From: an uncultured Candidatus Saccharimonadales bacterium | Lineage (GTDB): Bacteria > Patescibacteriota > Saccharimonadia > UBA4664 | Direction of reading: 5' to 3' | Assembly: GCA_964609585.1 (NCBI GenBank) | Contig: CAZSRA010000001.1 | Span: forward strand, 220,697-284,696 | DNA length: 64,000 bases | In this document: piece after piece, positions 1-64,000 of the stretch | Layout: the number at the start of each line of letters is the position of its first letter | Numbering within the stretch: the first letter of the stretch is position 1 | Translations under genes and position numbers: made by a program | Notes under the pieces: model-generated | Seen by the model: only the letters and a program-made list of their open reading frames with translations | Told to the model about the DNA's origin: nothing | Database searches by the model: none

Positions 1-19
1 TAAGCAAGAGAGTTATCTT

Positions 20-340
20 ATGACTGTTGCGAAACTTTTAGAAGCTCAGGATATTGAGCATTTAGCGCTGCCATCAAATCTGCGGTACGGCGAAGCTATT
101 TTTAGGCGTGGAGGGGTGGAGATTATTACCTTTGAAGATCAGGTAATAGAGGCATGGATTGGTGGGTTGGATGGTACCGTGAGCGAAGGAACGGGACAGC
201 GCCGGCGAACGCAACTTAGGGCAACCCCTCGTGGTCTATCGTGGCAATGCGCGGGTAATCCTAAGAATCATCAAATATTTTGTAAACACTGCGTGGCGTT
301 GGCGCTCGCAATTAAGGAGAAAAATGGTTATGGCTCATAA
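20..340 (+). CDS. hypothetical protein with C-terminal SWIM-like zinc-finger motif (C..CxHC..ALALAI)
   Basis: Complete ORF. C-terminal segment WQCAGNPKNHQIFCKHCVALALAIK resembles the CxH half of SWIM fingers. Overlaps the next gene by about 17 nt. Confidence 0.35.
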   Translation: MTVAKLLEAQDIEHLALPSNLRYGEAIFRRGGVEIITFEDQVIEAWIGGLDGTVSEGTGQRRRTQLRATPRGLSWQCAGNPKNHQIFCKHCVALALAIKEKNGYGS

Positions 341-1031
341 TAGTGATCTCGGGGTATTTTTTATATCGGGGGCGGGCTTAGATGGCTCGATTTGGGATGA
401 GGTTGCCGCTGGCCTGGATCTGCCTTATGCGGTTGCAGATCATCGCGCGTCTCGGCAAGCCCAAACATCGTTAAAAGGGTATGTCGACGACGATGAACAG
501 CAGATTCTGGCTATGGCCGTGAGTAGAGTGGTGATTGTAAGTCATTCGATCGGTGGGGTCATTGGTGCCGAGCTTCTTAAACGACTTGGGACTCGAGCCC
601 GCGGTTTTGTTGGTATAAGCGCTGCGATTCCGGCACCGGGTCGGTCTTTTGTTTCAAGCCTACCTTTTCCGCAAAATGTTGTTACGGGTTTGATAATGAA
701 ACTTGCCGGGACAAAACCGCCAGAAGCTGTGATTCGAAAAAGTTTGGCAAGCGATTTGACTACTACTCAAGCAGATAAGATTGTGCAGGACTTTGCGCCC
801 GAGTCAGTGGCGCTATATACCGATAATTCATCATCTGAGGCTATTCCACAGGTGAAGGCGTTGTACGTCCAGACGACGAATGATAAACAATTTAGTGTGG
901 CGCAGCAGGTCAAGATGGCGGCTCGGCTGGACAATTGTGCTATCAAAACCGTGGTTTCGGGGCATCTTGCTATGATTTCGCATAGCGAGGAGGTATCTGC
1001 GATGCTTCGGGATTTTGTCGCTAGCCTGTAG
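324..1031 (+). CDS. alpha/beta-hydrolase fold protein
   Basis: GxSxG nucleophile elbow (VSHSIGG) with a downstream His. AAGGAG RBS 6 nt upstream of the ATG at 324; the longer ORF from 231 is probably not used. Confidence 0.6.
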   Translation: MVMAHNSDLGVFFISGAGLDGSIWDEVAAGLDLPYAVADHRASRQAQTSLKGYVDDDEQQILAMAVSRVVIVSHSIGGVIGAELLKRLGTRARGFVGISAAIPAPGRSFVSSLPFPQNVVTGLIMKLAGTKPPEAVIRKSLASDLTTTQADKIVQDFAPESVALYTDNSSSEAIPQVKALYVQTTNDKQFSVAQQVKMAARLDNCAIKTVVSGHLAMISHSEEVSAMLRDFVASL

Positions 1032-1043
1032 TGGGTTTTTAGC

Positions 1044-2366
1044 TTAATTAATAGTCGCGACAGCCTGAACAAACGCATCATAAGCCGGTTTGTGGCTGCC
1101 GTCGGCCCGAATGAGCCCAAAGAAGTTTTCATTGGTGTTTTGGCTTGTGCCGGCATCTTGGTAACTGTACCAAAAGACAGGTCCGAGCCAGGAGTAGGTG
1201 AGGTATTGGGCCGCAAGGTCGCTAACCGATTGGGATTGGAGGGCTTCGGTGACATGAGAAGCGGCTACATTGTAACTGTTGGTGGTGGCAGTGGGCCCAG
1301 GGCCACCGGTGGGGGCGCCATATTCGGTGATCCAAATTTGCTTGGCACCATCGCCATGAGATGCCATGAGGTTGTGTAGGGTGGTGAGTTGCCCCCAGGC
1401 ATTTGTGGAGCTGGGGTAGCTAGCGGTTACGGGAAAAGTGTAAGGATGGTCGCCAAGGGCATCGAATGACCCTCCCCCACTGTTTGCGTAGATGGCGGTA
1501 AGAAAATCTGGAGGCGATGTGGAGCCGCCGCCTGTGTCGGCTGGAGATAGGCCGCCGGTGAGTACCGTGGCGCTGGGATCGGATTGTTTGATGGCAGCGT
1601 AGGCGCTTTTTAGCATGGCGGTATAGGTGGCGGGGTCGGAGCCGGGTTGGAAATATTGAGCTGAGTTGGGCTCGTTCCAGATTTCCCAGGTGTGAACGCC
1701 GTAGCTTTTGTAGCGACTGGCGACCAGACCGGCGAACTGACCATAGGCGTTGGGGTCGGCTGGCTCGCAGGCGAAGCTACCGGCGCAGGCAGTGTTTCGG
1801 GCCCATGTGGGGGCATAATCGATGACGCCCACAGAACTAAGCCCGCGACTTGCTGCTGCCGAAACCACGCGGTCATAGGCCGACCAATCAAATTGACCTG
1901 GGCCTTGTTGCTCAATGTTCTCCCATTCAATATCGTAGCGGACCCAGCCAACGCCGAGAGCTTTTATGCCGTCAAGACGAGCGGCGAGGTCGGTTGGCGA
2001 CAATGCCGAAAGCGCACTGCCAGCAGCAATGCCGGTATGAATAGACCGACGAGCGACACGAACGACAGGGGCGGTAGTTGGTACGGCTGAAGCCGTGGGT
2101 TTGGCGGGTGCCGGCGCTTTGACGGTAGGTTTGGCAGTTGGCGTAGGACTTGGGCTGGGGCTAGGCGACGGTGTGTGCTTCAGGGAGGCGTTGGTGGCAA
2201 TAGGCGCACTAAGAGTGGTGGATGCTTTGGTCTGCGCGGATTGGTGTGTAGGTATAAGTTTGATGGCTGCAAAACAGCTACCCCCAACTCCGAATATAAC
2301 AATGATGCCTACGATAAGTTTGAGCTTGGAAATAGCAAACTTTGCAGGATGGTTTTTGGGCTGCAA
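1044..2366 (-). CDS. membrane-anchored glycoside hydrolase, GH5-like TIM barrel, with Pro/Thr/Ser-rich linker
   Basis: N-terminal TM helix, PSPSPSPTPTAKPT linker, catalytic NEP motif (WEIWNEPN) and nucleophile region (ITEYG). Confidence 0.65.
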   Translation of the reverse strand: MQPKNHPAKFAISKLKLIVGIIVIFGVGGSCFAAIKLIPTHQSAQTKASTTLSAPIATNASLKHTPSPSPSPSPTPTAKPTVKAPAPAKPTASAVPTTAPVVRVARRSIHTGIAAGSALSALSPTDLAARLDGIKALGVGWVRYDIEWENIEQQGPGQFDWSAYDRVVSAAASRGLSSVGVIDYAPTWARNTACAGSFACEPADPNAYGQFAGLVASRYKSYGVHTWEIWNEPNSAQYFQPGSDPATYTAMLKSAYAAIKQSDPSATVLTGGLSPADTGGGSTSPPDFLTAIYANSGGGSFDALGDHPYTFPVTASYPSSTNAWGQLTTLHNLMASHGDGAKQIWITEYGAPTGGPGPTATTNSYNVAASHVTEALQSQSVSDLAAQYLTYSWLGPVFWYSYQDAGTSQNTNENFFGLIRADGSHKPAYDAFVQAVATIN

Positions 2367-2443
2367 CAGAATAAACCCCCTCCTTGCCCCTATTGTATCG
2401 GCTTAGCGACAGATTGGCAAAATGGTTGAGGTTGGTCCTAAAG

Positions 2444-3550
2444 CTATTTTGTGCTAATTGCTCGAACAAAAGTGTCGTAGGCTGGTTTGTGACTTCCGTC
2501 TGTACGGACGAGGCCATAAAAGTTTTCGGTAGTATCGGTGGTGGTGCCGGCGTCGATGTAGTCATACCAGGAAAATAATCCCGCCCAAGGGTAGGTACGA
2601 AACAGAGTGATGGCATCCGTGGCCATTTGAGCTTGAAATGCTTCGCTTACAAATCCGTCGGACTTGGCCGGGGGTCCGCTTGTAGGTGCACCAAATTCGG
2701 TGGCCCAAATTTGTTTGGCGCCGTCGCCACGTGCGGCCATGAGATTATGCTCGGCTTGGAGTTGTCCCCAGGCGTCGGTTGGCTTGGATTCGGCAGGACT
2801 AATGGGCGTAGTGTAGGGGTGGGAAGACAGGGCATCAAAATAGCCTGCAGCGCCGTTTGCATAGAGCTGTTTTAGGAAGTCGATGGGTGCATAGTCGGAA
2901 CCGTTGGTAGCTCCCGGCGATAGCGAGCCGGCTAGCACGGTGGCATGGGGGTCGACGCGCTTAATGGCGACATAGGCGTCTTTGAGCATGCGAGTATACA
3001 GCGCAGGGCTCACCGCTGGATTAAACCGCTGCAGGATATTAGGCTCGTTCCAGATTTCCCAGGCTTCTACACCGTATGGTTGGTAATGCGTCGCGGCAGC
3101 TGAGGCAAATCGTGCATAGGCTGCGGCGCTTGCGGGCTGGCAGATTTGATCGGAGCTGCAGCCTGGAGCCTGAGCCCAGGTGGGGGCGAAATCTATGATC
3201 ATGAGCACTTTAAAGCCATGGGCCGTGGCTGCTTTGGTGATCGTGTCGTAGGTAGACCAATCATATGACTTCGAGGAATCTGGCTGCACTAATGCCCAGC
3301 TGAGGTCGTAGCGCACCCAGGTTACGCCAGTTGCTTTCATATCGTTGAGTCGTTTGTCTAAATCTGCTGGTGACAATCCCGTGAGGAGTGTGGAAAAACC
3401 ATAACCGGTGATAGGCGTCACGGCTGGATATTTAGTACCAATCGACAAGTAAGCAAGATCTGGGTTGACCTTGAGCGCCGTGATACAGGTAGCAGCAATG
3501 AGCGCCGCACCAACAACAATTACCAAACTGACTTTTTGCCATTTTTTCAC
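2444..3550 (-). CDS. glycoside hydrolase, GH5-like (tandem paralog of 1044..2366)
   Basis: Same architecture and motifs (VTWVRYDLSW, WEIWNEPN, WATEFG); signal anchor at the N-terminus. Confidence 0.65.
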   Translation of the reverse strand: MKKWQKVSLVIVVGAALIAATCITALKVNPDLAYLSIGTKYPAVTPITGYGFSTLLTGLSPADLDKRLNDMKATGVTWVRYDLSWALVQPDSSKSYDWSTYDTITKAATAHGFKVLMIIDFAPTWAQAPGCSSDQICQPASAAAYARFASAAATHYQPYGVEAWEIWNEPNILQRFNPAVSPALYTRMLKDAYVAIKRVDPHATVLAGSLSPGATNGSDYAPIDFLKQLYANGAAGYFDALSSHPYTTPISPAESKPTDAWGQLQAEHNLMAARGDGAKQIWATEFGAPTSGPPAKSDGFVSEAFQAQMATDAITLFRTYPWAGLFSWYDYIDAGTTTDTTENFYGLVRTDGSHKPAYDTFVRAISTK

Positions 3551-3579
3551 AGTTTGCGCTGCCTTTCTGTTGCGAGCTT

Positions 3580-4527
3580 CTATGTAATTATCGCATACAT
3601 TAGCGCGGCAATGATGAGACCAAGCTGAATTAGGCCGTAGGTTAGGAGTCGTCGTTTTTCATGTACGACCCGGGCTAGATAGCGATTGTCCAAAAAACCG
3701 AGGGGTAGAATGTAGGTAAGAAGGTTGGTGAGAGCTATGGTGGAGAAGTAGATGAGGAGATAGCCACCAAATAGCCAACCATTGATTGTTAGTCTGGAGA
3801 AAATTATACCGACAACTAGAGCGACTAGCGTCCAGTAGGCGGCGTAGAGCCAATACCGTGCGTGACCACGCCGTCCTAGCCGGTCGCGCAAGTAGCCTTT
3901 GTAGGCGTAGTCGAAGGTAAAACCTAGCGGATAGGCGCACAATGATCCGACTAGCATCATTTGTAGCTCGGGCTTATGTAGAGCAAGCAGCATGAAGGCA
4001 AAGGGTGAGCAAAATTTTGCAAATCGTTCAATGAACACCGTAATGACTTTGCCTCGTCCGGCGTGGGAGTGCATGGCTGACAAGACTGCGAGCAAGACGC
4101 TATAACCCAGCAAGCTCAGGAACAAGCGATGCCAGATGAGACTGATTCCGATCATGAGCACCAGATATGATGCGGCTAGATAATAAAGGTATCCATTTCC
4201 TAGTACGTGGCGGGCGGTTTGTTTGGGTATTTTAAGCAGGCTATCTTTGCGGCGGTCAATAATGTCATTAACGATATAAATTATGTTGTAGAAATAGGCA
4301 GAGATAAGAGTAATTACTACTGGAGCAATGTAGGCGCGGAGGCGTGTCTCGCCCTGAAGCATGAGAATTACGAGATAGGGGCTCATGCTGCCAAGAGCCA
4401 GCATGAGGTTTACTGGAAAGGTAGTGTTGTAGGCAACCGCGAAGTAGCCGCGCCGAAAGAATGCGGCAAAGCGGTTGTTGGTTTCAGCAAAGGAGAGAGT
4501 GCCAATGAGGCTATTGAGAATGTTCAT
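3580..4527 (-). CDS. UbiA-family polyprenyl transferase (decaprenyl-phosphate phosphoribosyl/glycosyl-carrier type)
   Basis: Multi-TM protein with the NDxxDxxxD motif (YIVNDIIDRRKD). Start chosen at MNILNSL (ATG 4527), which forms an ATGA overlap with the upstream flippase stop; GGAG RBS. Confidence 0.6.
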   Translation of the reverse strand: MNILNSLIGTLSFAETNNRFAAFFRRGYFAVAYNTTFPVNLMLALGSMSPYLVILMLQGETRLRAYIAPVVITLISAYFYNIIYIVNDIIDRRKDSLLKIPKQTARHVLGNGYLYYLAASYLVLMIGISLIWHRLFLSLLGYSVLLAVLSAMHSHAGRGKVITVFIERFAKFCSPFAFMLLALHKPELQMMLVGSLCAYPLGFTFDYAYKGYLRDRLGRRGHARYWLYAAYWTLVALVVGIIFSRLTINGWLFGGYLLIYFSTIALTNLLTYILPLGFLDNRYLARVVHEKRRLLTYGLIQLGLIIAALMYAIIT

Positions 4528-5873
4528 AATGATACTCCGGTTTGGCCCGTGGCTTTGGACGCCTGCGTCGGAGCTGGCAGTGATGCTTCTTGGCGCAAGA
4601 TGGGTAATACGATGACGCCGAGCATGATGGCCATAATCCCCTGTCCAACTAGCCATGCTAGCGCTACGCCGTTGACGCCTAACCATTTCATGAGCGGCCA
4701 AGCGGTGACCAACATGGCTAAGGTACCGAGGATTTCAATGGTGATGAGTGCTTGCAGGCGATGGCGGACCTTCAAGGCAATGGTGGCGATGGAATTGAAG
4801 CCAAGGGCTATGGCTGAGAGCGCCATAAGTTCAAGCGGGCCATAGCTGCCCGTCACATATTGGGCGCCAAAAACGCGGAGCAGATGGTGGCCGAGGAGGA
4901 TCATTCCGACAACAGCGGGTATGAGTAGTAAGGTGGTTTGTCGAATGGTGCGGGTATATTGACGACCAAAGGCGGCGCTGCTTTTAGAGCCTTCGGCAAA
5001 GAGTGAGTTGGCCGAGGCGCGTGGAATGATAAAGAGAAGGGCTGAGATGGTCATGGCTAAGTTGAAATAAGCCGCGGCGGTGGGCCCGAGCGCATTTGTA
5101 GCCATAATGGGCAAGACCATCGCGGGCACAGCACCGGCTAAATTGGCTAAGTACGTGCCAGCTGAAAATGTCCGGACCTCGCGAATTGTGGGTTGATGCA
5201 AGACGGGCTTGAAGAAGTAACCGAAGCGTTTGCCTAGAGCGATGAGGCTAATGATGGTGGCGACGGTTACGGAGACGGCATACCCTGCGAAAATACCGAA
5301 AGCCCCGAATGAGACCAGCACTACCGGAAGAGCAACTTTGAATATACTCAAACCAGTATCGGCAATTAAGATATATTTGGCCGACTGCCAGGCGATAAAG
5401 ACGCTGTCTGTGAGGGTATTTATGGTAACGAGCAGCATGGTTACGACAAAAAAGAATGATCGCCAAGGGGTACCCAAAATGGTATGTAGGCTGGGTGAAA
5501 TTATGGGTAGGGCGAGCAAGAAGGCAACGGATAGTACTACTGAGGCTAAGCTTGTAAAAATGAGGCTCGTATCGATGACTTGATCGGGTTTTTTGGAGCC
5601 CTGGAGATAGCGTACGAGCACGTTGTCGAAACCTAGAAGCGAAAATAGCGACAAGGTAGTGGCTGAGCTGATGAGAGTGGATGACAAGCCAATTTGTTCA
5701 GCGGTATACATGCGGGCACTAATGAGCCAGAACACGAACCCAAATACGGCCATAACAGCTGTGCTTGCCATGAGATAGAGGGAGTTTTGAAACACGCGGT
5801 CGCGCGTTACTGCCTTGGATGCCTGGCGAAGTGTTCGGAGATAATTAATCTTGGTAGTGGCGTAATTTTTCAT
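4524..5873 (-). CDS. polysaccharide biosynthesis protein / Wzx-type flippase (MOP superfamily)
   Basis: About 12 predicted TM helices with a typical Wzx/RfbX-like N-terminal region. Confidence 0.6.
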   Translation of the reverse strand: MKNYATTKINYLRTLRQASKAVTRDRVFQNSLYLMASTAVMAVFGFVFWLISARMYTAEQIGLSSTLISSATTLSLFSLLGFDNVLVRYLQGSKKPDQVIDTSLIFTSLASVVLSVAFLLALPIISPSLHTILGTPWRSFFFVVTMLLVTINTLTDSVFIAWQSAKYILIADTGLSIFKVALPVVLVSFGAFGIFAGYAVSVTVATIISLIALGKRFGYFFKPVLHQPTIREVRTFSAGTYLANLAGAVPAMVLPIMATNALGPTAAAYFNLAMTISALLFIIPRASANSLFAEGSKSSAAFGRQYTRTIRQTTLLLIPAVVGMILLGHHLLRVFGAQYVTGSYGPLELMALSAIALGFNSIATIALKVRHRLQALITIEILGTLAMLVTAWPLMKWLGVNGVALAWLVGQGIMAIMLGVIVLPILRQEASLPAPTQASKATGQTGVSL

Positions 5874-5882
5874 GACGATGCT

Positions 5883-8150
5883 TTAATGATAGACCCGTGT
5901 ATGGTTAGTGCTATAAATCAAGTTTTTGTTGTTATCTAGGAAGCTGGTAGGGTATTTGTAGAATAGTTGCACGCCGTGGTAGTACAAGCCAACCATATCT
6001 TCGGTAACATTGGCGCCAGCTAGGACAACGTAGGATTTTTTACTGATTTCACTGGGCGTAAGTCCGTCAACGGTAGTGATGCCGGCGTTGGACATGATTT
6101 TCATGCGGGCAAAGGTATCGGAGTTGATAGGATAGCCGGCGGGGTAGTTGGTTTTGAGCCAGGTGGCTAGGCCGATATCTTGGCTATCGGTATAGTAGGC
6201 GTCGTAGTAAAAGCCACTGTTGCTCAGCGGCAATTGGCCGACGCTGGCGCCGAACAGGGTGGGCGTGAAGCCGCTAATCACGAGAAAGCTAAGAGCGGCG
6301 GCGGTGGTAACGAGCGCTAGACGCAATTGAGCCGAGCGGACTTTAAGCCATTTGAGGATCTGGACACCGGTGAGTACGATGGGGAGCGCAAGAAACATGA
6401 GATCTTGTTGGAGCATGCGGAAGAGGCCGTAGTCGATGACGGGCAAGACGGTTTGGATGGCGAGTAACGCGATCCCAGCTGGGGCTAACACGATAAAATC
6501 GGCGTTTAGGCGCAGTCGTTTGCGCCAGAGAAAGCCCAGAGCTGCACCGACGATAATGGCAATTTGGAGTCCGATAGCATAGGTTTGTTTTGCCGTTAGA
6601 TTAAGAACGCGGGCTGAAATTCCTACTTTGCCAAGCCACTGGCCGAGCGGGGTAAGGGGCGTGAGTGGCTCAGCAATTTCCTGCAAATGGTAGTTTGTGC
6701 TGCTAGGGTAGAAGCCTCCGGCGGCGTTGGCGACTGGAGTTGCTAGGTTGTGATGGTCGGTAGTGTAAAAATCGAGCCATTGTTGGAGAGTGGGATTGGT
6801 GGTCTTAAACAAGGTGTAGGATGAGCTGTCGTTGCTGGTCTTTGGGTGAAGTAAGCTGGGCAAGCTGGTGGCAATTTTCGATAACTGCGCGGTAATATTG
6901 TTGCCCGTTTTGGTGTAAAGTCCTGTCCACGCGAAGGCTGAGAGGCCGACAATGAGGATAAAGCTTAGAGTTAGGGTTAGTGGCTCTTTGGGTTGGTGCC
7001 GCAAACGGGACACGAGGCGCATAATTCGTGTGAGCACGTAGGCAATGCCGAGTAGTGCGATCATGACAAAGGTGGTTGAATAATGTGATAGCACGACACC
7101 TAGTCCAAACAGGACCATTAAGATGTGTTTGGCGCGGATCGAGATACGGTCATTAAACATGACGAGCAGCAGTATTACAAAAAAGTTGAATGCGACTTCT
7201 TGGCGTGTCAGCATGGGCATATCGGTTACAAAGGTCGGGAAGGTAATAAATATGAAGGCGGTGACAAAACTAACAGCTGTGGAGGCGTAGCGCCGACTTA
7301 AACCAAGTACGCCGACGCCGCAAAGCGCAAAGAAGATTTGATAAACGATTTTGTAGAGCGCAATGGCATCAATGCCGCTGAGTGATTTTAAGACGGTGGG
7401 CAAAATGGTGATGCTCAGGCAAGCATTGTAGGCGTCGTGGAAGTTGGCCATGGTCCAGTGTTTGCTGGCGTCGGTGAGGCGAAATACGTAATATTCAAGC
7501 TGAACATCGTGTCCCGTGATGAACATTCCCCGTAATGAGGTGGACCAAAGAAGAGCGAGGCCCATGCAAAAGATGGTCCAAGCCCACAACCACGGGGCTA
7601 CCCGGCGTCGATAGACTACAAGGCCAACAGCGCTTGCGGCGATTAGTCCATAGGCGATCATGGTAAAGAGGTTCGAACCGTTATTGTTGAGACTCATGGC
7701 ACCAAGAACGCTAAAAGCTGGGATAGCTAAGAAGGTTGCACCAAGACCCAGGGTTTTGGCCGATAATTTTGGCATCGACCAAGTACTGTGCTGGCGGTGG
7801 TTGCGTAGCCAAGCAGCGCCGAGCAACCCAAGCATTAACCCGGCGGTCCAAGGTACCTGGACAGAAGCAGCGAGGGGATGACGGTTGCCGAGTGCCCAGA
7901 ATAACTCGTTTGACACGAGGCCTGAAATCATGAGCGTCAGGACGCTTAAGGCCGAGCTGTAGAGGATTTGCTCAAGCAGGGTTAGGCGGGTGGCACGAAT
8001 AAACAGAAGGATGGACAAGCCGGGCAGGATTAACACGCCGGCTAGAGCCAATAAACTGGCGGCTGGAATGAAACTTTGAATTAGCGTAGCCAGAATAGTA
8101 GCTATGGTGATGCCGAATAGGCCAAGGTAGAGTTGGTTCGTGCGTTTCAT
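5883..8150 (-). CDS. large polytopic membrane protein, putative GT-C-type glycosyltransferase/polymerase
   Basis: 755 aa with more than 15 TM helices and a C-terminal soluble domain, embedded in the polysaccharide locus. No diagnostic motif recognised. Confidence 0.35.
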   Translation of the reverse strand: MKRTNQLYLGLFGITIATILATLIQSFIPAASLLALAGVLILPGLSILLFIRATRLTLLEQILYSSALSVLTLMISGLVSNELFWALGNRHPLAASVQVPWTAGLMLGLLGAAWLRNHRQHSTWSMPKLSAKTLGLGATFLAIPAFSVLGAMSLNNNGSNLFTMIAYGLIAASAVGLVVYRRRVAPWLWAWTIFCMGLALLWSTSLRGMFITGHDVQLEYYVFRLTDASKHWTMANFHDAYNACLSITILPTVLKSLSGIDAIALYKIVYQIFFALCGVGVLGLSRRYASTAVSFVTAFIFITFPTFVTDMPMLTRQEVAFNFFVILLLVMFNDRISIRAKHILMVLFGLGVVLSHYSTTFVMIALLGIAYVLTRIMRLVSRLRHQPKEPLTLTLSFILIVGLSAFAWTGLYTKTGNNITAQLSKIATSLPSLLHPKTSNDSSSYTLFKTTNPTLQQWLDFYTTDHHNLATPVANAAGGFYPSSTNYHLQEIAEPLTPLTPLGQWLGKVGISARVLNLTAKQTYAIGLQIAIIVGAALGFLWRKRLRLNADFIVLAPAGIALLAIQTVLPVIDYGLFRMLQQDLMFLALPIVLTGVQILKWLKVRSAQLRLALVTTAAALSFLVISGFTPTLFGASVGQLPLSNSGFYYDAYYTDSQDIGLATWLKTNYPAGYPINSDTFARMKIMSNAGITTVDGLTPSEISKKSYVVLAGANVTEDMVGLYYHGVQLFYKYPTSFLDNNKNLIYSTNHTRVYH

Positions 8151-9061
8151 GAGACGCTCCCATCAAGACCGGGGCGGAAATAGGTAATGTCGGGTTGTGA
8201 GTCTAGGTATCGCAAGATCTGCTCTAGTATATCAAGCCGATCGGCTGTACCGGTAATCCAGTCGTGGCAGTTGAGATTAAAGTAGGCGCCTGATTGCTGG
8301 TAGCAATGTTTGAGCACGGTGGTGGCATAGGTGGTCCAAGTAGGACCACTGGCTGTTTCGGGTTTGGGGAAATCTACGAGGTCGCAGTCGAGCGGTGAGT
8401 AAAGTGGGTATTCGAGTAGGCCTTCAGGTTGCATGTAGGGGCGACGTTCGCCCATGAGCCAGCCTAGGTTTGAGGCGAAACGGCTGACTAGTGAGCTTTT
8501 GCCCGTAAAGATATTGGTGGTGAGAAAATGCCAATTTAGAGCCAGGAGGAGGGCTTTTTGGACAGCGCGCGACTTTATGAGACCGATCAAGAATGGCAGT
8601 CGGTCGGGGCGGGCAAGCTCATCGGGCCAGCGGATTTCGCGGTTGCTCACCCAAGTAAAGCCAACGCGGGCTAATGCCTGATACACGGCTGGGTCGTAGA
8701 ATTTTGGTCCCATTAAATAGGGCGCCCGAAATCCCTTGGGGCGGTAGCCCACAAGGGTGTTTAGGAGGCTTGCGGTGGCGTCTAACTCCGTCGATAGAGT
8801 ATGGATTTGGCTAGCATTGAGGTCGTGCATATGTTCATGGCGGTAACCGTGAAAGCCCAGTTCGTGGCCGCGAGTGGCAATTTTTTTAAGGAGTTCGGGA
8901 TACTCTTCAACGAGTTTTCCGGTTACAAAGAAGACGGCTTTGGCGTCGTGTTTATCTAGTACGGTTAAAAGTTGATTCGTGGTGGCAACGAGATCATATT
9001 GCGCCTCATGTGGCATACCCCAGGCGCCCTCGAAGTCGAAGGTAATTGTTATGCGTTTCAC
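8147..9061 (-). CDS. polysaccharide deacetylase (CE4/NodB homology)
   Basis: FFVTGK...RGHELGFHGYRHEHM is characteristic of the NodB domain. ATGA overlap with the upstream gene. Confidence 0.7.
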   Translation of the reverse strand: MKRITITFDFEGAWGMPHEAQYDLVATTNQLLTVLDKHDAKAVFFVTGKLVEEYPELLKKIATRGHELGFHGYRHEHMHDLNASQIHTLSTELDATASLLNTLVGYRPKGFRAPYLMGPKFYDPAVYQALARVGFTWVSNREIRWPDELARPDRLPFLIGLIKSRAVQKALLLALNWHFLTTNIFTGKSSLVSRFASNLGWLMGERRPYMQPEGLLEYPLYSPLDCDLVDFPKPETASGPTWTTYATTVLKHCYQQSGAYFNLNCHDWITGTADRLDILEQILRYLDSQPDITYFRPGLDGSVS

Positions 9062-10221
9062 TGGTTACCTCCAGCTGCCATTATAGCTTCCAGAATAGGC
9101 TTGGCGCCGACGCGGCTATCGGTAATGTCGGCTCGCGGGATGCGGGCGGCGGCTGTCATTTGTCGCATACGGTTTTTATCGCCAAGCATTTGGTCGAGTG
9201 CCGAGATGAGCGAGGCTTCGTCTCGAGGGGGTATTACTATGCCGCTCTTGCCGTCGGCGAGCAATTCTGCGGCTCCCGCGGCGCTGGTAGTGATGACGGG
9301 TGTGCCATAGTAGAGCGATTCGTTGACCACAAAGGCCCAACAATCAGCTAGGGTTGGCAGTACGAGAACATCGGCCCAGTGGATGAGGTTGGCGCGGTCA
9401 ACGCCGTCTTGATAACCGTAGAAATCAATGCGAGGATGACCAGCAGCTAAGTTTCGGAGGCTTTGTTCTTCTGGGCCGGTGCCGACGATGGCAAGATGGG
9501 CCTCGGGATCATCTAATTTCCCAAACGCTTTGATCAAAATATCAATGCCTTTCATGGGATTAAGGTAACCCAAATATAGTACCAGCTTCTTATTGGCGTA
9601 GGGGCTGGTAACTTTATCGGCGTTGGGGTCGTCGAGCAACTCTTTGGGCATCACTTGAATGCCGGTATGGATTTTGTCGGCTGCCACGCCCTCGCCGAGT
9701 AAGAATGACTCCGCGAGGCTGCTGAGTGCCACAAATCGATTGGGCAAACCCAAGAGTAGTCGGCGGTAGCTGGTAATGAGTTTGGTGAGCGCTGTTTGTA
9801 CCAGCTGATGGTGAGATCTGGGCGATACAGCTAAGCGCTGAAAATAGATAACCTCGTGGTCGATAGTTTCCGACCACAACACCACTGGTTTACGGCGAAT
9901 TTTGGCTGCCATGATAGTGACGAAGGTGGCAAAAGCCATTTCTGGGAAGTCCCCTACTAGATAAACATCGTAGTGTTCTTTGACTAGGCGCCATAGCAAC
10001 GAAGGATTGATGAAAAATGGTCCAATTCGAAAATCACCCAAAACATGTGCGGTGAAGGTGTATCCGCGTAGGCTTGCATTCCATTTGCGGTCGGCAGTCT
10101 TGGCTTTGCAAAAGTAAACCTTGAGGTCAACATGGTGGCTGATTTCTTCGAATACGGGCAGGCGATAGGGCGCGACCACATTGTGAAGCAGTAGAACTTT
10201 GAGGTTTGGTTTTTTAGCCAT
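9058..10221 (-). CDS. glycosyltransferase family 4
   Basis: GT-B fold with the C-terminal EX7E-like region. Start at MAKKPNLKV (ATG 10221) overlaps the upstream stop by 8 bp (ATGGCTAA). Confidence 0.7.
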   Translation of the reverse strand: MAKKPNLKVLLLHNVVAPYRLPVFEEISHHVDLKVYFCKAKTADRKWNASLRGYTFTAHVLGDFRIGPFFINPSLLWRLVKEHYDVYLVGDFPEMAFATFVTIMAAKIRRKPVVLWSETIDHEVIYFQRLAVSPRSHHQLVQTALTKLITSYRRLLLGLPNRFVALSSLAESFLLGEGVAADKIHTGIQVMPKELLDDPNADKVTSPYANKKLVLYLGYLNPMKGIDILIKAFGKLDDPEAHLAIVGTGPEEQSLRNLAAGHPRIDFYGYQDGVDRANLIHWADVLVLPTLADCWAFVVNESLYYGTPVITTSAAGAAELLADGKSGIVIPPRDEASLISALDQMLGDKNRMRQMTAAARIPRADITDSRVGAKPILEAIMAAGGNQ

Positions 10222-11302
10222 GGTGGACCTCCCCGCTTGTGGTAGCTGCGGCAAGGATTTCGGCTGTGGCGGCGCCGCGTGTATGCCAGGTAAAGTTGCG
10301 TTCAACTTTGCGGCGGCCGTTTGCCCCAAACTGGTGGGCAAGTTTGGGATTTTGGGTAAGGTGGGCTATAGCCTGAGTCAGAACTGTTACGTCACCGGGG
10401 GGCACGAGTAGGCCGTCTTCGCCGTCTGCGATGACGCTCCCGATGCCGCCGATGCGTGAACCAATTACGGGTAGGCCGCAGGCCATGGCTTCGAGTAATA
10501 CCATACCGAAACTTTCGGCTTCGGTCGTGGAAGGTAATACGAGGAGACTGGCTTTTTGGAATTCGGCAATGAGTTCGGCGCCGTGTTTGACACCAACGTA
10601 ATGAACGCGTGGTTCGGGGTTTGGTGTGCCCGGACCAACTACGGTTAGGTTTACCCCAGGCAATTTTCGGATAGCGGCCAGTAAGACTTCTAAGCCTTTG
10701 CGCGGGTCGCGGAAGTCGCCCACAAACAGTACGGATCCTTTGGCGGTCTGGTGGACTGCCGGTGTGAAGGCATCGGTATCTACACCCGGTGTAATCGTTG
10801 TGGTTTTGGCGGCCCACTGAGTGAGGAAAGTATCGCGGACGAAGTTGGATGCGCAGATAATGGCGGTGGCCCGATTTAACATTCGAGGTAGGAGCCAGGA
10901 TTCATATGTCGCAATTAGTTGATCGACCAGGAAGCGACCTTTTTTCATACTTCCGGCGTGATAGGTTACTACCACAGGGATACGACCAGCTGCGGCCGAG
11001 GCTGCAAGGGCCATGGTAGGGACAGGCGCATGAACATTGATGACGTCGGGTGCAATGTCTTTTATGATTCGGCGTAACTGCCAGCGCCAAAATGGGTTTA
11101 CGGGTGTGTTGGACACTACAAAGGCGGGACGTAGGCGGTGGATGGTAATGCCTTTATATTTCTCGGTACCTGGTTGTGCCCCGGAGGTGACGACATGAAC
11201 TTCCCAGCCAGCTGTTAGCAGCTCGCGAGCGACGGCTTCGGCATATAATTCAAGCCCGCCGATTCGCGGCGAGAAGTAAGGAGTGGCGATTAAAACTTTC
11301 AT
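10214..11302 (-). CDS. glycosyltransferase family 4
   Basis: EAMACGLPVIGSRIGG motif typical of GT4. Confidence 0.75.
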   Translation of the reverse strand: MKVLIATPYFSPRIGGLELYAEAVARELLTAGWEVHVVTSGAQPGTEKYKGITIHRLRPAFVVSNTPVNPFWRWQLRRIIKDIAPDVINVHAPVPTMALAASAAAGRIPVVVTYHAGSMKKGRFLVDQLIATYESWLLPRMLNRATAIICASNFVRDTFLTQWAAKTTTITPGVDTDAFTPAVHQTAKGSVLFVGDFRDPRKGLEVLLAAIRKLPGVNLTVVGPGTPNPEPRVHYVGVKHGAELIAEFQKASLLVLPSTTEAESFGMVLLEAMACGLPVIGSRIGGIGSVIADGEDGLLVPPGDVTVLTQAIAHLTQNPKLAHQFGANGRRKVERNFTWHTRGAATAEILAAATTSGEVHHG

Positions 11303-12417
11303 GAGGCGTACACCTTTTGTAGAATTTTAGCCGCATGTTGCCAGTCGTAAGGAGCAACTTGGGCAGAAATGGCTTGGCGGCTAGCGCGACTATCTAGTAG
11401 ATCTTCGATGTGACGGGCAAGATCGGTGGGGTTAAAAGCGGCGATGCGGCCGGTAGTCTGTGTCACCAGGTTGGTGGCGGCGTTGGCGGGATGATCAATT
11501 ACGACGACCGGCAGGCCGCAGGCATTGGCCTCAAGTACGCTAATGCCGAAGCCTTCGCGAGTGGATGGTGAGACAAAAACCTTCGAAGCCTTCATAAAAG
11601 CATACACTTGTGTGTGGTTTGGTAAGAAGCCCCAGAAGGTAACATTGGACTCGAGCCCCAGTTTGCGAGTGAGGCGTTCCAGGTTGTCGCGTTCCGGGCC
11701 ATCACCCACGATGAAGCAGTGAAGGTTGGGTCGGCGAGTTTTTAGCTCGGCGACAGCGTGGAGCAGGAGATCAATGTTTTTGTGCTCAAGCAGGCGGCCG
11801 GCAAATATTATATCGCTTTGGTGGGTACCGGTGGGCGTGTTTTGAATGTCTGCAAGGTCGATGCCGTTGGGTATAACGACTACTGGACGAGTGTTGCCAA
11901 GATCATTTTTTAGGCGGTCGGCAGTGAGCTGTGAGGCGGCAATAATTTTGGTGGGCATGAGAACAGTTAGTTTTTCCAAAATGCCAGCGATAATACCAGC
12001 TTTACCGAGATAATTTCGCCAGTAAGGCATGCCCCAGACTTCATGCCAGGTTGCAATCATGGGTTTGCGTTTGATGAGGCAGACGAATTTCATAAAGAAG
12101 AGTGGAAAGTATGGCATATGATCTACATCTACAACATCAAATCTTTCTTTTAGCAAAGAAAGCGTAGACACGCCAAAAAGCACTCCTTCGGCGATAGAGC
12201 GGCGGTCACCGTCGTATAGGGGCATAAGGCGGCTAATGGCATGGAAGGTGATACCGTTTTCTTGGCGGATTTTGGTTGGTTCGTCCCACCATTTCATGGT
12301 GTAAATATGCACATCGAAGCCGTCTTGGGCGAGATACGTGGATAGTTTGTGAATCCTAGTCTCTTTCCCTCCCTTGTTGTAGGGGTAGATGGCGTCGGAT
12401 ACGATTGCAACCCTCAT
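11299..12417 (-). CDS. glycosyltransferase family 4
   Basis: SPSTREGFGISVLEANACGLPVVV motif; ATGA-type overlap with the upstream gene. Confidence 0.75.
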   Translation of the reverse strand: MRVAIVSDAIYPYNKGGKETRIHKLSTYLAQDGFDVHIYTMKWWDEPTKIRQENGITFHAISRLMPLYDGDRRSIAEGVLFGVSTLSLLKERFDVVDVDHMPYFPLFFMKFVCLIKRKPMIATWHEVWGMPYWRNYLGKAGIIAGILEKLTVLMPTKIIAASQLTADRLKNDLGNTRPVVVIPNGIDLADIQNTPTGTHQSDIIFAGRLLEHKNIDLLLHAVAELKTRRPNLHCFIVGDGPERDNLERLTRKLGLESNVTFWGFLPNHTQVYAFMKASKVFVSPSTREGFGISVLEANACGLPVVVIDHPANAATNLVTQTTGRIAAFNPTDLARHIEDLLDSRASRQAISAQVAPYDWQHAAKILQKVYAS

Positions 12418-12419
12418 GA

Positions 12420-13217
12420 CTAATCCTCCCGGGTGCCTATCCGCTCGCCGAAGTTTAGAGTGCGGCGCTTTGAGGTGGAGCGTGAAGGTACTGCAACGGT
12501 ATGTAGGGCTAGGTCATTTGGCTTCCAGCTTAAATTGCGTACAAACATTTTCAGAATGCGGTAGCCATCCATGATGGGGTTCAGGCTTGATTCGCCGGCT
12601 CGCGGATTGTAGCTAATGGGCACTGAGTAAATTTCGTGGCCCAGTCTGGCCATCTTGGTAATCATTTCCATTTCGATGGCAAAACCTTGGCTCTCGAGGT
12701 GGGGGCGCAGTTCGTCGATTACGGATTTTTTCCAGGCAAAATAGCCGGTGAGTACATCGGTGACATTGACGTGGTAAAAGTAGCGCACGAGGTGTGAGTA
12801 GACCCAGTTGCCGAGGCGGTTGAGAGATTTCATGGAGCCGTCGGGGATGCGGCCGCTCAGGCGTGATCCGATGACGACGTTGCAGAAATTACTGTTTAGG
12901 GGCTCGACGAGTCGCCCAATTTCTGCGGCACTATAAGTGTCGTCCCCATCGAGCATCACGACGTAGTCGGTGTCGGCACTTACCTCGGCCATACCGGTTC
13001 GGATGGCATTACCCTTCCCCTGTTTGCCTTCAAAAATCACTTTGGCACCCGCACGGCGAGCGACGCTAGTGGTTTTGTCTTTGGAGTTATTATCGATTAC
13101 GAGTACTTCAAGCAAATAGCCGTGGGCTCGCAATTGTTCGCGCGGGAAGGCTCGAATAACCTGACTGATGCCAGCTTCTTCGTTATAGCATGGGATGAGA
13201 ACGGTGATTTTTTTCAT
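12420..13217 (-). CDS. glycosyltransferase family 2 (polyprenyl-phosphate sugar transferase, DPM1/GtrB-like)
   Basis: LIPCYNEE and VVMLDGDDT (DxD) motifs. The start at MKKITV gives an ATGA overlap with the upstream ORF. Confidence 0.75.
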   Translation of the reverse strand: MKKITVLIPCYNEEAGISQVIRAFPREQLRAHGYLLEVLVIDNNSKDKTTSVARRAGAKVIFEGKQGKGNAIRTGMAEVSADTDYVVMLDGDDTYSAAEIGRLVEPLNSNFCNVVIGSRLSGRIPDGSMKSLNRLGNWVYSHLVRYFYHVNVTDVLTGYFAWKKSVIDELRPHLESQGFAIEMEMITKMARLGHEIYSVPISYNPRAGESSLNPIMDGYRILKMFVRNLSWKPNDLALHTVAVPSRSTSKRRTLNFGERIGTRED

Positions 13218-13678
13218 TGGTTGGCTCGTAACCATAGGTGGATTTCTTGTTGCTGATTCGGGAGAAAGATGGTGATTTCTGAGTTTGCGTCGGTTTGGGG
13301 TAGGGTGAGTTTTTCGGGAATTGTGGCGACGGCATTATCGTCTAATGTGACTGAGTTTGTACTGAGGGTGTGGGCTATGCCCGTGAGGGGTTTTACCGTG
13401 ACGGTATAGGGATAGGACATGCGACTACCTTCCATGTTGTGGACGCTGAAGCTAAACGTGACCGGGTTGGTCGTAAGCGTAGTGGGGAGGTTTACGTTGT
13501 GGTCGAAATAAAGCTCAGTATAGCGCTCAGGGGCTGGCGCTAATTTTTGCTTGGCCAGGAAAGCTGCAATGCTAGCTTGATGCTGGACTACTGCGATGAT
13601 GATTGCCAATCCTAAAGCGATGGCTAGTATTAGGCCGCGTTTTCCCATGAGAGAGCTCTTTTTGTGATCGTTACTCAT
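13214..13678 (-). CDS. small membrane-anchored hypothetical protein
   Basis: N-terminal TM helix; no recognisable domain. It is the first gene of the - strand polysaccharide locus. Confidence 0.4.
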   Translation of the reverse strand: MSNDHKKSSLMGKRGLILAIALGLAIIIAVVQHQASIAAFLAKQKLAPAPERYTELYFDHNVNLPTTLTTNPVTFSFSVHNMEGSRMSYPYTVTVKPLTGIAHTLSTNSVTLDDNAVATIPEKLTLPQTDANSEITIFLPNQQQEIHLWLRANQ

Positions 13679-13837
13679 TGTATTTCACCTCTGCAAGATA
13701 CGTAAACGTTTGTATGCAATGACAAGGATCATAATATAAAAGTTCATAAATGTCAATACTTTGATTAAAAATAAGGCTGTTTTCCCCCTCCTGCTCTTTT
13801 ACGGGTAGTAGGTAACCTGGGTTGCACAAGGTATACT

Positions 13838-14878
13838 TTGAAGGATATGACGAAGCTAGTTTGGTCGTTGCTACATTCCTTTAAAGCGTCGCTTTCCGTG
13901 GCGCTGGTAGGGATTTTGTTGGTATGGTGGTTTGGCGGCACTGAAGGGGCCTGGGTGGTGACAGTGCTTGCGTTGCTTGAAGTGTCGTTGTCGTTCGAGA
14001 ATGCGGTTGTAAATGCTAGTGTTCTTGGGCGTATGAGTAAATTTTGGCAACGCATGTTTTTGACAGTAGGGATGCTTGTGGCTGTGGTGGGGATGCGACT
14101 AGTGGTGCCACTCGGGATTGTAATGGCGACGGCCAGATTGCGTCTGGGTGTAGTGATAGATTTAGCCCTGCACCAGCCGCAAGAGTATGCGCACAAACTG
14201 GATCTTGCTCATCCATTGATAGCGGCTTTTGGCGGGGTGTTTTTGCTGATGATTTTTTTGGATTTTGTGATAGATGCAGGCAAGCGGGTTCACTGGATTG
14301 AGGTGATTGAGCGGCCTTTGGCACAGGCAGGCCAGCTCAAAACCTTGTCGGTGCTTGCAACACTAGTGGGGATATTACTTGTTTCAAGATGGGTGCCTGC
14401 CGATATGGCGGCTGTGACGACCGGGGGTCTCGTGGGACTTGCAACTTATTTGCTCGTGCGGTTTGTGAGTCGGTTGTTTGAGGGGCTCGCAGGCGACCAA
14501 ATGACACCTGGACGCAAGGTAACGGGGCTTGCGGCGCTGGGATTATTTGGATACCTAGAGGTTTTGGATGCCTCGTTTTCGTTTGACGGCGTGGTAGGCG
14601 CATTTGCGATTACGGGTAACGTGATTTGGATTATGGTGGGGCTCGGGATCGGAGCGCTATTTGTGCGCGAGCTAACGGTGTGGCTGGTGCGGCACAATAC
14701 GTTGGGCGACCTCATCTACCTGGAACATGGCGCTTACTATGCAGTTGGGACGCTCGCGGTGATTTTGGGTTTGAGTTTGCGCTATGATATCCCCGATGTA
14801 GTAACGGGGCTCGTAGGTGCTGTCATTATTGGGGCAGCATTGATATCGAGTTTGCGTGAGCGCAAGCGCGCTAGCTAG
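13838..14878 (+). CDS. integral membrane protein, TerC/DUF475-like
   Basis: Two internal repeats each carrying an E..LSF(E/D) motif (EVSLSFENAV and EVLDASFSFDGVV), with about 8 TM helices. Confidence 0.45.
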   Translation: MKDMTKLVWSLLHSFKASLSVALVGILLVWWFGGTEGAWVVTVLALLEVSLSFENAVVNASVLGRMSKFWQRMFLTVGMLVAVVGMRLVVPLGIVMATARLRLGVVIDLALHQPQEYAHKLDLAHPLIAAFGGVFLLMIFLDFVIDAGKRVHWIEVIERPLAQAGQLKTLSVLATLVGILLVSRWVPADMAAVTTGGLVGLATYLLVRFVSRLFEGLAGDQMTPGRKVTGLAALGLFGYLEVLDASFSFDGVVGAFAITGNVIWIMVGLGIGALFVRELTVWLVRHNTLGDLIYLEHGAYYAVGTLAVILGLSLRYDIPDVVTGLVGAVIIGAALISSLRERKRAS

Positions 14879-14889
14879 GCCTAGATCGG

Positions 14890-15267
14890 TTAGATTAGTT
14901 TTTGGACAAGGCCGACGAGCTGGCTCGGAACAATGTCGGCTTTGATGATGTAGCCGTCGGCTTGAGCTTTGAGGGCTTCTTGGCTAGTTTTGTCTTGAGC
15001 AAGGTTGGTGAGAATGACAATTTTGGTCTCGGCATGATCTTTGCCTTCGGGGCCGCGGAGCTCACTAAGAACTTCGATGCCGGTTTTTCCGGGCATCATA
15101 ATATCGAGGAGAATGAGGTCGTAGTGCTTGGCTAAGGCTTTTTTGACACCTTCATCGCCGTTATAGGCGAAATCAACTTTAAAGCCGTCGCGCTCTAGGA
15201 CGCGGGCGTACATTTCCGCGATGGGCTTATCGTCTTCAATGAATAGGATGGTCTTTGATCCAGCCAT
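14890..15267 (-). CDS. single-domain response regulator (CheY-like receiver)
   Basis: ILFIEDD...LILLDIMMPGKTGIEVL receiver signature. Overlaps the stop of the upstream kinase gene. Confidence 0.8.
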   Translation of the reverse strand: MAGSKTILFIEDDKPIAEMYARVLERDGFKVDFAYNGDEGVKKALAKHYDLILLDIMMPGKTGIEVLSELRGPEGKDHAETKIVILTNLAQDKTSQEALKAQADGYIIKADIVPSQLVGLVQKLI

Positions 15268-16771
15268 GAGCTCCTCGGGTAATGGTTATCTTATTATCTA
15301 CGGACGGACGATTTGTGGCAACTGTTTGTTGGGGCAAAATGAAGGTGAAGGTGGCGCCATGACCCTCGATGGAGTCAACGTCTATGGTGCCGCCGTGAGC
15401 TGTGATGATGGATTTGCAGATGTAGAGTCCGAGGCCGGTGCCGCGGATGGTGGATTTAAATTCGTCGACGCGGAAGAATTTCGTAAAGAGACGATGGATC
15501 GCTCTTGCGGGGATGCCAACACCGTTATCTTTGACGCTGGTCTGTACTTGAGTGTCGGTAGTTGTGACCGTGACGGTGATTTGGCCAGTGTTGACGTGGG
15601 TGTGGTTGATGGCGTTTGAAACCAGATTGTCGACTACTTCTCGGAGGGCTGAGGGGTCGGCCATGATGGGAATAGGGGTTTTAGGAATCTTGAAGGTGAG
15701 GTGACGGCTTTGTTGGGTGGCACGGTCTTTGAGGGGATCGACAAGACCGAGCATAAAGGTGCGGTAGTCGATGAGTTCGGGTTGATAATTAATTTCGCCG
15801 TGCTCGATGCGTGATACGTTTAAGAGGTTGTGCATGAGGTCGCCAAGTTGGCCAGCGCTTGTGATGGCTTGGGTCAGGAAAGCTTTTTGCGCCTTGGTAA
15901 GGCTTTTGGCTTCGGTGTTTAAGATGTCTAGGTAGCCTTTGATTTCGGTGAGAGGGGTGCGGAGCTCGTGGGCCGCAAGAGCGACGAAATCGATTTTCAT
16001 TTCTTCGAGTTGCCGTGTTTTGGTGAGATCGTGGAATGTGACGAGTGTGGCTATGCCGTTGGGGTCATTTTTGAGTACGACGGCCTGGACATCAACGATG
16101 AGGCTGCGGCCGTCGGCGCCGTAGAGCTCGAGGCCTTTCCACTGTCCTACTTTGTGCTCGGTACCGGAACCGGAAGCCAGCCAGCGCGTCATAACGAGCT
16201 CGCCGTCTTGGCGAAAAGGCATCATTTTTTCGGCGAGTTGTCCGGCCACTTCACCCACGGTGCGACCCGTAAGTTCGCAGGCGGCTTTGTTGAAGAGGAT
16301 AATGCGGCCGCCATGATCGAGCGCAAAGACGCCGTCGGTCATGGAGTTGAGGACGCTATGAAGTTTGCCGCGTTCTGCTTCGATGAGGGCGGTTTCGCTG
16401 CTGGCCTCGGACAGTGTGCGTTCGAGCTTGGAGGCGAGTTTGTCCAGACCGCGCCTAATTTCGCCAAATTCACCGGCGGATCTGGCTCCGGGTTGGCGGT
16501 TGAAATCGCCGGCGGCCAACTTGGTAACGGCCTGCATAATTTGGCGTACGGGTCTGGTGAGGAGCTCGGCGAAAATGTAACTCAAAATGATTGCCGGTAT
16601 GATGCCGACCATAATTACGGGAAGTACGAAGGCGTTGAAATCGAGAAAGAGGAAGTTTAGGGTGTTGGTTTGGGTGTAAACATACCAAACGGCGCCGACG
16701 ATTAAGGCGGGCACAACCGATACGATAAAGAAAAGCGCTAGGGTTTGGCGTCTAAAGCGGGCTGATTTCAC
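15236..16771 (-). CDS. sensor histidine kinase (TM-HAMP-PAS-HisKA-HATPase)
   Basis: H-box AHELRTPLTEIKG; N, G1 and G2 boxes (DNGVGIP, GTGLGL); two N-terminal TM helices. Confidence 0.85.
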   Translation of the reverse strand: MKSARFRRQTLALFFIVSVVPALIVGAVWYVYTQTNTLNFLFLDFNAFVLPVIMVGIIPAIILSYIFAELLTRPVRQIMQAVTKLAAGDFNRQPGARSAGEFGEIRRGLDKLASKLERTLSEASSETALIEAERGKLHSVLNSMTDGVFALDHGGRIILFNKAACELTGRTVGEVAGQLAEKMMPFRQDGELVMTRWLASGSGTEHKVGQWKGLELYGADGRSLIVDVQAVVLKNDPNGIATLVTFHDLTKTRQLEEMKIDFVALAAHELRTPLTEIKGYLDILNTEAKSLTKAQKAFLTQAITSAGQLGDLMHNLLNVSRIEHGEINYQPELIDYRTFMLGLVDPLKDRATQQSRHLTFKIPKTPIPIMADPSALREVVDNLVSNAINHTHVNTGQITVTVTTTDTQVQTSVKDNGVGIPARAIHRLFTKFFRVDEFKSTIRGTGLGLYICKSIITAHGGTIDVDSIEGHGATFTFILPQQTVATNRPSVDNKITITRGAHGWIKDHPIH

Positions 16772-16848
16772 TCTATAATTCTAATGCTTAACGGAGCGTC
16801 TGGCTAGCTCGTGATACAATGCCCCCAAGGATAAGAAAGGGATGAGTT

Positions 16849-17313
16849 GTGGTAACACGTGTATTGATCGTAATAGCGTCGCTGGCGGTTATTGGTTTGA
16901 TTGTTGGAGCAATGATAGTGATGCGAGGTGGGTCATCAACGGCGAGCCCGTCACCCTCCCCTACGGTGAGCACGGATGCTAAGGCTTCATCGACGGGACT
17001 CGTGAGTACGGACGAAACGGTGGGCACGGGTGATGTAGCCGAAGCTGGTAAAACGGTGAGCGTGAATTATGTAGGTACCTTAAGCGACGGCACGAAGTTT
17101 GATTCGTCGTATGACCGGAATCAGCCGTTTGAGTTTCAGCTTGGGGCTGGTCAAGTTATTAAAGGTTGGGATCAGGGTGTAGTCGGGATGAAGGTGGGTG
17201 GCAAGCGCAAGCTCGTGATTCCGCCAGACTTGGGCTATGGGGATCAGGCTAACGGGAAGATACCGGCTAACTCTACGTTGACGTTTGAAATTGAACTGCT
17301 AGCGGTTAAATAA
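16849..17313 (+). CDS. FKBP-type peptidyl-prolyl cis-trans isomerase
   Basis: The segment [39 protein letters not shown]...[13 protein letters not shown] matches the FKBP domain; N-terminal signal anchor. Confidence 0.85.
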
Positions 17314-17325
17314 CGCCCACGCAAA

Positions 17326-17949
17326 TTAATCTTGGCGATGCTGTTCACAGTAGGTGGGTGCGTGGCTGGCGCCGCAGAGCGCATAGCCAACTACGGCGGT
17401 AATGTCGCCGCCGGTGGGCGGAAGGTAGCCGTCGGCACCGGAGGCGATGCGGAGTTCCACCGGAATGGTGCCGCGGCCAAGGCTGTCGATTTGGCTAAAG
17501 GAGCCGCGGGAAAGATCGATGATGCGTCCGGTCCAGGCTTCTGGGCCGTAGTCGTTGACGCGACAAATCATGGTATGGGCATTATAGAGGTCTTTTACGA
17601 GCAAGTAGGTGCCGCGCGAAAACGTGCGGGAAGCACAGGTGAGGGCGTCGGGTTCGGGTAGGCCTAGGGCGTACCAGGAGCCCCGACCGGTCATGGCTGG
17701 TGAGCTGGGTGGTGGGGGTGTGGGAGTGGTGATGACTGGAGCTTTGATTTGGATACCGCCTGGGCCAGAATGGTTGATGGCGACATTGATCGTGGGTTTA
17801 TTGAGCGTAATGCTATAGGCGAGCGCGCCGATGGATACCGTGGCGACGAGGATGAAAAATGACCGTAGGACATGCTTCGAGACCTTACGTTTAACGAGTT
17901 TTTTCTTCGTAAGTACGTGGATGACGCGGCGTTTGGTTTTGGCTTTCAT
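17326..17949 (-). CDS. RlpA-like double-psi beta-barrel lipoprotein
   Basis: GSWY...TASR...RVNDYGP...GRIIDLSRGSF matches the RlpA/DPBB signature; N-terminal TM anchor and Pro-rich linker. Confidence 0.6.
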   Translation of the reverse strand: MKAKTKRRVIHVLTKKKLVKRKVSKHVLRSFFILVATVSIGALAYSITLNKPTINVAINHSGPGGIQIKAPVITTPTPPPPSSPAMTGRGSWYALGLPEPDALTCASRTFSRGTYLLVKDLYNAHTMICRVNDYGPEAWTGRIIDLSRGSFSQIDSLGRGTIPVELRIASGADGYLPPTGGDITAVVGYALCGASHAPTYCEQHRQD

Positions 17950-18023
17950 ATTCTGTGTTTTTGGGTGTTACTGGCCCTTTTTTACCATAAGCGAGATGGG
18001 GGGTCAAGTTTGATGAAAACCTC

Positions 18024-19163
18024 TTAGAATGAAACCGTTTTGCCAACCGGCACTATTTCGTACCAGGTATTGCCGGCATCGAGCGGGACATCCTTGCCAG
18101 AAGCATCGAGGAGCTGAGCACGAGCGGCGTGTGAAGCTTTTTTCCAGGTAACCGGTATGACGTCGCCGTCGCGAATGACCCAACCAGCGCCTGAGCCTAC
18201 GGTTTGCATGATGACGGTAGATTCGCCAATGCGGGTGGTGCCGTAGCTGGTGGGCATCATTTCGACGACGATGTTTTTGACATGGATCTGCTGGCCGGTG
18301 TTGCGGTCAATATGGGGCGTACCGGCAAGGGACCGGGCGTAATCGTTGGTGGCGGAATTATATTTGTAATCGACTTGATAGCCGTTGTACGAGAAGTCGA
18401 TGTGGATGTTGGGATGAGGTGGCGTGGGATTGGGTGTATCGGGTTTGCGGGGGGTTAAGGTGAAGTTTGCAGGCGTGTTGTAGCCAAGGCGAGTCTCAAG
18501 GGCGTCGAGCTTGTCTGAAGTGGTGTAGAGATTGTGAGGCGCGTAGCGGTCGGTGGTGCGATAGAAGCCGTCTGAGGCGAAGCTAAGGGCGTTCATGTCT
18601 TTCGTGCCGAGGGGGGTGATGAGGTCGAGGGCGTCGGCATTGCCACCAGCGTGAGCAAGGGGGGCGTTGAATTCGAGGGCCCAGTCTACGAAGTAGGTGC
18701 GCACCGAGCGTACGGGGCCGAGTACGGGCGGTCGTTGATCGAGAAAGAAGGCTTCGAAGCGAGTAATACCGCCTTCAGCGTTGGCTTCATAAACGACGCC
18801 GGCTTGGCTGAGGCCTGATTGAGGACGGGCGTCGGGGTGGTTTTCGATCACGACCCCGGTGATGGGCCGGTCTGCGAGGGCGGGCGCTACGGGTAGGCCA
18901 GTGAGCGGTGAGAGTTTGGTTGGTGGAGGTGTGGGCGTGGGGGTTGGGGTTGGTTTAGGGCTTGGAGTGGGCTCTACGACGGCAACGGGTGCGGGACGGG
19001 TGAGTTTCCAGGCTAATGCTCCGCCGGCCGCTAGGAGCACTATGGCCCCGCAGACTATGAATAGGAGTTTGCGGTGGCGCTTGAACCAGTGAACTGAAGT
19101 CGTGGGCGCGCTGCTGGGTTTAGGTGTAGTAGATACCTGTGTTACCGGTTTTAGTTCGCTCAT
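18024..19163 (-). CDS. DUF3048 (YerB-like) domain lipoprotein
   Basis: N-terminal TM helix, PTPTPTPTPP linker, then ITGVVIENHPDARPQSGLSQAGVVYEANAEGGITRF, which is typical of DUF3048. Confidence 0.55.
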   Translation of the reverse strand: MSELKPVTQVSTTPKPSSAPTTSVHWFKRHRKLLFIVCGAIVLLAAGGALAWKLTRPAPVAVVEPTPSPKPTPTPTPTPPPTKLSPLTGLPVAPALADRPITGVVIENHPDARPQSGLSQAGVVYEANAEGGITRFEAFFLDQRPPVLGPVRSVRTYFVDWALEFNAPLAHAGGNADALDLITPLGTKDMNALSFASDGFYRTTDRYAPHNLYTTSDKLDALETRLGYNTPANFTLTPRKPDTPNPTPPHPNIHIDFSYNGYQVDYKYNSATNDYARSLAGTPHIDRNTGQQIHVKNIVVEMMPTSYGTTRIGESTVIMQTVGSGAGWVIRDGDVIPVTWKKASHAARAQLLDASGKDVPLDAGNTWYEIVPVGKTVSF

Positions 19164-19212
19164 ATGCGAACTTTAGCATCAATGCGGTTGAGCTTCAAAC
19201 TTATAGTTAAAC

Positions 19213-19244
19213 AAAAAACAGAGGCTTGAAGCCTCCGTTTTTTG
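19213..19244. terminator. bidirectional intrinsic terminator
   Basis: GAGGCT-TGA-AGCCTC hairpin flanked by an A6 run upstream and a T6 run downstream. It sits between - strand genes. Confidence 0.6.
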
Positions 19245-19257
19245 AAAGGACGGGAAA

Positions 19258-19497
19258 CTAGACAATTGGGCCGGTGGATGCGTCCCAAGTAGCTTGGCTG
19301 ACGAATTTGGTCAGATTGCGACCTTGGTAGCTACCGCGGAGAGCGTAACGAACCTGGACTTTGCCGTCTTTGGTTGTGCGCTCGTACTTGGTTTTAGAGA
19401 CGTCGCTTTCTGGAACTTCGACTGACTCCCGAGTTTTAACGTCGTAGAAAGAAATACTCATGGACTCTTTAACCTCACTTGCTTTAAGTGTTTGCAC
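19258..19497 (-). CDS. small hypothetical protein
   Basis: 79-aa ORF immediately upstream of the terminator; no recognisable domain. Confidence 0.35.
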   Translation of the reverse strand: MQTLKASEVKESMSISFYDVKTRESVEVPESDVSKTKYERTTKDGKVQVRYALRGSYQGRNLTKFVSQATWDASTGPIV

Positions 19498-19521
19498 TAT
19501 AGGACAGGCGGACGAGGGTTG

Positions 19522-21018
19522 TCAAACGTTCAAAATTTTTGAGGCTAAATCGAGGCGCGAGAGGGTGGTTTTAGAGCCAAGGACATGAAGTGTTTCGAAA
19601 ATGCCAGGGGCGGCTTTTTGGCCAGTGACGGCGACGCGCAGAGCCGAGAAGAGGATGCCAGGCTTTACCTCAAGGTCGGTGGCGAGTTGGCGTAGTTTTG
19701 TTTCGAGATCAGCATGGGTGAAGTCGCTTTCGGCTAGAATCTGCCGGCTTGATTGAAGACACTCAGCAAATGTTGGGTGGCTATAGCGATCGGAAGCAGC
19801 TTCTGATTGCAGGAGACCGTCTTCGTGGGTAGGATCCTCGAAAAAGAACTGGGTGAGTTCCGGTAGCTCGGCTAGGAACTTGAGGCGCTCCTGAACGAGG
19901 CTGAGGACCTGGAGGCGATAATTTTCGGGGTAAGACTGGGCTGAGGCCGGCCAGAAGCTTCCAGCGCGTTCTAGGAGCTCTGAGAGCGGCATTTGGCGAA
20001 TGAGGAGGCCGTTGATCCAGGTGAGACGGTTTTTATCGAATTGAGCGGGGCTTTTTTGGACTCGACTGAGGGTGAATTTTTCGATGAGTTCTGAGGGTGA
20101 GTAGACTTCCTGGGTGGTGCCGTCGTTCCAGCCGAGTGAGGCGAGAAAGCTCATGAGGGCTTCGGGTAGGTAGCCTTCTGCGATGTACTCCCCGACAGAC
20201 TGGGCACCATCACGTTTGGAGAGCTTCTTCTTGCCGTCGGGACCTTGGACAGGGGGGAGATGCGCGTATATTGGTGCGTCCCAGCCAAAAGCTTCAAAGA
20301 GGAGAAGATGTTTGGGGGTGCTGGGCAGCCATTCGTCGGCGCGCAGGACGTGGGTGATTTCCATGAGGCGGTCGTCGACGACATTCGCGAAGTGGTATGT
20401 GGGATAGCCGTCGGATTTGAGGGCTACGAAATCGTCGAGTTCGGTAATTTTGAACTCCATATGGCCGCGCACGGCGTCTTCCCAGGCAATGACGGCAGGT
20501 GTTTCGGGTACTTGGAACCTGAGGACATGGGCTTCTGTTGGGGGGCGGTGATTTTCTGGGGTGAGGCAGTGACGGTCGTATTTGAAAGCCACCCCGGCCT
20601 TTTGGGCTTCGGTACGGAGCGCGGCGAGGCGTTCGGAAGTACACCAACAACGGTAAAGGACGCCTTTTTCTAGTAATTGGTCGGCATATTTTTTGTAGAT
20701 ACCTAGGCGCTGAGACTGGAGATATGGTCCGAATTTGCCACCTTGACGCAGGCCTTCGTCGGGCGCAATGCCGAGAGCAACGAGACTGTCATTGATTTGA
20801 TCGATAGCGTCTGGAACAAGGCGTGCCTGGTCTGTATCTTCGATACGAAGCACAAAGACTCCACCGGTGTGGCGAGCCCAGAGCCAGTTGAATAGCCCGG
20901 AGCGAATACTGCCGACATGCAGGTGGCCGGTAGGACTGGGAGCAAAACGTACGCGGGTTGGCTTTGACATGTGGCCTATTATAGCGCGTAATTGTCTGAA
21001 ATTATAGCCCGATAGCAC
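19522..21018 (-). CDS. gltX: glutamyl-tRNA synthetase
   Basis: HIGH motif (PSPTGHLHVGS) and KMSKS motif (KLSKR); class I Glx-tRNA synthetase catalytic and anticodon-binding regions. Confidence 0.9.
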   Translation of the reverse strand: MLSGYNFRQLRAIIGHMSKPTRVRFAPSPTGHLHVGSIRSGLFNWLWARHTGGVFVLRIEDTDQARLVPDAIDQINDSLVALGIAPDEGLRQGGKFGPYLQSQRLGIYKKYADQLLEKGVLYRCWCTSERLAALRTEAQKAGVAFKYDRHCLTPENHRPPTEAHVLRFQVPETPAVIAWEDAVRGHMEFKITELDDFVALKSDGYPTYHFANVVDDRLMEITHVLRADEWLPSTPKHLLLFEAFGWDAPIYAHLPPVQGPDGKKKLSKRDGAQSVGEYIAEGYLPEALMSFLASLGWNDGTTQEVYSPSELIEKFTLSRVQKSPAQFDKNRLTWINGLLIRQMPLSELLERAGSFWPASAQSYPENYRLQVLSLVQERLKFLAELPELTQFFFEDPTHEDGLLQSEAASDRYSHPTFAECLQSSRQILAESDFTHADLETKLRQLATDLEVKPGILFSALRVAVTGQKAAPGIFETLHVLGSKTTLSRLDLASKILNV

Positions 21019-21340
21019 TCAGGTCAATGGATTCCCAATCGTCGCCATTTTCGCGAAAGACATTGGTGCGCAAACTGGTTTCGCTCGGATCGTAGATGTT
21101 TTCGACGCGCGTGGAGGCGCCAGCACGGCGTGCACCCATCGTTTTGCGGTCGATAATGGCCGGTCCCTGTACGCGTTCGAGTTTGAGTTTTTCGCCGTCG
21201 CGGCTAAAAATTACGAATGACACATGCTCGGTGAGGTCCGGCGCGTCGGCGACAGCGCGAGTAGTGCGGCCGTGTTTTATGAGGCCAAATTTGGTGTCGA
21301 TGGCATCCACGATGCGGTCCCAGGCTTTGTCGTCTTGCAT
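21002..21340 (-). CDS. hypothetical protein
   Basis: 112-aa ORF overlapping the gltX start by 17 nt; no recognisable motif. Confidence 0.35.
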   Translation of the reverse strand: MQDDKAWDRIVDAIDTKFGLIKHGRTTRAVADAPDLTEHVSFVIFSRDGEKLKLERVQGPAIIDRKTMGARRAGASTRVENIYDPSETSLRTNVFRENGDDWESIDLSAIGL

Positions 21341-21371
21341 ACACTCTCCCCTATTGGTTGCTGGTAGTTTA

Positions 21372-22478
21372 TCACAGACTATAAATGAGCTTGAGAATTT
21401 GCTGTTGGCTTAGATGATCCGCACCTTCGATGCTAAACCAGATGCCTTTGTTGACCCAGGTGGCATGGTTGTTATTAAACATATAAATGGTAAGGCCCTG
21501 ACCTTGAACGGTGGAATAATCGTCGGTGTTTTTGGCAACGTAGTTGTCGAGCAGTGAGCTCGAATCCCAAGTGGTACGGTGTTGATCAATCTTGAGGGGT
21601 GAACTGGCGCTAGGACTTGAAAAGTTGAGAGTAACAAGCCCGGGGCTGGCAGTGGTGCGACTCAAGCTATAACTAGACGGCAAATAGCCGGGTAAAGAGG
21701 CGGCAACTCCGGCGCGGTTGTCGGCGCCTTGAAGAGCAAATTTCGGGTAATTTTGGAGCCAAATATACCCGCCCATAATCACAACTGCAGCAATCGTGGT
21801 AGCGATCCGGCTATGGTGGGGACTGAGTTTAAGGTGGACGCGCCCCGGAGTACCAAGAGGGGATGGAGTTGGGGTCAGTGGTGGCGGTGTTGGGACGAGG
21901 CGAGTCATGGCCTCGTGATGCGTGGCGGTGAGTTTGGGTAATTCTGCTAGTGGTTCATCGGTGTGGGGGGCGCTATGGGCGGCAGCTGGCTCATCTAGGT
22001 GCTCGTCAGGGAGCCGGCTGCCAGAAAATTTGTCGATGTGAGGGCTGCGGCTAATTTGTTTGGCTTTTTCAATGCGGTCACTAAAATGAGCAAGGTGCCG
22101 TTCATGGGCTGTGGTGTGTGGCGGAGCAGCTGGGTCATGGTGAGGAGCGGCTGCTACTTTTGGGGTGGCGTCCGTGCGGGCTCTGGCGCCGCGCAGGTCA
22201 AGCACCTGGCCATTTTTGGCACGGCCATGTAAGGCTGAGGCGCCGACGGGGGCTTGAGTTTTTTTTGTGGGTTTGGGAGTAGCTTGAATGTTTGTACGAC
22301 TGCGTGGTGATAGATCGAGCGACAAACGCTTGGGTGCTTGAGTATTTTCGGCTGCTGGCGTACCGCAAACAGAACAATAGAGTTGTCCGCCAATCTTGAT
22401 GGGCGAGGTTTCGCGCTGGCACACTGGGCAATTCACTTCGAAAACAGGCTCTTGTTTATTGTGCTTATGGTACAACAT
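21372..22478 (-). CDS. membrane protein with N-terminal zinc ribbon (CPVC...CSVC) and Pro-rich spacer
   Basis: CxxC-x17-CxxC at the N-terminus, a low-complexity His/Pro-rich middle, a single TM helix and a C-terminal extracytoplasmic domain. Confidence 0.45.
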   Translation of the reverse strand: MLYHKHNKQEPVFEVNCPVCQRETSPIKIGGQLYCSVCGTPAAENTQAPKRLSLDLSPRSRTNIQATPKPTKKTQAPVGASALHGRAKNGQVLDLRGARARTDATPKVAAAPHHDPAAPPHTTAHERHLAHFSDRIEKAKQISRSPHIDKFSGSRLPDEHLDEPAAAHSAPHTDEPLAELPKLTATHHEAMTRLVPTPPPLTPTPSPLGTPGRVHLKLSPHHSRIATTIAAVVIMGGYIWLQNYPKFALQGADNRAGVAASLPGYLPSSYSLSRTTASPGLVTLNFSSPSASSPLKIDQHRTTWDSSSLLDNYVAKNTDDYSTVQGQGLTIYMFNNNHATWVNKGIWFSIEGADHLSQQQILKLIYSL

Positions 22479-22498
22479 TGTTGACTCATGTGGAATAG

Positions 22499-23350
22499 CT
22501 AGCGGCGTGATTTCCAGACGAGATAGATGAATCGTGGGATAGCAATTTGACGGCGAAGGCGTTTGGGCTCACCTATAAGGCGCCATAGCCATTCGAGGCC
22601 GAGATGCTGTATCCTCGCCGGAGCTTTGCGGCGGGTGCCACCAAAGCTTTCGTAGTCGAACGTCCCGCCTTCGCCAATGAAGACGCCGTGCAGCACACTT
22701 GCGGCAAGGTGGGTGCAGACTTGCTCTTGCAGGGGGAAACCCATGCCAACGAGAATAAGGTCTGGTTTTGCCTCTTTGATGCTTGCAGTAGTTTGGGCGA
22801 GCCATTCGGGGCTCACCTTCCCATATGTGCTCTTTGGATCGTGGCCCGCAGTGGTGCCGGCGATGATTATGTTTGGCAGACGACGGGTGATGGTGGTGGC
22901 GACATGGTCGATGGCGGACGGGCTGGTTTTGCCGATGAGGAATATGCGCAATTTGTTTGCGGCGGCTGATTCGAGAAGGGGCCAGGTAAAATTGGTGCCG
23001 GCGGCGCGATCAGGTATGGGCCAATTAAGTTCAGCAGGAGCGAAGATTATTTGGCTTAAAGTAAGCCAAAACCGCCTAAGCGTCCGCGGGCCGGCATAGA
23101 GGAAATGAGCGGCCCAGATAAGCGCTATGCCATCGGCAATCGAGAGTTCGGCGTCATTTAGGAGCGTGGCTAGTTTGGGCTGTTTGTGGGCGGCAGTGAG
23201 GAATTCTACGTAGGGTTTAACGATGTAGCAGGCCGGACGGGTTTGGTCTGCGGCCCTTTGGCAGAGGTAGGTAATGGCGGCTTTTGTGCTGAGGACATCG
23301 ACGTCAACGCCAAGGATTTTCACCTTGTCGTATGTGGCTTGTTTAGACAT
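22499..23350 (-). CDS. WecB/TagA/CpsF-family glycosyltransferase (GT26)
   Basis: N-terminal KILGVDVDVLS and C-terminal GLEWLWRLIGEPKRLRR signatures. The start at MSKQATY overlaps the upstream stop by 8 bp (ATGTCTAA). Confidence 0.7.
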   Translation of the reverse strand: MSKQATYDKVKILGVDVDVLSTKAAITYLCQRAADQTRPACYIVKPYVEFLTAAHKQPKLATLLNDAELSIADGIALIWAAHFLYAGPRTLRRFWLTLSQIIFAPAELNWPIPDRAAGTNFTWPLLESAAANKLRIFLIGKTSPSAIDHVATTITRRLPNIIIAGTTAGHDPKSTYGKVSPEWLAQTTASIKEAKPDLILVGMGFPLQEQVCTHLAASVLHGVFIGEGGTFDYESFGGTRRKAPARIQHLGLEWLWRLIGEPKRLRRQIAIPRFIYLVWKSRR

Positions 23351-24686
23351 GGTTTGCTTCCGATGAAGAGCTTGCGGCAGCAGCGGCGCAGATCCAGACG
23401 ATGAGAGCGGTGGTCGAGTCGGTCCAAGCTGGGAGAACGAGACAAACGAGGCTAACGCCAGCAAGAGCCGCGGTGGTAGCAACGGTGAGCGGTTGACTCT
23501 TGGCGCGGCGCATGAGATCCCATAGCAAGAGCGCAAGGACGGCTATGAAAGCAATGAGTCCAAGTACCCCAGTTTCGTATCCAATCTGGAGGTAATTATT
23601 TTCGATAATGTTGGTGTTGGCGGTATGGAAGGTGGCGGGTCCAGCAGTGCCAAGCCCGTGGCCAAATGGATTTTTTAGCATTGCTAGAGCGCCGTCTTTG
23701 AGCGAAGTCGCGTGCTGGGAATCAGATAAATTGGCTTGACTGTGGGTGGCGAGGCTTGAATGCAACAGGAAGTACTGCAAAGATCCGCCGCGGTTTATGA
23801 CGAACGGAAGTAGGACCGCGGCTAGAATTACGAGTGAACTGGCTGTCAGGAGGTATGTTCGTTTGAAGCGGTGCGGGATGATGCGAAATGAGACATAACA
23901 AACGGCGAGTAGTGCACCCAGCCAGGCTCCGCGGGAGAACGTGAATGTGAGGCTAATAATGGATGCTACTGTAAGGACGAGAAGCGGCCAGCGTCGGTAC
24001 CAGAGGCTTAGGATGATGCTCAGACATAGTGGCAGGATGAGGTAGGTCCCAAGTTGGTTCGGTCCACCCAGGGTGGCGGGAAAGCGGAGGGCATTTGTGC
24101 CTGCGGCGATGTGTTGGTACGGGAGGATGGTGTCCGGCCCGTAGCCGAAATGGGTGAGGAAATTGGGTGGTAGGAGGAAGATTTGGGTGATATCGAAAGC
24201 GGTGACAAGTCCGGCACCTGCAATAACGGCGACGATAAGACGTCGCGTAAATTTCGGTGAGGCGACGAGTGTGGCTATGATGGCCGCCAGGAGAAATTCC
24301 AGATCGGTTTTGAGGCCGAAGGCGATGGCTGCAAGGGGAGGTCTTGCGACGGCCGTGATCGTGAGTGCAACGGCTATGAAAGCGGCGGCGGCTAGAATCC
24401 AGGGTTGTCGGAGTTTGGCAAGACGATGTGGCTCACGCACGACAAGGAGGGTGGTGGCAGACGCGAGAATGAGCAGGAGCACTTCTTTCCAGGCTTGGAT
24501 TATGGCTTCGTGGTGGTTTAAACTGCCGAGCCAGACGCTGAGGAAAGCGTGAAAGGGCATGAGGGTGACGATTGCTATGAGGCCCCATTGGATGGCGGTA
24601 GCGAGCTGGGAATGCTTGCGAGAATTTACATTACCTTCCCCCACCCTACCTGTGTTCATGTTGGGGCTTGAGGCGACAGGGCTCAT
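23343..24686 (-). CDS. O-antigen ligase / Wzy-like polymerase family membrane protein
   Basis: About 11 TM helices with a large periplasmic loop, as in the Wzy_C/O-antigen ligase family. Confidence 0.55.
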   Translation of the reverse strand: MSPVASSPNMNTGRVGEGNVNSRKHSQLATAIQWGLIAIVTLMPFHAFLSVWLGSLNHHEAIIQAWKEVLLLILASATTLLVVREPHRLAKLRQPWILAAAAFIAVALTITAVARPPLAAIAFGLKTDLEFLLAAIIATLVASPKFTRRLIVAVIAGAGLVTAFDITQIFLLPPNFLTHFGYGPDTILPYQHIAAGTNALRFPATLGGPNQLGTYLILPLCLSIILSLWYRRWPLLVLTVASIISLTFTFSRGAWLGALLAVCYVSFRIIPHRFKRTYLLTASSLVILAAVLLPFVINRGGSLQYFLLHSSLATHSQANLSDSQHATSLKDGALAMLKNPFGHGLGTAGPATFHTANTNIIENNYLQIGYETGVLGLIAFIAVLALLLWDLMRRAKSQPLTVATTAALAGVSLVCLVLPAWTDSTTALIVWICAAAAASSSSEANHV

Positions 24687-24688
24687 GG

Positions 24689-25693
24689 TTATTTCACTGC
24701 GACCAAACTACGCTTGTATTCTTCGAGGTTGTCGAGGGCAATGCCGGTACCGCGGGCGACGCACAAAAGAGGTTCTTCGGCCACGACACAGGGTACGCCG
24801 GTGACTTGGGTGAGCATTTTGTCGAGATTTTGGAGAAGCGCTCCCCCGCCGGTGAGGACCATACCGCGGTCGATGATGTCGCTGGAGAGCTCGGGTGGGG
24901 TTTGTTCGAGGACGACGCGAATGGCTTGCAGGATTTTTTCGAGTTCGTCTTGAATAGCGCCGGAGATTTCATTGGCGTGAATGGTGATGGTTTTGGGCAG
25001 TCCGGCTAGGACGTCACGGCCGCGGATTTCCATGCTTTTGTCGCGGGTGAGCAGGAGCGCGGTGCCGAGAGTTTGCTTAATGTGTTCGGCTGTGCGGTCG
25101 CCAATAGCTAGGCCGTAAGTGCGGCGAATGTATTCGGCTATGGCGTTGTCGAGGCGATTGCCGCCGACCCTGATGCTGTGCTGAGCTACGACGCCGCCAA
25201 GCGAAAGGATGGCGATTTCGGTGGTGCCGCCGCCGATGTCGACCACCATGTTGCCGGCGGCGGAGGCTATGGGGATGCCGGCGCCGATGGCGGCGGCTAC
25301 GGGCTCGCGAATAATGTAGGCTGCCCGGGCGCCGGCAGCCAGCGTGGCGTCGATGACGGCCCGGCGTTCGGTAGAGGTAGCGCCGGCGGGTACACACACC
25401 ATCACATCGGGGCGGCTTAGGCGAAATCCGCCGGAGACTTTGGCGATGTAGTGGCGGATCATGGCGCTGGTGATGCGGTAATCGGCAATGACACCGTCGC
25501 GCAAGGGTCTGGAGGCTGTGATGGTGTCGGGGGTGCGGCCAAGCATTTCTTTGGCTTCGGTGCCGATGGCTACGATTTTGTTCGTATCATCGATGGCGAC
25601 GACGCTGGGTTCATTGATGACGATGCCACGTTTTGGGACGTAGACGAGAACATTGGCGGTGCCGAGATCGATTGCGATGCGCTTAGAAAACAT
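24689..25693 (-). CDS. mreB: rod shape-determining protein MreB
   Basis: N-terminal IDLGTANVLVYV phosphate-1 motif; actin-like ATPase of about 334 aa. Confidence 0.9.
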   Translation of the reverse strand: MFSKRIAIDLGTANVLVYVPKRGIVINEPSVVAIDDTNKIVAIGTEAKEMLGRTPDTITASRPLRDGVIADYRITSAMIRHYIAKVSGGFRLSRPDVMVCVPAGATSTERRAVIDATLAAGARAAYIIREPVAAAIGAGIPIASAAGNMVVDIGGGTTEIAILSLGGVVAQHSIRVGGNRLDNAIAEYIRRTYGLAIGDRTAEHIKQTLGTALLLTRDKSMEIRGRDVLAGLPKTITIHANEISGAIQDELEKILQAIRVVLEQTPPELSSDIIDRGMVLTGGGALLQNLDKMLTQVTGVPCVVAEEPLLCVARGTGIALDNLEEYKRSLVAVK

Positions 25694-25741
25694 TCTCCTA
25701 GTATAAGATGACTACCGCGAAAATGCGAAGCCGGTGTATAC

Positions 25742-27142
25742 TTGGATATGAAATTCATGCTGCGACGTATTTTTATTATTTTTGGTTACGTTGGTTTTGT
25801 GCTGGCGCTTATCGTCTTCACGGCGGCTTTAGTGGCGTACGGCAAAGACTATAGCTATGACTTTGCGACTCATAAGGTTATTCAAAATGGGCATGTAATT
25901 ATTGCGACAGTGCCGAATGGGGCTACGATTACAGCTGACGGTAAGCAACTAAAGCAAACAACGCCGTATCAGGCGGCATACAAAGTGGGCGTTCACACGT
26001 TTAGCCTGACTAAGGATGGTTTTTGGCCGTGGCAGAAGATGCTGAAGGTGGTAGCGGGGCGCGTGAGTTTGGCAGATTATGTGACGCTTGTGCCCAAACA
26101 GCCGGCTCAGACGGTGTTTGATAGCCGGACGGCGATCACTGCTCAGGCTATGAGCCGGGACGGCCGGCATTTGGTTTACATCACTGGTGGGACTGATCCG
26201 GCGGTCGTGACGCTTGACGTTGGTAGCAAGAAATTGGTGAAACTCTATGTGCCTAAGGCGGCTACGGCGACTGATCCGGCGGAGGTTTTACAAAGCGTGA
26301 CGTGGTCTAGTGATGCCTCACATGTATTGATCGTAAGTACGATTGGCGCTCAGCCAGTTCACCGCCTGGCGGCAGCGAGTGGTGGAGAGCCGGTTAATTT
26401 GACGGCGGTGTATGGATTTAATTTGACGGGACTAAGCTTTTCCGGTTCGAACTGGAAGCAGCTGTACTGGATTTCGCCCGACGGCCTGCGCCGGTTGGAT
26501 GTAGACGCACAGACGGTAACTGGAGTGCTCGCGGATAAAGTAAGTCAATTTTGGACTGAGCCGGACCGAGTGTTGTATGTGCAGCAGACTGAGCTTGGCA
26601 GGTCGCTGTGGAGTATGGATGGTCATGGCAAGCGTCAAGAGCTAATCCCGGCGCTCACCGAAAGTGATGTGTACTCGGTGGCCGAGGCTCGTTATAACGG
26701 GACCGACGAACTGGTGGTGGTGCCGGCTAAAACCGGCGTGGCGACGCTCTACTCAGACATTTTTAGCGACACTCCGGAGTCTAAGGTGATTGCTCGTGAT
26801 GTGACGGGGGCGAGTTTTTCACCTAAGGGGACTTTTCTAGAGCTCGACTCGCCGGTGGCGACGCGGGTTTACGACTTGGAACAATCGGCTGTGCAGCAGT
26901 CATTTGTGCTCTATACGTTTTCGGCTCATACGGGCGTAAGCACGTGGTTTGACGAGTCTCATTTGCTTACGAGTCGTGATGGTGAGCTGAGTTTTGGTGA
27001 CTATGATGGTACAAACTCCGTTGATTTGGGCAAGGGTTACGGCGGATTTCCGGCGTATGTCTCGGGAGACGGTCGGTCGGTCGTAATGTTTCAACCTTCC
27101 GCTACTGGAGTGCGAGTGCAGGGAGAACTGATTAAGCCATAG
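25742..27142 (+). CDS. membrane-anchored protein with PEGA-like domain and beta-propeller (TolB-like) region
   Basis: N-terminal TM helix, a PEGA-like stretch (IATVPNGATITADGKQL), then WD/propeller-like repeats. Confidence 0.4.
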   Translation: MDMKFMLRRIFIIFGYVGFVLALIVFTAALVAYGKDYSYDFATHKVIQNGHVIIATVPNGATITADGKQLKQTTPYQAAYKVGVHTFSLTKDGFWPWQKMLKVVAGRVSLADYVTLVPKQPAQTVFDSRTAITAQAMSRDGRHLVYITGGTDPAVVTLDVGSKKLVKLYVPKAATATDPAEVLQSVTWSSDASHVLIVSTIGAQPVHRLAAASGGEPVNLTAVYGFNLTGLSFSGSNWKQLYWISPDGLRRLDVDAQTVTGVLADKVSQFWTEPDRVLYVQQTELGRSLWSMDGHGKRQELIPALTESDVYSVAEARYNGTDELVVVPAKTGVATLYSDIFSDTPESKVIARDVTGASFSPKGTFLELDSPVATRVYDLEQSAVQQSFVLYTFSAHTGVSTWFDESHLLTSRDGELSFGDYDGTNSVDLGKGYGGFPAYVSGDGRSVVMFQPSATGVRVQGELIKP

Positions 27143-27144
27143 GT

Positions 27145-28212
27145 TTATTTGGCGGCTGGTAGTTGGCCAGCGGCAGCAGGCGTTGGGGTGGGGCCTGGGT
27201 TTTTGGCGCCAAAGAGTGATGTGATGCCGGTGAATACGCCGTCGATAGCTTTGGTGATTTGATCGAGAATGCTGGGGGCAGTTGAGCTGGTGAGGCTGGT
27301 GGGGTTGGTCGTTGTCTGCGGCGCCCTCACGACAACGGCCTGATTTGGGCTAGGATCAATTTGTTTTGCGGTTACAACGAGACGACGCAGCGAGGTGCCT
27401 GGAGGTGTGCAGGTGATGAGGGTGAGAGTGGGGGTGGGGGTGGCATTGAGTACCGATACGTCGGTGGGATCGACGACTTTGCTGCCGGTGACTTCATAGG
27501 TGTAGCGTTTGGATTGGTAATCGAGGCTAATGTGGTCGCCGGGGCTGAGTTTGTCGAGGAGCACAAATACAAACTTGAAATTACCTGGCTCCCACCAGTC
27601 GTTTGAGGAGTGGCCAAAAATGGCGACATTGCCGGCTTGGCCGGGGGCGGCGGTGTTGCCATAGTGCACTACGCCGTTTTGCAGAGCGGCTTGGACAGCG
27701 GCTTCTTGGATGCTGGGTTCGTATTGGACGGGGGCGTGAACATTGATTTTGGCGATGGTGATGGTGTTTTCGGCTGGAATAGCTTCAGCCGCAGCGGGAG
27801 TTACCGCACTTACCGGCGAGGGTTCGGGGTGATGGCCGAGTGAATATTGAACTTGATTGATAATAATGGGTGCTTTAAATAGCAAGAGCACAAGCAAGAA
27901 TATGCCAGCAGCGGTTAGAAATGGCACCAGGGCAGAAGGCACTTTGCGGCGATGAATCATAGGGGCGGTTTGGGCTGTGGTTGCGAGCGCTTGTTTGCTT
28001 GTAACGAGGTCTACGGTGGGTGTTGCCGGAACGGCTTCGGCGCGCGTTAGAGGGTGGATTTCGGGAGTGGCGGCAATGCGAGCTCTGGCAATGGCGGCGG
28101 CTTCAGGGTGCAAGACTCGTTCCGGTGAACGTACAGCTTGGGTCTGCGCAATGGGAAATTCGTTGCGCAGTCTGATCGAGCCGATGGTTAAGGTGTCGGA
28201 ATTGTTTGCCAT
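27145..28212 (-). CDS. sortase family transpeptidase
   Basis: Catalytic triad context: His (NVAIFGHSS), Cys (LTLITCTP) and Arg (LRRLVV); N-terminal TM anchor. Confidence 0.75.
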   Translation of the reverse strand: MANNSDTLTIGSIRLRNEFPIAQTQAVRSPERVLHPEAAAIARARIAATPEIHPLTRAEAVPATPTVDLVTSKQALATTAQTAPMIHRRKVPSALVPFLTAAGIFLLVLLLFKAPIIINQVQYSLGHHPEPSPVSAVTPAAAEAIPAENTITIAKINVHAPVQYEPSIQEAAVQAALQNGVVHYGNTAAPGQAGNVAIFGHSSNDWWEPGNFKFVFVLLDKLSPGDHISLDYQSKRYTYEVTGSKVVDPTDVSVLNATPTPTLTLITCTPPGTSLRRLVVTAKQIDPSPNQAVVVRAPQTTTNPTSLTSSTAPSILDQITKAIDGVFTGITSLFGAKNPGPTPTPAAAGQLPAAK

Positions 28213-28319
28213 AATTGTTTGTAGTACCGGTTCTATGATATCTTGAGTTACGTGTTAACGCCAAACCTTAGCCCTTCACGTTTGGTTATTATAGCATAAA
28301 TGTACCTATATTACAATTT

Positions 28320-28406
28320 GCCGCTGTGGTGGAATGGTAGACACAAGGGACTCAAAATCCCTCGATCGTAAAGATCATGTCGGTTCGAGTCCGACCAGCG
28401 GTACCA
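28320..28406 (+). tRNA. tRNA-Leu (anticodon CAA), class II with long variable arm
   Basis: 7-bp acceptor stem GCCGCTG/CAGCGGT, anticodon loop CTCAAAA, T-arm GGTTCGAGTCC, and an encoded CCA. Confidence 0.85.
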
Positions 28407-28463
28407 AGAACTTATGCTTATGGCGATCCGATTTGGGTTGTTATTTGTTTTATCGCCTGTTTT

Positions 28464-29453
28464 TTAAGAAGCCTGTGCGACTAACTCTTCAAAATGCTCA
28501 AAGGTTGGTGGTGTTTCTTTTAAATTATCGGTAATGCCTGTGAGCAGAATGTAATCATTTCGCGCGTTCATACCGTGTCCTGTGTAACTATTCCAGCCCA
28601 ATTCTTTGGCTTTTTCGACAACATCAATTTCGAGGTGGGGACGAATGTCTACAAACACACCTTCTTTACCAGTGTGGGCTTCGAGAATTTGGTTGATGCC
28701 CGATTCGTCGGTGGCCCCTTCCTTTCCGGCGGCATTAATGACAATGACTCCTTCGGGCAAGGTTGATCCATCGATCTCACTGAGTGACGCACGATATTCG
28801 GTCGTGGTTAATTGTGCTAGGCTCCGGGCTAGATCAGATTTATTAGTAGGGTCGATTAAAACTAATTGACTGGGGTGTTGCGCCGCAATTCTTTTAGCTA
28901 CTGGCTCCCCTACCCCACCGACACCCACAAGAACTACTGGTTTGTCTTCGAAACTCCCCACTTCATCATTGAACCAGCTAACGAATGCTGGTGCATTGAG
29001 ATCGTAGGGGGCAAGCTTTCCTTCAGCATCACGGATGAGTGTATCAACGTTTTCGGAAGAATTTTCGTCTCCTAAAAACATTGCTCGAATGGTAGGCGCA
29101 CTTTTGTGTGGCTGGGTGATGTTGACGGCAGGTACACGATCCATATTCTCTACTAGCTCAAAGAAACGTTGCAACTCCTCAGTATCGTCTTTTTCGATGT
29201 CTACAGGCACATACAGAAAGTTTGGCAGGACTTGATTCATGTACGTGCGGCTAGTGGATTTGTCCCAGCCCTCAGAGTCTTTGTGGGCGATGTATGGGCA
29301 GATTGCGAAGTTCGGATAGTTTTCGATGAACGTTTTGAATCCTTCTACCCCTTTTGCCACTGGTATTTTTTCTTGGGCGAAAGGCATTTCGGCTGAAGCT
29401 GGAAATTCAGGGGATGGTTGATTTTCGTTGGGGTTGAATGAGGGTTGTTCCAT
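28464..29453 (-). CDS. shikimate/quinate dehydrogenase-family oxidoreductase (AroE-like)
   Basis: The segment NITQPHK resembles the NVTIPHK motif, followed by a Rossmann segment VVLVGVGGVG. The gene is noticeably more AT-rich than its neighbours and lies next to the tRNA. Confidence 0.5.
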   Translation of the reverse strand: MEQPSFNPNENQPSPEFPASAEMPFAQEKIPVAKGVEGFKTFIENYPNFAICPYIAHKDSEGWDKSTSRTYMNQVLPNFLYVPVDIEKDDTEELQRFFELVENMDRVPAVNITQPHKSAPTIRAMFLGDENSSENVDTLIRDAEGKLAPYDLNAPAFVSWFNDEVGSFEDKPVVLVGVGGVGEPVAKRIAAQHPSQLVLIDPTNKSDLARSLAQLTTTEYRASLSEIDGSTLPEGVIVINAAGKEGATDESGINQILEAHTGKEGVFVDIRPHLEIDVVEKAKELGWNSYTGHGMNARNDYILLTGITDNLKETPPTFEHFEELVAQAS

Positions 29454-29648
29454 GTGCTAAGTCTAGCAGATTAGGTATATGGGTTTTTATGGTGCGCGTT
29501 CCGAACGGCAGTTCTGTTTAAAGGTTTAGGATTGTTGGATCTCTTAGCTTGTGGTCCGGATAGGATAGCCGACTGACTTTGACCAGTCGTTGATTTGAGC
29601 TGAGGTGGGCTTTGGCCTTATGATAGGAACCATAAGGGATCTAAAGCT

Positions 29649-29981
29649 ATGGCGCAAAATGTTACGTTGATCGTGTATCCGGTTTCGGATATGGAAAAAG
29701 CTAAAGAATTTTATGGCACGCTGTTGGGCGTGGAACCGTATGCCGAGAGTCCCTACTATGTTGGGTATAAGGTTGGGGACATGGAAGTGGGGCTCGACCC
29801 TAATTCCAAGGTTGGGCCGATTGCCTACGCGGATGTCACCGATATTAAACATAGCATTGAGAGTATGACCGAGGCTGGCGCTGAAGTGGTAAAAGATCCG
29901 ACCGATGTAGGCGGTGGCTTGATGATTGCTCAGCTAAAGGACGCGAGTGGCAATGTGATTGGGCTTAGACAAAAAGCTTGA
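29649..29981 (+). CDS. VOC-family protein (glyoxalase / bleomycin-resistance fold)
   Basis: About 110 aa with a beta-alpha-beta-beta-beta VOC pattern. Ends with a 4-bp overlap onto the UvrA-like gene. Confidence 0.65.
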   Translation: MAQNVTLIVYPVSDMEKAKEFYGTLLGVEPYAESPYYVGYKVGDMEVGLDPNSKVGPIAYADVTDIKHSIESMTEAGAEVVKDPTDVGGGLMIAQLKDASGNVIGLRQKA

Positions 29982-32206
29982 TGCAAGAATATATCGAAAT
30001 TCGCGGCGCTCGTGAGAACAATCTGAAGGATGTTAGTTTAAAAATCCCAAAGCGTAAAATAACTATCTTTACGGGTGTGTCTGGTTCGGGTAAGTCGAGC
30101 TTGGTGTTTGATACGATTGCAGCTGAGTCGCAGCGGCTTTTGAACGAGAATTTTAGCATGTTTGTGCGGAATTTTTTGCCGCGCATTAGTCAACCAGAAG
30201 CCGACGAAATTAAGAATTTGAGTATGGCGGTGATCGTAGACCAAAAACCGCTCGGTGGTGGTTCGCATTCGACAGTTGGGACGGTCACCGACATTGCAAC
30301 GGCGCTGCGGTTGATGTTTTCGCGCTTTGGCAAGCCGTATGTGGGCTATGCCAATATGTTTTCCTTTAACGATCCGGCGGGGATGTGCCCTAACTGTAAT
30401 GGTATTGGCCAAAAACTGGGTCTTGATATGGACGCGGCTTTTGACAGGAATAAATCGATCAACGAGGGTGGTATTAAGCTATTTGACTACCAGAATGACT
30501 GGTCACTGAAGACCCTCCAGGCTTCGAAGCTATTTGATAATGATAAGAAGCTTGGGGATTTTAGTGCCGAGGAGCTTGAGACGCTGTATCACGTGCCGCC
30601 GACGAAGGTGGACGTGGGCGGTGTGCATTTGACGCTTGAGGGTGTGGTGGATAAATTTGTGCGCAAATATATCAATAATGACCTCAAGACCAAATCCGAG
30701 CGCACGCAAAAGATCATTGGACCGCTGATTACAATGGGGCCTTGCACGTTGTGTCATGGCGGCCGGCTGACCCAGAAGGCGCTTGCTTGCAAGATTGATG
30801 GTTACAATATTGCGCAGCTTAGCGCAATGCAGGTGGATAAGTTGTTTGAGGTAGTAAAAAAGCTTGATACTGCGGAAAATCATGAGCTGGTGAAGACAGT
30901 ACTGGAGCGGCTGTCGCATTTAACCCAGATTGGCCTCGGCTACCTTACGCTCGACCGAATGACGGATACGCTTTCGGGTGGTGAGTCGCAGCGGGTCAAG
31001 ATGGTGAAGCATTTGAATGGTAGTTTGGTGGATGTGATGTATATCTTTGACGAGCCGAGCGTTGGGCTGCATCCGCGCGATGTTCATCGTCTGAACGAGC
31101 TGCTTTGTAAACTGCGCGATCAGGGTAATACGGTGATTGTGGTGGAGCACGATCCAGATGTTATTAAAGTGGCGGATCATGTGGTGGACGTAGGTCCTTT
31201 GGCTGGTGTCCGCGGGGGTGAGATCGTTTTTGAGGGTACGTACGAGCAGCTCTTGAAGGCGCCGACTTTGACGGGCGAGCATCTGAAGGACCGGACGCAA
31301 ATTAAGCATGATTTTCGCAAGGCCACGGGTAAACTCACAATTCGAGATGCCCACATTAATAATTTGCAGCATGTGACCGTGGATGTGCCGACGGGTGTGT
31401 TTACGGTTGTGACTGGAGTGTCCGGTTCGGGTAAGAGCTCGCTCATTCATCAAGTGTTTTTGAAGCAGCATCCGGATGCGATTGTGGTTGATCAGTCGGC
31501 TGTGGGCGCGTCTAGCCGGTCGAATCCGGCGACGTACATTGGCATTATGGATGAGATCCGCAAAGCATTTGCTGCGGCTAGTAAAGTGGATGCAGGGCTC
31601 TTTAGCTTTAACTCTAAAGGGGCGTGTGACAACTGTAAGGGAGCTGGGTTTTTGACCACGAACTTGGGATTTTTGGATGATGCAAAGACTCCGTGTGATG
31701 TTTGCGACGGCAAACGTTTTAAGGACGAAGTACTGACATATAAGTACCAGGGCAAGTCTATTACTGAGGTGCTTGATTTGACTATGGCGGAGGCCAACGA
31801 ATTCTTTGATTTGCCGGGGACGCGGGCGAAATTGCAAGCGTTAAATGATGTGGGTCTTGAATATCTTACGCTGGGTCAGCCGCTGAGTACGCTTTCGGGC
31901 GGCGAATGCCAGCGCATAAAACTCGCCAGTGAGTTGCATAAAAAAGGTAGCGTATACGTGCTGGATGAGCCGACGACGGGCTTGCATATTTCGGACATTG
32001 CGCGACTAAATCAGCTGATTGACCGGCTGGTGGAGGACGGTGGCACGGTGATTACGATTGAGCATAATGTGGATGTGATTGCCCGGGCAGACTGGATCAT
32101 TGATCTTGGTCCCGAGGGTGGGGACAAAGGTGGGAGGATCGTTTTTGAAGGCACTCCGGCCGACTTGATGAACCATAAAGAAGCGCTTATTGCCCAGTAT
32201 CTCTGA
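29978..32206 (+). CDS. UvrA-like ABC ATPase, class II (excinuclease ABC subunit A paralog lacking the UvrB-binding insertion)
   Basis: Two ABC modules: Walker A GVSGSGKSS (twice) and signatures LSGGESQRV / LSGGECQRI; zinc-finger Cys pairs. At 742 aa it is shorter than the roughly 940 aa of canonical UvrA. Confidence 0.8.
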   Translation: MMQEYIEIRGARENNLKDVSLKIPKRKITIFTGVSGSGKSSLVFDTIAAESQRLLNENFSMFVRNFLPRISQPEADEIKNLSMAVIVDQKPLGGGSHSTVGTVTDIATALRLMFSRFGKPYVGYANMFSFNDPAGMCPNCNGIGQKLGLDMDAAFDRNKSINEGGIKLFDYQNDWSLKTLQASKLFDNDKKLGDFSAEELETLYHVPPTKVDVGGVHLTLEGVVDKFVRKYINNDLKTKSERTQKIIGPLITMGPCTLCHGGRLTQKALACKIDGYNIAQLSAMQVDKLFEVVKKLDTAENHELVKTVLERLSHLTQIGLGYLTLDRMTDTLSGGESQRVKMVKHLNGSLVDVMYIFDEPSVGLHPRDVHRLNELLCKLRDQGNTVIVVEHDPDVIKVADHVVDVGPLAGVRGGEIVFEGTYEQLLKAPTLTGEHLKDRTQIKHDFRKATGKLTIRDAHINNLQHVTVDVPTGVFTVVTGVSGSGKSSLIHQVFLKQHPDAIVVDQSAVGASSRSNPATYIGIMDEIRKAFAAASKVDAGLFSFNSKGACDNCKGAGFLTTNLGFLDDAKTPCDVCDGKRFKDEVLTYKYQGKSITEVLDLTMAEANEFFDLPGTRAKLQALNDVGLEYLTLGQPLSTLSGGECQRIKLASELHKKGSVYVLDEPTTGLHISDIARLNQLIDRLVEDGGTVITIEHNVDVIARADWIIDLGPEGGDKGGRIVFEGTPADLMNHKEALIAQYL

Positions 32207-32323
32207 AGAGGCTTTCGGGAGCTTTATACAAGATGCCCACCTTTTAGGAGATGGGGTGTCGATGAACTTTGGTATTATGCCATCAGGAGTAGTAGGAATA
32301 AAGGGGTGTAAGCCAATAGCCGA

Positions 32324-32821
32324 CTAAATTGTTTTTTCCTGGTGCAGGCGTTGTTTTTGAACTTGGTATTCGCGGTAGATAAGCCACATGAGGAAGATGT
32401 CGAAAATGGTGAGCAATGCTATGAATACCGAGTGATCTAGGGCAACCTGGTAGATCTGATAGAGCATAAAAAGGCCTAGGGTGATCATGGAGAAAATGTA
32501 CCCCCAAAGCTGATTGCGCAGGAGCGAGATGACGGCGACGAGCTTAATGATGCCGTGAACGAGTAAATAGGCTACCAAAAACGTAGTGCCGCCGGAGGCT
32601 AGGTGCTGGCCGGTGTGGAAAATGTAGGTTGCAATGAGATCATGCGGATTTTCCTGAAGCTCATCTTGGGTGATGTTGTACGCGAAGGTGCTTAGGAAAT
32701 TGGAGCCGAGGATGAGTATGGCGAGACCGGCGATAGTTTCGGCGACTCCCTCGACACCTTTAATGAGGACGCTGGCTTCGAAGATTTTGTCTAGGACGGA
32801 CTTGGGTTTGAACCAGCTCAT
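32324..32821 (-). CDS. small integral membrane protein (4 TM)
   Basis: Hydrophobic 165-aa ORF with no diagnostic motif. Confidence 0.4.
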   Translation of the reverse strand: MSWFKPKSVLDKIFEASVLIKGVEGVAETIAGLAILILGSNFLSTFAYNITQDELQENPHDLIATYIFHTGQHLASGGTTFLVAYLLVHGIIKLVAVISLLRNQLWGYIFSMITLGLFMLYQIYQVALDHSVFIALLTIFDIFLMWLIYREYQVQKQRLHQEKTI

Positions 32822-33044
32822 AGGCCTTGAAATACTTGTTTATAAGCTTATTTTACAGGGGTTTGCGTTTGATGACGACCTAAGGGTGGAAAAAACCTGC
32901 AAGGGCGAGTATGCTGGCCTCCATGGATACCTACTGCCATGTTGATTAGTCGCACGATTTGTACGTGGTCTGGCTTTGAAGACGGACACCCTTTTCTTTG
33001 AGATTTAGGGTTCGTTTTTTAAATTCAACAAACAAGGACGCAAA

Positions 33045-33704
33045 ATGGTAAAAATTCAACGACTTGATTTATTGGTAGCGCTCTACATTTTTTGTATTGC
33101 GGTGTCGGAGCTCATGGGAGGTAAGACGTTTCCGCTCGGGACGGTGCTTGGCTGGCATTTGAACGCGAGTGTGGCGATTTTGGTAGTGCCGCTAATGTTT
33201 ACGGCGGTGGATGTGGTAGTGGAGGTGTACGGACGGGAGCGAGCGCGGAGCTTGGTAGCGAGCGGATTGATCGTGATTTTCTTACTCCTCGTGTATGCGC
33301 TGCTGGCCACGCATTTGCCGGCCTCGACGCGGTTTAAGGCGACAGAGCCAGCCTATGACAAGATTTTTGAGACGACGGTGCGGATTGCGGCGGCGAGTTT
33401 GACAGCGTTTGCGGTATCGGGCTTTTTGGACGTGTTTGTGTTTAACCGATTGCGGACGGCCTTGAAAGGCAAAGCTTTGTGGCTGCGAAATAATGTGGCG
33501 AATTTTGTATCGCAGTTGTTTGATACGGTGGTGTTTATAAGCTTGGCGTTTTATGTGACGAGCGCATCGTTTGGGTATAATGTGAGCTTTTTGGCCGGGA
33601 TCATTGTCCCCTACTGGCTGCTCAAGTGTGGTATGTCGATTATTGAAACGCCGCTCGTGTATGCGGGCGTGGCTTGGCTGCGCGGCGAAAAGAAGGCGGC
33701 CTAA
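33045..33704 (+). CDS. YhhQ/VUT-family queuosine-precursor transporter-like membrane protein
   Basis: The segment PLMFTAVDVVVEVYG matches the conserved F..D...E.YG core of the YhhQ (DUF165) family; 6 TM helices. Confidence 0.55.
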   Translation: MVKIQRLDLLVALYIFCIAVSELMGGKTFPLGTVLGWHLNASVAILVVPLMFTAVDVVVEVYGRERARSLVASGLIVIFLLLVYALLATHLPASTRFKATEPAYDKIFETTVRIAAASLTAFAVSGFLDVFVFNRLRTALKGKALWLRNNVANFVSQLFDTVVFISLAFYVTSASFGYNVSFLAGIIVPYWLLKCGMSIIETPLVYAGVAWLRGEKKAA

Positions 33705-34393
33705 CGTTGGACCGCACGTACATTGTGGCAAATTTTGTGCAGACGCTCGACGGGAAGATTGCCGGCCCGGGACCGGAGTATTGGCCGATTGGATCGCCGG
33801 CGGATCTCGGGGCTTTGCTTGATCTAAGGGCGCAGTGCGACGTGCTTATTCACGGGCGTCAGACGGCTCTTGGTTTTGCGCATCTGGACCGGCTCAGCTC
33901 GGATGATTTTCAGGCTAGATGGACTGAATCTGGCCATGACAAGGTGTATACGTATATGGTGCTTAGTGCCCATCCGGATAAGCTATTGCTAGACCATGTT
34001 GCGCCGAAGGGCCGAGGGGTACGGGTGGTTTTGGTGACAGTAGAAGGAGCGGATGTGCCAAGTGCGTTGCCGTCGGGGCTCAGTGTGTGGCGCTGCGGAG
34101 ATGGTGAAGTTGATCTCGCGAAACTTAGAGTCATGATGTATGAACATGGTTTTAAACGATGCGCTTTGGAGGCGGGGCCAAGGCTGTTTGGGGCGTTTGT
34201 GCAGGCGAAACTCGTGGATGAATTGTTTTTGACGGTGGCGCCGAAGCTGTTTGGTACGAGTTTTGGTACGCCCACGATGATTAATGGTTTTGTGTTTAAG
34301 GCGGATGCGGTACCACAGCTTGAGCTGGTGTCGTCGAAGGTGGCGGGTGACGAACTGTTTTTGCGCTACCGATTTAAGGAGGTGACATCGTGA
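33674..34393 (+). CDS. RibD C-terminal domain / dihydrofolate-reductase-like reductase
   Basis: IVANFVQTLDGKIAG start typical of RibD_C/DHFR-like proteins. The start is uncertain (ATG 33674 or TTG about 33707). Confidence 0.55.
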   Translation: MAARRKEGGLTLDRTYIVANFVQTLDGKIAGPGPEYWPIGSPADLGALLDLRAQCDVLIHGRQTALGFAHLDRLSSDDFQARWTESGHDKVYTYMVLSAHPDKLLLDHVAPKGRGVRVVLVTVEGADVPSALPSGLSVWRCGDGEVDLAKLRVMMYEHGFKRCALEAGPRLFGAFVQAKLVDELFLTVAPKLFGTSFGTPTMINGFVFKADAVPQLELVSSKVAGDELFLRYRFKEVTS

Positions 34394-35139
34394 AAATTAC
34401 GAGCATTCAAACGGAGGCGATTCGGGCGGGGGCGCTGGGCTTGACCCAATTTGTGGATAAATATGTGACACAGCTGTCCGCCGATTCGATTGTGGCGGTG
34501 TCATCGAAAGTGGTGGCACTGTGTGAAGGCAACGTGGTGAAGGCGGGCACGGTGGACGTGCAAGAATTGGCGAGGCGCGAGGCGCAGTATTATTTGCCGC
34601 CGACGGCGCACTCGCTGGGGTATACGCTTACGGTAAATCGCAACATTTTGGTGTCGAAGGCTGGGATTGATGAGTCGAATGGCGATGGTAATTATGTGTT
34701 GTGGCCGGCCGACCCTCAGGCCAGTGCGAATGCGATTCGTGAACATTTGGTGGCCAAATTTGGCGTGCGTGTGGGCGTAATTCTGACGGACGGTCGGATC
34801 ACGCCGATGCGACGAGGGGTGATTGGCGTGGGGCTAGCGCATAGCGGGTTTGCGGCGCTGCGCGATTATGTGGGAACGCCGGATATTTTTGGTGATTACG
34901 ACCTGAAGTATACGTATTCAAGTTTGCTCGATGGATTGGCTGCGGCGGTGGTGGTGCAGATGGGCGAAGGCGACCAACGTACGCCGATCGCGGTGGTGGA
35001 GGATGTGCCGTTTGTGGAGTTTCAGGAGCGCAATCCGACGGCAGAGGAGCTGGCGATGCTGGCTATGCCGCTCGAAGATGATATTTACGCTGAGATGTTG
35101 AAGGCGATTCCATGGGAGAAGCGGCCGGACCGGGACTAG
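34390..35139 (+). CDS. CofE-like gamma-glutamyl ligase family protein (F420-0:gamma-glutamyl ligase fold)
   Basis: KAGIDESN motif resembling the CofE active-site region. GTG start with AAGGAGGTGA RBS and a GTGA overlap with the upstream gene. Confidence 0.45.
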   Translation: MKITSIQTEAIRAGALGLTQFVDKYVTQLSADSIVAVSSKVVALCEGNVVKAGTVDVQELARREAQYYLPPTAHSLGYTLTVNRNILVSKAGIDESNGDGNYVLWPADPQASANAIREHLVAKFGVRVGVILTDGRITPMRRGVIGVGLAHSGFAALRDYVGTPDIFGDYDLKYTYSSLLDGLAAAVVVQMGEGDQRTPIAVVEDVPFVEFQERNPTAEELAMLAMPLEDDIYAEMLKAIPWEKRPDRD

Positions 35140-36020
35140 AATTGATCGGATTCTTTGAGGGTTTTGGCAAGGGCTGCCGAGAGGGTGCTTGCGCTTGGAC
35201 GGTCGGTATCGCCGAGATCCGCGCCGGCTTGTGCTACGAGATAGGCGCCGGTAGCGAGGCCGGCGGCAGGACGCCTGAGGTTTTGGAGCCAGAAGGTGCC
35301 GAGGGTGCCGTAAAACAGGGCCGGTGTGAGTGATAGCCGGTAGTTTGTGGGGGTGACGATGAGTTTGTGCTCGGCCGCAATGATGATTTCGGTGCCGTAA
35401 ACGGCGTAAGCACAGCTGCTCGCTGTGGCGAGATCCTGAATGATCTCGAGTTTGTTGATGAGGCCGGCGTGAGGGCGGATGTTGATCGGGACTGCGAGCG
35501 CACCGCAGAGTTTGAAAACCTCGGCCATGGTGAGAATGATGAGGACTTTCGGGTTGTCGGTGATCGCAGTGAGATTCTGGCGCAGGGCGATGAGAGCGTC
35601 GTCGAAGACAATGAGTGGGCGAGTAATTTCCCCCACCAGGCGCTCGGTGAGCATGGTGGTGTTGGAGTTGTTTGAGAGGCTAGCACCGATAGCCACGGCG
35701 TCGGCTTCTTCGCTGAGTTCGAGGATGCGGCCTAGGGCTTCGCGACCGAGTGAGCCGGAGGTGCTGGCGGGTGCAAAAGCGACCCCTGGGGCTCCGCCGA
35801 GGAATTTGGCAAGGTTGTCGGGCAAGACGGCAGTGGCTTCGCCGATGCCGGCAGCCATAGCAAACTGGTGAACGGCAGTGGGCAGGCTAAATTCACCGGA
35901 GTGGCCACCGACAATGAGAAGTCTGCCGGCGCCCATACGAGTAATGGGCCGGTTGTAGAGCACCTCTGGGAATAGAAGCGCGTCGCTTTGGCGAGTGAAT
36001 TGCGGTGGGTTTGGGCTCAT
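35136..36020 (-). CDS. YjeF C-terminal-like carbohydrate-kinase-fold protein (possible NAD(P)H-hydrate dehydratase)
   Basis: LLIVGGHSG...AMAAGIGEATAVLP ribokinase-like nucleotide-binding pattern; divergent, so low confidence. Confidence 0.35.
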   Translation of the reverse strand: MSPNPPQFTRQSDALLFPEVLYNRPITRMGAGRLLIVGGHSGEFSLPTAVHQFAMAAGIGEATAVLPDNLAKFLGGAPGVAFAPASTSGSLGREALGRILELSEEADAVAIGASLSNNSNTTMLTERLVGEITRPLIVFDDALIALRQNLTAITDNPKVLIILTMAEVFKLCGALAVPINIRPHAGLINKLEIIQDLATASSCAYAVYGTEIIIAAEHKLIVTPTNYRLSLTPALFYGTLGTFWLQNLRRPAAGLATGAYLVAQAGADLGDTDRPSASTLSAALAKTLKESDQF

Positions 36021-36134
36021 TGATTAAGATTCTACCACTTGGGGATGTTTTGACTTTTGCGAATTACGTATGTGTCGATATTCGACTTATATTTTAGCAT
36101 TGTTTTAGGTCGATTCTAGACATATAGTGCTTTC

Positions 36135-36479
36135 ATGATTATCGATTTGTTCCAAGACGAAACGATTCGGCTCACGATAAAAGAAATTTCGATCTTGTCG
36201 GTACTCGCTCAAGGCCCAACTAACGGCTACGCAATCGCAAAACGCTGCGCAGAAGATAGCGGGAACCTGCGCCCGATGAGCCGGGGAAGTTTGTATCCGG
36301 CGCTTGGGCGGCTCGAACTGGCGCGTCTTATCCAGAAGGTAGTGCGCACGGACGGGACGCCGAATCCAGGTAAGCCGCGGGTGGTGTATGAACTGACGCC
36401 GATTGGTCGCGTAGTGCTTGAATGGAATCTTGATTCGCTAGCCCGGCTGGTGGAGCTAGCACGGGAACGGCTGAGGTGA
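36135..36479 (+). CDS. PadR-family transcriptional regulator
   Basis: Winged-HTH signature GYAIAKR...GSLYPALGRLELARLI...YELTPIGR. Confidence 0.8.
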   Translation: MIIDLFQDETIRLTIKEISILSVLAQGPTNGYAIAKRCAEDSGNLRPMSRGSLYPALGRLELARLIQKVVRTDGTPNPGKPRVVYELTPIGRVVLEWNLDSLARLVELARERLR

Positions 36480-36496
36480 CCTGCTATAGTTGAAGC

Positions 36497-37423
36497 ATGA
36501 AACAATCCCCTATCGTCTCCATTTCGAATTTTCGCATGCAGTTTGGCAATAATGTGGTGATCGATGATCTGTCGTTTGATGTCGAGCCGGGCGAAACATT
36601 TGCATTCTTGGGCTCGAATGGTTCGGGCAAGACGACAACGATTCGCACGCTCCTTGGCATTTTTGAACCAACGGCTGGCACACTTTTGGTGAAGGGTGAA
36701 AAATATGGCCCGCATCTTAGCCCCGTGCTTGGCTACCTACCCGAAGAACGGGGGTTATATAAAAAAGAATCAGTGATGGATACCATGATCTATTTTGGTG
36801 CGCTGCGCCGAATGGATCGAGGCGCGGTGCGCAAGTGGTCGATGGATTATTTGGAGCGAGTGGGGCTTGCGGATAAGGCTCATGAATCGATTGAAAAGTT
36901 GTCGGGTGGTCAACAACAAAAGATTCAGCTGGGGGTGACGATTATGAACAACCCAGAGCTCATGATTTTGGATGAGCCCACCAAAGGGTTTGACCCGGTG
37001 AACCGGCGGCTTCTTATGGATATCGTGGAAGAGCATAGTCGGCGCGGTGCGACGGTGATTTTGGTGACACACCAAATGGAAGAGGTAGAGCGCCTGTGCG
37101 ACCGGGTAATCTTGCTCAAAGATGGTCGGCGGAGATTGTATGGGACCGTGGAAGAGATCCGGAGTGATTATGGTTCGGAAGTGATCGATCTTGAGTTTAG
37201 CGGCGAACTGCCTCATAAATCGACGCATTACCAAGTGCACAAGGCGGGTCGGCATACCGCAGAGCTATCGATGACGGCTGGAGCGACTCCAAAGCAGATC
37301 TTGGCTGAGCTTGTGGCACGCTCTGGACTTGAAATTAGCAAGTTTGAACTGCGCAGGTCATCACTCGACGATATATTCGTGGATATTTATAACGAAGATT
37401 CGAGCGCGAGAAAGGTGGCATGA
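36497..37423 (+). CDS. ABC transporter ATP-binding protein (ABC-2 exporter type)
   Basis: Walker A GSNGSGKTT, signature LSGGQQQK, Walker B ILDEPT. Confidence 0.85.
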   Translation: MKQSPIVSISNFRMQFGNNVVIDDLSFDVEPGETFAFLGSNGSGKTTTIRTLLGIFEPTAGTLLVKGEKYGPHLSPVLGYLPEERGLYKKESVMDTMIYFGALRRMDRGAVRKWSMDYLERVGLADKAHESIEKLSGGQQQKIQLGVTIMNNPELMILDEPTKGFDPVNRRLLMDIVEEHSRRGATVILVTHQMEEVERLCDRVILLKDGRRRLYGTVEEIRSDYGSEVIDLEFSGELPHKSTHYQVHKAGRHTAELSMTAGATPKQILAELVARSGLEISKFELRRSSLDDIFVDIYNEDSSARKVA

Positions 37424-38634
37424 CTATGTTGGGAACGGTATTTAATTTTGAATTCGTGCGAACGCTTAGGAAGCGAAGTTTTTGGTTGCGCACTCTAGCT
37501 ATTCCGGCCTTGATAGCGGGGGTGCTGGCGCTATCGGTATTTTCGAGCAAGGCTTCGAAACAAGCGGATGATCAGGCTAAGCAAAGTCATTTTTCAATAG
37601 TGGTTTTGGACGAATCTGGGCTCGTGAGCCCTGGGGTATTGAAGGCCGTGGAGGCTAGAACGGTCGGAAGCCGGGATATGGGTATTGCACAGGCCAAGAG
37701 TGGACAAGTAGACGCCTTTTTCTATTATCCGACGAATCCGTCGAAGCAGCCGGTGGAAGTCTACGCCAAAGATGATGGGCTTGTGAACAACGGTAAGTAT
37801 CAAGCGGTGGCGGCGCAGTTGATTCAGGCGAGCTTAGTGCAAGCTGTTGGCGGAGGTGCTCGGGCGGCGCTGCTTCAATCGGGACCAGAATTTACGGTTA
37901 CGACGTATAAAGATGGTCAGGAAACGAAGGGTTTTGGGCGAGCTGTGGTACCGGGTTTGTTTTTGGTGTTGTTCTACGCGGTAATTGTGCTGCTTGGAAA
38001 CCAAATGCTTACGAGCACCACTGAGGAAAAGGAGAACCGGGTGATCGAGATGATGCTAACGGCGGTATCGGCTCGTACGATCATTGTGGGTAAGATTTTG
38101 GCTTTGATTGCGCTGGGGGTCATCCAGATCATGGCTATTTTGGTGCCGATTTTGGTAGCTTACTTTGGATTTCGGTCGCAGCTACATATTCAGCAACTCG
38201 ATCTTAGTACGTTGAGCTTTGCGCCGATGCCGATCCTTGCGGGAGCGGCGATTTTTGTGGGTGGTTTTATGTTGTTTACGGCGCTTTTGGTCGCGATTGG
38301 TTCGGCAGTGCCGACGGCGAAAGAGGCCGGCGCATTCTTTGGCTTTACGATGATTCTGATATTTATTCCGTTTTACGCGCTGGAGCTGATTATCTCTTCG
38401 CCTGATCAATTAATCGTAAGGGTGATGTCGTTTTTCCCCTTGACGGCACCGATTACGCTAATGCTGCGTAATGCAGTCGGTAATTTGAGTGTGACCGATA
38501 CGGTGTTGGGTGTGGCGATTTTGCTGGTTTCGGGTGGTGTTCTGATGGCTCTTGCCATTCGGATTTTTCGCTTTGGATCGCTTGAATACGCTCGCAAGCT
38601 GGGGCTAAAAGAGATTTTGACACGGCGAGTCTAA
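37420..38634 (+). CDS. ABC-2 family transporter permease
   Basis: N-terminal TM helix, a large extracytoplasmic loop, then 5 TM helices; translationally coupled to the ATPase. Confidence 0.7.
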   Translation: MTMLGTVFNFEFVRTLRKRSFWLRTLAIPALIAGVLALSVFSSKASKQADDQAKQSHFSIVVLDESGLVSPGVLKAVEARTVGSRDMGIAQAKSGQVDAFFYYPTNPSKQPVEVYAKDDGLVNNGKYQAVAAQLIQASLVQAVGGGARAALLQSGPEFTVTTYKDGQETKGFGRAVVPGLFLVLFYAVIVLLGNQMLTSTTEEKENRVIEMMLTAVSARTIIVGKILALIALGVIQIMAILVPILVAYFGFRSQLHIQQLDLSTLSFAPMPILAGAAIFVGGFMLFTALLVAIGSAVPTAKEAGAFFGFTMILIFIPFYALELIISSPDQLIVRVMSFFPLTAPITLMLRNAVGNLSVTDTVLGVAILLVSGGVLMALAIRIFRFGSLEYARKLGLKEILTRRV

Positions 38635-38678
38635 AGCCTTAGTTCCAATAAGCTTATGGTTAGTAGTATGATGGAGTC

Positions 38679-41081
38679 ATGACGAAACTTGCGAGGAATC
38701 GAAGGGCTTTGTATGAGCCGTTGATTAATTCAGTGGGCACCGTGGGCCTGAGCCAGTGGCTCGCCGTGGCGCTTGCGGTGGTTGTGATTGGGGTATTGAT
38801 CGGAGGGATCGGTAGCAATCTGACCTCGGGACTAGAGGCTTTCGAGTTTAGCTACAATCCATATGCTTTTTTGTCGCTGATTGTGGTTGCGAGTAATCTC
38901 TGGTTGCTATTCTTTGTGGGGTGGGTGAAGTCTCGCTCGGCGAGTCTGGTGTGGCTTTCGGCCTATGTGGTTTGTCTTTTGTTGTGGTCGGCGGTGGACT
39001 TTTTGGTCCGGATTAGCGCTACGCCGGAGACAGCGCTTTTTTGGCAACCGATGGCCGCGGTGCCATACTTTTTTTCACCGGCTGTGCTATTTATGTTCGT
39101 TTTGAGCTATACGAAGCCAAATCAGGCCAGACACGGCTGGACAATGGCGGCTTTGTTTGTAACGGGGTCGTTATTGATCTTTTTTGATTTACGGACAACC
39201 TTGATCCATGATTACACGCAGCTTGGAGTGGCGAGCGGGTCCTGGAATGTGGTGACGCAGCCGGGGGTTTTGTTCAATGTCGCCCTACTATGGAGTGTTG
39301 GGCTGGTGCTGCTTGCGATGGGGTTGCTATTGCGATTTCATAGCCGGACGGTGGAAGCGGGGTCGCGGCTTCAGGCGCGATTTTTTATGGCGGCTGTATT
39401 TGTAGCTGGGGTTGCGAGTGTGGTGGGGGGTGGTGTGTGGCCGTTTGCCATTTTGTGTACGGCGGTAGCTGCAGCCGTGCTGGTGTACGGAGTTTGGCAT
39501 TATCAATCCCTAACGTTTAACCCACTTTTTGTAGCGACGAATATTTTGGAGACGATCAATGAGGCCGTGATTGGGGTGAGCCCTGATCTTAACGTGATGT
39601 ATGTGAACAAGGAGGCAAAGCGCTTGCTTGGCTATACTCAGGCACAGTTTGGGGCTTTGAAATTCCCCCATTTCTTGAGTCAGGAGTGGGACGCGCGGGT
39701 GCTAAAGAAGGCTTTGTTTGGACCACACGGCAGTGATGAAAATAACTTGTTTGACGCGATTGATTTGAGGCGCGCAGATGGCTCTACGGTAACGACCAAA
39801 CTGTCGGTGTCGCCGATTGTGGAGGACGGAGTGGCGCAGGGGCATTTGGTGGTAGTAACGGACATAAGTCGGATGGCTCACGAAACCGAGTTGATTGAGC
39901 GCACGGTGCTTGCGCGTACCCGGGAGGTGCAAGAGGCGCAGGCGACGCTGGTGGCATCGATTAATAGCATTAAGCTTGGCTTTATTATTACCGATAGCAA
40001 CCCAGAGGTTATCCGGGTAAATACGGTAGCGCATAATCTGTTTTGCCCGAGTTTTCGTAATCATGCGGCTGGCGATTGTACGCAGGTAACCATTGAGATG
40101 GTGCAGAGTCTTGTGCACGGTGATTTTTCGATTGCGAGCGATATCGCGACTTGTTTGAAGCGGCAATTGCCCCATGAGGTAAAAGATGTGTCGCTCAATG
40201 ATCATCACTGGCGATTGTATTTGTCGCCGATGGCCGTGGATCATGAGTCGATTGGGTGCGTAGTGTTGTTTCAGGATACGACCGAAGAACGGTTGCTGGA
40301 GCGCTCGCGTGATGAATTTTTCTCGATTGCCTCGCATGAGTTGCGCACGCCGCTTACGTCGATTAAAGGTAACTCGGCCTTGATTTTGCAGTATTATCAG
40401 GAGATCTTGAAGGATCAGGCTTTGAATGAAATGGTGGTGGACATTCATGATTCAAGCGATCGTTTGATTGAAATCGTGAATGACTTTTTGGATGTTTCGC
40501 GCTTGGAACAGGGGCGGATTGAATTTCACCTGGAGCAATTGTCGATTGCGAAGGTGATTGAAGAGGTGGTGTATGGGATGGGTGCGTTGCTCAAGCAAAA
40601 AGGCTTACACATAAAGCTGTCGCATAATATTTCGCGCTTGGATGCGCTCCCGATGGTGGTGGTGGACAAGAACCGGCTGAAGCAAATTTTGTTTAATTTG
40701 CTCGGGAATGCGGTGAAGTTTACGAGTAAGGGCTTCATTAAGATTGAGGCTGAGCTTTTGCAGGATGCCATAGAGGTGTCGATTACCGATTCGGGCATTG
40801 GGATTTCGCTGGAGTCCCAGGCGCTGCTGTTTCATAAATTTCAGCAAGCTGGGGATAGTATTTTGACCCGCGATAGCAGTCATGGGACGGGGCTTGGCCT
40901 CTACATTTCTCGGCTTTTGGCGGCTGGTATGGGTGGTAAGTTGGGTTTGCAAAAATCGGTGCTAGGTAAAGGAAGTACATTTTTCGTAAGAGTGCCGCTT
41001 TCGACACCGGCGCGACTCAGGCATTTGAACGATGTGAAGGTGGCGGCCGAGGCGGAAGAGGCGCTGGCGGATAAGAAATAA
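38679..41081 (+). CDS. sensor histidine kinase with N-terminal 7TM receptor domain, PAS, HisKA and HATPase (orphan; no adjacent response regulator)
   Basis: H-box SHELRTPLTSIKG; N and G boxes LLGNAVKF, DSGIGI, GTGLGLYI; about 7 TM helices at the N-terminus. Confidence 0.85.
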   Translation: MTKLARNRRALYEPLINSVGTVGLSQWLAVALAVVVIGVLIGGIGSNLTSGLEAFEFSYNPYAFLSLIVVASNLWLLFFVGWVKSRSASLVWLSAYVVCLLLWSAVDFLVRISATPETALFWQPMAAVPYFFSPAVLFMFVLSYTKPNQARHGWTMAALFVTGSLLIFFDLRTTLIHDYTQLGVASGSWNVVTQPGVLFNVALLWSVGLVLLAMGLLLRFHSRTVEAGSRLQARFFMAAVFVAGVASVVGGGVWPFAILCTAVAAAVLVYGVWHYQSLTFNPLFVATNILETINEAVIGVSPDLNVMYVNKEAKRLLGYTQAQFGALKFPHFLSQEWDARVLKKALFGPHGSDENNLFDAIDLRRADGSTVTTKLSVSPIVEDGVAQGHLVVVTDISRMAHETELIERTVLARTREVQEAQATLVASINSIKLGFIITDSNPEVIRVNTVAHNLFCPSFRNHAAGDCTQVTIEMVQSLVHGDFSIASDIATCLKRQLPHEVKDVSLNDHHWRLYLSPMAVDHESIGCVVLFQDTTEERLLERSRDEFFSIASHELRTPLTSIKGNSALILQYYQEILKDQALNEMVVDIHDSSDRLIEIVNDFLDVSRLEQGRIEFHLEQLSIAKVIEEVVYGMGALLKQKGLHIKLSHNISRLDALPMVVVDKNRLKQILFNLLGNAVKFTSKGFIKIEAELLQDAIEVSITDSGIGISLESQALLFHKFQQAGDSILTRDSSHGTGLGLYISRLLAAGMGGKLGLQKSVLGKGSTFFVRVPLSTPARLRHLNDVKVAAEAEEALADKK

Positions 41082-41127
41082 AAATTAGGCTTGCGGTCGC
41101 GGATTATTGCGCTTATGCTTACTGCAT

Positions 41128-41808
41128 ATGGCACTCATAAGTGTAAAAAACTTGACACGGACATATAAGCTTGGTGGCGAGACCTTTAACGCACTTGATG
41201 ACGTGTCGCTCGAAGTGGAGGCGGGTGAGTTTGTGGCGATTACCGGACCTTCGGGCTCGGGTAAGTCGACGCTGGCCAATATTATTGGCGGACTCGACCG
41301 TCCCTCGGCTGGGAGCGTGATGGTGGATGGGGTGAGTTTGAAGGATGCTGGCGATAAACCGCTATCGGAATACCGGAATCATCACATTGGCTTTGTGTTT
41401 CAGTCGTTTAACTTGCAGGCACACGAGACGACGCTGGAGAATGTGATGATGCCGCTCGTGCTTGCGCGCATGAAACGGCGCGACCGTGTGAAACGAGCCA
41501 CGGAATGCTTGACGGCTGTGGGTCTGGCTGACCGATTGCGCCACAAGCCTACGGAGCTTTCGGGTGGGCAGCGGCAGCGGGTAGCGATTGCGCGGGCGCT
41601 GGCCGTAAAGCCATCGATCATTATCGCCGATGAGCCAACGGGGAATCTTGATTCGGCTCGTGGGCTCGAGGTAATGGAACTGCTCAAAAAACTCAATAAG
41701 GACGGGATTACGCTGATCATAATTACGCATGATGCGAGTATTGCGGCCATGGCGGACCGGACGGTGACAATTAAGGATGGCCATTTAACGGTGAAACGAG
41801 GCGCTTAA
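41128..41808 (+). CDS. ABC transporter ATP-binding protein, MacB/LolD/FtsE-like
   Basis: Walker A GPSGSGKST, signature LSGGQRQRVAIARAL, Walker B IIADEPT. Start taken at MALISV; the ORF could extend back to 41107. Confidence 0.8.
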   Translation: MALISVKNLTRTYKLGGETFNALDDVSLEVEAGEFVAITGPSGSGKSTLANIIGGLDRPSAGSVMVDGVSLKDAGDKPLSEYRNHHIGFVFQSFNLQAHETTLENVMMPLVLARMKRRDRVKRATECLTAVGLADRLRHKPTELSGGQRQRVAIARALAVKPSIIIADEPTGNLDSARGLEVMELLKKLNKDGITLIIITHDASIAAMADRTVTIKDGHLTVKRGA

Positions 41809-41809
41809 G

Positions 41810-43240
41810 ATGCGGTTTAGTGACATTATTTTGACGGCTCTGCGTAACATTCGACGGCAGAAGCTGCGGTCGGTGCTAACGATTTTTGCGGTGGTGATTG
41901 GTGCAACTTCGGTAACCATAATGCTCGCGCTAGTGACGGGGGTGAAGACGTTTTTTGTGAGCCAGTTTTCGGCCAATGGGACATTGCAGCAGATTGCGAT
42001 TTCGCAGAAGGCGGATCTCACGAAATTTGGCGACGCTGGGCATGATGGTGGTGGGTGTGATAGCTGCGTGAAGCTGACGGACGCTATGACGGACAAGATT
42101 AAGGCGATTCCGCACGTGACCGGCGTGGCACGGAATTTAACCTCTGGGATGGTGGAATCGATTACGTACAACGGGGTGAAATTGAGTCTGCAACAGGTGG
42201 TGGGCTACGATGCCAACGGTGTAGTGACGAACACGATGTCGGCGGGGCGTGACATTGGGCCGAGTGATATGGCGGATGTGATTACGGTAACGAGTGAATA
42301 CGCCGATAAATGGGGCTTTAAGGGGCACTATTCGGATCTGTTGGGCAAGCAGGCGCAACTGACCACGCGTGGCGGCTATAGCGGCGTGGGTGCGACGGTC
42401 ACTCCCCCATCGAACCAGCCAGGCAACGGTGGCAATAATGATCCGCGAAATATGCCGGCGACGGTGCTTACGGCGACTATTGTGGGAGTGCAAGATTCGG
42501 GCGGCGATAATGGTGGGCAATCGGTGCGGGGTCCATTGGCCTGGGTACGACAGATGAATGTGCAGCACATGTACCAAATGACCGCGGCGGATCAGAAGGC
42601 CAATGAAAGCCAGTGTCGGAATGTGCCGGGGCCGTGCAACCCGGTGCAACATATGACGCTGGTGGCTGAGGATCAATTTGATAGCTCTGGTTACAATTCG
42701 CTGACGGCGAAGGTGGATGATCCGAAGAATGCGGCGGCTGCGGTGGTGGAGATTAAGAAATTGGGTGTGGGAGCAGCGGATGCGGAGAGCTTCATTAAAG
42801 CGCAACTGACGATCTTTAACATTATTGGTTATGTGCTCGGTGGGATCGGCGGCATTGCGCTTCTCGTTGCCACGATCGGGGTGATTAACACGATGGTGAT
42901 GGCGATTTTGGAGCGCACACGCGAGATCGGAGTGCTGCGGGCGTGCGGCGCTACGAAGAGTACGATCCGGCGGCTGTTTACGATTGAGGCGGGGCTGTTG
43001 GGCTTTTGGGGTGGAGTGTTTGGAGTGGCTTTCGGGTACGGGCTGACGCTGGTGGCGAACGTTTTGATCAATCAGCAACTGCACACCAACGCAGTAAAAG
43101 CGGCCAACATTATTGCATTGCCGTGGTGGCTCATTGGAAGCGTGATTGGGGCGACGACGGTGATTGGGATGCTGGCTGGACTGTATCCGGCAATGCGGGC
43201 AGCGCGGCTCAATCCGGTGGATGCGCTGCGGTACGAATAG
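41810..43240 (+). CDS. ABC transporter permease, FtsX/MacB-type with large periplasmic domain
   Basis: One TM helix, a periplasmic domain of about 270 aa, then the FtsX 3-TM module (GVINTMVMAILERTREIGVLRACGA). Confidence 0.75.
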   Translation: MRFSDIILTALRNIRRQKLRSVLTIFAVVIGATSVTIMLALVTGVKTFFVSQFSANGTLQQIAISQKADLTKFGDAGHDGGGCDSCVKLTDAMTDKIKAIPHVTGVARNLTSGMVESITYNGVKLSLQQVVGYDANGVVTNTMSAGRDIGPSDMADVITVTSEYADKWGFKGHYSDLLGKQAQLTTRGGYSGVGATVTPPSNQPGNGGNNDPRNMPATVLTATIVGVQDSGGDNGGQSVRGPLAWVRQMNVQHMYQMTAADQKANESQCRNVPGPCNPVQHMTLVAEDQFDSSGYNSLTAKVDDPKNAAAAVVEIKKLGVGAADAESFIKAQLTIFNIIGYVLGGIGGIALLVATIGVINTMVMAILERTREIGVLRACGATKSTIRRLFTIEAGLLGFWGGVFGVAFGYGLTLVANVLINQQLHTNAVKAANIIALPWWLIGSVIGATTVIGMLAGLYPAMRAARLNPVDALRYE

Positions 43241-43434
43241 GCATCAACTACTTCCAAATCTAAGTCAGTAGTTCTAGGGTAACGACGCTTTAACTGATCA
43301 CTTTTAAATTACGTAAAAAGCCTTTTTCTTCTATCCCATCTCACGCAGTTCCCCGGCCGTAGGGTCGAGGGGATTCATTTAAGCTCTGCGAAAATTCTTC
43401 GATTCTCGAGTTTGGGGGAGTGTAAACTATAAAG

Positions 43435-43463
43435 TTGATATATTATGCTAAATATTATATAAT
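43435..43463 (+). promoter_or_regulatory. consensus sigma70-type promoter (TTGATA-17 bp-TATAAT)
   Basis: -35 TTGATA at 43435-43440, an exact 17-bp spacer, and a perfect -10 TATAAT at 43458-43463. The GAAGGAG RBS lies 6 nt before the ATG at 43511. Confidence 0.55.
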
Positions 43464-43510
43464 GTAAAAGTCATCCAGACCCACCCCCAAGAGAGAACGA
43501 AGGAGACAGC

Positions 43511-43822
43511 ATGGTCACCGATATGGTGCACAGGATGCTGAGAGTGTCCGATGTCAACGGACACGGCTGGGATGTCCTCGTCTGGGGCACACTGCCCGAA
43601 GTCGAAGCCATTCGTGACCGCCTACTCGCTCAAATCGCAAGCGGCGAGGTCACCACGACCTTCACGGTTCATCGCGGACCGAACGACATCAAGACCCTCA
43701 CCATGGAGCTGCCGGCCGTCACGTGCGAGTTGGTCCCCACGTATCTCGTACGAATCACCGGGACAGTCACGGACGATGGCGATCGCCTCACCATGCAGGC
43801 TGACGACACCAGTACTGCCTAG
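43511..43822 (+). CDS. small hypothetical protein (103 aa), cassette gene 1
   Basis: Strong RBS and promoter. Codon third positions are C-rich on the + strand, against the local G/T strand bias. No recognisable domain. Confidence 0.5.
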   Translation: MVTDMVHRMLRVSDVNGHGWDVLVWGTLPEVEAIRDRLLAQIASGEVTTTFTVHRGPNDIKTLTMELPAVTCELVPTYLVRITGTVTDDGDRLTMQADDTSTA

Positions 43823-43859
43823 CGACGCTGAAGCTCTCGCCCGCCAAGAGTCCACAACT

Positions 43860-44060
43860 ATGGACTACGACTTCGGCGGGCGGGTCAAGGACTTCGAGGC
43901 GCTGTATGTCGCCGAGACCTTCGAGCACATGTGTCAGCTCCACGACACCTGTCAGAACGGTGTCGGCTCCAGCATCGACTGGTACATCGGCCAGGACGAG
44001 ATTGGCACCATCACTGCGCTGGACATCACCCAGCTGGAAACGAACAGCAAGCTGAGCTAG
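43860..44060 (+). CDS. small hypothetical protein (66 aa), cassette gene 2
   Basis: ATG-initiated ORF 37 nt after gene 1 with the same C-rich codon bias. The 169-aa ORF of the ORF track covers it in this frame, but the first half of that ORF is out of frame with gene 1. Confidence 0.35.
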   Translation: MDYDFGGRVKDFEALYVAETFEHMCQLHDTCQNGVGSSIDWYIGQDEIGTITALDITQLETNSKLS

Positions 44061-44069
44061 GCCTCGGCC

Positions 44070-44136
44070 GGGCTAGTAGCTCAAGGGTAGAGCACCGCGC
44101 AAGCGGAGGTAGCAGGTTCGAATCCTGCCTAGTTCG
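44070..44136 (+). pseudogene. degenerate tRNA-like element (intact acceptor, D and T arms; anticodon arm truncated)
   Basis: GGGCTAG-TA-GCTC-AAGGGTA-GAGC and GCAGG-TTCGAAT-CCTGC-CTAGTTC-G fit tRNA acceptor/D/T geometry. Only 17 nt lie between the D and T arms where about 22 are needed, and no CCA is encoded. Confidence 0.45.
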
Positions 44137-44143
44137 CAAATAA

Positions 44144-44185
44144 CCCCGGATATTCATAGTGGTATCCGGGGTTCATGCCTTTTTG
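44144..44185 (+). terminator. intrinsic terminator-like hairpin
   Basis: Perfect 9-bp stem CCCCGGATA/TATCCGGGG with a 10-nt loop, followed by a TTTTT run. Confidence 0.5.
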
Positions 44186-44271
44186 GTCTAATGGATAATG
44201 GGTGATCTCACTTAGCGACTTATTGAAAACGGATCGCGGATGCGTGGTCTGTGATATATTCTGACCGTGTG

Positions 44272-45402
44272 CTAGCTTTTTACGACTTCCCAGGGGAATT
44301 CGGGGCGGCCGAAGTGACCATAGGCGGCGGTGGCGCGGTAGATGGGGCGACGCAGGTCTAGACCTTCAATGATGCCTTTGACGCTGGTGTCGAGGAGGTT
44401 GTGGCAAAAGGCGTCAATTTCTTTCGGGGTAGCATGGGCGGTGCCGAAGGTGTCGACTTCTTGCATGACGGGGTGCTTGGCGCCAATGAAATAAGCGAGA
44501 GCCACTTCGGCGCGGTCGGCAAGGCCAGCGGCTACGAGGTTTTTGGCGAGGTAGCGAGCGGCGTAGGCGGCGGAGCGGTCGACTTTGGTCGGGTCCTTGC
44601 CGCTGAAGGCGCCGCCGCCCACGCGGGCGTAGCCACCATAGCCATCGACAACGATTTTGCGACCAGTGAGGCCAGCGTCGCTGACGGGACCAGAGATGTG
44701 CCAGATGCCGGTGCCGTTTACGACGACGTCGATGGGCTCGATGTTGAAGTTGTAGCGTTTGAGCGTGGGGACAATGATGGTTTTGTAGATGTCGTGTTTG
44801 ACCTGCTCAAGTTTGACGTGTTCCTGATGGGGTACAGCAATCGTGACATGGGAGATGCCAACGGCTTTGCCGTCTTGATATTTAACGGTGACTTGGGCTT
44901 TGCCGTCGGGGCGGAGGTAGCTGAGGCGGCCGGACTCGCGGGCTTGGTCGATAGCGAGGGTGAGCTGGTGCGCTAGCGTAATAGGCAAAGGCATGAGCTC
45001 AGGAGTTTCGCGGCAAGCGTAGCCGAACATCATGCCTTGGTCGCCGGCACCGTCTAGGTCTACGCCGGCCGCGATTTCAGGTGATTGCTGGCGAATATAG
45101 ATGTCGATGGCGGCTTGGTCGTTGAAGCTTAGAGCGGGGTCGGTGTAGCCGAGGCGGCGGATTTCGGTGCGAACGATGTTTTCGAGATCGAGTTTAGCGG
45201 TAGTGAGGATTTCGCCGGCTAAAATTACGCGGCCAGCTGTGGCCAGGGTTTCGACGCCAGTATGGCCATTGGGATCTTGGCGGAGGATTTCATCGACGAT
45301 AGCGTCGGAGATTTGGTCGCAGACTTTGTCGGGATGACCGGCACAGACGCTTTCGGAGGTGAAGAATTGGATGGGCATGAGAAAACCTTTCTCCGAAGGC
45401 AA
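44272..45402 (-). CDS. metK: S-adenosylmethionine synthetase
   Basis: GHPDKVCDQISDAIVD and GGGAFSGKDPTKVDRSAAY signatures. Confidence 0.92.
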   Translation of the reverse strand: MPSEKGFLMPIQFFTSESVCAGHPDKVCDQISDAIVDEILRQDPNGHTGVETLATAGRVILAGEILTTAKLDLENIVRTEIRRLGYTDPALSFNDQAAIDIYIRQQSPEIAAGVDLDGAGDQGMMFGYACRETPELMPLPITLAHQLTLAIDQARESGRLSYLRPDGKAQVTVKYQDGKAVGISHVTIAVPHQEHVKLEQVKHDIYKTIIVPTLKRYNFNIEPIDVVVNGTGIWHISGPVSDAGLTGRKIVVDGYGGYARVGGGAFSGKDPTKVDRSAAYAARYLAKNLVAAGLADRAEVALAYFIGAKHPVMQEVDTFGTAHATPKEIDAFCHNLLDTSVKGIIEGLDLRRPIYRATAAYGHFGRPEFPWEVVKS

Positions 45403-45574
45403 GAAAGGTGTAGTGACTTCACATATCTCCCCGATCGGGCTAGACGTAGCACCTTCATGTTTAGATGAGGTTGCTGGCAGGTCGACGGGCTAGATCCCTC
45501 GCTGCACTCTTGATATGAATTATTTGATTGTACGGCTTATGTTACGCGTTTGATGTTGGTTCGGCAATGGGTTT

Positions 45575-46981
45575 TTAGCTGATTTCGGGCAGAATGCTTT
45601 CGGCCCAGAGCTTGACGTCGGTGAGGATGCTGAGAGCTTCGTTGCTCGCGTTTTGGCTGGCGGTTTCGAGGCTCGTGGCAAAGGTGGGCCAATCGGCCTG
45701 GAGGCGATTGGTGCGGTAGGTGTTCCAGGCGCTCTGTTCGTCTAGGCTTAGGGTTTCGGGGAAATTGCGAGCTTTGTAGCGTGTGAATAATTCCGGCAGG
45801 CGGGAGTCGGCAAAATGCGGGTTGAGGTTGGCGAGCGTTTCGGGGCTTGCGGTTCGGACTTTGCCAGCTTCGAGTTTATCTTGCTGGCCTAGGAAGCCTT
45901 CGTAGAGGCGGGCATCGACGTCGACGAATGGTTTGTAGTCGCGTGGTTTCATGACGGCTTGGAGCTTGGTGATGAGGCCGCTGGCTTGAAGGGCGGCTAA
46001 ATGCTGGGTCGCGGCGGAAGCGGTAAGGCCGATGCGCGTTTCGGCGGTGGCATCGAGGGTGACAAGCGGCGCTACAGCCGGGCAGTTGCCGAACGTAAGC
46101 TCTTTGACTGGGAAGGGTTTGAAACCGGATTTTGTGCGGTCTGCGGCTTTGGCGAAACGGAGTGCGGCGAGGTCTTCCACCGACATCTCGGCGTATTGGG
46201 CCGGGTTTTGGCGCAGGTCGTAGACGATTGCCGTGCCGTTTTGGCCTTCTGCTATCGGAAAAGCGATGGTGGTGTGGTGATGGTCTTTGGGGTAGCGACC
46301 GGAAGTATAGACGAAGGGTTTCGGATTTTTTACGTTTACGATTTTTGCGACTTCGTGTTTGCTGCGGAGGTTGAGGAGATAATGGAAGAGTTTGGGCTGA
46401 GACTTTCGCAGGTGTCTCGCGACCGCGATGAGAGCGGTGACGTCGCTGAGAGCATCGTGAGCATGGGTATGCTCGAGTTGGTTGGCGCTGGCGAGGTGTG
46501 CTAGTTTGTTTGACGGCCTCCCTTCTTCGTCTACGGGCCAGGTGAAGCCGTCGGGGCGGAGGGCGCGTGTCATGCGCATGGTGTCGAGTAGGTCCCAGCG
46601 TGAGCGGTCTTCGGACCAAGCCCATTCGTAGGGGTCGTAGAAATTGCGATAGTATAGAAAGCGGATGAATGTGTCGTCAAAACGGACACTATTGAAGCCG
46701 GTGGCGATGGTGCCGGGCGTGAAGACTTCGGTGTTTAGAATTTTCATGAGTTCGGCTTCGGTGATGCCTTCGCGGACTGTTTTTTGTGGGGTAATGCCGG
46801 TGACGAGGATGGCATAGGGGCTCGGCAGTACTTCATCGGTAAGTTTTACGAGCAGATTGACAGGCTCTCCTACTGGCTCGAGTTCGAGGGTGGTGCGCTG
46901 GCCGGCAAATTGCATGATGCGGTCGCGTTTGGGGTCGAAGCCGGAGGTTTCGAGATCGTAGAAGAAGAAGGTTTGAGGCAT
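45575..46981 (-). CDS. sbcB: exodeoxyribonuclease I (DnaQ-like 3'-5' exonuclease with SH3-like and C-terminal helical domains)
   Basis: N-terminus TFFFYDLETSGFDPKRDRIMQFAGQRT closely parallels the E. coli ExoI Exo I motif; length 468 aa. Confidence 0.75.
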   Translation of the reverse strand: MPQTFFFYDLETSGFDPKRDRIMQFAGQRTTLELEPVGEPVNLLVKLTDEVLPSPYAILVTGITPQKTVREGITEAELMKILNTEVFTPGTIATGFNSVRFDDTFIRFLYYRNFYDPYEWAWSEDRSRWDLLDTMRMTRALRPDGFTWPVDEEGRPSNKLAHLASANQLEHTHAHDALSDVTALIAVARHLRKSQPKLFHYLLNLRSKHEVAKIVNVKNPKPFVYTSGRYPKDHHHTTIAFPIAEGQNGTAIVYDLRQNPAQYAEMSVEDLAALRFAKAADRTKSGFKPFPVKELTFGNCPAVAPLVTLDATAETRIGLTASAATQHLAALQASGLITKLQAVMKPRDYKPFVDVDARLYEGFLGQQDKLEAGKVRTASPETLANLNPHFADSRLPELFTRYKARNFPETLSLDEQSAWNTYRTNRLQADWPTFATSLETASQNASNEALSILTDVKLWAESILPEIS

Positions 46982-47030
46982 GTGGATAGTTTATCATTAC
47001 GCAATAGCAAAAACTCTATTGAGCCTGGAT

Positions 47031-47624
47031 CTAAAGCAGAAAGCCTGCCTCTAGCTGCTCTAAAGCTTGGTCGAACCTGCTGAGATAATTTTCATGGATA
47101 CTATTGTCTTGGTCGCTTAAAACTCCGATAGCTATCCCCATAAGGGTACTTGCAAGTGTGCGCACCGCAAGGTCGTCCTTGGAACGTTTAGAACGCTCGG
47201 CGATGAGCCCTGCAAGCAAGTTCATATTTGTGGAGGCTTCATCTAACATAGCCATTCTTAGCTTTGGAACGGTACGAATTAAGGTCATGCGTTGCTCATG
47301 GAGCTTATTTTCCTGCGAGTTTGTGGCTGAGTTTAAGAATATTTGGCTCAGTGTTTTGCGGAGAGCCTGAATGGTAGTAATGTCTGGGGATTGGGCGCGA
47401 AACGTGTTTATAAGATCGGGGTCAAGACTGTTATAAAGCACGGCGGCTTCTTTGGTTGGGAAGTGCCTAAAAAAAGTACTGCGTGAAACTTTGGCCATCT
47501 CAGCAATTTGTTCGACGGTTACAGCGTCGTAGCCATGCTTAGCGAATAAAGCTACTGCTTCTTTATGAATGGTGTCGAGCAGAGCCCGTCTTTTTCGTTC
47601 TCTGAGTCCTATGCGAGTTTTCAT
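47031..47624 (-). CDS. TetR/AcrR-family transcriptional regulator
   Basis: N-terminal HTH: FAKHGYDAVTVEQIAEMAKVSRSTFFRHFPTKE. Confidence 0.85.
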   Translation of the reverse strand: MKTRIGLRERKRRALLDTIHKEAVALFAKHGYDAVTVEQIAEMAKVSRSTFFRHFPTKEAAVLYNSLDPDLINTFRAQSPDITTIQALRKTLSQIFLNSATNSQENKLHEQRMTLIRTVPKLRMAMLDEASTNMNLLAGLIAERSKRSKDDLAVRTLASTLMGIAIGVLSDQDNSIHENYLSRFDQALEQLEAGFLL

Positions 47625-47783
47625 ATGATTACCGTTGGTTTGTTGATGCTTCTGAGGTGGTATTTGTACGCGGGAATAAAGGGACGCTGCCTGAAAAATT
47701 AGCGTTCTAGATGAGCTGCTTATATTTTTCTGCTCCCATTACGTATGCAATGATAACGGAATTTAATATAAAATGGAACTGAG

Positions 47784-47823
47784 TGTCAATATCCTTGACA
47801 GCAAAATTCTTTTGTATTTATAT
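47784..47823 (+). promoter_or_regulatory. palindromic operator TGTCAA-N5-TTGACA overlapping a putative -35/-10 promoter (TTGACA-17-TTATAT)
   Basis: Perfect 6-bp inverted repeat at 47784-47800 whose right half is a consensus -35, with a TTATAT hexamer 17 bp downstream. It lies in the tetR / SnoaL-like divergent intergenic region. Confidence 0.45.
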
Positions 47824-47873
47824 TCAAACTGTCCCCCAAAAAATAAAAGATAAATGAAGGAAGAAGAGCGAGC

Positions 47874-48371
47874 ATGAATGCAAGCGATCTTGATTTCGAA
47901 CATATTAAACCGATTGATCTTAACAGGGAAGCTTTGAAAGAGGGATCGAAGGCAACTCCGCTTTCTGCCCTAATCTGGGCAATCGCTTCGGGTGATTTAA
48001 TTACCGTCGAAGCGCAGGTTGCCGATGATATCGAATGGGGCCTTATGCCTTACAACAAGGTACTTAAAGGCAAGGACGAAGTTATGCCGTGGTTTAAGGC
48101 AGCGGTGGCGGACAAGAAAACACCCCTTATGATCACTAACGCTTTGGCTGGTGATTGGGGCGTGTTGGAATACTGGAATATCGGTACTGTGAGCGAAGAG
48201 GTTATTAAGTTTGGAAATGAACAAAAATGGCCTTGGCCAAAGAATCCGGAAAGCTTCCTTGGGCAAAAATACAAGGTTGCTCAGTGTTTTGTCTATCATC
48301 TCAACTCGGAAAGAAAGATTGACTTGATGAGGCAGTATTTGGATACAGGTAGCGTATGGGCGCAGCTTTAG
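47874..48371 (+). CDS. SnoaL/NTF2-like fold protein
   Basis: About 165 aa with an alpha+beta cone-like pattern; sits in an AT-rich islet divergently paired with TetR. The call rests on family resemblance and is weak. Confidence 0.35.
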   Translation: MNASDLDFEHIKPIDLNREALKEGSKATPLSALIWAIASGDLITVEAQVADDIEWGLMPYNKVLKGKDEVMPWFKAAVADKKTPLMITNALAGDWGVLEYWNIGTVSEEVIKFGNEQKWPWPKNPESFLGQKYKVAQCFVYHLNSERKIDLMRQYLDTGSVWAQL

Positions 48372-48498
48372 CCGCGAAATAAGAGTTTCCTTGCAGTGCA
48401 ACAACCCGGGGCACGATTGCTTCCCGGGTTGTTGTTGCTCGGTGAATGAAAAATGCGAACATAGACCGAAAATAAAACCTGTAGTATGCTAGAGTCTT

Positions 48499-50013
48499 AT
48501 GGATCAGGCATTGGCGCTCGAAATCATGCTCTCGGGCGAAAGTGTATTGCTCACCGGTCCGGCAGGTTCGGGTAAAACGTATGTGCTGGGGGAGTTTATT
48601 CGGCGAGCGAAACGTGAGGGAAAGACGGTCGCCGTGACGGCTACAACGGGTCTTGCGGCGAGTCATTTGGGCGGATCGACGATTCACGCTTGGGCGGGAA
48701 TTGGCATTGCGGATGAGCTTCCAAAGGGCTATGTAGCGAATTTGAGCAAGTCGCGGCATGACATCATAACAAAGACGGATGTGCTGATTATTGACGAGAT
48801 TTCAATGCTGCATGATTTTCGGCTTGATATGGTGAACGAGGCGGCGAAAATGGTGCGCAAAAGCAGTGAACCGTTTGGCGGGTTGCAGGTGATTTTATGC
48901 GGCGATTTCTTCCAGCTGCCGCCGGTGAACCGGAGCGATGCGCGGGCAGGCGGGTTTGTGACGGAGTCGCCGGCATGGCGGGAATTGGACCCAGTAATTT
49001 GCCAGCTGCACGAACAGCACCGGCAAGACGACGAAGATTTTTTGACGGTTTTGAATGCTTTGCGGGCGGGTGATGTGCGAAGAGCTCACGCTGAGGCACT
49101 ACTAGGCCGCATTGACGCTCCCCTATCTGGCGTCGTAACAGAGCTTCACACAACGAATGTGGATGTAGATCGTATAAATGAAGCCGCACTGGAAACGATT
49201 GTTGGTGAAGAGCACGTGTACGATATGACTACGACGGGTAAAGAAAATTATGTGGAGTCACTGAAACGCTCATGCTTGGCGCCGGAGCGGTTGGTGCTCA
49301 AGGTGGGTGCGTTGGTGATGTGTATTAAGAATGCGCAGGATCGTAAGTATGCGAATGGATCGCTTGGGGTAGTTAAGGAGTTTGACGAAGTTAGTGGCTA
49401 TCCAGTGGTGGAGCTGCGGAGTGGTCGGACACTGGAGATCCTGCCGGATATGTGGGAGCTGCGCGATGGAGACAAAAAACGAGCGTCGCTTACTCAGCTG
49501 CCATTGCGACTGGCTTGGGCTATTACGGTACATAAAAGCCAGGGCATGACCCTTGATGCTGCTCGCATTGATTTGCGAAGGGCATTTGTGCCAGGCATGG
49601 GATACGTAGCATTGAGTCGTGTGCGCAGTCTGGCGAATTTGAGTTTGGTGGGAATCAATAAGATGGCGCTGGAAGTGAGTGCTGAGGCGCTTGCTATGGA
49701 CGATGTTCTTTCTGCCAAAGCTAAGGTTGACGCTGAGCGGTTTGCCTACCTCGCTCAGCGAGCCGCAGAGCGAGCAGATAGACCCGAGACGCCGAGTAAG
49801 GATAAAAGTTGGTCGAGCAAGATCGAGATAATGCGGCAGAACTATCCGAATGCTTTTCGACCTTGGCCGGCCGCGGATGACGACAAGCTACGAGAACTGT
49901 TTGAGCAAGGAGTGGGTCTTGAGGCATTGAGTGATCAGTTTGGGCGCCATCCGGGCTCGATTCGGTCGCGATTGAAGAAACATTTTGGTGAAGACGTGGT
50001 GGTAGCGGATTGA
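48499..50013 (+). CDS. PIF1/RecD-family 5'-3' DNA helicase with C-terminal helix-turn-helix extension
   Basis: Walker A GPAGSGKTY and motif II LIIDEISM; C-terminal UvrD_C_2-like ITVHKSQGMTLD; extra C-terminal region of about 90 aa ending LSDQFGRHPGSIRSRLKKH. Confidence 0.75.
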   Translation: MDQALALEIMLSGESVLLTGPAGSGKTYVLGEFIRRAKREGKTVAVTATTGLAASHLGGSTIHAWAGIGIADELPKGYVANLSKSRHDIITKTDVLIIDEISMLHDFRLDMVNEAAKMVRKSSEPFGGLQVILCGDFFQLPPVNRSDARAGGFVTESPAWRELDPVICQLHEQHRQDDEDFLTVLNALRAGDVRRAHAEALLGRIDAPLSGVVTELHTTNVDVDRINEAALETIVGEEHVYDMTTTGKENYVESLKRSCLAPERLVLKVGALVMCIKNAQDRKYANGSLGVVKEFDEVSGYPVVELRSGRTLEILPDMWELRDGDKKRASLTQLPLRLAWAITVHKSQGMTLDAARIDLRRAFVPGMGYVALSRVRSLANLSLVGINKMALEVSAEALAMDDVLSAKAKVDAERFAYLAQRAAERADRPETPSKDKSWSSKIEIMRQNYPNAFRPWPAADDDKLRELFEQGVGLEALSDQFGRHPGSIRSRLKKHFGEDVVVAD

Positions 50014-50020
50014 ATGTCCG

Positions 50021-51316
50021 CTATTCGTAGCGTAGTGAGTCGATCGGATTTTGACGAGCAGCACGAATGGCGGGTAGGGTGCCAGCGACGAAGGCGATAG
50101 CCATGACGATACCAATAATAACCGCAACAGATGCCGGCGAGAAGGTAAGTAGTTGAAGGCCGGTGAGGTCTTTTAGGAACGTGTTGAGCACGATTCGGTT
50201 AATGATGTGGCCGACACCAATGGCTACGACCGACCCGATGAAGCTACCCCAAAACCCGAGCATGACGGCTTCACCGCTGAAGAGTAAGAAGATTTTGCTA
50301 CCACTCATGCCCATGGCTTTCATAAGGCCAATTTCTTTGGTGCGTTCTTGCACGCTCATAAGCAAGGTATTAATGATGCCAAAGCTCGCAGCGAGTAAAG
50401 CGATGACAGCAAAGCCATTGAGTACAGCGATGATGCCAGCGATGACAGTTTTAAACGTGCCGATTTGGTCATCGATGGTGGTGCCGGTGTAGCCAGCAGC
50501 TTTCAAGCGATCTTTAAGGGCTTTGATCTGGTCGTCGGGCAGGGTGGAGTCAAAGTGAGCGGAGGCAAGAGGAAAAGTGTTGGTGGCTGTCGCGGGAAGG
50601 CCTACATTTTGGACTTGGTGAATTTTTGCGACGAGGGAGGTATTCATAATAATGGCTCCCCCACCGAGTAAGCTTTTTTGCTCAACAGCGACAATGGTGG
50701 CTGCAATTTCTGATTGGTGTCCCAGTGCGTTTGTAACACCGAGCCGCGCCGTTTTGCCAATAGCGTCTTGTGAGCTCGAGTAGCCTAGGCTTGTGACATA
50801 TGAGATTGGGATCATGGCTTGAAATTCGGTTGTATTGTTGGAAAGCGATGCGCCCGCATCGAGACTAAAGTTTTCGCCTTCAATGAATCCGTCGAGTGAG
50901 CCGGCGTATTTGTCGCTGGATTTGCCGGAGATGTAGTCGATGGAGCCACCGAGAAAGGCGTCGACCGACTTAATGCCTTTGATGGCTCTGATTTTGGGGA
51001 GATCTTCATTGGTAAGGACGGCAACACTGCGATTGCCCTCGCTGGCAATAGCGCTGGTACGTTTGGCCGGATCATATTTTTTAGGTTGATCACTGGTGGG
51101 GCCACTAGATGTATTGGTAGCCTGAATAATCATGACGTCCTTGGCACCGAGGTTGCCGAGTTGTTTATCGATATAGCTTGAGATACCGGCGCCGAGGCCG
51201 TTGGTGAGGGTTAGGGTAAAAGCGCCGATGAAAATAGCAACAACCGTGAGAGTGGTACGGAGTTTGCTGCGGAACATATTGGAGCTAGCGGTTGCAACGA
51301 TGTCGAGGAATTTCAT
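50021..51316 (-). CDS. ABC transporter permease, FtsX/MacB-type
   Basis: One TM helix, a large periplasmic domain, then the FtsX 3-TM module. Paralogous to 41810..43240. Confidence 0.75.
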   Translation of the reverse strand: MKFLDIVATASSNMFRSKLRTTLTVVAIFIGAFTLTLTNGLGAGISSYIDKQLGNLGAKDVMIIQATNTSSGPTSDQPKKYDPAKRTSAIASEGNRSVAVLTNEDLPKIRAIKGIKSVDAFLGGSIDYISGKSSDKYAGSLDGFIEGENFSLDAGASLSNNTTEFQAMIPISYVTSLGYSSSQDAIGKTARLGVTNALGHQSEIAATIVAVEQKSLLGGGAIIMNTSLVAKIHQVQNVGLPATATNTFPLASAHFDSTLPDDQIKALKDRLKAAGYTGTTIDDQIGTFKTVIAGIIAVLNGFAVIALLAASFGIINTLLMSVQERTKEIGLMKAMGMSGSKIFLLFSGEAVMLGFWGSFIGSVVAIGVGHIINRIVLNTFLKDLTGLQLLTFSPASVAVIIGIVMAIAFVAGTLPAIRAARQNPIDSLRYE

Positions 51317-52044
51317 AGCGTGCGGGCCTTTCTGCCAGTCGTTTGTACGATGTGGCCGTCTTTCAGGTGAATTTGGCGGTCGCAGCGGACGGCAAGTTCG
51401 GGGTCGTGGGTGACAATAATGAGTGTAATGCCGTGTTTTTCGTTTAGGTCAAAGAGGAGTTTTTCGATGAGGGCGCCAGTTGTAGAATCCAGATTGCCGG
51501 TGGGTTCGTCGGCGAAAATGACGGAGGGCTTGTTTACGAGCGCGCGGGCGATGACGACGCGTTGTTTTTGTCCGCCGCTCAAATCTTTGGCGCGGCTGCT
51601 TGCTTTATCGTCAAGTTCTACCTGTTCTAGGGCTGCCATCGCTAGGTTTTTTCGTTTGGTTCGATTTAGGCCGGCAATTTTGAGCGGCAAAAGAACATTC
51701 TCTAGTACGCTGGCGTTGCCGTTTAAGAAGAATTGCTGGAACACGAAGCCAAATTTTTGATTGCGCAAAGTATTGAGACGACTGCCTTTGAGCTGAGTTG
51801 AATCCTGGCCGTCGATCGTAATAGCGCCGGAGCTGGGCTTGTCGAGCAGGGCCAGTAGGTGCATGAGGGTGCTTTTGCCCGAGCCACTTTTGCCGATAAT
51901 AGCGACTTTTTCACCCTTTTGGATGTCGACCGAGACGCCCCCAAGGGCGGTGAATTGGTTGTCGCCCTTGCCGTAGGTTTTTACGACGTCACGAGCTTGC
52001 AATGCGATTGTGGGTTTCATAGTTTTGAGTGTAGCACGAAACAT
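51313..52044 (-). CDS. ABC transporter ATP-binding protein, MacB/LolD-like
   Basis: Walker A GKSGSGKST, signature LSGGQKQRVVIARAL, Walker B IFADEPT. Confidence 0.85.
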   Translation of the reverse strand: MFRATLKTMKPTIALQARDVVKTYGKGDNQFTALGGVSVDIQKGEKVAIIGKSGSGKSTLMHLLALLDKPSSGAITIDGQDSTQLKGSRLNTLRNQKFGFVFQQFFLNGNASVLENVLLPLKIAGLNRTKRKNLAMAALEQVELDDKASSRAKDLSGGQKQRVVIARALVNKPSVIFADEPTGNLDSTTGALIEKLLFDLNEKHGITLIIVTHDPELAVRCDRQIHLKDGHIVQTTGRKARTL

Positions 52045-52092
52045 AATCAGACGGGATGGCGTCTACTGGAACGTAACCGGTATAATAGGCTT

Positions 52093-52809
52093 ATGGAAGC
52101 AAGTCAGGTGCATGCGAATACGAATAAGAGCCTCATGGACCGAATTGCGGAGGATCCGGATATTATTAACCGGAGCCTTGCAGATACTGGAGCAGCGCCG
52201 GTTGCCGTAAAACCGGTAGAGAAGCCCATTGCTGGGTCGATTGGTGGGATGGTGAAGGCGTCGGATAAAATGGGCAATTTGAACTCTGTGCCGCTGGTGA
52301 ATCTGCTCGGGAGTAGGGCGCCGGATGAAGCGCCGCTTCCTGCTGAGGTTTCCCCCTCGGCGAAAAATCACTGGCGGGGACGCCTGGTATTTTTGGGTGT
52401 GGGTTTGCTCGTGACTGGAGGGGCGGCCAGCGGTTGGGTGTGGTTGCGATTACATCAGCCCGTGAAGCCCGTAACTCCGTTAGTACGAGTAACACCTACG
52501 GCTAGTCCGCTGCCTACCGTTCGTCCGACGGCGACATCGACCCCTGAGCCTACACCAACCATAGCTCCAGCTCCACAGGAGGTGACGGCACCGGCGACTA
52601 CGCCGACGACTGATCACCCGCAGACTGTAGTGGTGAGGTCGGCGAGTGGGCTGTGGCTGCGGAGTACACCAAATAGCAGCAGTAAGGCAAACATTATTGG
52701 TTGGATGCCCAACGGTGCACAGGTAAGTGTTGATCAGGTGGGCGACTTTTGGTGGCATGGAACGTATGGCGGTAAAGTGGGTTACTTTGCCGTGAACTAT
52801 ACCCGGTAA
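52093..52809 (+). CDS. membrane protein with C-terminal bacterial SH3 (SH3b) domain
   Basis: TM helix LVFLGVGLLVTGGAASGWVWL, a Pro/Thr linker, and a C-terminal VVVRSASGLWLRSTPNSSSKANIIGWMPNGAQVSV...GYFAVNY SH3b-like domain. The start is taken at MEASQVH; TATAAT sits 7 nt upstream. Confidence 0.5.
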   Translation: MEASQVHANTNKSLMDRIAEDPDIINRSLADTGAAPVAVKPVEKPIAGSIGGMVKASDKMGNLNSVPLVNLLGSRAPDEAPLPAEVSPSAKNHWRGRLVFLGVGLLVTGGAASGWVWLRLHQPVKPVTPLVRVTPTASPLPTVRPTATSTPEPTPTIAPAPQEVTAPATTPTTDHPQTVVVRSASGLWLRSTPNSSSKANIIGWMPNGAQVSVDQVGDFWWHGTYGGKVGYFAVNYTR

Positions 52810-52840
52810 TGTTAGCTGGATACTGCCAAGGAGAGATATA

Positions 52841-53080
52841 CTACGAGTCGTAATCTGATTCGTAGTCGTCGAAATCAGCGAAATCGAGTCGTTCGTAGTA
52901 GACGGGTCCACGAGTACCAATTTGGTGGCGCTCGACGATTTCGTCGGCCGTTTCGGGGTCGAAGCCAAGCTTCGTGATGGCTCTGGCTTTTTTGGCAAGA
53001 TCCATATCCGAAAATAGAATGGCCTCGAGGCTTTGCTCCGTTTCTAAAATGGTGCGCTTACTCATGTTTTTGCCCTCCAC
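52841..53080 (-). CDS. small acidic hypothetical protein
   Basis: 79 aa with a very acidic C-terminus (DFADFDDYESDYDS). Confidence 0.35.
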   Translation of the reverse strand: MEGKNMSKRTILETEQSLEAILFSDMDLAKKARAITKLGFDPETADEIVERHQIGTRGPVYYERLDFADFDDYESDYDS

Positions 53081-53160
53081 ACTTAACTAATTCCAGCATA
53101 GGCGGCAATGTGACCTAGGTGCACTGGTTAATCGTCTAAATAGTTTATAGTGAGTGAGCG

Positions 53161-54357
53161 ATGAGTTATGTGTTGTCACAAGATCAAGCGGCGGCATTGA
53201 AGCAGATTGGGGCTTGGTACCGAGCAAAATCGGCGCCATATTTGACGCTGGGTGGATATGCGGGGACGGGTAAAACGACGTTGATTGCCTATTTGCGTCA
53301 GGCTTTGGGGGATTTTGACGAAGCGGCGACGGTGGGATTTTGTGCTTATACCGGTAAAGCGACCAGGGTGTTGCAAGAGAAGCTGCGTGAACGCCGTGCG
53401 ATGCGAAAGGGTGATTCAGTGTCGACAATTCATAGTTTGATTTATACGACGGAGGAGGGTGCTGGTGGGATGCCAAAATGGGTGCGCAAAGAAACGCTGG
53501 AGCGGAGTCTGCTCATCGTAGATGAGGCGAGCATGGTGGACGAGGCAATTTGGCAAGATTTGCTTTCGTTTGGAATCCCGATTTTGGCCGTGGGCGATCA
53601 TGGTCAGTTGCCACCGGTAGGGTCGAGTTTTAATTTGATGGCGAGTCCACAGGTGCGGTTGGAGCGGATTTTTCGGCAAGAAGCGGACTCGGCGATTATT
53701 GGGGTGGCGACGCTCGCACGGGAAACGGGGGTACTGCCGGTGGGCGAATTTGGTGCGGGGGTGCGCAAGCTTGACCGTACATTGCCGGAGACGGGGTTGA
53801 TGGTGCAGGAGCAGCTGGAAAGCTGGCGGCCAGATTTACTTATTTTATGCGGATATAACGCGACGCGAGTGAAGCTTAACGGCGCGATCCGAGGGATGCG
53901 GGATATGGTCTCTGCTGAGCCGCAATCGGGTGATCAAGTGGTATGTTTGCGTAACAATCGAGGCAAGCATATTTTTAATGGAATGATTGGCAGGATTGTG
54001 CGGGTGGTGCCGGCGCTAGGCGAGGATGGCGTGACATGGTACGAGGCGGAGATTGCGCTGGAGGGTGAGGATTATACCTATTCCGGGTATATTCTGCGCG
54101 AGCAATTTGGGGCGGCTACGACGGCGCGCGATGTACCACTGGCACCGAACGGTGAGCGTGGGGATTTGTGGGATTTCGGGTACGCACTGACGGTGCATAA
54201 GGCGCAGGGGTCGCAGGCCGAGCGAGTCCTGCTGTTTGAGGAGCGGTTCGGGCGATCGAGTGATGAAGACTGGCGAAGATGGTTGTATACGGCGGTGACG
54301 CGGGCCGCGGTGGAGCTGACGATTGTGGGGCCGGACACGAGTTTGCCAAAATCGTGA
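53161..54357 (+). CDS. RecD/PIF1-like DNA helicase (AAA_30 + UvrD_C_2), short form
   Basis: Walker A GYAGTGKTT, motif II LIVDEASMV, and C-terminal LTVHKAQGSQAERV. Confidence 0.7.
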   Translation: MSYVLSQDQAAALKQIGAWYRAKSAPYLTLGGYAGTGKTTLIAYLRQALGDFDEAATVGFCAYTGKATRVLQEKLRERRAMRKGDSVSTIHSLIYTTEEGAGGMPKWVRKETLERSLLIVDEASMVDEAIWQDLLSFGIPILAVGDHGQLPPVGSSFNLMASPQVRLERIFRQEADSAIIGVATLARETGVLPVGEFGAGVRKLDRTLPETGLMVQEQLESWRPDLLILCGYNATRVKLNGAIRGMRDMVSAEPQSGDQVVCLRNNRGKHIFNGMIGRIVRVVPALGEDGVTWYEAEIALEGEDYTYSGYILREQFGAATTARDVPLAPNGERGDLWDFGYALTVHKAQGSQAERVLLFEERFGRSSDEDWRRWLYTAVTRAAVELTIVGPDTSLPKS

Positions 54358-54417
54358 TGACATTTTGGTTTTTGGTGGTTATGATAAACGCTAACGGTTA
54401 ATCGGAATAGGAAATTT

Positions 54418-54810
54418 ATGGAACCAGTAGAAGACAAGACCACAGTTGATGCAATTTCGCGCCTGATGATTGAGCTGGCGGAAACGCGTGGCAAGATGAA
54501 GACCATTAAAGATGATCTGAAAGATATCGCTGAGCAAAATGATGAGTACCGGGCGCTACAGGAAGAGTTGAAGGAGGTGTCGGAGAAGCGAGCCACGGCT
54601 AAGAAGTTGCTGGAAGCCGACAAAGACTATCAGGTAGTGAACTCCGAGCTTGAAGAGCTGAAGTTTAAGTACAAGGACTTGCAGGAGATTATGAGTCATC
54701 ATTTGGTGACATACTTTAGCGAGAGCGGCGAGACACAGCTCACAACGGCGAACGGAGACGTTTTGCAAGTGGTAGTGAGTGCGAAGCTGGGTAAGGAAGT
54801 GGCGGAGTAG
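54418..54810 (+). CDS. coiled-coil hypothetical protein
   Basis: 130 aa with heptad-like Glu/Lys-rich repeats. Confidence 0.35.
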   Translation: MEPVEDKTTVDAISRLMIELAETRGKMKTIKDDLKDIAEQNDEYRALQEELKEVSEKRATAKKLLEADKDYQVVNSELEELKFKYKDLQEIMSHHLVTYFSESGETQLTTANGDVLQVVVSAKLGKEVAE

Positions 54811-54831
54811 CGCCCTTTTCGAGCTTTAGGG

Positions 54832-55596
54832 CTACACTATTTCTCTTGGGGCTTCATCTAAGAGCTGGCTGAAACGTTCATGGTCTATGTCTGTCGATCC
54901 TTCTCCGATGAGGTCGCTTAGCTCGCTCTCTACGTAGATACCTGGCGCTGTACCCCACTGGATCGCTAGAGATAGATGGGGATCAACGCCGGACGGCTGT
55001 TGATTTTTAATAAGCTTGTTTACGAGAGATTCACTTATTGCGTACCCTAAAGCTTCCATAGCGGCATTATTATCGGGAGGGGTGTCTGGGGTTGGGTGCA
55101 AGTGCTGGGCTAAAGTGACATCTACCTCTAGGTCGCTAAATGCTTCATCGGAATGGGCAGCAGTCATCGGTTTTTGAAGAGATCCTCCAAAGAGAGGGTA
55201 TTTTATCCATCTGATTTGAGCAAGGAACGGTTCGCCATGCCAGGAAAATGGTACGCCTTCTTCAGGCAATGAGGGTAGGTGCCTGCGTAATGATCGGTGC
55301 TCTTGTGCCTGCATTTGGTGAGCTACTAGGTGCATAACAGATCGAGCGTCGGCATCCTCATCTTCAATATGGATTTCGGTAACAAGACCACGCCAGGGGG
55401 TTCGGGAAAATCTTTCCCCCTCTTCTGTAGACGGAAGCGTTTCAATGGTGATGTTGCTATCGAAGAGCGCAAATAAGTCCGGGATGGGTTGGTGATCAGG
55501 AGAATTTGATGCTTCGTCGGCAATAGCTGCGATTTCTTTGGCCCAGTTTTGGGATGATTCTGATTGGTTGGGGATATTTTCGGGTATTTCAGCCAT
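54832..55596 (-). CDS. hypothetical acidic protein
   Basis: 254-aa ORF with no recognisable motif. Confidence 0.35.
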   Translation of the reverse strand: MAEIPENIPNQSESSQNWAKEIAAIADEASNSPDHQPIPDLFALFDSNITIETLPSTEEGERFSRTPWRGLVTEIHIEDEDADARSVMHLVAHQMQAQEHRSLRRHLPSLPEEGVPFSWHGEPFLAQIRWIKYPLFGGSLQKPMTAAHSDEAFSDLEVDVTLAQHLHPTPDTPPDNNAAMEALGYAISESLVNKLIKNQQPSGVDPHLSLAIQWGTAPGIYVESELSDLIGEGSTDIDHERFSQLLDEAPREIV

Positions 55597-55649
55597 AATG
55601 ATCGGTTTGTTGGTGTGATGAGTGTATTATAGTTCTTTTATGGATTTTT

Positions 55650-56243
55650 TTATTTGTTGCCGGCGGTTTGTTTGATGTCGGTTGACGTGTCGACATTGCA
55701 GCCTGCCCAGAGGCCGCGGTTGTTATTGCGGGCGTCGGCTTCGAGGGTGCGGAACTCGTCGAGTTTGGTGAAGGGAAAGATGGTGTAGGCGAAGGCATAG
55801 CCGTCGCGGATGAGATCAGCGTTTACAAGGGTGCCGTCGGGCAAGTAGACGTAACGCAGGAGGCGATGGTATTTGTCGCGGTCGGAGTCGGCTGGGTCGG
55901 GCTCAAGGCGGACGTTTTTACCTTCGAGGAGGGATTTGGTGTGGGCGGCGGCGATTTCGCCAAAGCATTGGACGGGTTTGCGGGGGTCATGGGTTTCGGG
56001 TGTGTCGAGTCCGATGAAGCGGACGGTTTCGTTTTGGCCGGCAATTTGGACGTTGATTGTGTCGCCGTCGACGTCTCGGGTAACGTGGGCAAGTCCGGGT
56101 TGGGCAGATTGTAATGCTTGTTGAGCGGCAGGTGGGGCGAAGCGCAGAAAACTCGCAAGGGCGATAGCGATAGCTCCGAGACTGACACCGGCGACGCGCT
56201 TTCGTCGGCGGTGCTGTCGTGAGTGTGACTTCGGTGTTTCCAT
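55650..56243 (-). CDS. secreted thermonuclease (staphylococcal-nuclease/SNase fold)
   Basis: DGDTINV...RFIGLDTPE...RLLRYVY...ADLIRDGYA matches the SNase catalytic signature. N-terminal signal anchor. Start at METPKS (ATG 56243) has a GGAGG RBS; the longer ORF to 56315 lacks one. Confidence 0.7.
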   Translation of the reverse strand: METPKSHSRQHRRRKRVAGVSLGAIAIALASFLRFAPPAAQQALQSAQPGLAHVTRDVDGDTINVQIAGQNETVRFIGLDTPETHDPRKPVQCFGEIAAAHTKSLLEGKNVRLEPDPADSDRDKYHRLLRYVYLPDGTLVNADLIRDGYAFAYTIFPFTKLDEFRTLEADARNNNRGLWAGCNVDTSTDIKQTAGNK

Positions 56244-56387
56244 GTGCGAGTTATCCTCCCATACAAAAGCTGTCATTTCAACGGGAGAATAGGATTGAAT
56301 CCTGGCTGATGGCATATTATGATGGTTCGGTTACTTTAGTATGTAAAAGATTGTTTTTTAGAACAATGAGAAGGTTGGCTTACAGCG

Positions 56388-56792
56388 ATGCGAGAGTTTG
56401 GTAAGGCGATTAGCTACGAAAAACGAGCCGATATCACAAGGGCTGCTATGGTGGTGTTTAATGCTACTCCGAATCGGAAGCTGGCACGGGCGAGTGAATT
56501 TGAACTCGATGTGGCGGATGATCCGGTGGTGGTATATATCGCGGATGTGCGTTGGAAGGAAGGCCGGCTGAGGATTGCGGTAACGACCCAGGAGGCGCAA
56601 CCTTCATTTGAATGGCAGGTTGAGATTACCTCAAATGTGGACGAGACGGACTATTTCAAGCATTATTTGATTTTGGATGAGCAGGTGGTTTTGGCTCAAC
56701 GCAAGGTACTCACGCCGATCGACGAGGAGGAAGCAGCGGTAATTTTAGCGGATCTTGCAAAAGCTGAAGCGGTGCTTGACGCTAAGAAGTAG
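56388..56792 (+). CDS. hypothetical protein
   Basis: 134-aa ORF with no recognisable domain. Confidence 0.3.
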   Translation: MREFGKAISYEKRADITRAAMVVFNATPNRKLARASEFELDVADDPVVVYIADVRWKEGRLRIAVTTQEAQPSFEWQVEITSNVDETDYFKHYLILDEQVVLAQRKVLTPIDEEEAAVILADLAKAEAVLDAKK

Positions 56793-59319
56793 GATTTTCT
56801 AGCATTTTTAGGATGCGCGCAATATCGATGCCGGGTCCGAGGACAGGCTTCCAAAGATCGCCGACGGTTTTGAAGCGGGCTGGGGCGTTTTCGATGGTGA
56901 ACTGGATGGGTTTAAGGCCTGGCTTTACTTCGTCCCAATGAAGGGGCGTGGAAACGGTAGCATGGGGTCTCGGTCGCGCGCTGTAGGGCGCGGCGAGCGT
57001 TTGGCCGTGACGGTTTTGCAAGAAATCGAGGTAGATTTTGCCCTGGCGTTTGGTGGGGCTGCGTTCGACGCTTGTGAGATCTGGGGTTCTTTTGTGGACG
57101 TTCCTTGCGATGAGTTCGGCAAACATTTTGACTTGGTCATGGGTGTATTTGGCACCGGTGGGAATGTAGATATGCAGGCCGGTGGCGCCGGAGGTTTTGG
57201 GGTAGCTGGGGATATCAAGCTCGTCCAGGAACGCGTGAACGGCCTGGGCGGTTTTGACGACGGAGCTGAAGGTAGTGGCTTCGGGGTCGAGGTCAATGAC
57301 GCACCAATCGGGGTTGTCGAGATTGCCTGTGCGGGAGTTCCAGGGGTTGATGTCGATGCAGCCGAGGTTAATCATGTACAAGAGAGCGGCTTCATCTTGG
57401 CAGAGAAGGTATTCGATGTCGTGATCCTCGCCAGTTGAATGGATGGTGATGGTTTTGGCCCAACTCGGGGCGTGGCCTGCCATATCTTTTTGGTAGAAAT
57501 TTGGGCCGGCGATGCCGTCGGGGTAGCGTTTGAGGGACTCTGGGCGGTCTTTGAGGTAGGGCAGAATGAGGGGTGCCACTTCGGCGTAGTAATCGAGGAG
57601 CTGGCCTTTGGTGATGCGTTCTTTGGGCCAGTAGACTTTGCCCGTATGAGTGAGTTGGATAGTGTGGCCGTTTAGTTCTAAGGTTTTGTCTGAGCTGGTT
57701 TGTGGCGGGGTTTCGGGTTTTTGTGGTTGCATGGCTTTTCCTTTGGTTTGGGACGAGACGGATATTTCGAGGTGAACGTCGGTAGCTAGTTTATCTTCGC
57801 GTAAGCCCATAAAAATTGGGTGGCGCATGGAGCCGTCGGCGGTCCATTCGGTGAATTCTACCTCGCAGACGAGCTTGGGCGTGACCCAGTGGGCGGGTTC
57901 GTTGGTTTTGGGGGTGGGTGTAATGGGGCAATCTGAGGTAACGAGGGGTTGGAGACGGTTAAAAAGGTCTCGCAGTACTTCATCGGAAAAGCCACTGCCG
58001 GTATGGCCGGTGAAGATGAGGTTATGATCATCGTCGTATAGGCCGAGTACGAGAGCGCCGAAATATTGCCGGCTTTCGCGCGGGTCGGTATAGCCGATGA
58101 TAACGACTTCTTGGCGGAGGTGGGTTTTGATTTTGAGCCAGTCGCGACTGCGGGTGTTTGGGTGGTACAAGGAGTCTGCGCGTTTGGCCATGAGGCCTTC
58201 GAGGTTTTGTTTGCGGGCGGCTTCAAATAGTGGTACGCCTTGTGCTTTAAAGTGCTCGCTGTACTTGATGTGCGGTCCGTGCAGGAGGCCAAGGAGGCGT
58301 TTGAGCAAGAGCTTGCGGGTGCTGAGGGGAAGGTCCGTGAGATTATAGCTGTCAACGTATAAGAGGTCGAAGGCGTTGTAGATGAGCTGGCCGACTCCCG
58401 TGTGGATGTAGGCTTGGAGGTCTTGAAAGTCGGTACGGCCACGAGCATCCACTACGGTCATTTCGCCGTCGATGAGGGCAGGTACTTTGAGCGGGCTTAG
58501 ATCGGCTGCGGCGGCACTAAAGCGCTCGGTGTAGTCTTGGTTGTTGCGGGAGTGGAGGGTGACGGTGTGTGGGCTGGTTTCGGCCATGATGCGGTAGCCG
58601 TCCCATTTGACCTCAAAAAGCCAGTCGGGATTATTGAAGGGCGCTTCGGTGAGGGTGGCGAGCATGGGCTGAAACGTTGCAGGTGGCGGGGTTTTGGGGA
58701 GGCCTTTGAGGCCGAAGTTGAGCTTGGTGATGGGTTTTTCCGATGCCACTTCTTCGATGGTGCGGCCGGTGATGACGGAGCGGTTTTGTTTGGTGAGGTC
58801 TTTTGTGCTTATGAACTTGTCTTTGTGAGCTTTGATGAGGAGCCAGGCAGCTTTTTCTTCGGCATGGGCGATTTTTACGAGGGCGAATTCGCCGTTTAGT
58901 TTTTCGCCGTGGAGAATGAAAGTGAGGTGCTGGTTGTGGACGCCGGTGAGGGCGAGCTGATCATTTTCGTCGCGGTTTTCGGTGGCATAAAGGGGTTCGT
59001 AGGTGCCTTGGTCCCAAATGATGACGGGACCGGCGCCGTAATTGCCTTCGGGGATGAGGCCTTCAAAATACTGGTAGTCGAGGGGATGATCTTCGGTCAT
59101 GACGGCGAGGTGTTTGTCTTTGGGGTTGAGACTGGGTCCTTTTGGTATGGCCCAGCTTTTCATAACACCCCCCATTTCCAGGCGAAAATCGTAATGGAGG
59201 GCGGTGGCGTCGTGTTTTTGGACGACAAACCGTAATTGATCGCTCCCCTCTCCGCCGGCGGGTTCGGGGGTGCGGGCGAAATCGCGTTTGGCGTGGTAGT
59301 CGTGGAGAAGGCGGGGCAT
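56782..59319 (-). CDS. ligD: multidomain ATP-dependent DNA ligase D (phosphoesterase - ligase - polymerase/primase)
   Basis: N-terminal PE domain (RFVVQKHDATALHYDFRLE), adenylation motif I (FEVKWDGYR), and a C-terminal LigD polymerase domain; 845 aa. Confidence 0.85.
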   Translation of the reverse strand: MPRLLHDYHAKRDFARTPEPAGGEGSDQLRFVVQKHDATALHYDFRLEMGGVMKSWAIPKGPSLNPKDKHLAVMTEDHPLDYQYFEGLIPEGNYGAGPVIIWDQGTYEPLYATENRDENDQLALTGVHNQHLTFILHGEKLNGEFALVKIAHAEEKAAWLLIKAHKDKFISTKDLTKQNRSVITGRTIEEVASEKPITKLNFGLKGLPKTPPPATFQPMLATLTEAPFNNPDWLFEVKWDGYRIMAETSPHTVTLHSRNNQDYTERFSAAAADLSPLKVPALIDGEMTVVDARGRTDFQDLQAYIHTGVGQLIYNAFDLLYVDSYNLTDLPLSTRKLLLKRLLGLLHGPHIKYSEHFKAQGVPLFEAARKQNLEGLMAKRADSLYHPNTRSRDWLKIKTHLRQEVVIIGYTDPRESRQYFGALVLGLYDDDHNLIFTGHTGSGFSDEVLRDLFNRLQPLVTSDCPITPTPKTNEPAHWVTPKLVCEVEFTEWTADGSMRHPIFMGLREDKLATDVHLEISVSSQTKGKAMQPQKPETPPQTSSDKTLELNGHTIQLTHTGKVYWPKERITKGQLLDYYAEVAPLILPYLKDRPESLKRYPDGIAGPNFYQKDMAGHAPSWAKTITIHSTGEDHDIEYLLCQDEAALLYMINLGCIDINPWNSRTGNLDNPDWCVIDLDPEATTFSSVVKTAQAVHAFLDELDIPSYPKTSGATGLHIYIPTGAKYTHDQVKMFAELIARNVHKRTPDLTSVERSPTKRQGKIYLDFLQNRHGQTLAAPYSARPRPHATVSTPLHWDEVKPGLKPIQFTIENAPARFKTVGDLWKPVLGPGIDIARILKMLENPTS

Positions 59320-60089
59320 TATTTTGAAGCGGTTTCGAGGCTAGCGACGAGTGCGGCCATGAGATCGGTGGTGGGTTTATGGGATGCGGGTTTGGTCTTG
59401 GCAACGGGTTGGTGTTTGACCTTGGCTTTGATGCGGTCTTCGAGCTCTTCGGTGTAACTGTCGTGGAAATCTTCGGGGATGAAGGGTTTGGTGAGTTGTT
59501 TAATGAGCTTTTCGGCCATTTCGAGCTCGCTTGGTGTGGCTTTGTGCTGAGGCGGCAAGTTGAGTGAGCCAGGGGTGTGGAGGTCGGCAGGAAAGCGCAT
59601 TTGGTTTAGGACGAGGGCTGAGCCAACGGGTTTGATGGCGGCCAGATGTTCGCGGTCGCGCAGGACAAACCGGGCGACGGCGATTTTATCTGCTTTTTTG
59701 AGGGCTTCACGTAGGAGGGCGTAGGCTTTTTCGCCGCCCTTAGTGGGTTCGAGGTAGTACGGTTTTTCGAGGTAGCGAATGTCGACCTCGTCTTCTTCGG
59801 AAAATTGTGCAATGTCGACGGTGCTGGTGTGCTCGCCCTCGGCGGCTTCGAAGTCTTTGTCGGTGAGGATCACGAACTTGTCGTCGTCATATTCATAGGC
59901 TTTGACGATTTCTTCATAGGGGACCTCTTTGTCTTCGGTTTCGCAGATTTTGGCGTAGCGGATCTTGCCTTGGTCGGGGGCGTGTAGCATGTGGAGATCG
60001 ATGCCGTCACGGGTGTCGGCAGCGGAATAGAGTTTGACTGGGATGTTGATGAGGCCGAAGGAAATGGAGCCAGTCCAAAGTGCGCGCAT
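59319..60089 (-). CDS. ku: Ku DNA end-binding protein
   Basis: MRALWTGSISFGLINIPVKLYSA start canonical for bacterial Ku. Its stop overlaps the ligD ATG (TAATG). Confidence 0.88.
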   Translation of the reverse strand: MRALWTGSISFGLINIPVKLYSAADTRDGIDLHMLHAPDQGKIRYAKICETEDKEVPYEEIVKAYEYDDDKFVILTDKDFEAAEGEHTSTVDIAQFSEEDEVDIRYLEKPYYLEPTKGGEKAYALLREALKKADKIAVARFVLRDREHLAAIKPVGSALVLNQMRFPADLHTPGSLNLPPQHKATPSELEMAEKLIKQLTKPFIPEDFHDSYTEELEDRIKAKVKHQPVAKTKPASHKPTTDLMAALVASLETASK

Positions 60090-60236
60090 AGGGATCCTCC
60101 CGGGATTTATGCTTATGATTATAGCGCATGACTGGGGTTAGTTTTGTGTCGTTATCGCGCGGTAAGTTGACTGACTTACAGTAAGCTGGCATTGTATATC
60201 TGAAGATCGGTAATGTGCCGGTCTTTGTAGGCTTCG

Positions 60237-60833
60237 ATGGAGAAGGGCGGCGCTATGAACCGCGTCAAAGACATTCAGAACCACAACGACCTTAGGGCGC
60301 AACCGGACACAAGAACCGTTGAAGTGTCGTATGGCGACTTCACGTTTTGGGTGATCTCCAGTCCACTTATCGAGGATAGCGTCCTGGTGATGCCCAACGA
60401 CCGGGTCAACTATCCGTGCTTTTCCTGCGGATTCCGGACCAGTCGCCGGGTGCTGGAGGTGACGCGAGATGGCAAGATGATCCGGGGCGTGAGGGTCATT
60501 TGCAAGGATTGTTGGCCGATCTATGAGCTCCATTACCGCGCAGCAAATCTTGACGCCATTCTGGTGACGGCTGCTGCTCAGCGGTACAAGTTTTCGGTAG
60601 CATTTTTCACCATCGGCAGGCGGGCGGCCGAAGTAAGCAGACTGCGCGACTACGCCGAAATCCTTCGGACATCGGGTCGGCTGATCGACCAGCCGCCGGT
60701 TCAACTGCTCGAGACTTCAGCGGCCAGTGAGGCCCCCGAACCGCCGGTTCGACGAGACACTGCCGTGTTGCTCGAAGAGACCGATGCGTTGCTGGAAGCG
60801 ATGGATGATCTGCTCAATCCGGCCGCTGACTAG
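60237..60833 (+). CDS. hypothetical protein with CxxC...CxxC zinc-ribbon-like motif, cassette gene A
   Basis: YPCFSCGF...ICKDCWP four-Cys pattern. Alternative start at ATG 60255 with a GAAGGG RBS. Composition differs from flanking genes. Confidence 0.45.
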   Translation: MEKGGAMNRVKDIQNHNDLRAQPDTRTVEVSYGDFTFWVISSPLIEDSVLVMPNDRVNYPCFSCGFRTSRRVLEVTRDGKMIRGVRVICKDCWPIYELHYRAANLDAILVTAAAQRYKFSVAFFTIGRRAAEVSRLRDYAEILRTSGRLIDQPPVQLLETSAASEAPEPPVRRDTAVLLEETDALLEAMDDLLNPAAD

Positions 60834-60910
60834 GGTCTTACAGATAGGCTCCTCGGGGTTGTTGCAAGGGTACATTCAGAATTCGGTTTCCGATCGAAAG
60901 GAGGCCAGCA

Positions 60911-61627
60911 ATGGCCGAAACAAAGCGAACGGGTAAGAAAGAGGCTCTCCGTTGCGCGAGAGTGCGCCAGCAGTCGCGGGGACGAATTGCAGTCCGGGCG
61001 GTGGGAAACGGGCGCTGGTTGTGGTTCCATCTCCAGGATATTCAGTTGGCTTTGAAGACCGGTTACGAGCCTCTGCTGAAGTCTAGGATGAAGATGCTCG
61101 ATGACTTCCGGCTATTCTATACGCCTCTGGCCTTTGATATCGCCTCGCATGTTGTTCGGCTGAGAGGAGTCGAGACGGTTGCTATTCGAGGTGACCGCAT
61201 AGGCGTGGAAGTGGCAAGTGCGGAGTGCTGGCCCGAAGTGTTGCCTGGCATTATTGCGACGATCCGCAAGTTCCATCCGCAAGAGCGGGTGCCGATTTGG
61301 CTGAGGCCGCATTTCGATCCGTTGGTGGAAATGTGGCATGCGCCTTTGTTGGCCGAGCTCTTTCCGGACGAAATAAAGATCCGGCGGGTGAATCGGTGGC
61401 TCAAGTACGCGATACTTCGAGCCATGGCAAGCTATCGGCCGAAGAGCCGCATCTCCTCGAATGAGTTGATGGTCAAACTGGGCTGGTTCTCGTACATCTT
61501 CTTGTCCAGCGGTCTGGCTCGCGCGCTGGCTGAGCTTCATCGTGAGGGAAGGATTTGGCGGTCTTATCGGAGTAGTCAGGAAGACTTCCTCGATTCCTAC
61601 GCTGTTTACGCGCTACCCCATAACTGA
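60911..61627 (+). CDS. hypothetical protein (238 aa), cassette gene B
   Basis: Arg-rich basic N-terminus; no recognisable domain. GGAGG-like RBS (AAAGGAGG) upstream. Confidence 0.45.
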   Translation: MAETKRTGKKEALRCARVRQQSRGRIAVRAVGNGRWLWFHLQDIQLALKTGYEPLLKSRMKMLDDFRLFYTPLAFDIASHVVRLRGVETVAIRGDRIGVEVASAECWPEVLPGIIATIRKFHPQERVPIWLRPHFDPLVEMWHAPLLAELFPDEIKIRRVNRWLKYAILRAMASYRPKSRISSNELMVKLGWFSYIFLSSGLARALAELHREGRIWRSYRSSQEDFLDSYAVYALPHN

Positions 61628-61646
61628 TTTGGGGTGGCGCTGTCGT

Positions 61647-61670
61647 CGGGACCCGCGTATGCGGGTCCCG
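61647..61670. terminator. 10-bp perfect stem-loop between convergent genes
   Basis: CGGGACCCGC-GTAT-GCGGGTCCCG hairpin. Confidence 0.45.
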
Positions 61671-61714
61671 GAAGGATTCAAGATTTGAAGTTTCGACTTG
61701 AGGTCTTAGATTTT

Positions 61715-62341
61715 TTAAGCTTTGCCGCCGGAGATCTTAATGTCTTTGGCAATGATCTGGCCGGTGGTTTCATCGATCTCGTACAAGTAGACTTCGCCGG
61801 TGCCGATTTCGAGGTTTGAAATGTCGGTTTCGGCGACATTTTCGAGGTGTTTTACGAGAGCACGGAGGCTGTTACCGTGAGCTGCAACGATGACATTTTT
61901 GCCGGCTTTGAGGTCGGCGAGAATGTGTTGTTCGTAATAAGGCACAATGCGGGTGTGGACGTCTTTGAGGGTCTCGCCGCCGGGTACGGGGTGATCCCAG
62001 CTGCGACGAATTTTGGTAAATTCCTCTTCGCCGTACTCTTCGCGGACTTGCCACTTGTTTTTGCCGGTGAGCTGGCCATAGTCGCGCTCGTTGAGAGCGG
62101 CAGCTTTTTTGGCTTCGATTTCGGTTTGGCCAAGCTCGTTTAAGATTTCGGCAAGAGTTTGCTGGGCGCGCTTGAGATTGGAAGTGTGGGCAGCACCAAA
62201 AGTGATGTTTTCCAGTGTTTTGGCAGCGGTGCGAGCCTCGGCTTTGCCCTTTTCGGTGAGTTCGATATCGGTGAGGCCGGTCCATTGGCCGAGTTCGTTC
62301 CATTTGCTTTGGCCGTGACGGACGAGTACGAGATATGGCAT
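61715..62341 (-). CDS. gpmA: histidine-phosphatase superfamily, 2,3-bisphosphoglycerate-dependent phosphoglycerate mutase-like
   Basis: LVLVRHGQSKWN catalytic His motif; 208 aa. Confidence 0.75.
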   Translation of the reverse strand: MPYLVLVRHGQSKWNELGQWTGLTDIELTEKGKAEARTAAKTLENITFGAAHTSNLKRAQQTLAEILNELGQTEIEAKKAAALNERDYGQLTGKNKWQVREEYGEEEFTKIRRSWDHPVPGGETLKDVHTRIVPYYEQHILADLKAGKNVIVAAHGNSLRALVKHLENVAETDISNLEIGTGEVYLYEIDETTGQIIAKDIKISGGKA

Positions 62342-62353
62342 GGTTTTTTCCTG

Positions 62354-64000
<1,647 letters not shown>

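Follow-up and report, generated by a model that had tools for sequence, protein, structure and literature searches.

A 64,000-nt stretch of DNA from an uncultured Candidatus Saccharimonadales bacterium, referred to here as the window, contains a gene for a small protein of the VOC fold followed directly by a gene for a UvrA-like ABC ATPase. The question raised by this locus is whether the two genes form a resistance pair directed at DNA-damaging antibiotics, as had been proposed from the nucleotide sequence alone (the sequence-only reading), or have another role.

Organization of the gene pair

The VOC gene and the UvrA-like gene make up one operon (Table 1). Database searches returned thousands of close homologues for each of the proteins, and both ORFs are therefore real genes and not chance open frames. 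The open frame for the UvrA-like gene spans 29978-32206 on the + strand (742 codons), the TGA stop codon of the VOC gene is at 29979-29981, and the junction reads ...gcTTGATGcaa. A start at the TTG at 29978 leads to an overlap of 4 nt with the VOC gene, and a start at the in-frame ATG at 29981 to an overlap of 1 nt (TGATG) and a protein of 741 aa. As the identical protein in the database has 741 aa and orthologues have 741-746 aa, the ATG is the likelier start. Hence, the overlap described in the sequence-only reading can be read in the sequence, but its length, given there as 4 bp, is likely to be 1 nt. With either start codon, the overlap of stop and start implies tight translational coupling. 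The GC content (0.49-0.50) and GC3 (0.52-0.57) of the pair both fall within the range of the neighbouring genes, and composition was uninformative with respect to recent transfer.

Table 1. Features of the VOC/UvrA-like gene pair and of the region upstream, numbered from the first nucleotide of the window
Feature	Position	Strand	Details
GAACGGCAGTTC, palindrome of LexA-box type (GAAC-N4-GTTC, Gram-positive/Chloroflexi)	29503..29514	.	Possible regulatory site
Inverted repeat CGACTG-N8-CAGTCG	29570..29589	+	Terminator-like; directly upstream of promoter-like site
Sigma-70-like promoter candidate (TTGAGC, 18-nt spacer, TATGAT)	29595..29624	+	9/12 positions match
VOC gene	29649..29981	+	110 aa; from ORF list and translation
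UvrA-like ABC ATPase gene	29981..32206	+	741 aa from ATG; alternative TTG start at 29978
Walker A, NBD I (GVSGSGKS, residues 32-39)	30074..30097	+	Motif scan
Junction without UvrB-binding domain and zinc module 1	30338..30355	+	Approximately residues 120-125
Zinc module 2 (C136, C139 ... C255, C258)	30386..30754	+	CxxC positions; encloses insertion domain
ABC signature I (LSGGE, residue 331) and Walker B I (YIFDEP, residue 354)	30971..31057	+	
Walker A, NBD II (GVSGSGKS, residues 479-486)	31415..31438	+	Motif scan
Zinc module 3 (C549, C552, C572, C575)	31625..31705	+	CxxC positions
ABC signature II (LSGGE, residue 638) and Walker B II (YVLDEP, residue 659)	31892..31972	+	

The divergent intergenic region (195 nt) upstream of the VOC gene contains the palindrome GAACGGCAGTTC, which is the sole exact match of the GAAC-N4-GTTC type in the 64-kb window (0.88 expected). 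However, this motif was not enriched upstream of the 81 orthologues (1 exact match, 1.1 expected), which leaves a role for the palindrome unproven, and SOS regulation of the pair was rejected as an explanation. The palindrome could equally serve the divergent gene at 28464-29453. The candidate promoter ends 25 nt before the VOC start codon, and the inverted repeat that precedes it may function as an operator or form a weak hairpin. Neither sigma-70-like sites nor terminator-like sites, including this repeat, were more numerous than in shuffled sequence, and the promoter is accordingly listed as a candidate. A repeat finder detected no inverted-repeat operators in the intergenic regions.

The UvrA-like protein

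The domain architecture places the UvrA-like protein in class IIa of the UvrA proteins. UvrA models matched it in two blocks, with residues 1-120 aligned to UvrA 1-120 and residues 125-741 aligned to UvrA 268-937, and the profile and PDB sequence comparisons, in which the second block starts at residue 124 or 125 of the protein and 264 or 268 of UvrA, identify the approximately 145 residues skipped between the blocks as the UvrB-binding domain. There was no Pfam match in this protein to PF17760 (UvrA interaction domain, UvrA_inter), nor to UvrA_DNA-bind. Thus, the UvrB-binding domain is missing, as the sequence-only reading had supposed. The insertion domain, which was also thought to be absent, is present and intact at residues 141-252 (approximately 112 aa), flanked on each side by one half of zinc module 2. 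It is the least conserved part of the protein among orthologues. It is collinear with the Ecm16 insertion domain and shares just 28 % identity with it, too low a level for a substrate to be named.

Both ABC nucleotide-binding domains are complete in the motif scan, with the H-loop EH at residues 388 and 693. The protein contains exactly four CxxC pairs, whose positions in the alignment match those of the zinc ligands in Ecm16 (zinc-module comparison after PMC10192343). The cysteines of zinc module 2 align with C196/C199 ... C316/C319 of Ecm16 (PDB chain numbering), and zinc module 3 aligns with the Ecm16 segment GACPTCKGAG ... CEDCGGKRF.

The best solved homologue is Ecm16 (7sh1; 786 bits, E = 3.6e-235, 50.5 % identity overall), which scored ahead of canonical UvrA (597-608 bits) and of Deinococcus radiodurans UvrA2 (512 bits). 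This agrees with the earlier placement of the protein in the DrrC/Ecm16-like class. A UvrA-like gene on the S. globisporus plasmid SGLP1, which encodes a protein 54 % identical over 99 % of the length, adjoins the chromoprotein gene of the C-1027 enediyne cluster. We take this gene to be the one for SgcB2 (name after PMC10413001); the plasmid record says only ATP-binding cassette protein.

The protein passed the NCBIfam model TIGR00630 (765, cut-off 729.8) and failed PRK00349 (768, cut-off 1147). Because the TIGR00630 cut-off is passed, annotation pipelines label it 'excinuclease ABC subunit UvrA'. This exposes a systematic annotation error, in which class IIa proteins that pass TIGR00630 are given the name of the canonical subunit.

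The UvrA-like protein has more than 560 genomic homologues. Across Chloroflexota, Saccharibacteria and Paenibacillaceae, the orthologues share 66-86 % identity with it, and within the N-terminal 120 residues the identity rises to 81-96 %. The orthologues from two Saccharibacteria loci, in genomes of approximately 1-1.3 Mb, are 72-82 % identical.

The VOC protein

The 110-aa protein matched Glyoxalase (PF00903) in Pfam with 39.5 bits (cut-off 20.6, E = 8.8e-10). In the AF2 model (mean pLDDT 73.5), the arrangement beta-alpha-beta-beta-beta occurs twice, making up one two-module domain. A Foldseek search of the PDB gave 127 matches at E <= 1e-3, and every match listed has the VOC fold. The Pfam match and the structural neighbours both uphold the earlier view that the UvrA paralogue has a VOC-fold partner. 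The antibiotic binders TnmS1, TnmS3, TioX, Tn5 Ble and EhpR were among the structural neighbours. However, TM values were only approximately 0.6 on this moderately confident model and FosA/FosB and uncharacterised VOC proteins scored similarly, and Foldseek therefore failed to separate binders from enzymes. In the sequence comparison with PDB entries, the best matches were those for TnmS3 (5ump, 5umx and 5w27), which were weak (E = 5e-4).

An alignment of 45 sequences of this VOC family contained no invariant or near-invariant His and no invariant Cys. E46 is the sole residue at a canonical metal-ligand position, mapped via predicted secondary structure onto what we take to be the ligand positions of GloA. 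The His/Glu set of the VOC metalloenzymes (glyoxalase I, FosA/B, extradiol dioxygenase and MMCE) was not found in the family, and the glyoxalase I equivalog TIGR00068 was not passed (21.5, cut-off 120). This lack of a conserved His suggests that the protein in the window is probably a binder and not a metalloenzyme.

Genomic context of the pair and its relatives

The gene content of the 64-kb window was assessed by a Pfam scan of approximately 50 of its 59 ORFs. Genes in the window include those for MreB, sortase, GluRS, MetK, polysaccharide synthesis and Ku-LigD, and the nearest neighbours of the pair include a dehydrogenase-like gene and DUF2127. Neither uvrB nor uvrC was found among the scanned ORFs, in line with the sequence-only reading, and there were no PKS, NRPS or tailoring genes among them. 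As no biosynthetic cluster was found among the scanned ORFs, the term 'self-resistance' used in that reading does not apply here, and the pair is an orphan or intrinsic module. When the flanks were compared with those at two related loci, only the VOC and UvrA-like genes were in common. The pair lies in a different context in each case, and flank synteny was uninformative about ancestry.

The HMMs first used for neighbouring genes had been seeded from near-neighbour genes and were biased, and the census was repeated using Pfam on both near and distant ORFs. Among the 23 loci with UvrA-like orthologues >=71 % identical, eight have a VOC gene on the same strand <=100 nt upstream, and 12 have one within approximately 1.1 kb. 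In the control, 2 of 150 random ORFs >=3 kb away were VOC genes. The adjoining VOC proteins fall into five or more subfamilies with only 20-34 % identity between them, which indicates that the pairing arose repeatedly. They are found beside UvrA-like homologues in Chloroflexota, in Saccharibacteria and on an Agrobacterium conjugative plasmid, where a VOC-UvrA-like-DUF1428 operon is under TetR. A VOC neighbour is lacking for about half of the closest UvrA-like orthologues, and none of the four long-contig contexts inspected for homologues of the window's VOC protein (65-75 % identical) includes a UvrA-like gene. An obligate pair, seen from the VOC side, is thereby ruled out and, as the VOC family occurs mostly alone, the pairing is facultative.

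Other neighbours also recur, and in other clades different small ligand-binding proteins and drug-type repressors take the place of the VOC protein. ArsR-AHSA1/SRPBCC is found beside the UvrA-like gene in approximately 25 Paenibacillaceae loci, and DUF1801, MFS, RibD_C and MarR in Anaerolineae. AHSA1 accounted for 16 of 134 nearby ORFs and was absent from the 25 families listed for the 150 distant ORFs. Over all 81 loci, the enrichment of VOC genes was modest (5 nearby and 2 distant). Hence, the enrichment of AHSA1 is robust, whereas that of VOC genes is convincing only in the >=71 % identical subclade and through the diversity of the VOC subfamilies. Neighbour counts are not phylogenetically independent, and the pattern in Paenibacillaceae may represent a single event.

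The UvrA-like gene is mobile, and further copies of it are on plasmids. In a 15-kb conjugative plasmid from Roseivivax, a DHFR-family-TetR-UvrA-like operon is the apparent cargo, and the other annotated genes are mostly for plasmid functions. A Staphylococcus plasmid carries a copy near mphC, msrA and an MFS gene, and a copy in a Deinococcus plasmid is flanked by IS elements. In Listeria, the gene is located among housekeeping genes.

Possible functions

With modest confidence, we consider that the operon shields the chromosome from a small-molecule toxin which is produced by other organisms, binds DNA and is probably planar or intercalating. The class IIa architecture, the VOC partner and the recurrence of VOC neighbours support the candidate resistance pair of the sequence-only reading; resistance itself, the binding of DNA and of drug, the drug class and the cooperation of the two proteins are what we infer. 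The UvrA-like protein is predicted from Ecm16/DrrC to form a dimer, which would bind duplex DNA through the insertion domain, recognise drug-distorted DNA and then clear the drug by ATP hydrolysis. UvrB and UvrC would not be needed, since the UvrB-binding domain is lacking. It is homology to Ecm16 that points to such ATPase-dependent, UvrB/C-independent protection by the window protein. The VOC protein would be a stoichiometric binder of free or released drug, in the manner of BlmA, TioX and TnmS. Most likely, the locus is another case of a known kind of resistance and not a new system.

A broader proposal, which is possible but which we hold only tentatively, is that a conserved, horizontally spreading class IIa UvrA lineage is a constant engine for which a swappable partner sets the specificity. 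The ATPase would strip DNA-bound toxin off the chromosome, and the small partner (a member of one of the VOC subfamilies, an SRPBCC/AHSA1 or DUF1801 protein, or a DHFR-family protein) would bind the compound once it is released and determine which drug is countered, with expression governed by a MarR, ArsR or TetR sensor. Saccharibacteria are epibionts on hosts such as actinomycetes and, if this proposal is true, retention of the UvrA-like gene in genomes of approximately 1 Mb would reflect exposure to DNA-targeting metabolites.

The identity of 66-86 % across phyla is unusual for a drug-specific resistance gene and could point to a general role in DNA transactions, as could the even higher conservation of the N-terminal 120 residues. 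The ATPase would then be an accessory sensor of DNA damage, like UvrA2 of D. radiodurans or P. putida, serving tolerance of, or mutagenesis following, endogenous, UV or oxidative damage, and the VOC gene beside it would encode a loosely related or unrelated detoxification enzyme, for example for reactive electrophiles. The class IIa UvrA proteins of Deinococcus, Xanthomonas and Pseudomonas have minor roles related to UV or mutagenesis, and the roles of such proteins in non-producers are acknowledged to be unclear (PMC9328131). The housekeeping genes that surround the UvrA-like gene in the window and in Listeria, the unique LexA-box-like palindrome and the mostly solitary occurrence of this VOC family are also consistent with damage sensing. 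We nevertheless regard this explanation as rather unlikely. The score for D. radiodurans UvrA2 is far below that for Ecm16, orthologues have no conserved LexA-like box upstream, the VOC protein lacks the His ligands of glyoxalase-type enzymes, and the neighbours that recur are ligand binders and MarR/ArsR/TetR repressors rather than repair genes. In addition, the UvrA-like gene is found as plasmid cargo alongside resistance genes.

It is improbable that the host itself makes a DNA-targeting natural product, from a cluster elsewhere in its genome, and needs the pair for its own protection. The nearest named relatives of the UvrA-like protein in the database search are from Ktedonobacteria, which are rich in biosynthetic clusters, and the proven class IIa UvrA resistance proteins originate in producers (PMC10413001, PMC10192343). 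However, PKS, NRPS and tailoring genes were absent from the scanned ORFs of the window, the flanking genes are not syntenic between relatives, and close orthologues are found in the small Saccharibacteria genomes and in many contexts without a cluster.

A role in defence against phages or mobile elements, in which the UvrA-like protein would be an ATPase that scans DNA as mad3/mad8 of MADS do, is very improbable. The protein matched the PADLOC profiles mad3 and mad8 with 247 and 103 bits, respectively, well short of its scores for UvrA and Ecm16, and these matches reflect shared ancestry only. Detection of MADS requires mad6-8 in one operon, with methyltransferase components (bioRxiv 10.1101/2023.03.30.534895), and the locus has no such set. 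The UvrA-like protein alone matched mad3 and mad8, the neighbouring VOC, dehydrogenase-like and DUF2127 genes have no PADLOC matches, and membership of MADS or another defence system was rejected. Defence-like neighbours of orthologues (an MmeI-type methyltransferase and a PLD-SNF2 helicase in one case, SLATT in a second and MoxR-VWA genes in a third) occur only sporadically, in contrast to the recurrent ligand binders and regulators.

UvrA-like genes already serve as markers in the mining of producer genomes for DNA intercalators. The present locus, together with its relatives, shows such proteins to be common in non-producers as well; they occur on plasmids and in reduced genomes, and are repeatedly coupled to small proteins of drug-binding type and to drug-sensing repressors. 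If the function is confirmed, these genes would make up a reservoir, widespread in the environment, of resistance to DNA-binding antitumour antibiotics, and the pair would provide a tractable two-protein system for the recognition of non-covalent DNA adducts by UvrA-type ATPases.

Comparison with known systems

Canonical class I UvrA is approximately 40 % identical to the window protein and resembles it in its tandem ABC architecture and in having zinc modules 2 and 3. However, it also includes the UvrB-binding domain and zinc module 1 (residues ~120-265), and the window protein, which lacks both, cannot load UvrB. The class II UvrA2 of D. radiodurans (PDB 2VF7/2VF8) is a weaker match and is longer (842 aa crystallised).

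Ecm16, the echinomycin resistance protein of Streptomyces lasalocidi (PDB 7SH1), is collinear with the window protein over its full length. The window protein does not have the N-terminal extension of Ecm16, for which the alignment begins at residue 41 of the PDB chain, and its gene is outside any biosynthetic cluster and is co-translated with that for a VOC protein. Resistance due to Ecm16 requires ATPase activity and is independent of UvrA/B/C/D, and its insertion domain determines specificity (PMC9328131, PMC10192343). SgcB2, DrrC, MtrX and TioU are UvrB-independent UvrA-like resistance proteins of the same class (PMC10413001). The genes for these four are inside producer clusters, whereas the window gene is among housekeeping genes.

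The window's VOC protein is only 15-28 % identical to the antibiotic-sequestering VOC proteins, and its family is widespread and usually lacks a UvrA-like neighbour. It nonetheless has the VOC fold and small size in common with TnmS1-3, TioX, BlmA/Tn5 Ble, the mitomycin-binding MRD and EhpR, and conserved metal-binding histidines are lacking in all alike. Both kinds of protein occur together in the thiocoraline cluster, which encodes the VOC-type binder TioX and the UvrA-like TioU, together with an ABC exporter (PMC4052310).

Organization of the gene pair

The ORF list, the sequence and the translations confirmed that the VOC gene and the UvrA-like gene lie on one strand. For the UvrA-like gene, a start at TTG 29978 gives 742 codons and a 4-nt overlap with the VOC gene (TTGA), as proposed in the sequence-only reading, and the in-frame ATG at 29981 gives 741 aa and a 1-nt overlap (TGATG). 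The ATG is the likelier start, because an identical database entry has 741 aa and the orthologues range from 741 to 746 aa; the overlap would then be 1 rather than 4 nt, and the protein one residue shorter. With either start codon, the two genes are translationally coupled. A candidate promoter stops 25 nt short of the VOC start, and the number of such sigma-70-like sites is not above shuffled expectation.

Features in and around the gene pair, with coordinates as positions in the window
Feature	Coordinates	Strand	Remarks
Dehydrogenase-like gene	28464-29453	minus
GAAC-N4-GTTC palindrome	29503-29514		GAACGGCAGTTC; LexA/Cheo-box type; in 195-nt divergent intergenic region
Sigma-70-like promoter candidate	29595-29624	plus
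VOC gene	29649-29981	plus	110-aa ORF
UvrA-like gene	29978 or 29981 to 32206	plus	ORF and translation
RibD_C/DHFR-family gene	33674-34393		1.5 kb downstream of UvrA-like gene
PadR operon	36135-38634		PadR regulator, DrrA-like ABC ATPase (DrrA1-3_C domain), ABC-2 permease
Exonuclease I	45575-46981
Pif1-like helicase	48499-50013
RecD/UvrD_C-like helicase	53161-54357
SNase-like nuclease	55650-56315
NHEJ operon	56782-60089	minus	Ku and full-length LigD (phosphoesterase, ligase, primase-polymerase domains)

To the left of the pair are genes for GluRS, MreB, a sortase, a PEGA protein, an O-antigen-ligase-like protein and polysaccharide synthesis, and to the right are DUF2127, a queuosine-precursor transporter, RibD_C and a folate-type glutamate-ligase operon. 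Further right are the PadR gene with its DrrA-like ABC-2 exporter, MetK and, in the right-hand third of the window, exonuclease I, the helicases, the SNase-like nuclease and Ku-LigD. In its arrangement, the PadR operon, which lies 3.9 kb downstream from the UvrA-like gene, is reminiscent of DrrAB, the efflux partners of DrrC, though this transporter family is very common. A window-type VOC also adjoins a DrrA-like gene at another locus (L015). At 53 % GC, the window has a strongly positive GC skew in all 2-kb bins from 1 to 64000 (+0.15 to +0.30), with no sign change. Strand asymmetry in this genome is thus unusually strong, and the entire window belongs to a single replichore.

The UvrA-like protein

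UvrA equivalog models cover the protein in two segments: its first 120 residues align with UvrA 1-120, and 125-741 with UvrA 268-937. The same gap is seen in alignments to the Thermotoga maritima and Bacillus stearothermophilus UvrA structures. The UvrB-binding domain, ~145 residues, is therefore missing, as had been expected from the sequence. The insertion domain, whose absence had also been suggested, is present (residues 141-252). A motif scan located Walker A motifs at residues 32 and 479, LSGGE signatures at 331 and 638, Walker B motifs at 354 and 659 and exactly four CxxC pairs. C136/139 with C255/258 and C549/552 with C572/575 are the counterparts of zinc modules 2 and 3 of the echinomycin-resistance protein Ecm16, and zinc module 1 is absent. 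It is by this architecture that class IIa UvrA proteins are defined in the literature (PMC9328131, PMC10192343). On all criteria that can be tested from sequence, the ATPase is a class IIa UvrA, and it fails those for canonical UvrA. However, it is named 'UvrA' in public records and passes the NCBIfam equivalog TIGR00630 'excinuclease ABC subunit UvrA' (765, cut-off 729.8). Since a protein that lacks the UvrB-binding domain can pass this model, annotation as canonical UvrA is routine for class IIa paralogues.

The VOC protein

The family assignment made from sequence holds, as the protein passes Pfam Glyoxalase PF00903 (39.5 bits, cut-off 20.6) and the Foldseek matches listed from the PDB were all VOC-fold proteins (TM ~0.6). 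The AlphaFold model (mean pLDDT 73.5, pTM 0.56) has the beta-alpha-beta-beta-beta pattern twice. In an alignment of 45 family members, 27 positions are invariant, including many aromatic ones (Y31, Y36, Y37, Y40, Y60, F21) but no His or Cys, and E46 is the sole residue at an expected metal-ligand position. Hence, this is a VOC-fold protein that lacks a canonical metal centre. The Foldseek matches include the antibiotic-sequestering TnmS1 and TnmS3 (with tiancimycin), TioX and Tn5 Ble, as well as EhpR, FosA/FosB and many uncharacterised proteins; TnmS3 entries are the top PDB sequence matches (E = 5e-4). The data are most consistent with a predicted ligand binder, and an enzymatic role is also conceivable. 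The VOC adjoining a Limnocylindria orthologue, of a different subfamily (type-b), matches 4g6x strongly (E = 5e-37), and 5umq (TnmS1) and the related 5umw, 5uhj and 6cky with E = 1e-11 to 1e-15.

Distribution of homologues

More than 560 species genomes contain a match to the UvrA-like protein. Identity is highest in MAGs of Ktedonobacteria and Limnocylindria (82-86 %), followed by Saccharibacteria (72-82 %), among them near-complete genomes (1.16 and 1.32 Mb), and then by Anaerolineae, Paenibacillus, Brevibacillus and Laceyella (66-68 %). The Saccharibacteria copies are thus closer than those of the Anaerolineae, which share a phylum with the window's nearest named relatives, and this closeness points to horizontal transfer and to strong selection within reduced genomes. 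Saccharibacteria (CPR) genomes of ~1-1.3 Mb carry an orthologue of the Ktedonobacteria-type protein (loci L009-L020, e.g. L013 in JAUCSD010000001.1 and L020 in CP064960.1).

The 110-aa VOC family of the window (type-a) is widespread at 65-75 % identity, including in MAGs labelled Halobacteriota (P0174, P0200, P0208), and on four long contigs examined none of its members had a UvrA-like neighbour. Close homologues of the UvrA-like protein are found in MAGs assigned to archaea (L056, labelled Bathyarchaeia) and to very distant phyla, namely Ignavibacteria (L008), Bacteroidetes (L066) and Verrucomicrobiae (P0113). For both genes, such occurrences reflect either wide horizontal transfer or mis-binned contigs. 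One archaeal copy with 53.6 % identity (L102), on a plasmid of the cultured Haladaptatus, argues that some transfer is real.

Neighbourhoods of the orthologues

ORFs were called in 81 distinct loci and neighbours were classed with iterated HMMs, with representatives checked with Pfam. In a neighbour-joining ordering, the neighbour pattern follows clades. Ktedonobacteria, Limnocylindria and Saccharibacteria loci have a VOC gene, often with a divergent MarR gene, and Anaerolineae loci have DUF1801, MFS, RibD_C, MarR and sometimes VOC genes; RibD_C/DHFR-family genes recur there, and one is also found in the window. In ~25 Paenibacillaceae loci (Paenibacillus, Brevibacillus and Cohnella, within L024-L079), ArsR and AHSA1/SRPBCC (START-like) genes are directly upstream on the same strand. 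In a Saccharimonadia locus (L016), ArsR, SRPBCC, VOC and UvrA-like genes are consecutive. Because the HMMs had been seeded from near-neighbour genes, the census was repeated with Pfam. Among 134 ORFs at most 400 nt from the gene there were 16 AHSA1, 5 Glyoxalase, 5 DUF1801, 5 ArsR and 4 MarR, whereas a random set of 150 ORFs, each lying 3 kb or more from the gene, contained 2 Glyoxalase, and the other four were not in its top 25 families.

Of the 23 loci in which identity to the window protein is at least 71 % (four of them added later), 8 have a same-strand VOC gene within 100 nt upstream, and 12 have one within ~1.1 kb. The adjacent VOCs represent five or more subfamilies with mutual identities of only 20-34 %, and even the closest relative (L094, 85 % identical), with the order MarR, VOC, UvrA-like gene, has a type-c rather than a type-a VOC. 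The pairing therefore arose repeatedly, and such recurrence speaks more strongly for a functional link than conservation by vertical descent would. The association is facultative; 5 of 10 close relatives have no VOC gene next to the UvrA-like gene. The flanks of the window are not syntenic with those of two other loci (L004, L005), and only the pair is shared.

Some orthologues have conflict- or defence-like neighbourhoods. In the Ktedonobacteria bacterium brp13 (L001, AP024096.1), the gene lies between DUF5691 with MoxR AAA_5 and DUF5682 with VWA, and adjoins a group II intron reverse transcriptase. Elsewhere, it is between an MmeI-type methyltransferase and a PLD-SNF2 helicase (L091) or follows a SLATT_1 protein (L021).

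Several copies are on plasmids. In the 15-kb conjugative Roseivivax plasmid pTHAF40_e (L096, 1919-5291), dihydrofolate-reductase-family, TetR and UvrA-like genes form an overlapping operon that appears to be cargo, as the other annotated genes are mostly for replication, partition, transfer and a recombinase. An Agrobacterium conjugative plasmid (L100, 54066-58017 in the record) also carries such a small operon as cargo, with hydrolase, VOC, UvrA-like and DUF1428 genes under a divergent TetR gene. In a Staphylococcus xylosus plasmid, the UvrA-like gene follows a divergent YafY gene and has transposase genes, mphC, msrA and an MFS gene beside it. A Clostridium plasmid has MarR after the UvrA-like gene, and IS elements flank a Deinococcus plasmid copy. 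A selectable accessory or resistance gene behaves in this way, and a core repair gene does not.

Proposed role

The operon thus combines a VOC protein lacking a metal site with an intact Ecm16-like ATPase lacking the UvrB-binding domain, from a lineage that is carried on plasmids and recurrently accompanied by small ligand-binding proteins and drug-type repressors. On balance, we favour a role in which, by analogy, the ATPase would scan DNA and strip off a non-covalently bound toxin, the VOC would sequester the toxin, free or released, and the module would protect a host that does not produce it.

The main rival, a general accessory DNA-damage function with the VOC neighbour incidental, is appreciably less probable. 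The extreme sequence conservation of the UvrA-like protein, the location amid housekeeping and envelope genes and the palindrome GAACGGCAGTTC, which is the sole GAAC-N4-GTTC match within the 64-kb window and lies between the dehydrogenase-like gene and the operon, all favour it. However, this motif is neither conserved nor enriched upstream of the 81 orthologues. Self-resistance of a producer is improbable. A Pfam scan of ~50 of the 59 window ORFs gave no PKS, NRPS, uvrB or uvrC genes, in agreement with the earlier statement on uvrB and uvrC; within the window, the pair is thus not part of a biosynthetic cluster. An anti-phage role is very unlikely, as the protein matches the PADLOC profiles mad3 (247 bits, residues 9-420) and mad8 (103 bits) but the locus has no MADS operon and lacks the mandatory mad genes; these matches indicate that MADS components appear to be UvrA-related ATPases.

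Comparison with known systems

Ecm16 (PDB 7sh1) is the best solved homologue of the UvrA-like protein (786 bits, compared with 597-608 for canonical UvrAs and 512 for Deinococcus radiodurans UvrA2). Using the Ecm16 sequence transcribed from the structure-hit alignment, identity is 50.5 % overall and just 28 % in the insertion domain, which sets drug specificity in Ecm16 (PMC10192343). Ecm16 has a higher affinity for echinomycin-DNA than for free DNA, drug-bound DNA stimulates its ATPase, and protection requires ATP hydrolysis but not UvrA, UvrB, UvrC or UvrD; TioX is described as capturing thiocoraline much as BlmA captures its drug, and its cluster includes the UvrA-like TioU and an exporter (PMC9328131, PMC10192343, PMC4052310). 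In a tblastn search of plasmids, a UvrA-like gene with 54 % identity was found in SGLP1 of Streptomyces globisporus, adjoining the enediyne chromoprotein gene of the C-1027 cluster. As both partner types and their combination are already known from producer clusters, the locus is not new in type. The breadth and conservation of the orphan lineage, including in Chloroflexota and Saccharibacteria, and the modular swapping of the small ligand-binding partners of the ATPase go modestly beyond the literature searched.

What the first reader, a model, noticed from the sequence alone, without database searches (positions are those of the whole stretch)
43241..44200. Self-contained foreign-looking mini-cassette: consensus promoter, two tiny unknown ORFs, a crippled tRNA-like element and a terminator
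The MacB-type permease ends at 43240. Right after it comes an AT-rich spacer carrying a textbook TTGATA-17-TATAAT promoter and a GAAGGAG RBS. Two short ORFs follow (103 and 66 aa) with no recognisable family. Then comes a 67-nt element with perfect tRNA acceptor, D and T arms but a truncated anticodon arm and no CCA. A 9-bp perfect hairpin plus T-run terminator closes the unit.

The ORFs use C-ending codons on the + strand, whereas every other + strand gene here is G/T-ending, so the block carries the opposite strand skew to its surroundings. This is consistent with recent acquisition or inversion. The layout suggests a small mobile or selfish module, for example a toxin-antitoxin or abortive-infection-type pair with a tRNA-derived attachment remnant or regulatory tRNA-like RNA.
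Basis: partly seen in the sequence, partly recalled or inferred. Interest (0 to 1): 0.8.

Follow-up and report, generated by a model that had tools for sequence, protein, structure and literature searches.

The report
Foreign mini-operon ending in tRNA mimic
A Saccharibacteria (TM7) chromosome carries a roughly 0.7-kb piece of foreign DNA with two small genes, one of a family otherwise named only from Streptomyces, and a 67-nt tRNA-shaped RNA without an anticodon, whose core is almost identical to RNAs otherwise found only beside Ro60 (rsr) genes.

Summary
After the MacB-type permease come a near-consensus promoter, two ORFs of 103 and 66 aa, a 67-nt tRNA-like element and a hairpin.

The block is foreign. 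It is the strongest GC-skew anomaly in the 64-kb window, and its third-codon-position GC content (GC3 0.81) lies outside every host gene in either orientation.

ORF1 is not familyless. It belongs to an uncharacterised family of about 100 aa whose only named members are Streptomyces proteins, lying in prophages and insertion-sequence-rich DNA. ORF2 is an orphan.

The "crippled tRNA" is better read as a tRNA mimic. Its anticodon arm is a 4-bp stem capped by a GCAA tetraloop. Its 44-nt core matches, at 43 of 44 positions, RNAs encoded beside Ro60/rsr genes in metagenomes. In those RNAs the small stem is kept by compensatory changes and the loop is always GNRA. A model built only from the rsr-linked RNAs scores the window element at 73.5 bits, against 13 bits for the host tRNA-Leu.

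Here the element has no rsr gene within 20 kb and no Ro60-binding stem, but it has an open 7-bp acceptor stem with G3·U70.

No evidence supports a toxin-antitoxin pair, an abortive-infection pair or an attachment-site remnant.

Likely mechanism (inferred): co-transcription with the ORFs, then release by RNase P. Function in this genome is unknown. It is a new variant of a known kind.

The parts
43241..43434 (+). AT-rich intergenic spacer after the MacB-type permease. It could be native or foreign.
   Evidence: GC is 0.46-0.48. No ORF of 30 aa or more runs on the + strand in 43272-43510; two - strand ORFs of 38 and 46 aa lie at 43448-43611.
43435..43463 (+). Sigma-70-type promoter-like site, TTGATA-17-TATAAT.
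   Evidence: Matches 11 of 12 positions. One of two such sites in 64 kb; 0.09 expected by chance. Its use is inferred, not shown.
43499..43505 (+). Shine-Dalgarno sequence GAAGGAG, 5 nt upstream of the ORF1 ATG.
   Evidence: Read directly from the sequence.
43511..43822 (+). ORF1, 103 aa. Member of an uncharacterised small-protein family whose named members are all from Streptomyces, where it lies in prophages and other mobile-element DNA.
   Evidence: GC3 is 0.75 with clear periodicity. Full-database phmmer gives hits at E 1e-5 to 1e-3. A profile search finds 12 members at E 1e-22 to 1e-37; the named ones are all Streptomyces. Alignment A2 has 11 invariant columns.
43860..44060 (+). ORF2, 66 aa. 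An orphan with extreme high-GC codon usage.
   Evidence: GC3 is 0.90 and third-position A is 0.01. The only match among 5.8 billion protein clusters is itself. No match in phages, PDB or the HMM libraries.
44070..44136 (+). tRNA mimic. Its parts are:
- acceptor stem 44070-44076 paired with 44129-44135 (G1-C72, G2·U71, G3·U70, then four Watson-Crick pairs)
- U8 A9
- D arm 44079-44093
- A26
- mini arm 44095-44106 (CCGC-GCAA-GCGG) in place of the anticodon arm
- variable loop AGGUA
- T arm 44112-44128 (GCAGG-UUCGAAU-CCUGC)
- discriminator G at 44136
- no encoded CCA
   Evidence: Rfam tRNA 51.1 bits. Not called by ARAGORN. Cloverleaf minimum-free-energy fold, z-score -3.1. The core 44086-44129 is 43 of 44 identical to rsr-linked RNAs and scores 73.5 bits, E 2e-23, with model R1 built without it.
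44142..44184 (+). Hairpin (AACCCCGGATA / TATCCGGGGTT) followed after 6 nt by TTTTT. Probable terminator, possibly shared with the convergent metK gene.
   Evidence: inverted repeat I5.

Best explanation
The block from about 43.47 to 44.19 kb is a recently acquired mosaic fragment of foreign DNA, most likely from an actinobacterial phage or other mobile element. It sits between native convergent genes (the MacB-type permease and metK) of a Saccharibacteria chromosome.

It forms one transcription unit: promoter, ORF1, ORF2, a tRNA-shaped RNA, then a hairpin.

The tRNA-shaped RNA is not a broken tRNA. It is a stand-alone copy of a tRNA-mimic module that is otherwise found in RNAs encoded next to Ro60/rsr genes, that is, in bacterial Y-RNA loci. 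In that module the anticodon arm is replaced by a 4-bp stem capped with a GNRA tetraloop, while the D arm, T arm and the nucleotides that form the tRNA elbow are kept.

**Proposed mechanism (inferred, not shown)**
1. The element is transcribed as the 3' end of the ORF1-ORF2 mRNA.
2. Because it has an open 7-bp acceptor stem stacked on a 5-bp T stem, RNase P cuts at G1 (44070).
3. The 3' side is trimmed and CCA is added.
4. The product is a stable L-shaped RNA of about 70 nt. It cannot decode. It can occupy proteins that recognise the tRNA elbow or acceptor end, such as TruB, Dus, the CCA-adding enzyme, and possibly AlaRS through G3·U70.

Whether it has a job in this genome or is a passenger of the transfer is open. 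ORF1 and ORF2 are small accessory proteins of unknown function.
For: **Foreign origin**
- The block has the strongest negative GC skew in the window.
- GC3 is 0.75 (ORF1) and 0.90 (ORF2), against 0.44-0.70 for host genes.
- None of 20,000 host samples of 169 codons, on either strand, reaches this GC3.
- The named ORF1 relatives are all from Streptomyces. They lie in prophages carrying integrase, head, tail, endolysin and HNH genes or in IS21/Tn3/resolvase-rich DNA.
- The same junctions appear in an independent Logan assembly that is 100% identical over 4131 nt, so this is not an assembly chimera.

**Mimic rather than wreck**
- The core is 43 of 44 identical to group X RNAs. At the positions my search pattern did not fix, 22 of 23 are identical.
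- All 9 metagenome hits with the CCGC-GNRA-GCGG arm lie next to a TROVE + vWA_Ro60 protein gene. Where strand was checked (L164, L175, and L154 of the CCCU-GAAA-AGGG variant), they are on the same strand as that gene.
- The mini stem covaries (CCGC/GCGG against CCCU/AGGG) and the loop is always GNRA: GCAA, GUGA, GCGA or GAAA. All cells are paired and 4 pairs change on both sides.
- Model R1, built without the window element, gives it 73.5 bits. The host tRNA-Leu gets 13 bits and the other matches in the phage, genome and metagenome loci searched, ordinary tRNAs among them, 10-51 bits.
- U8, A14, G18-G19, A21, G46 and the T loop UUCGAAU are all present (read from the sequence).

**Processing**
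- Precedent: the YrlA RNA of M. smegmatis has a 7-bp acceptor stem, is cut by RNase P and receives CCA in vivo (PMC4201824).
- There is no promoter-like site between ORF2 and the element, which are only 9 nt apart.
Against: - There is no rsr/TROVE gene anywhere in the 64-kb window.
- There is no Ro60-binding stem. The GNCGAAN0-1G motif occurs only inside the ORFs, at chance frequency. Rfam YrlA gives no hit even at E up to 10. The usual partner of this RNA module is therefore absent locally.
- The ORFs and the RNA are never found together elsewhere.
- ORF1 is only 31-37% identical to its relatives. The family was not found in the INPHARED phage, PLSDB plasmid or IMG/VR collections. The donor is therefore unidentified.
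- Two family members sit on contigs of GC 0.55-0.59 and unknown taxon.
- A15 and A48 do not form a canonical Levitt pair.
- The T-run is not adjacent to the hairpin.
- There is no expression, processing or conservation evidence for this locus. No close relative of the genome was available.
Confidence: 0.6

Rival explanations
1. It is a working Y RNA. The element, perhaps with flanking sequence, is a Ro60 partner, and the rsr gene lies elsewhere in the genome, outside the 64-kb window.
For: Its core is indistinguishable from rsr-linked RNAs. Only 64 kb of a contig of at least 369 kb could be inspected.
Against: There is no rsr gene within 20 kb on either side. The flanks do not pair into a Ro60-binding stem, and no GNCGAAN0-1G motif lies in the non-coding flank. 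Rfam YrlA gives no hit. Known bacterial Y RNAs are defined by lying next to rsr on the same strand (PMC4201824).
Confidence: 0.12
2. It is a dead tRNA pseudogene. A phage or host tRNA gene lost about 5 nt from its anticodon loop by accident and has no function.
For: Phage contigs hold many tRNA-shaped genes with odd or shortened anticodon arms, some of them inside tRNA arrays. There is no CCA and no sign of conservation at this locus.
Against: All four stems are fully paired. The residual arm is a C(GCAA)G hairpin, and a single deletion would not leave a 5-bp stem. The same arm, at 22 of 23 free positions, recurs in 9 independent rsr loci with compensatory changes and a conserved GNRA loop.
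Confidence: 0.12
3. It is a toxin-antitoxin or abortive-infection module. ORF1 and ORF2 form the pair and the tRNA-like RNA regulates them or acts as a decoy.
For: There are two small adjacent co-directional genes on foreign DNA with their own promoter. One ORF1 homologue lies beside Mrr-type nuclease genes.
Against: Neither ORF has a significant match in PADLOC, Pfam, NCBIfam or PHROGs (only sub-threshold Pfam hits at E 0.04-0.15). ORF1-family genes have unrelated neighbours in five other contexts, so there is no conserved partner. ORF2 has no homologue at all. The AlphaFold models are too poor to use, with pLDDT of 49 and 44.
Confidence: 0.08
4. It is a scar from an integrative element. A native tRNA gene served as the attachment site and was damaged in its anticodon loop by imprecise integration or excision.
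For: Many integrases cross over in the anticodon loop of tRNA genes (general knowledge). A 14-nt direct repeat, GCCTTTTTnnTCTA, flanks the block at 43320 and 44177.
Against: The foreign DNA lies upstream of the element, not downstream as expected after integration into a tRNA 3' half. Neither nor one search identified an integrase among the neighbouring genes scanned. The repeat matches 12 of 14 positions, is AT-rich and is at chance level. This model does not explain the homology of the mini arm to rsr-linked RNAs.
Confidence: 0.04
5. It is an assembly or binning artefact that joins DNA of two organisms.
For: The genome is a metagenome-assembled genome, and the block's composition differs sharply from its flanks.
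Against: Both junctions lie inside one contig. An independent Logan assembly of run SRR9179560 reproduces 40470-44600 exactly.
Confidence: 0.03

Closest known systems
rsr-adjacent tRNA-like RNAs with a mini arm, found here (group X: L153, L155, L161, L164, L167, L168, L169, L171; also L175 and L154/L173)
   Same: The D-loop to T-arm core is 43 of 44 identical. Both have a 4-bp stem with a GNRA tetraloop in place of the anticodon arm and the same variable loop (AGGUA) and T arm. L175 and L154 are also non-permuted cloverleaves that score 43-47 bits against Rfam tRNA.
   Different: Those RNAs lie within about 1 kb of a Ro60/rsr gene and on its strand, among sub-threshold YrlA-like modules. Group X has an outer stem (CUGCCGG/CCGGCAG) and an extra hairpin. 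The window element has none of these. It is instead fused to a two-gene mRNA in a CPR (candidate phyla radiation) bacterium.
YrlA, the bacterial Y RNA-like family (Rfam RF02553; Chen et al. 2014, PMC4201824; Wang et al. 2018, bioRxiv 10.1101/312249)
   Same: Both are tRNA mimics that keep the D arm, T arm and elbow contacts but lack an anticodon loop. YrlA is known from Actinobacteria and mycobacteriophages. The M. smegmatis member, with a 7-bp acceptor stem, is cut by RNase P and receives CCA.
   Different: YrlA is circularly permuted. Its acceptor stem is a closed hairpin and its 'anticodon stem' runs into the Ro60-binding module with the GNCGAAN0-1G motif. The window element is in normal tRNA order with an open acceptor stem. 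It has no Ro60-binding module, no rsr neighbour and no Rfam YrlA hit.
mascRNA / MALAT1 3'-end processing in mammals (from my own knowledge; not tested here)
   Same: A tRNA-like cloverleaf with a reduced anticodon arm sits at the 3' end of a longer transcript. RNase P cleavage both releases the small RNA and forms the upstream RNA's 3' end, and CCA is then added. This is what the window element would work like.
   Different: That system is eukaryotic and unrelated in sequence. It is an analogy of mechanism only.
SpF41 sRNA of Streptococcus (Rfam RF02435)
   Same: The consensus has the same layout: an acceptor-like stem, a short hairpin with a 4-nt loop, a T arm with GGUUCGAAUCC, then a terminator hairpin (alignment).
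   Different: The score is 26.7 bits against a gathering score of 52. Its D region is degenerate and its function is unknown. The window element is not a member.
tRNA-like domain of tmRNA
   Same: It has no anticodon and a G3·U70 acceptor stem, is processed by RNase P, and is charged by AlaRS, which does not read the anticodon.
   Different: tmRNA has a reduced D arm, pseudoknots and a tag-peptide reading frame. ARAGORN finds no tmRNA here, and the discriminator is G rather than A.
tRNA-shaped genes with shortened or missing anticodon arms in phage contigs
   Same: They are stand-alone cloverleaves with good acceptor, D and T arms and a mini arm. For example, L054 at 10728 has CUAG-GAAA-CUAG, scores 48.5 bits with R1, and follows a train of small co-directional ORFs.
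   Different: Their sequences are heterogeneous, and none shares the CCGC-GNRA-GCGG arm. I found no description of them in the paper library.

Membership tests
Canonical tRNA (RF00005) | Acceptor stem of 7 bp, D arm, and T arm with a UUCRANY loop. | tested here: met
   51.1 bits against a gathering score of 29. Cloverleaf minimum-free-energy fold.
Canonical tRNA (RF00005) | Anticodon arm with a 5-bp stem and a 7-nt loop carrying an anticodon. | tested here: not met
   The arm is 4 bp with a 4-nt GCAA loop. ARAGORN does not call it.
Canonical tRNA (RF00005) | A 3' CCA, either encoded or added. | not testable with these tools
   Not encoded: the acceptor stem is followed by G-CAAA. The host tRNA-Leu does encode CCA. 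Whether CCA is added needs RNA data.
YrlA / bacterial Y RNA (RF02553) | Encoded next to an rsr (Ro60, TROVE) gene on the same strand. | tested here: not met
   tblastn with three Rsr proteins finds nothing in the window. The genome outside the window was not visible.
YrlA / bacterial Y RNA (RF02553) | Ro60-binding stem with a GNCGAAN0-1G motif near the 5' end. | tested here: not met
   The flanks do not pair. The motif occurs only inside the ORFs, at chance frequency.
YrlA / bacterial Y RNA (RF02553) | tRNA-like effector domain with conserved D and T arms and no anticodon loop. | tested here: met
YrlA / bacterial Y RNA (RF02553) | Circularly permuted order with a closed acceptor hairpin, and a match to the Rfam model. 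| tested here: not met
   The element is in normal tRNA order with an open acceptor stem. No YrlA hit at E up to 10.
rsr-linked mini-arm tRNA-like RNAs (model R1, defined here) | Core made of GGUAGAGC, N, a 4-bp stem, a GNRA loop, the 4-bp stem return, AGGNN, then a T arm. | tested here: met
   73.5 bits, E 2e-23, with a model built without the window element. 43 of 44 identical.
rsr-linked mini-arm tRNA-like RNAs (model R1, defined here) | Lies beside an rsr gene. | tested here: not met
SpF41 sRNA (RF02435) | Score at or above the Rfam gathering score. | tested here: not met
   26.7 bits against 52.
Type II toxin-antitoxin or abortive-infection pair | Match of either protein to a known toxin, antitoxin or defence family. 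| tested here: not met
   No significant match in PADLOC, Pfam, NCBIfam or PHROGs (only sub-threshold Pfam hits at E 0.04-0.15).
Type II toxin-antitoxin or abortive-infection pair | A conserved two-gene partnership across loci. | tested here: not met
   Neighbours of ORF1-family genes are mutually unrelated, and none resembles ORF2.
Type II toxin-antitoxin or abortive-infection pair | Toxicity of one partner and neutralisation by the other. | not testable with these tools
   Needs expression experiments.
tRNA-gene attachment-site remnant (attL/attR) | A partial 3' copy of a tRNA, flanking direct repeats, and an integrase or the element body downstream. | tested here: not met
   The full 5' half is present. 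The foreign DNA lies upstream. Neither nor one search identified an integrase among the neighbouring genes scanned. The repeats are at chance level.
tmRNA | tRNA-like domain together with a tag reading frame and pseudoknots. | tested here: not met
   ARAGORN finds no tmRNA and Rfam gives no tmRNA hit.
ORF1 small-protein family (alignment A2) | About 91-113 aa, with the invariant residues L10, G17, V24, E32, G45, E46, V53, P68, C72 and L74 (ORF1 numbering). | tested here: met
   Profile E-value 8e-34 for ORF1. Alignment.

The most novel reading that the evidence does not exclude
The element is a functional tRNA mimic that works without Ro60. It is cut out of an mRNA 3' end by RNase P, receives CCA, and may be charged with alanine through G3·U70. 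It travels with small phage genes between Actinobacteria and their Saccharibacteria epibionts. It acts as a decoy or tether for a tRNA-binding enzyme, for example one that targets the tRNA acceptor end or elbow. That would make the 'effector module' of bacterial Y RNAs an autonomous, mobile RNA part. It would also link it to the many tRNA-shaped genes without a normal anticodon arm seen in phage contigs, 6 of 20 of which have G3·U70.
Probability: 0.15. Interest if true: 0.75.

Novelty: new variant of a known kind. Interest (0 to 1): 0.5.

Why it matters
**For Y-RNA biology.** The effector that binds the tRNA-like domain of bacterial Y RNAs is still unknown. A copy of that domain living on its own, without Ro60 nearby and with an open acceptor end that RNase P could use, offers a simpler handle. 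If the RNA is made and stable, whatever binds it is a candidate effector.

**For Saccharibacteria.** Saccharibacteria live attached to Actinobacteria. Here a block with non-host codon usage carries a gene whose named relatives are all from Streptomyces, where two of the loci examined are prophages. This is a concrete, datable case of gene flow into a reduced CPR genome, probably from the host's mobile elements.

**For annotation.**
- The Rfam tRNA model calls the element a tRNA, while ARAGORN ignores it.
- The Rfam YrlA model misses the whole rsr-linked mini-arm RNA species.

**If it is only a passenger,** the finding is a tidy example of horizontal transfer and no more.

Tried and rejected
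**Presence or absence in related genomes.** The one genome-collection scan found MacB relatives only at 62-69% identity in other Saccharibacteria. None has metK, ORF1, ORF2 or a tRNA-like element beside MacB. The empty-site test could therefore not be done.

**Close copies of the element.** A specific pattern for the whole core gave 0 hits in IMG/VR and in JGI metagenomes. It failed only because I had fixed A at position 26; the relaxed pattern found the rsr-linked group. A pattern for the mini arm gave 0 hits in IMG/VR.

**The ORFs.**
- Pfam, PHROGs, PADLOC and NCBIfam gave no significant match.
- PDB sequence searches gave nothing below E 0.3.
- tblastn against INPHARED phages and PLSDB plasmids gave no match.
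- A scan of IMG/VR with the family alignment found none.
- Single-sequence AlphaFold models were poor (pLDDT 49 and 44). I therefore ran no fold searches, because the matches would be meaningless.

**Alternative reading frames.** The 169-aa ORF at 43551-44060 and the - strand ORFs were rejected on periodicity: their position-2 GC equals ORF1's position-3 GC.

**Simple inversion of native genes.** Rejected.

**Flanking repeats as boundaries of an insertion or inversion.** Both are at chance level. About 0.8 perfect 10-nt inverted repeats are expected in 1.3 kb.

**A link between the ORFs and rsr loci.** None found, in either direction.

**Taxonomy of the rsr-linked group.** The cluster look-up gave no organism names.

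**Literature.** I found no description of stand-alone tRNA-like genes without an anticodon in bacteria or phages, apart from tmRNA and YrlA.
Full report
**What is in the sequence**

The window comes from a Saccharibacteria (TM7, CPR) genome. Relatives of the MacB-type permease at 41810-43240 are 62-69% identical and are all Saccharibacteria or Saccharimonadia metagenome-assembled genomes.

- The permease ends at 43240 and has FtsX and MacB_PCD domains.
- An AT-rich spacer follows. It holds TTGATA-17-TATAAT at 43435-43463. This is one of only two sites in 64 kb with at most one mismatch to the consensus, where 0.09 are expected.
- GAAGGAG lies 5 nt before the ATG at 43511.
- ORF1 is 43511-43822 (103 aa) and ORF2 is 43860-44060 (66 aa).
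- A 67-nt tRNA-like element spans 44070-44136.
- A hairpin spans 44142-44173, and a T-run follows 6 nt later.
- Downstream lies the convergent metK gene (44272-45402, - strand) with its SAM riboswitch.

An independent Logan assembly of run SRR9179560 reproduces 40470-44600 exactly. The junctions are therefore real.

**The block is foreign, not inverted**

The whole window has a strong GC skew linked to the replication strand. It averages +0.22 on the + strand whichever way the genes point. As a result, + strand genes end codons in G (0.37-0.51) and - strand genes end them in C (0.29-0.60).

The block is the most extreme exception in the window. Its 300-nt minimum is -0.158 and its 600-nt minimum is -0.066, about four standard deviations below the mean.

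Both ORFs show clean three-base periodicity, so they are very probably coding. The overlapping 169-aa frame and the - strand frames do not show it.

Their codon usage fits neither host class. GC3 is 0.75 for ORF1 and 0.90 for ORF2, against 0.44-0.70 for host genes, and both G and C are high at the third position. In 20,000 contiguous 169-codon samples from host genes of each strand, none reached the observed GC3 of 0.805. Flipping a native segment cannot produce this. Import from a genome of higher GC content can.

**The two proteins**

Neither ORF has a significant match in Pfam, PHROGs, PADLOC or NCBIfam; the only hits are sub-threshold Pfam matches at E 0.04-0.15. In the word-indexed search of 5.8 billion protein clusters each finds only itself.

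A full phmmer pass over 1.8 billion representative proteins found weak but consistent relatives of ORF1, about 100 aa long, at E 1e-5 to 1e-3. A profile built from these retrieved 12 members at E 1e-22 to 1e-37. Every member that carries a name is a Streptomyces hypothetical protein. The 13-sequence alignment has 11 invariant columns.

In Streptomyces genomes the gene sits in two kinds of context:
- prophages carrying integrase, HNH endonuclease, head protein, collagen-like minor tail and endolysin genes;
- DNA rich in IS21, Tn3 and resolvase genes.

One longer homologue lies beside Mrr-type nuclease genes.

The gene next to each family member is different and unrelated, and none resembles ORF2. 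There is therefore no conserved two-gene partnership, which argues against a toxin-antitoxin reading.

The family was not found in the INPHARED, PLSDB or IMG/VR collections. With identities of only 31-37%, the actual donor remains unsampled. ORF2 stays an orphan. The AlphaFold models were too poor to use.

**The tRNA-like element**

Rfam's tRNA model gives 51.1 bits against a gathering score of 29, but with 4 nt where the anticodon loop region belongs. ARAGORN ignores the element. The free-energy minimum is a cloverleaf. Its parts are:
- acceptor stem GGGCUAG/CUAGUUC, with G2·U71 and G3·U70;
- U8 and A9;
- D arm GCUC-AAGGGUA-GAGC;
- A26;
- a 4-bp stem CCGC/GCGG capped by GCAA;
- variable loop AGGUA;
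- T arm GCAGG-UUCGAAU-CCUGC;
- discriminator G, with no encoded CCA. The host tRNA-Leu does encode CCA.

The nucleotides that build the tRNA elbow are in place: U8, A14, G18-G19, A21, G46 and the T loop.

A single deletion from a normal arm of 5 bp and 7 nt would not leave this perfect C(GCAA)G hairpin.

**Where the same module occurs**

A broad pattern for tRNA-shaped genes with a shortened middle arm returned more than 120 IMG/VR contigs. Such objects are therefore common in phage DNA, though heterogeneous.

A pattern requiring a GNRA loop in the right place returned 25 metagenome loci. Nine of these carry the same arm, CCGC-GNRA-GCGG, as the window element. Eight of the nine (group X) are identical to it at 43 of 44 core positions (44086-44129). 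At the positions the pattern left free, 22 of 23 match.

All nine lie within about 1 kb of a gene for a Ro60/Rsr orthologue; in L164 and L175, where strand was checked, they are on its strand. TROVE and vWA_Ro60 domains were confirmed in three of them, and tblastn supports the rest. A tenth type (L154/L173), also beside rsr, has CCCU-GAAA-AGGG.

Across these RNAs the mini stem is always paired. Two of its four pairs change on both sides, and the loop is GCAA, GUGA, GCGA or GAAA, that is, always GNRA.

The same loci hold sub-threshold YrlA-like modules, so these are Y-RNA loci.

A covariance model built only from the rsr-linked RNAs scores the window element at 73.5 bits (E 2e-23). That is higher than its own training member L175 (70.6 bits). 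The host tRNA-Leu gets 13 bits, and the other matches in the phage, genome and metagenome loci searched, ordinary tRNAs among them, get 10-51 bits. The element is therefore a member of this RNA module by sequence and structure.

**What it is not**

Bacterial Y RNAs of the YrlA type are defined by four features (PMC4201824; bioRxiv 10.1101/312249):
- adjacency to rsr;
- a Ro60-binding stem with a GNCGAAN0-1G motif;
- a circularly permuted tRNA-like domain;
- an acceptor stem that is a closed hairpin.

The window has none of these.
- It has no rsr gene.
- The flanks do not pair.
- The motif occurs only inside the ORFs, at chance frequency.
- Rfam YrlA gives no hit.
- The element is in normal tRNA order with an open 7-bp acceptor stem.

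It is not SpF41, which scores 26.7 bits against a gathering score of 52, although the layout is alike. It is not tmRNA.

It is not an attachment-site scar. The 5' half is intact, the foreign DNA lies on the wrong side, neither nor one search identified an integrase among the neighbouring genes scanned, and the flanking repeats are at chance level.

**How it most likely works**

*Shown:* the anatomy, the foreign composition, the ORF1 family and its contexts, and the homology of the RNA core to rsr-linked RNAs.

*Inferred:*
- One transcript runs from the promoter to the hairpin, because only 9 nt and no promoter-like site separate ORF2 from the element.
- RNase P cuts at G1. The 7-bp acceptor stem stacked on the 5-bp T stem is its main determinant, and the M. 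smegmatis YrlA RNA, which has a 7-bp acceptor stem, is cut by RNase P and CCA-tailed in vivo (PMC4201824).
- The released L-shaped RNA cannot decode. It would be recognised by enzymes that bind the tRNA elbow and acceptor end.

*Speculative:* G3·U70 could allow charging by AlaRS, the one synthetase that needs only this pair, as in tmRNA. The neighbouring G2·U71 and the G73 discriminator weaken the case.

Cleavage would also strip the mRNA of its terminal hairpin. This resembles the MALAT1/mascRNA arrangement in mammals (my own knowledge; an analogy only).

Without Ro60 nearby, the RNA may equally be an inert passenger.

**Verdict**

The block is foreign and the RNA is tRNA-like. It is not a toxin-antitoxin pair and not an attachment-site remnant.

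The unit is a mosaic. ORF1 (a Streptomyces mobile-element family), ORF2 (an orphan) and the RNA (an rsr-locus family) are found together only here.

It is a new variant of a known kind: a stand-alone tRNA mimic of the Y-RNA type, in normal tRNA order, carried on horizontally acquired DNA in a CPR bacterium.

Interest is moderate (0.5). It rises if the RNA is expressed and processed, and falls if it is a silent passenger.

Noticed in passing
window 28320-29453: This is the second, weaker patch of negative GC skew in the window (28351-29250). The gene 28464-29453 (- strand) has GC3 of 0.44 and only weak NAD-binding Rossmann hits. It lies directly next to tRNA-Leu(CAA) at 28320-28406, so it may be another foreign gene inserted at a tRNA.
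   Followed up: partly
window 54832-55596 (- strand): A 254-aa ORF with unusually low GC3 (0.44) and no Pfam match.
   Followed up: no
window 1-64000: There is a very strong compositional bias linked to the replication strand. GC skew is about +0.22 on the + strand whichever way genes point, so the third codon position is G-rich in + strand genes and C-rich in - strand genes.
   Followed up: partly
window 45420-45519 (- strand): A SAM riboswitch (S-box, 56.2 bits) lies upstream of metK.
   Followed up: no
L021-L140 (IMG/VR) and L151-L175 (JGI); examples are L123, L116, L163, L131, L054 10728-10771 and L044 3980-4025: Many phage and metagenome contigs carry tRNA-shaped genes with good acceptor, D and T arms but a shortened or missing anticodon arm. 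Twenty distinct well-formed ones were found in the fetched loci. Six of the 20, the window element among them, have G3·U70, and four of those six also have A73, the alanine identity set seen in tmRNA. Some sit in phage tRNA arrays and others follow trains of small ORFs. I found no description of them in the paper library.
   Followed up: partly
L164 11210-11345, L168 4505-4640, L153, L155, L161, L167, L169, L171: Group X RNAs lie about 85 nt upstream of rsr in L164. Each has an outer stem (CUGCCGG/CCGGCAG), a tRNA-like domain in normal order with the mini arm, and an extra hairpin between the T arm and the 3' acceptor strand. Neither the Rfam YrlA model nor the tRNA model reaches its gathering score on them. 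This looks like a Y-RNA species that current models miss.
   Followed up: partly
L145 6001-6276, L146 6001-6294, L147 6001-6309, L141 5001-5312, L143 770-1483: The ORF1 family is an undescribed small-protein family of 91-113 aa (one member is 237 aa). Residues L10, G17, V24, E32, G45, E46, V53, P68, C72 and L74 are invariant. It lies in Streptomyces prophages and IS-rich DNA, and once beside two Mrr_cat nuclease genes.
   Followed up: partly
window 43312-43321 and 44275-44284: A perfect 10-nt inverted repeat, CGTAAAAAGC / GCTTTTTACG, brackets the block, and its right arm overlaps the last codons of metK. About 0.8 such repeats are expected by chance in 1.3 kb, so it is probably not meaningful.
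   Followed up: yes

Follow-up and report, generated by a model that had tools for sequence, protein, structure and literature searches.

Two adjacent genes of an extremely rare kind between Ku and gpmA: a probable DNA-binding protein and a Cys4 protein in a likely accessory cassette

The Nfu_N domain (PF08712) forms the N-terminal part of NFU1/NifU-type Fe-S scaffold proteins, in which its role is not firmly established. It also occurs by itself, in the stand-alone proteins SAV1430 (PDB 1pqx) and SeR13 (2k1h). Winged helices are represented by families such as PadR (PF03551), MCM4_WHD (PF21128) and TBPIP/Hop2 (PF07106), and Cys4 zinc ribbons are recognised by two conserved CxxC knuckles. The combination of an Nfu_N-like domain with a C-terminal winged helix is absent from Pfam and NCBIfam, and a literature search for such a fusion, and for SAV1430, returned nothing useful. 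The locus described here encodes a member (ORF2) of a very rare protein family that appears to join these two domains, directly downstream of a gene for a Cys4 protein (ORF1), a partnership found in two organisms only. Positions refer to the window, i.e. the whole stretch of 64,000 nucleotides that was analysed, and the features are as follows.

59319-60089, minus strand: Ku, flanking ORF1 and divergent from the pair
60090-60236: divergent intergenic region between Ku (minus) and ORF1 (plus), holding TTGACT (60167-60172) and TATATC (60195-60200)
60237-60833, plus strand: ORF1, 198 aa
60417-60512, plus strand: CxxC-(24 aa)-CxxC motif of ORF1 (C61, C64, C89, C92)
60834-60910, plus strand: 77-nt spacer between ORF1 and ORF2, containing the Shine-Dalgarno sequence AAAGGAGG
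60911-61627, plus strand: ORF2, 238 aa
61647-61670, between the convergent ORF2 and gpmA: hairpin CGGGACCCGC GTAT GCGGGTCCCG, arms 61647-61656 and 61661-61670
61715-62341, minus strand: His_Phos_1/gpmA-type gene, convergent with ORF2

Long antisense ORFs are frequent across the window.

The two plus-strand ORFs of an earlier note on this DNA were borne out at these coordinates, and the junction between Ku and ORF1 was matched at 100% by a contig of an independent Logan assembly. ORF1 may truly start at an alternative ATG (60255), which is preceded by GGAGAAGGG, while the strong Shine-Dalgarno of ORF2 lies at 60897-60904, 6 nt upstream of its ATG. Both are genuine protein-coding genes under purifying selection, as comparison with their homologues on a forest-soil contig (L092) gave a pN of 0.41 and a pS of 0.68 for ORF1, 0.25 and 0.62 for ORF2, and a dN/dS of about 0.2-0.3 for the pair. 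It could be argued that both are spurious frames in GC3-rich non-coding or antisense DNA, the real gene being, for example, the antisense 188-aa ORF at 60138-60704; antisense ORFs of such length are common here and the host codon model yields 0.00 bits per codon for each of the two ORFs, against 0.29 +/- 0.10 for host genes. The annotated frame is nevertheless the best-scoring of six in both cases, pN/pS is far under 1, ORF2 has its strong Shine-Dalgarno and nine homologues, and both proteins match the soil contig in frame with invariant cysteines. The homologues of both ORFs refute the spurious-frame reading, to which we give practically no credence.

ORF1 had been noted for a four-Cys, zinc-ribbon-like motif, and this description held. 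In an alignment of two sequences, ORF1 and its sole homologue, C61, C64, C89 and C92 are invariant, as are the YPCF.CG segment and a TRDGK sequence situated between the Cys pairs, so that the two conserved CxxC knuckles of a Cys4 zinc ribbon are present in both sequences compared. ORF1 is probably a zinc-binding Cys4 protein, although the metal could equally be iron. While the CFSC-X24-CKDC arrangement resembles that of Cys4 zinc-ribbon proteins, no zinc-ribbon family model matches ORF1, and its Cys spacing and conserved TRDGK loop fit no known family. The remainder of the protein consists of a predicted helical middle, a linker rich in Pro, Ala and Glu, and an amphipathic helix (LLEAMDDLL) at the C-terminus; the AlphaFold model, made without an alignment, has a pLDDT of 37.

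Several resemblances of ORF1 were rejected. Its C-terminus, EETDALLEAMDDLLN, recalls the motif of the Pup C-terminal helix, EETDDLLDEIDDVLEEN, but it lacks the C-terminal GGQ/GGE, has no Pfam Pup match, and its acidic residues are not kept in the homologue (DAETLLAAMKGLLRG). A two-sequence profile searched against the PDB matched nothing but the SV40 large-T origin-binding domain, with E values of 0.15-0.5 that amount to noise. The similarity to a DUF2779/Cas4-like neighbour of one ORF2-family member, P0005 (114 aa at 32% identity, E 3e-5 in a pairwise comparison), was attributed to chance, because the Cys and PD-(D/E)xK residues misalign and the soil homologue does not preserve the segment.

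ORF2 opens with a basic tail (residues 1-25), consistent with the highly basic N-terminus reported earlier, the first 30 residues holding 10 K/R and 2 E. It continues with an Nfu_N-like region (about 25-122), a conserved DPxVxxWHxPLLxxLF segment (about 135-150) and a winged-helix-like region (about 160-225). The earlier view that neither protein has recognisable domains holds at curated thresholds, which no fold assignment of ORF2 reached, but it overlooked repeated sub-threshold signals. ORF2 itself matches Nfu_N over residues 77-121 with 14.3 bits (E 0.044; gathering threshold 27 bits), the domain is matched by five of the 10 family members (best E 1.4e-5), and the family profile recovers the Nfu_N-like structures 1pqx (E 0.0036), 2k1h (0.031), 2ltm (0.28) and 2ltl (0.53). 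The C-terminal segments of four members gave sub-threshold matches to PadR (E 3e-4 and 0.03; 21.1 bits, cut-off 27), MCM4_WHD (0.083; 13.4 bits, cut-off 24.4) and the TBPIP winged helix (0.11), and the family profile matches the MCM4 C-terminus at an E of about 0.12-0.16. These matches suggest an Nfu_N-like fold followed by a winged helix, and ORF2 is probably a DNA-binding protein. Searches of the PDB with either sequence singly found no match, nor did Foldseek on the models of ORF1 and ORF2, which are poor (pLDDT 37 and 50, the latter also made without an alignment and falling below 50 in the winged-helix region).

Compared with described Nfu_N proteins, the family core GV..VDVRP.Y..V.V.....W...LP.I..IIR aligns with the consensus and is preceded by an I.VR....LWFHL hairpin, and the short family members (127-152 aa) are similar in size to the stand-alone proteins. 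Unlike NifU-type proteins, ORF2 has the WHxPLL segment and the winged-helix-like region in place of a C-terminal CxxC domain, and no Fe-S assembly genes surround it. It differs from the known winged-helix families in carrying this domain C-terminal to an Nfu_N-like one, and the short-form members of its own family lack the domain altogether.

Neither ORF matched a curated family at threshold in Pfam, PHROGs, PADLOC or NCBIfam, in keeping with the original description of both as proteins of unknown function. In a search of 5.8 billion proteins each matched only itself, and a HMMER scan of 1.84 billion representatives recovered nine homologues of ORF2 (E from 9e-26 to 1e-4) and none of ORF1. Across about 15 billion proteins overall, the homologues number one for ORF1 and nine for ORF2, and scans of JGI metagenomes and IMG/VR added no relative of ORF1, nor did IMG/VR (scanned with alignment A3) add any of the ORF2 family, which is tiny, undescribed and uncatalogued as far as these sequence searches reach. 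On the forest-soil contig the two homologues are adjacent and in the same order as in the window, so the pair is linked in a second organism; that of ORF1 (L092:2-397, tblastn) is 38% identical over 118 aa (E 4e-20) and that of ORF2 55% identical. The latter lacks the entire Nfu_N-like half, and hence any partnership with ORF1 may not need this domain, or the copy may be decaying. Outside the clade of these two sequences no member of the ORF2 family has an ORF1-like neighbour, and no other neighbour of the ORF2 homologues showed similarity to ORF1. ORF2 homologues instead adjoin IS66 transposases in L084 and L085, a GIY-YIG-like gene in L094 and, in L089, a DUF2779/Cas4-like gene, which points to changing and often mobile contexts; HD proteins are also among the neighbours, and short-form paralogues are located among dTDP-sugar genes.

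The codon composition of the pair had been described as rich in CGG, GAC and C and unlike that of neighbouring genes, which proved accurate for ORF1 only in part and for ORF2 marginally. ORF1 is clearly atypical: its third-position chi-square (p = 7e-10) reaches 23 per 100 codons, against 0.6-6.3 in host genes, and the C-ending codons GAC, ATC, GCC and CTC are enriched. ORF2 (p = 0.003) is only marginally atypical, its 5.8 per 100 codons lying within the host range. The ratio G3/(G3+C3) is 0.51 in ORF1 and 0.63 in ORF2, compared with 0.72 +/- 0.05 (minimum 0.62) in 19 plus-strand genes, and GC skew is 0.055 and 0.139 compared with 0.222 +/- 0.069 on the plus strand of the window. CGG is not distinctive, making up 0.40 and 0.39 of the Arg codons in the two ORFs and 0.35 in host plus-strand genes. 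The codon usage of Ku and LigD is typical of the host, unlike that of ORF1.

In at least eight relatives whose gpmA is 63-80% identical (L102-L109), eno directly abuts gpmA and unrelated genes lie downstream, the downstream flank being different in every one of them. None of the approximately eight to nine relatives sampled via gpmA carries ORF1, ORF2, Ku or LigD there, so the pair does not belong to a conserved housekeeping operon. In the closest relative (L102) the flank begins with an AbrB/MazE-like antitoxin gene, and L106 has an IS30-like gene. The gpmA flank of this lineage is a hotspot for unrelated cargo, here including Ku-LigD, ORF1/ORF2 and an S51 peptidase, and this is helpful for understanding how accessory genes, those for NHEJ among them, enter a small genome with a strong strand bias. 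The pair had been taken for a single insertion between Ku and gpmA, but as Ku-LigD is missing beside gpmA in all relatives and the flank varies, one discrete event is not demonstrable; no integrase, tRNA or element boundary was found near the pair, nor any flanking direct repeats or target-site duplication above chance.

The earlier proposal of horizontal acquisition agrees with the foreign composition of ORF1 and with the relatives that lack the pair, less so with the marginal composition of ORF2; a horizontal origin is most likely. It is unlikely, by comparison, that the pair is a lineage-specific, vertically inherited and fast-evolving one rather than a recent insertion, the composition of ORF1 then reflecting the amino acids it contains or an earlier inversion against the strong replication-strand bias. 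L089, from an organism distantly related to the host (metK 67%, an ABC ATPase 51% and one 57-aa stretch 72% identical), does encode a 38% identical homologue of ORF2 at about 9 kb from metK, where the metK of the window is about 15 kb from ORF2, so that vertical descent with fast divergence is conceivable for ORF2, and the host-like third-position bias of ORF2 and the missing element boundaries agree with this. It is opposed by the closer relatives without the pair near gpmA, by ORF1 as a compositional outlier, by the unrelated and IS66-adjoining contexts of the ORF2 homologues, and by a family of only about 10 members among some 15 billion proteins.

The position next to Ku, in divergent orientation, had been read as a hint of a DNA-end-related or anti-phage function. 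That the pair is an NHEJ accessory acting with the adjacent Ku and LigD would suit a protein such as ORF2, for which nucleic-acid binding is probable. However, homologues of the two ORFs were absent within 10 kb at all 80 Ku-LigD loci examined in other genomes of diverse phyla (GTDB representative set, best LigD matches 47-50% identical), neither Ku nor LigD was found among the called neighbours of the nine ORF2 homologues, and the two NHEJ genes do not share the composition of ORF1. An NHEJ role is unsupported and disfavoured, and we regard it as very improbable. A new anti-phage defence or toxin-antitoxin-like module in a variable island is also improbable, if less so. The two-gene make-up at a variable spot, the AbrB/MazE-like antitoxin that opens the same flank in the closest relative, and the GIY-YIG-like, DUF2779/Cas4-like, HD and IS66 neighbours of the ORF2 family speak for such a module. 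Against it, PADLOC-DB 2.0 gave no match to ORF1 or ORF2 at E <= 1 and PADLOC none to four further family members (P0005, P0006, P0008, P0009), neither protein has a recognisable enzymatic or toxin domain, an ORF1-type partner is not conserved over the ORF2 family, and short-form paralogues sit among sugar genes. Phage genes (PHROGs; tblastn against 50,697 phage records), plasmid genes (72,556 records) and IMG/VR viral contigs likewise contained no homologue, and a defence role is unsupported.

On balance, then, the locus is best explained as a small accessory cassette, made up of two real genes at a site downstream of gpmA that varies across the lineage, most likely gained from a mobile or accessory gene pool rather than inherited with the core, and encoding a probable DNA-binding regulator and its Cys4 partner. 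In this working model, ORF2, with its putative C-terminal winged helix, basic N-tail and Nfu_N-like domain, would bind DNA, and ORF1, probably zinc-binding and encoded just upstream, would modulate it by protein-protein contact. That the two are founders of an undescribed module, in which an Nfu_N-like/winged-helix DNA binder is controlled by a Cys4 partner binding zinc or Fe-S, is a more speculative and improbable extension; if true, it could be a metal- or redox-responsive switch on mobile DNA or, alternatively, a small module of a new kind for defence or addiction in a poorly sampled soil lineage that is possibly Saccharimonadia-like. As nothing ties the pair to its DNA-repair neighbours or to phage defence, this is an ordinary accessory-gene finding together with an undescribed protein family, and it opens no long-standing question. 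Its main outcome is to remove an appealing idea, in that adjacency to Ku/LigD does not turn this pair into an NHEJ or defence accessory.

Regarding expression, ORF1 and ORF2 would be co-transcribed from the divergent intergenic region, with ORF2 translated from its own Shine-Dalgarno. A terminator scan found no terminator-like site on the plus strand between the two genes, which is consistent with co-transcription. Of the two signals proposed previously, the promoter did not stand, as TTGACT and TATATC are separated by a non-canonical 22 nt and a consensus scan found no sigma-70-like promoter in 59800-62000. The 10-bp perfect hairpin was found: it is GC-rich and unique in the window, where 0 would be expected by chance, and segment 61625-61716 has a folding energy of -38.7 kcal/mol (z = -3.8). 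It lacks a U-tract, and the terminator scan misses it because no T-run follows. The transcript of the pair would stop there, ahead of gpmA, and the hairpin is probably a transcription stop or an RNA-stabilising stem for ORF2, gpmA or both.

The two plus-strand orphan genes between Ku and gpmA (ORF1 and ORF2) are best read as an acquired or lineage-variable two-gene cassette. The region is arranged as follows.

56782-59319, minus strand: LigD
59319-60089, minus strand: Ku
60090-60236: intergenic region, 147 nt
60237-60833, plus strand: ORF1, 198 aa
60834-60910, plus strand: spacer, 77 nt
60911-61627, plus strand: ORF2, 238 aa
61628-61714: gap, 87 nt
61715-62341, minus strand: His_Phos_1 (gpmA-type) gene
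62354-62995, minus strand: peptidase S51 gene
from 62992, minus strand: enolase, after the S51 gene

Both ORFs are genuine genes. In a word-indexed search against 5.8 billion proteins each ORF matched only itself, and one exhaustive HMMER scan of 1.84 billion representatives, standing for about 15 billion proteins, with ORF1 and ORF2 joined end to end as the query, found nine homologues of ORF2 (E 9e-26 to 1e-4, identity 30-58%) and none of ORF1. The nearest ORF2 homologue (P0007) is encoded on L092, a forest-soil contig of 869 bp, on which tblastn placed an ORF1 homologue directly upstream (38% identity over 118 aa, pairwise E 4e-20), with the four cysteines, YPCF.CG, TRDGK and the C-terminal LL.AM..LL helix all kept. 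Nei-Gojobori counts against L092 (pN 0.41 and pS 0.68 for ORF1; pN 0.25 and pS 0.62 for the C-terminal half of ORF2) indicate purifying selection on both frames. The annotated frames also rank best of six under a window-trained codon model, yet score 0.00 bits/codon compared with 0.29 +/- 0.10 for host plus-strand genes. The possibility of spurious ORFs is refuted by the in-frame homologues, the purifying selection and the frame ranking, and the antisense ORF of 188 aa at 60138-60704 is thereby explained as a side effect of GC3-rich codons. An assembly chimera at the Ku-ORF1 join was ruled out by a 100% identical copy of the junction in an independent Logan assembly contig (run SRR9179560).

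ORF2 carries AAAGGAGG 6 nt upstream of its ATG. The first ATG of ORF1 has no Shine-Dalgarno sequence, and the ATG at 60255, preceded by GGAGAAGGG, may be the true start. The promoter proposed in the earlier note is weak, as TTGACT (60167-60172) and TATATC (60195-60200) stand 22 nt apart and a scan of 59800-62000 found no sigma-70-like site. Its hairpin proved real: the perfect 10-bp stem (61647-61656 with 61661-61670, 4-nt loop) occurs nowhere else in the window, where chance would predict none, and the surrounding 92-nt segment folds at -38.7 kcal/mol (z = -3.8). The terminator scan found no T-run 3' of it, which sets it apart from a textbook intrinsic terminator.

An insertion between Ku and gpmA had been suggested. 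A metagenome scan with gpmA yielded relatives (L102-L109) whose gpmA is 63-80% and whose enolase is 70-76% identical; none of them carries Ku, LigD, ORF1 or ORF2 downstream of gpmA. This flank differs from one relative to the next: the closest (L102) has the beginning of an AbrB/MazE-like gene there, L106 an IS30-like gene, L109 a YajQ-like gene, and L103, L104 and L107 unrelated genes of no assigned function. The gpmA flank is thus a lineage-variable spot and the ORF1-ORF2 pair accessory content in it. A discrete insertion between Ku and gpmA could not be demonstrated, since Ku-LigD is absent there in relatives too and no repeats, tRNA or integrase were found at any boundary. Vertical descent of ORF2 with rapid divergence is possible, given that a distant host relative (L089, metK 67% identical) has an ORF2 homologue. 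In L102 (4157-4259) the gene 3' of gpmA, itself 80% identical, opens with MNRSQPSGNAMDMVTLGERGQIVIPAAIRER, which looks like an AbrB/MazE-type antitoxin N-terminus, and the contig stops there. Enolase directly abuts gpmA in all eight relatives spanning both genes, and none of these eight has a homologue of the S51 peptidase gene, which looks like another lineage-specific insertion. Its local GC skew is 0.12-0.13, under the window mean.

The strand bias of this genome is unusually strong, with a mean plus-strand GC skew of 0.222 +/- 0.069 (700-nt windows) and with G3 of about 0.4-0.5 and C3 of about 0.15 in plus-strand genes, minus-strand genes being the mirror image. The skew persists across 1-64000 independently of gene orientation, and the whole stretch of 64 kb apparently belongs to a single replichore. 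Against this background the atypical composition noted earlier is clear for ORF1, with a skew of 0.055, G3/(G3+C3) of 0.51 compared with 0.72 +/- 0.05, and a third-position chi-square (p = 7e-10) of 23 per 100 codons compared with 0.6-6.3 across 19 host genes. ORF2 is a borderline case (skew 0.139; ratio 0.63, the host minimum being 0.62; chi-square 5.8 per 100 codons). The excess codons are C-ending (GAC, ATC, GCC and CTC); the reported CGG richness was not borne out, CGG being no more frequent than in host plus-strand genes. The argument from composition thus holds for ORF1, whereas for ORF2 it is weak.

Alignment of the ORF2 family showed a conserved I(G/S)VR...LWFH(L/I) hairpin, a GV..VDVRP.Y..V.V.....W...LP.IV.IIR core and a DP.V..WH.PLL..LF segment. 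Long forms have an extra C-terminal module of about 70 residues, and short forms (127-152 aa), two of them tandem paralogues of one genome, end past the WHxPLL segment. Pfam Nfu_N was matched sub-threshold by five of ten members (best E 1.4e-5), and the family profile matched the Nfu_N-like NMR structures 1pqx (E 0.0036) and 2k1h as well as the NFU1/NifU N-domains 2ltm and 2ltl. C-terminal segments of four members matched winged-helix families, all below curated cut-offs (PadR, E 3e-4 and 0.03; MCM4_WHD, E 0.08; TBPIP, E 0.11), and the whole-family profile also matched the MCM4 C-terminus. As no Nfu_N or winged-helix match exceeds its curated cut-off, ORF2 is described as Nfu_N-like plus winged-helix-like, not as a family member. 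The L092 homologue lacks the entire Nfu_N-like half: its frame opens at 473, homology begins near ORF2 residue 129, and the DNA upstream is T-rich and non-coding. The tandem short forms (140 and 127 aa; GCA_009772075.1, WNFY01000646.1, L100 7460-8384), flanked by dTDP-sugar biosynthesis genes, comprise only the Nfu_N-like domain and WHxPLL, so this domain occurs by itself as a duplicated protein. AlphaFold modelling from single sequences gave poor models (pLDDT 37 and 50), and the fold search was uninformative. For ORF1, apart from the Cys4 motif, curated family libraries and PDB sequence and profile searches revealed no family. We infer, on weak fold signals and the linkage of the two genes, that ORF2, a probable DNA-binding protein, and ORF1, its Cys4 partner, may act as a small regulatory pair. 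What is new is an uncatalogued, extremely rare protein family with a new domain combination, of uncertain biological significance.

Other ORF2 homologues occupy varied neighbourhoods. P0008 (L084, L085) has an IS66 transposase upstream and is followed by a 222-aa gene of no assigned function, and its other contigs end immediately upstream of it, the pattern expected of a repeat; P0005 (L089) lies between a 158-aa gene of no assigned function, a DUF2779/Cas4-like protein and an HD protein; P0009 (L094) is 3' of a GIY-YIG-like gene, P0006 (L093) near tig-clpP-rpoBC, and P0012 and P0013 (L097, L100) amid dTDP-sugar genes. None of these six has an ORF1-like neighbour, thus the pairing is confined to the window/L092 clade. 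The hints of an NHEJ-accessory or anti-phage function gained no positive evidence: in 55 of 80 Ku-LigD loci, drawn from many phyla, Ku adjoins LigD, and none of the 80 has an ORF1, ORF2 or gpmA homologue within 10 kb, and no similar proteins occur in PADLOC, PHROGs, 50,697 phage records, 72,556 plasmid records or IMG/VR. For Ku and LigD themselves (56782-60089), the best relatives (47-55% identity, L002-L081) are scattered among Saccharimonadales, Limnocylindria, Chitinophagaceae, Parachlamydiaceae and others. Given this scatter and their absence beside gpmA in host relatives, the NHEJ genes look like accessory, apparently horizontally spread content, despite host-like codon usage.

Two further low-skew islands occur in the window. 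That at 43001-44400 (skew down to -0.04), probably the "first two-gene insertion" of the earlier note, holds two small C3-rich plus-strand ORFs without Pfam match (about 43511-43821 and 43861-44059), ends at a tRNA-like sequence (44070-44136; Rfam 51 bits, no ARAGORN call) and looks like cargo integrated beside a tRNA or tRNA fragment. The other, at 28101-29400, is also lower in GC (GC 0.44-0.48, skew about 0), lies beside tRNA-Leu(CAA) (28320-28406) and contains a 329-aa minus-strand ORF whose only matches, all weak, are of the NAD(P)-binding (Rossmann-type) kind. A SAM riboswitch (45420-45519, minus strand; RF00162, 56 bits) precedes metK (44272-45402, minus strand) in an ordinary arrangement.
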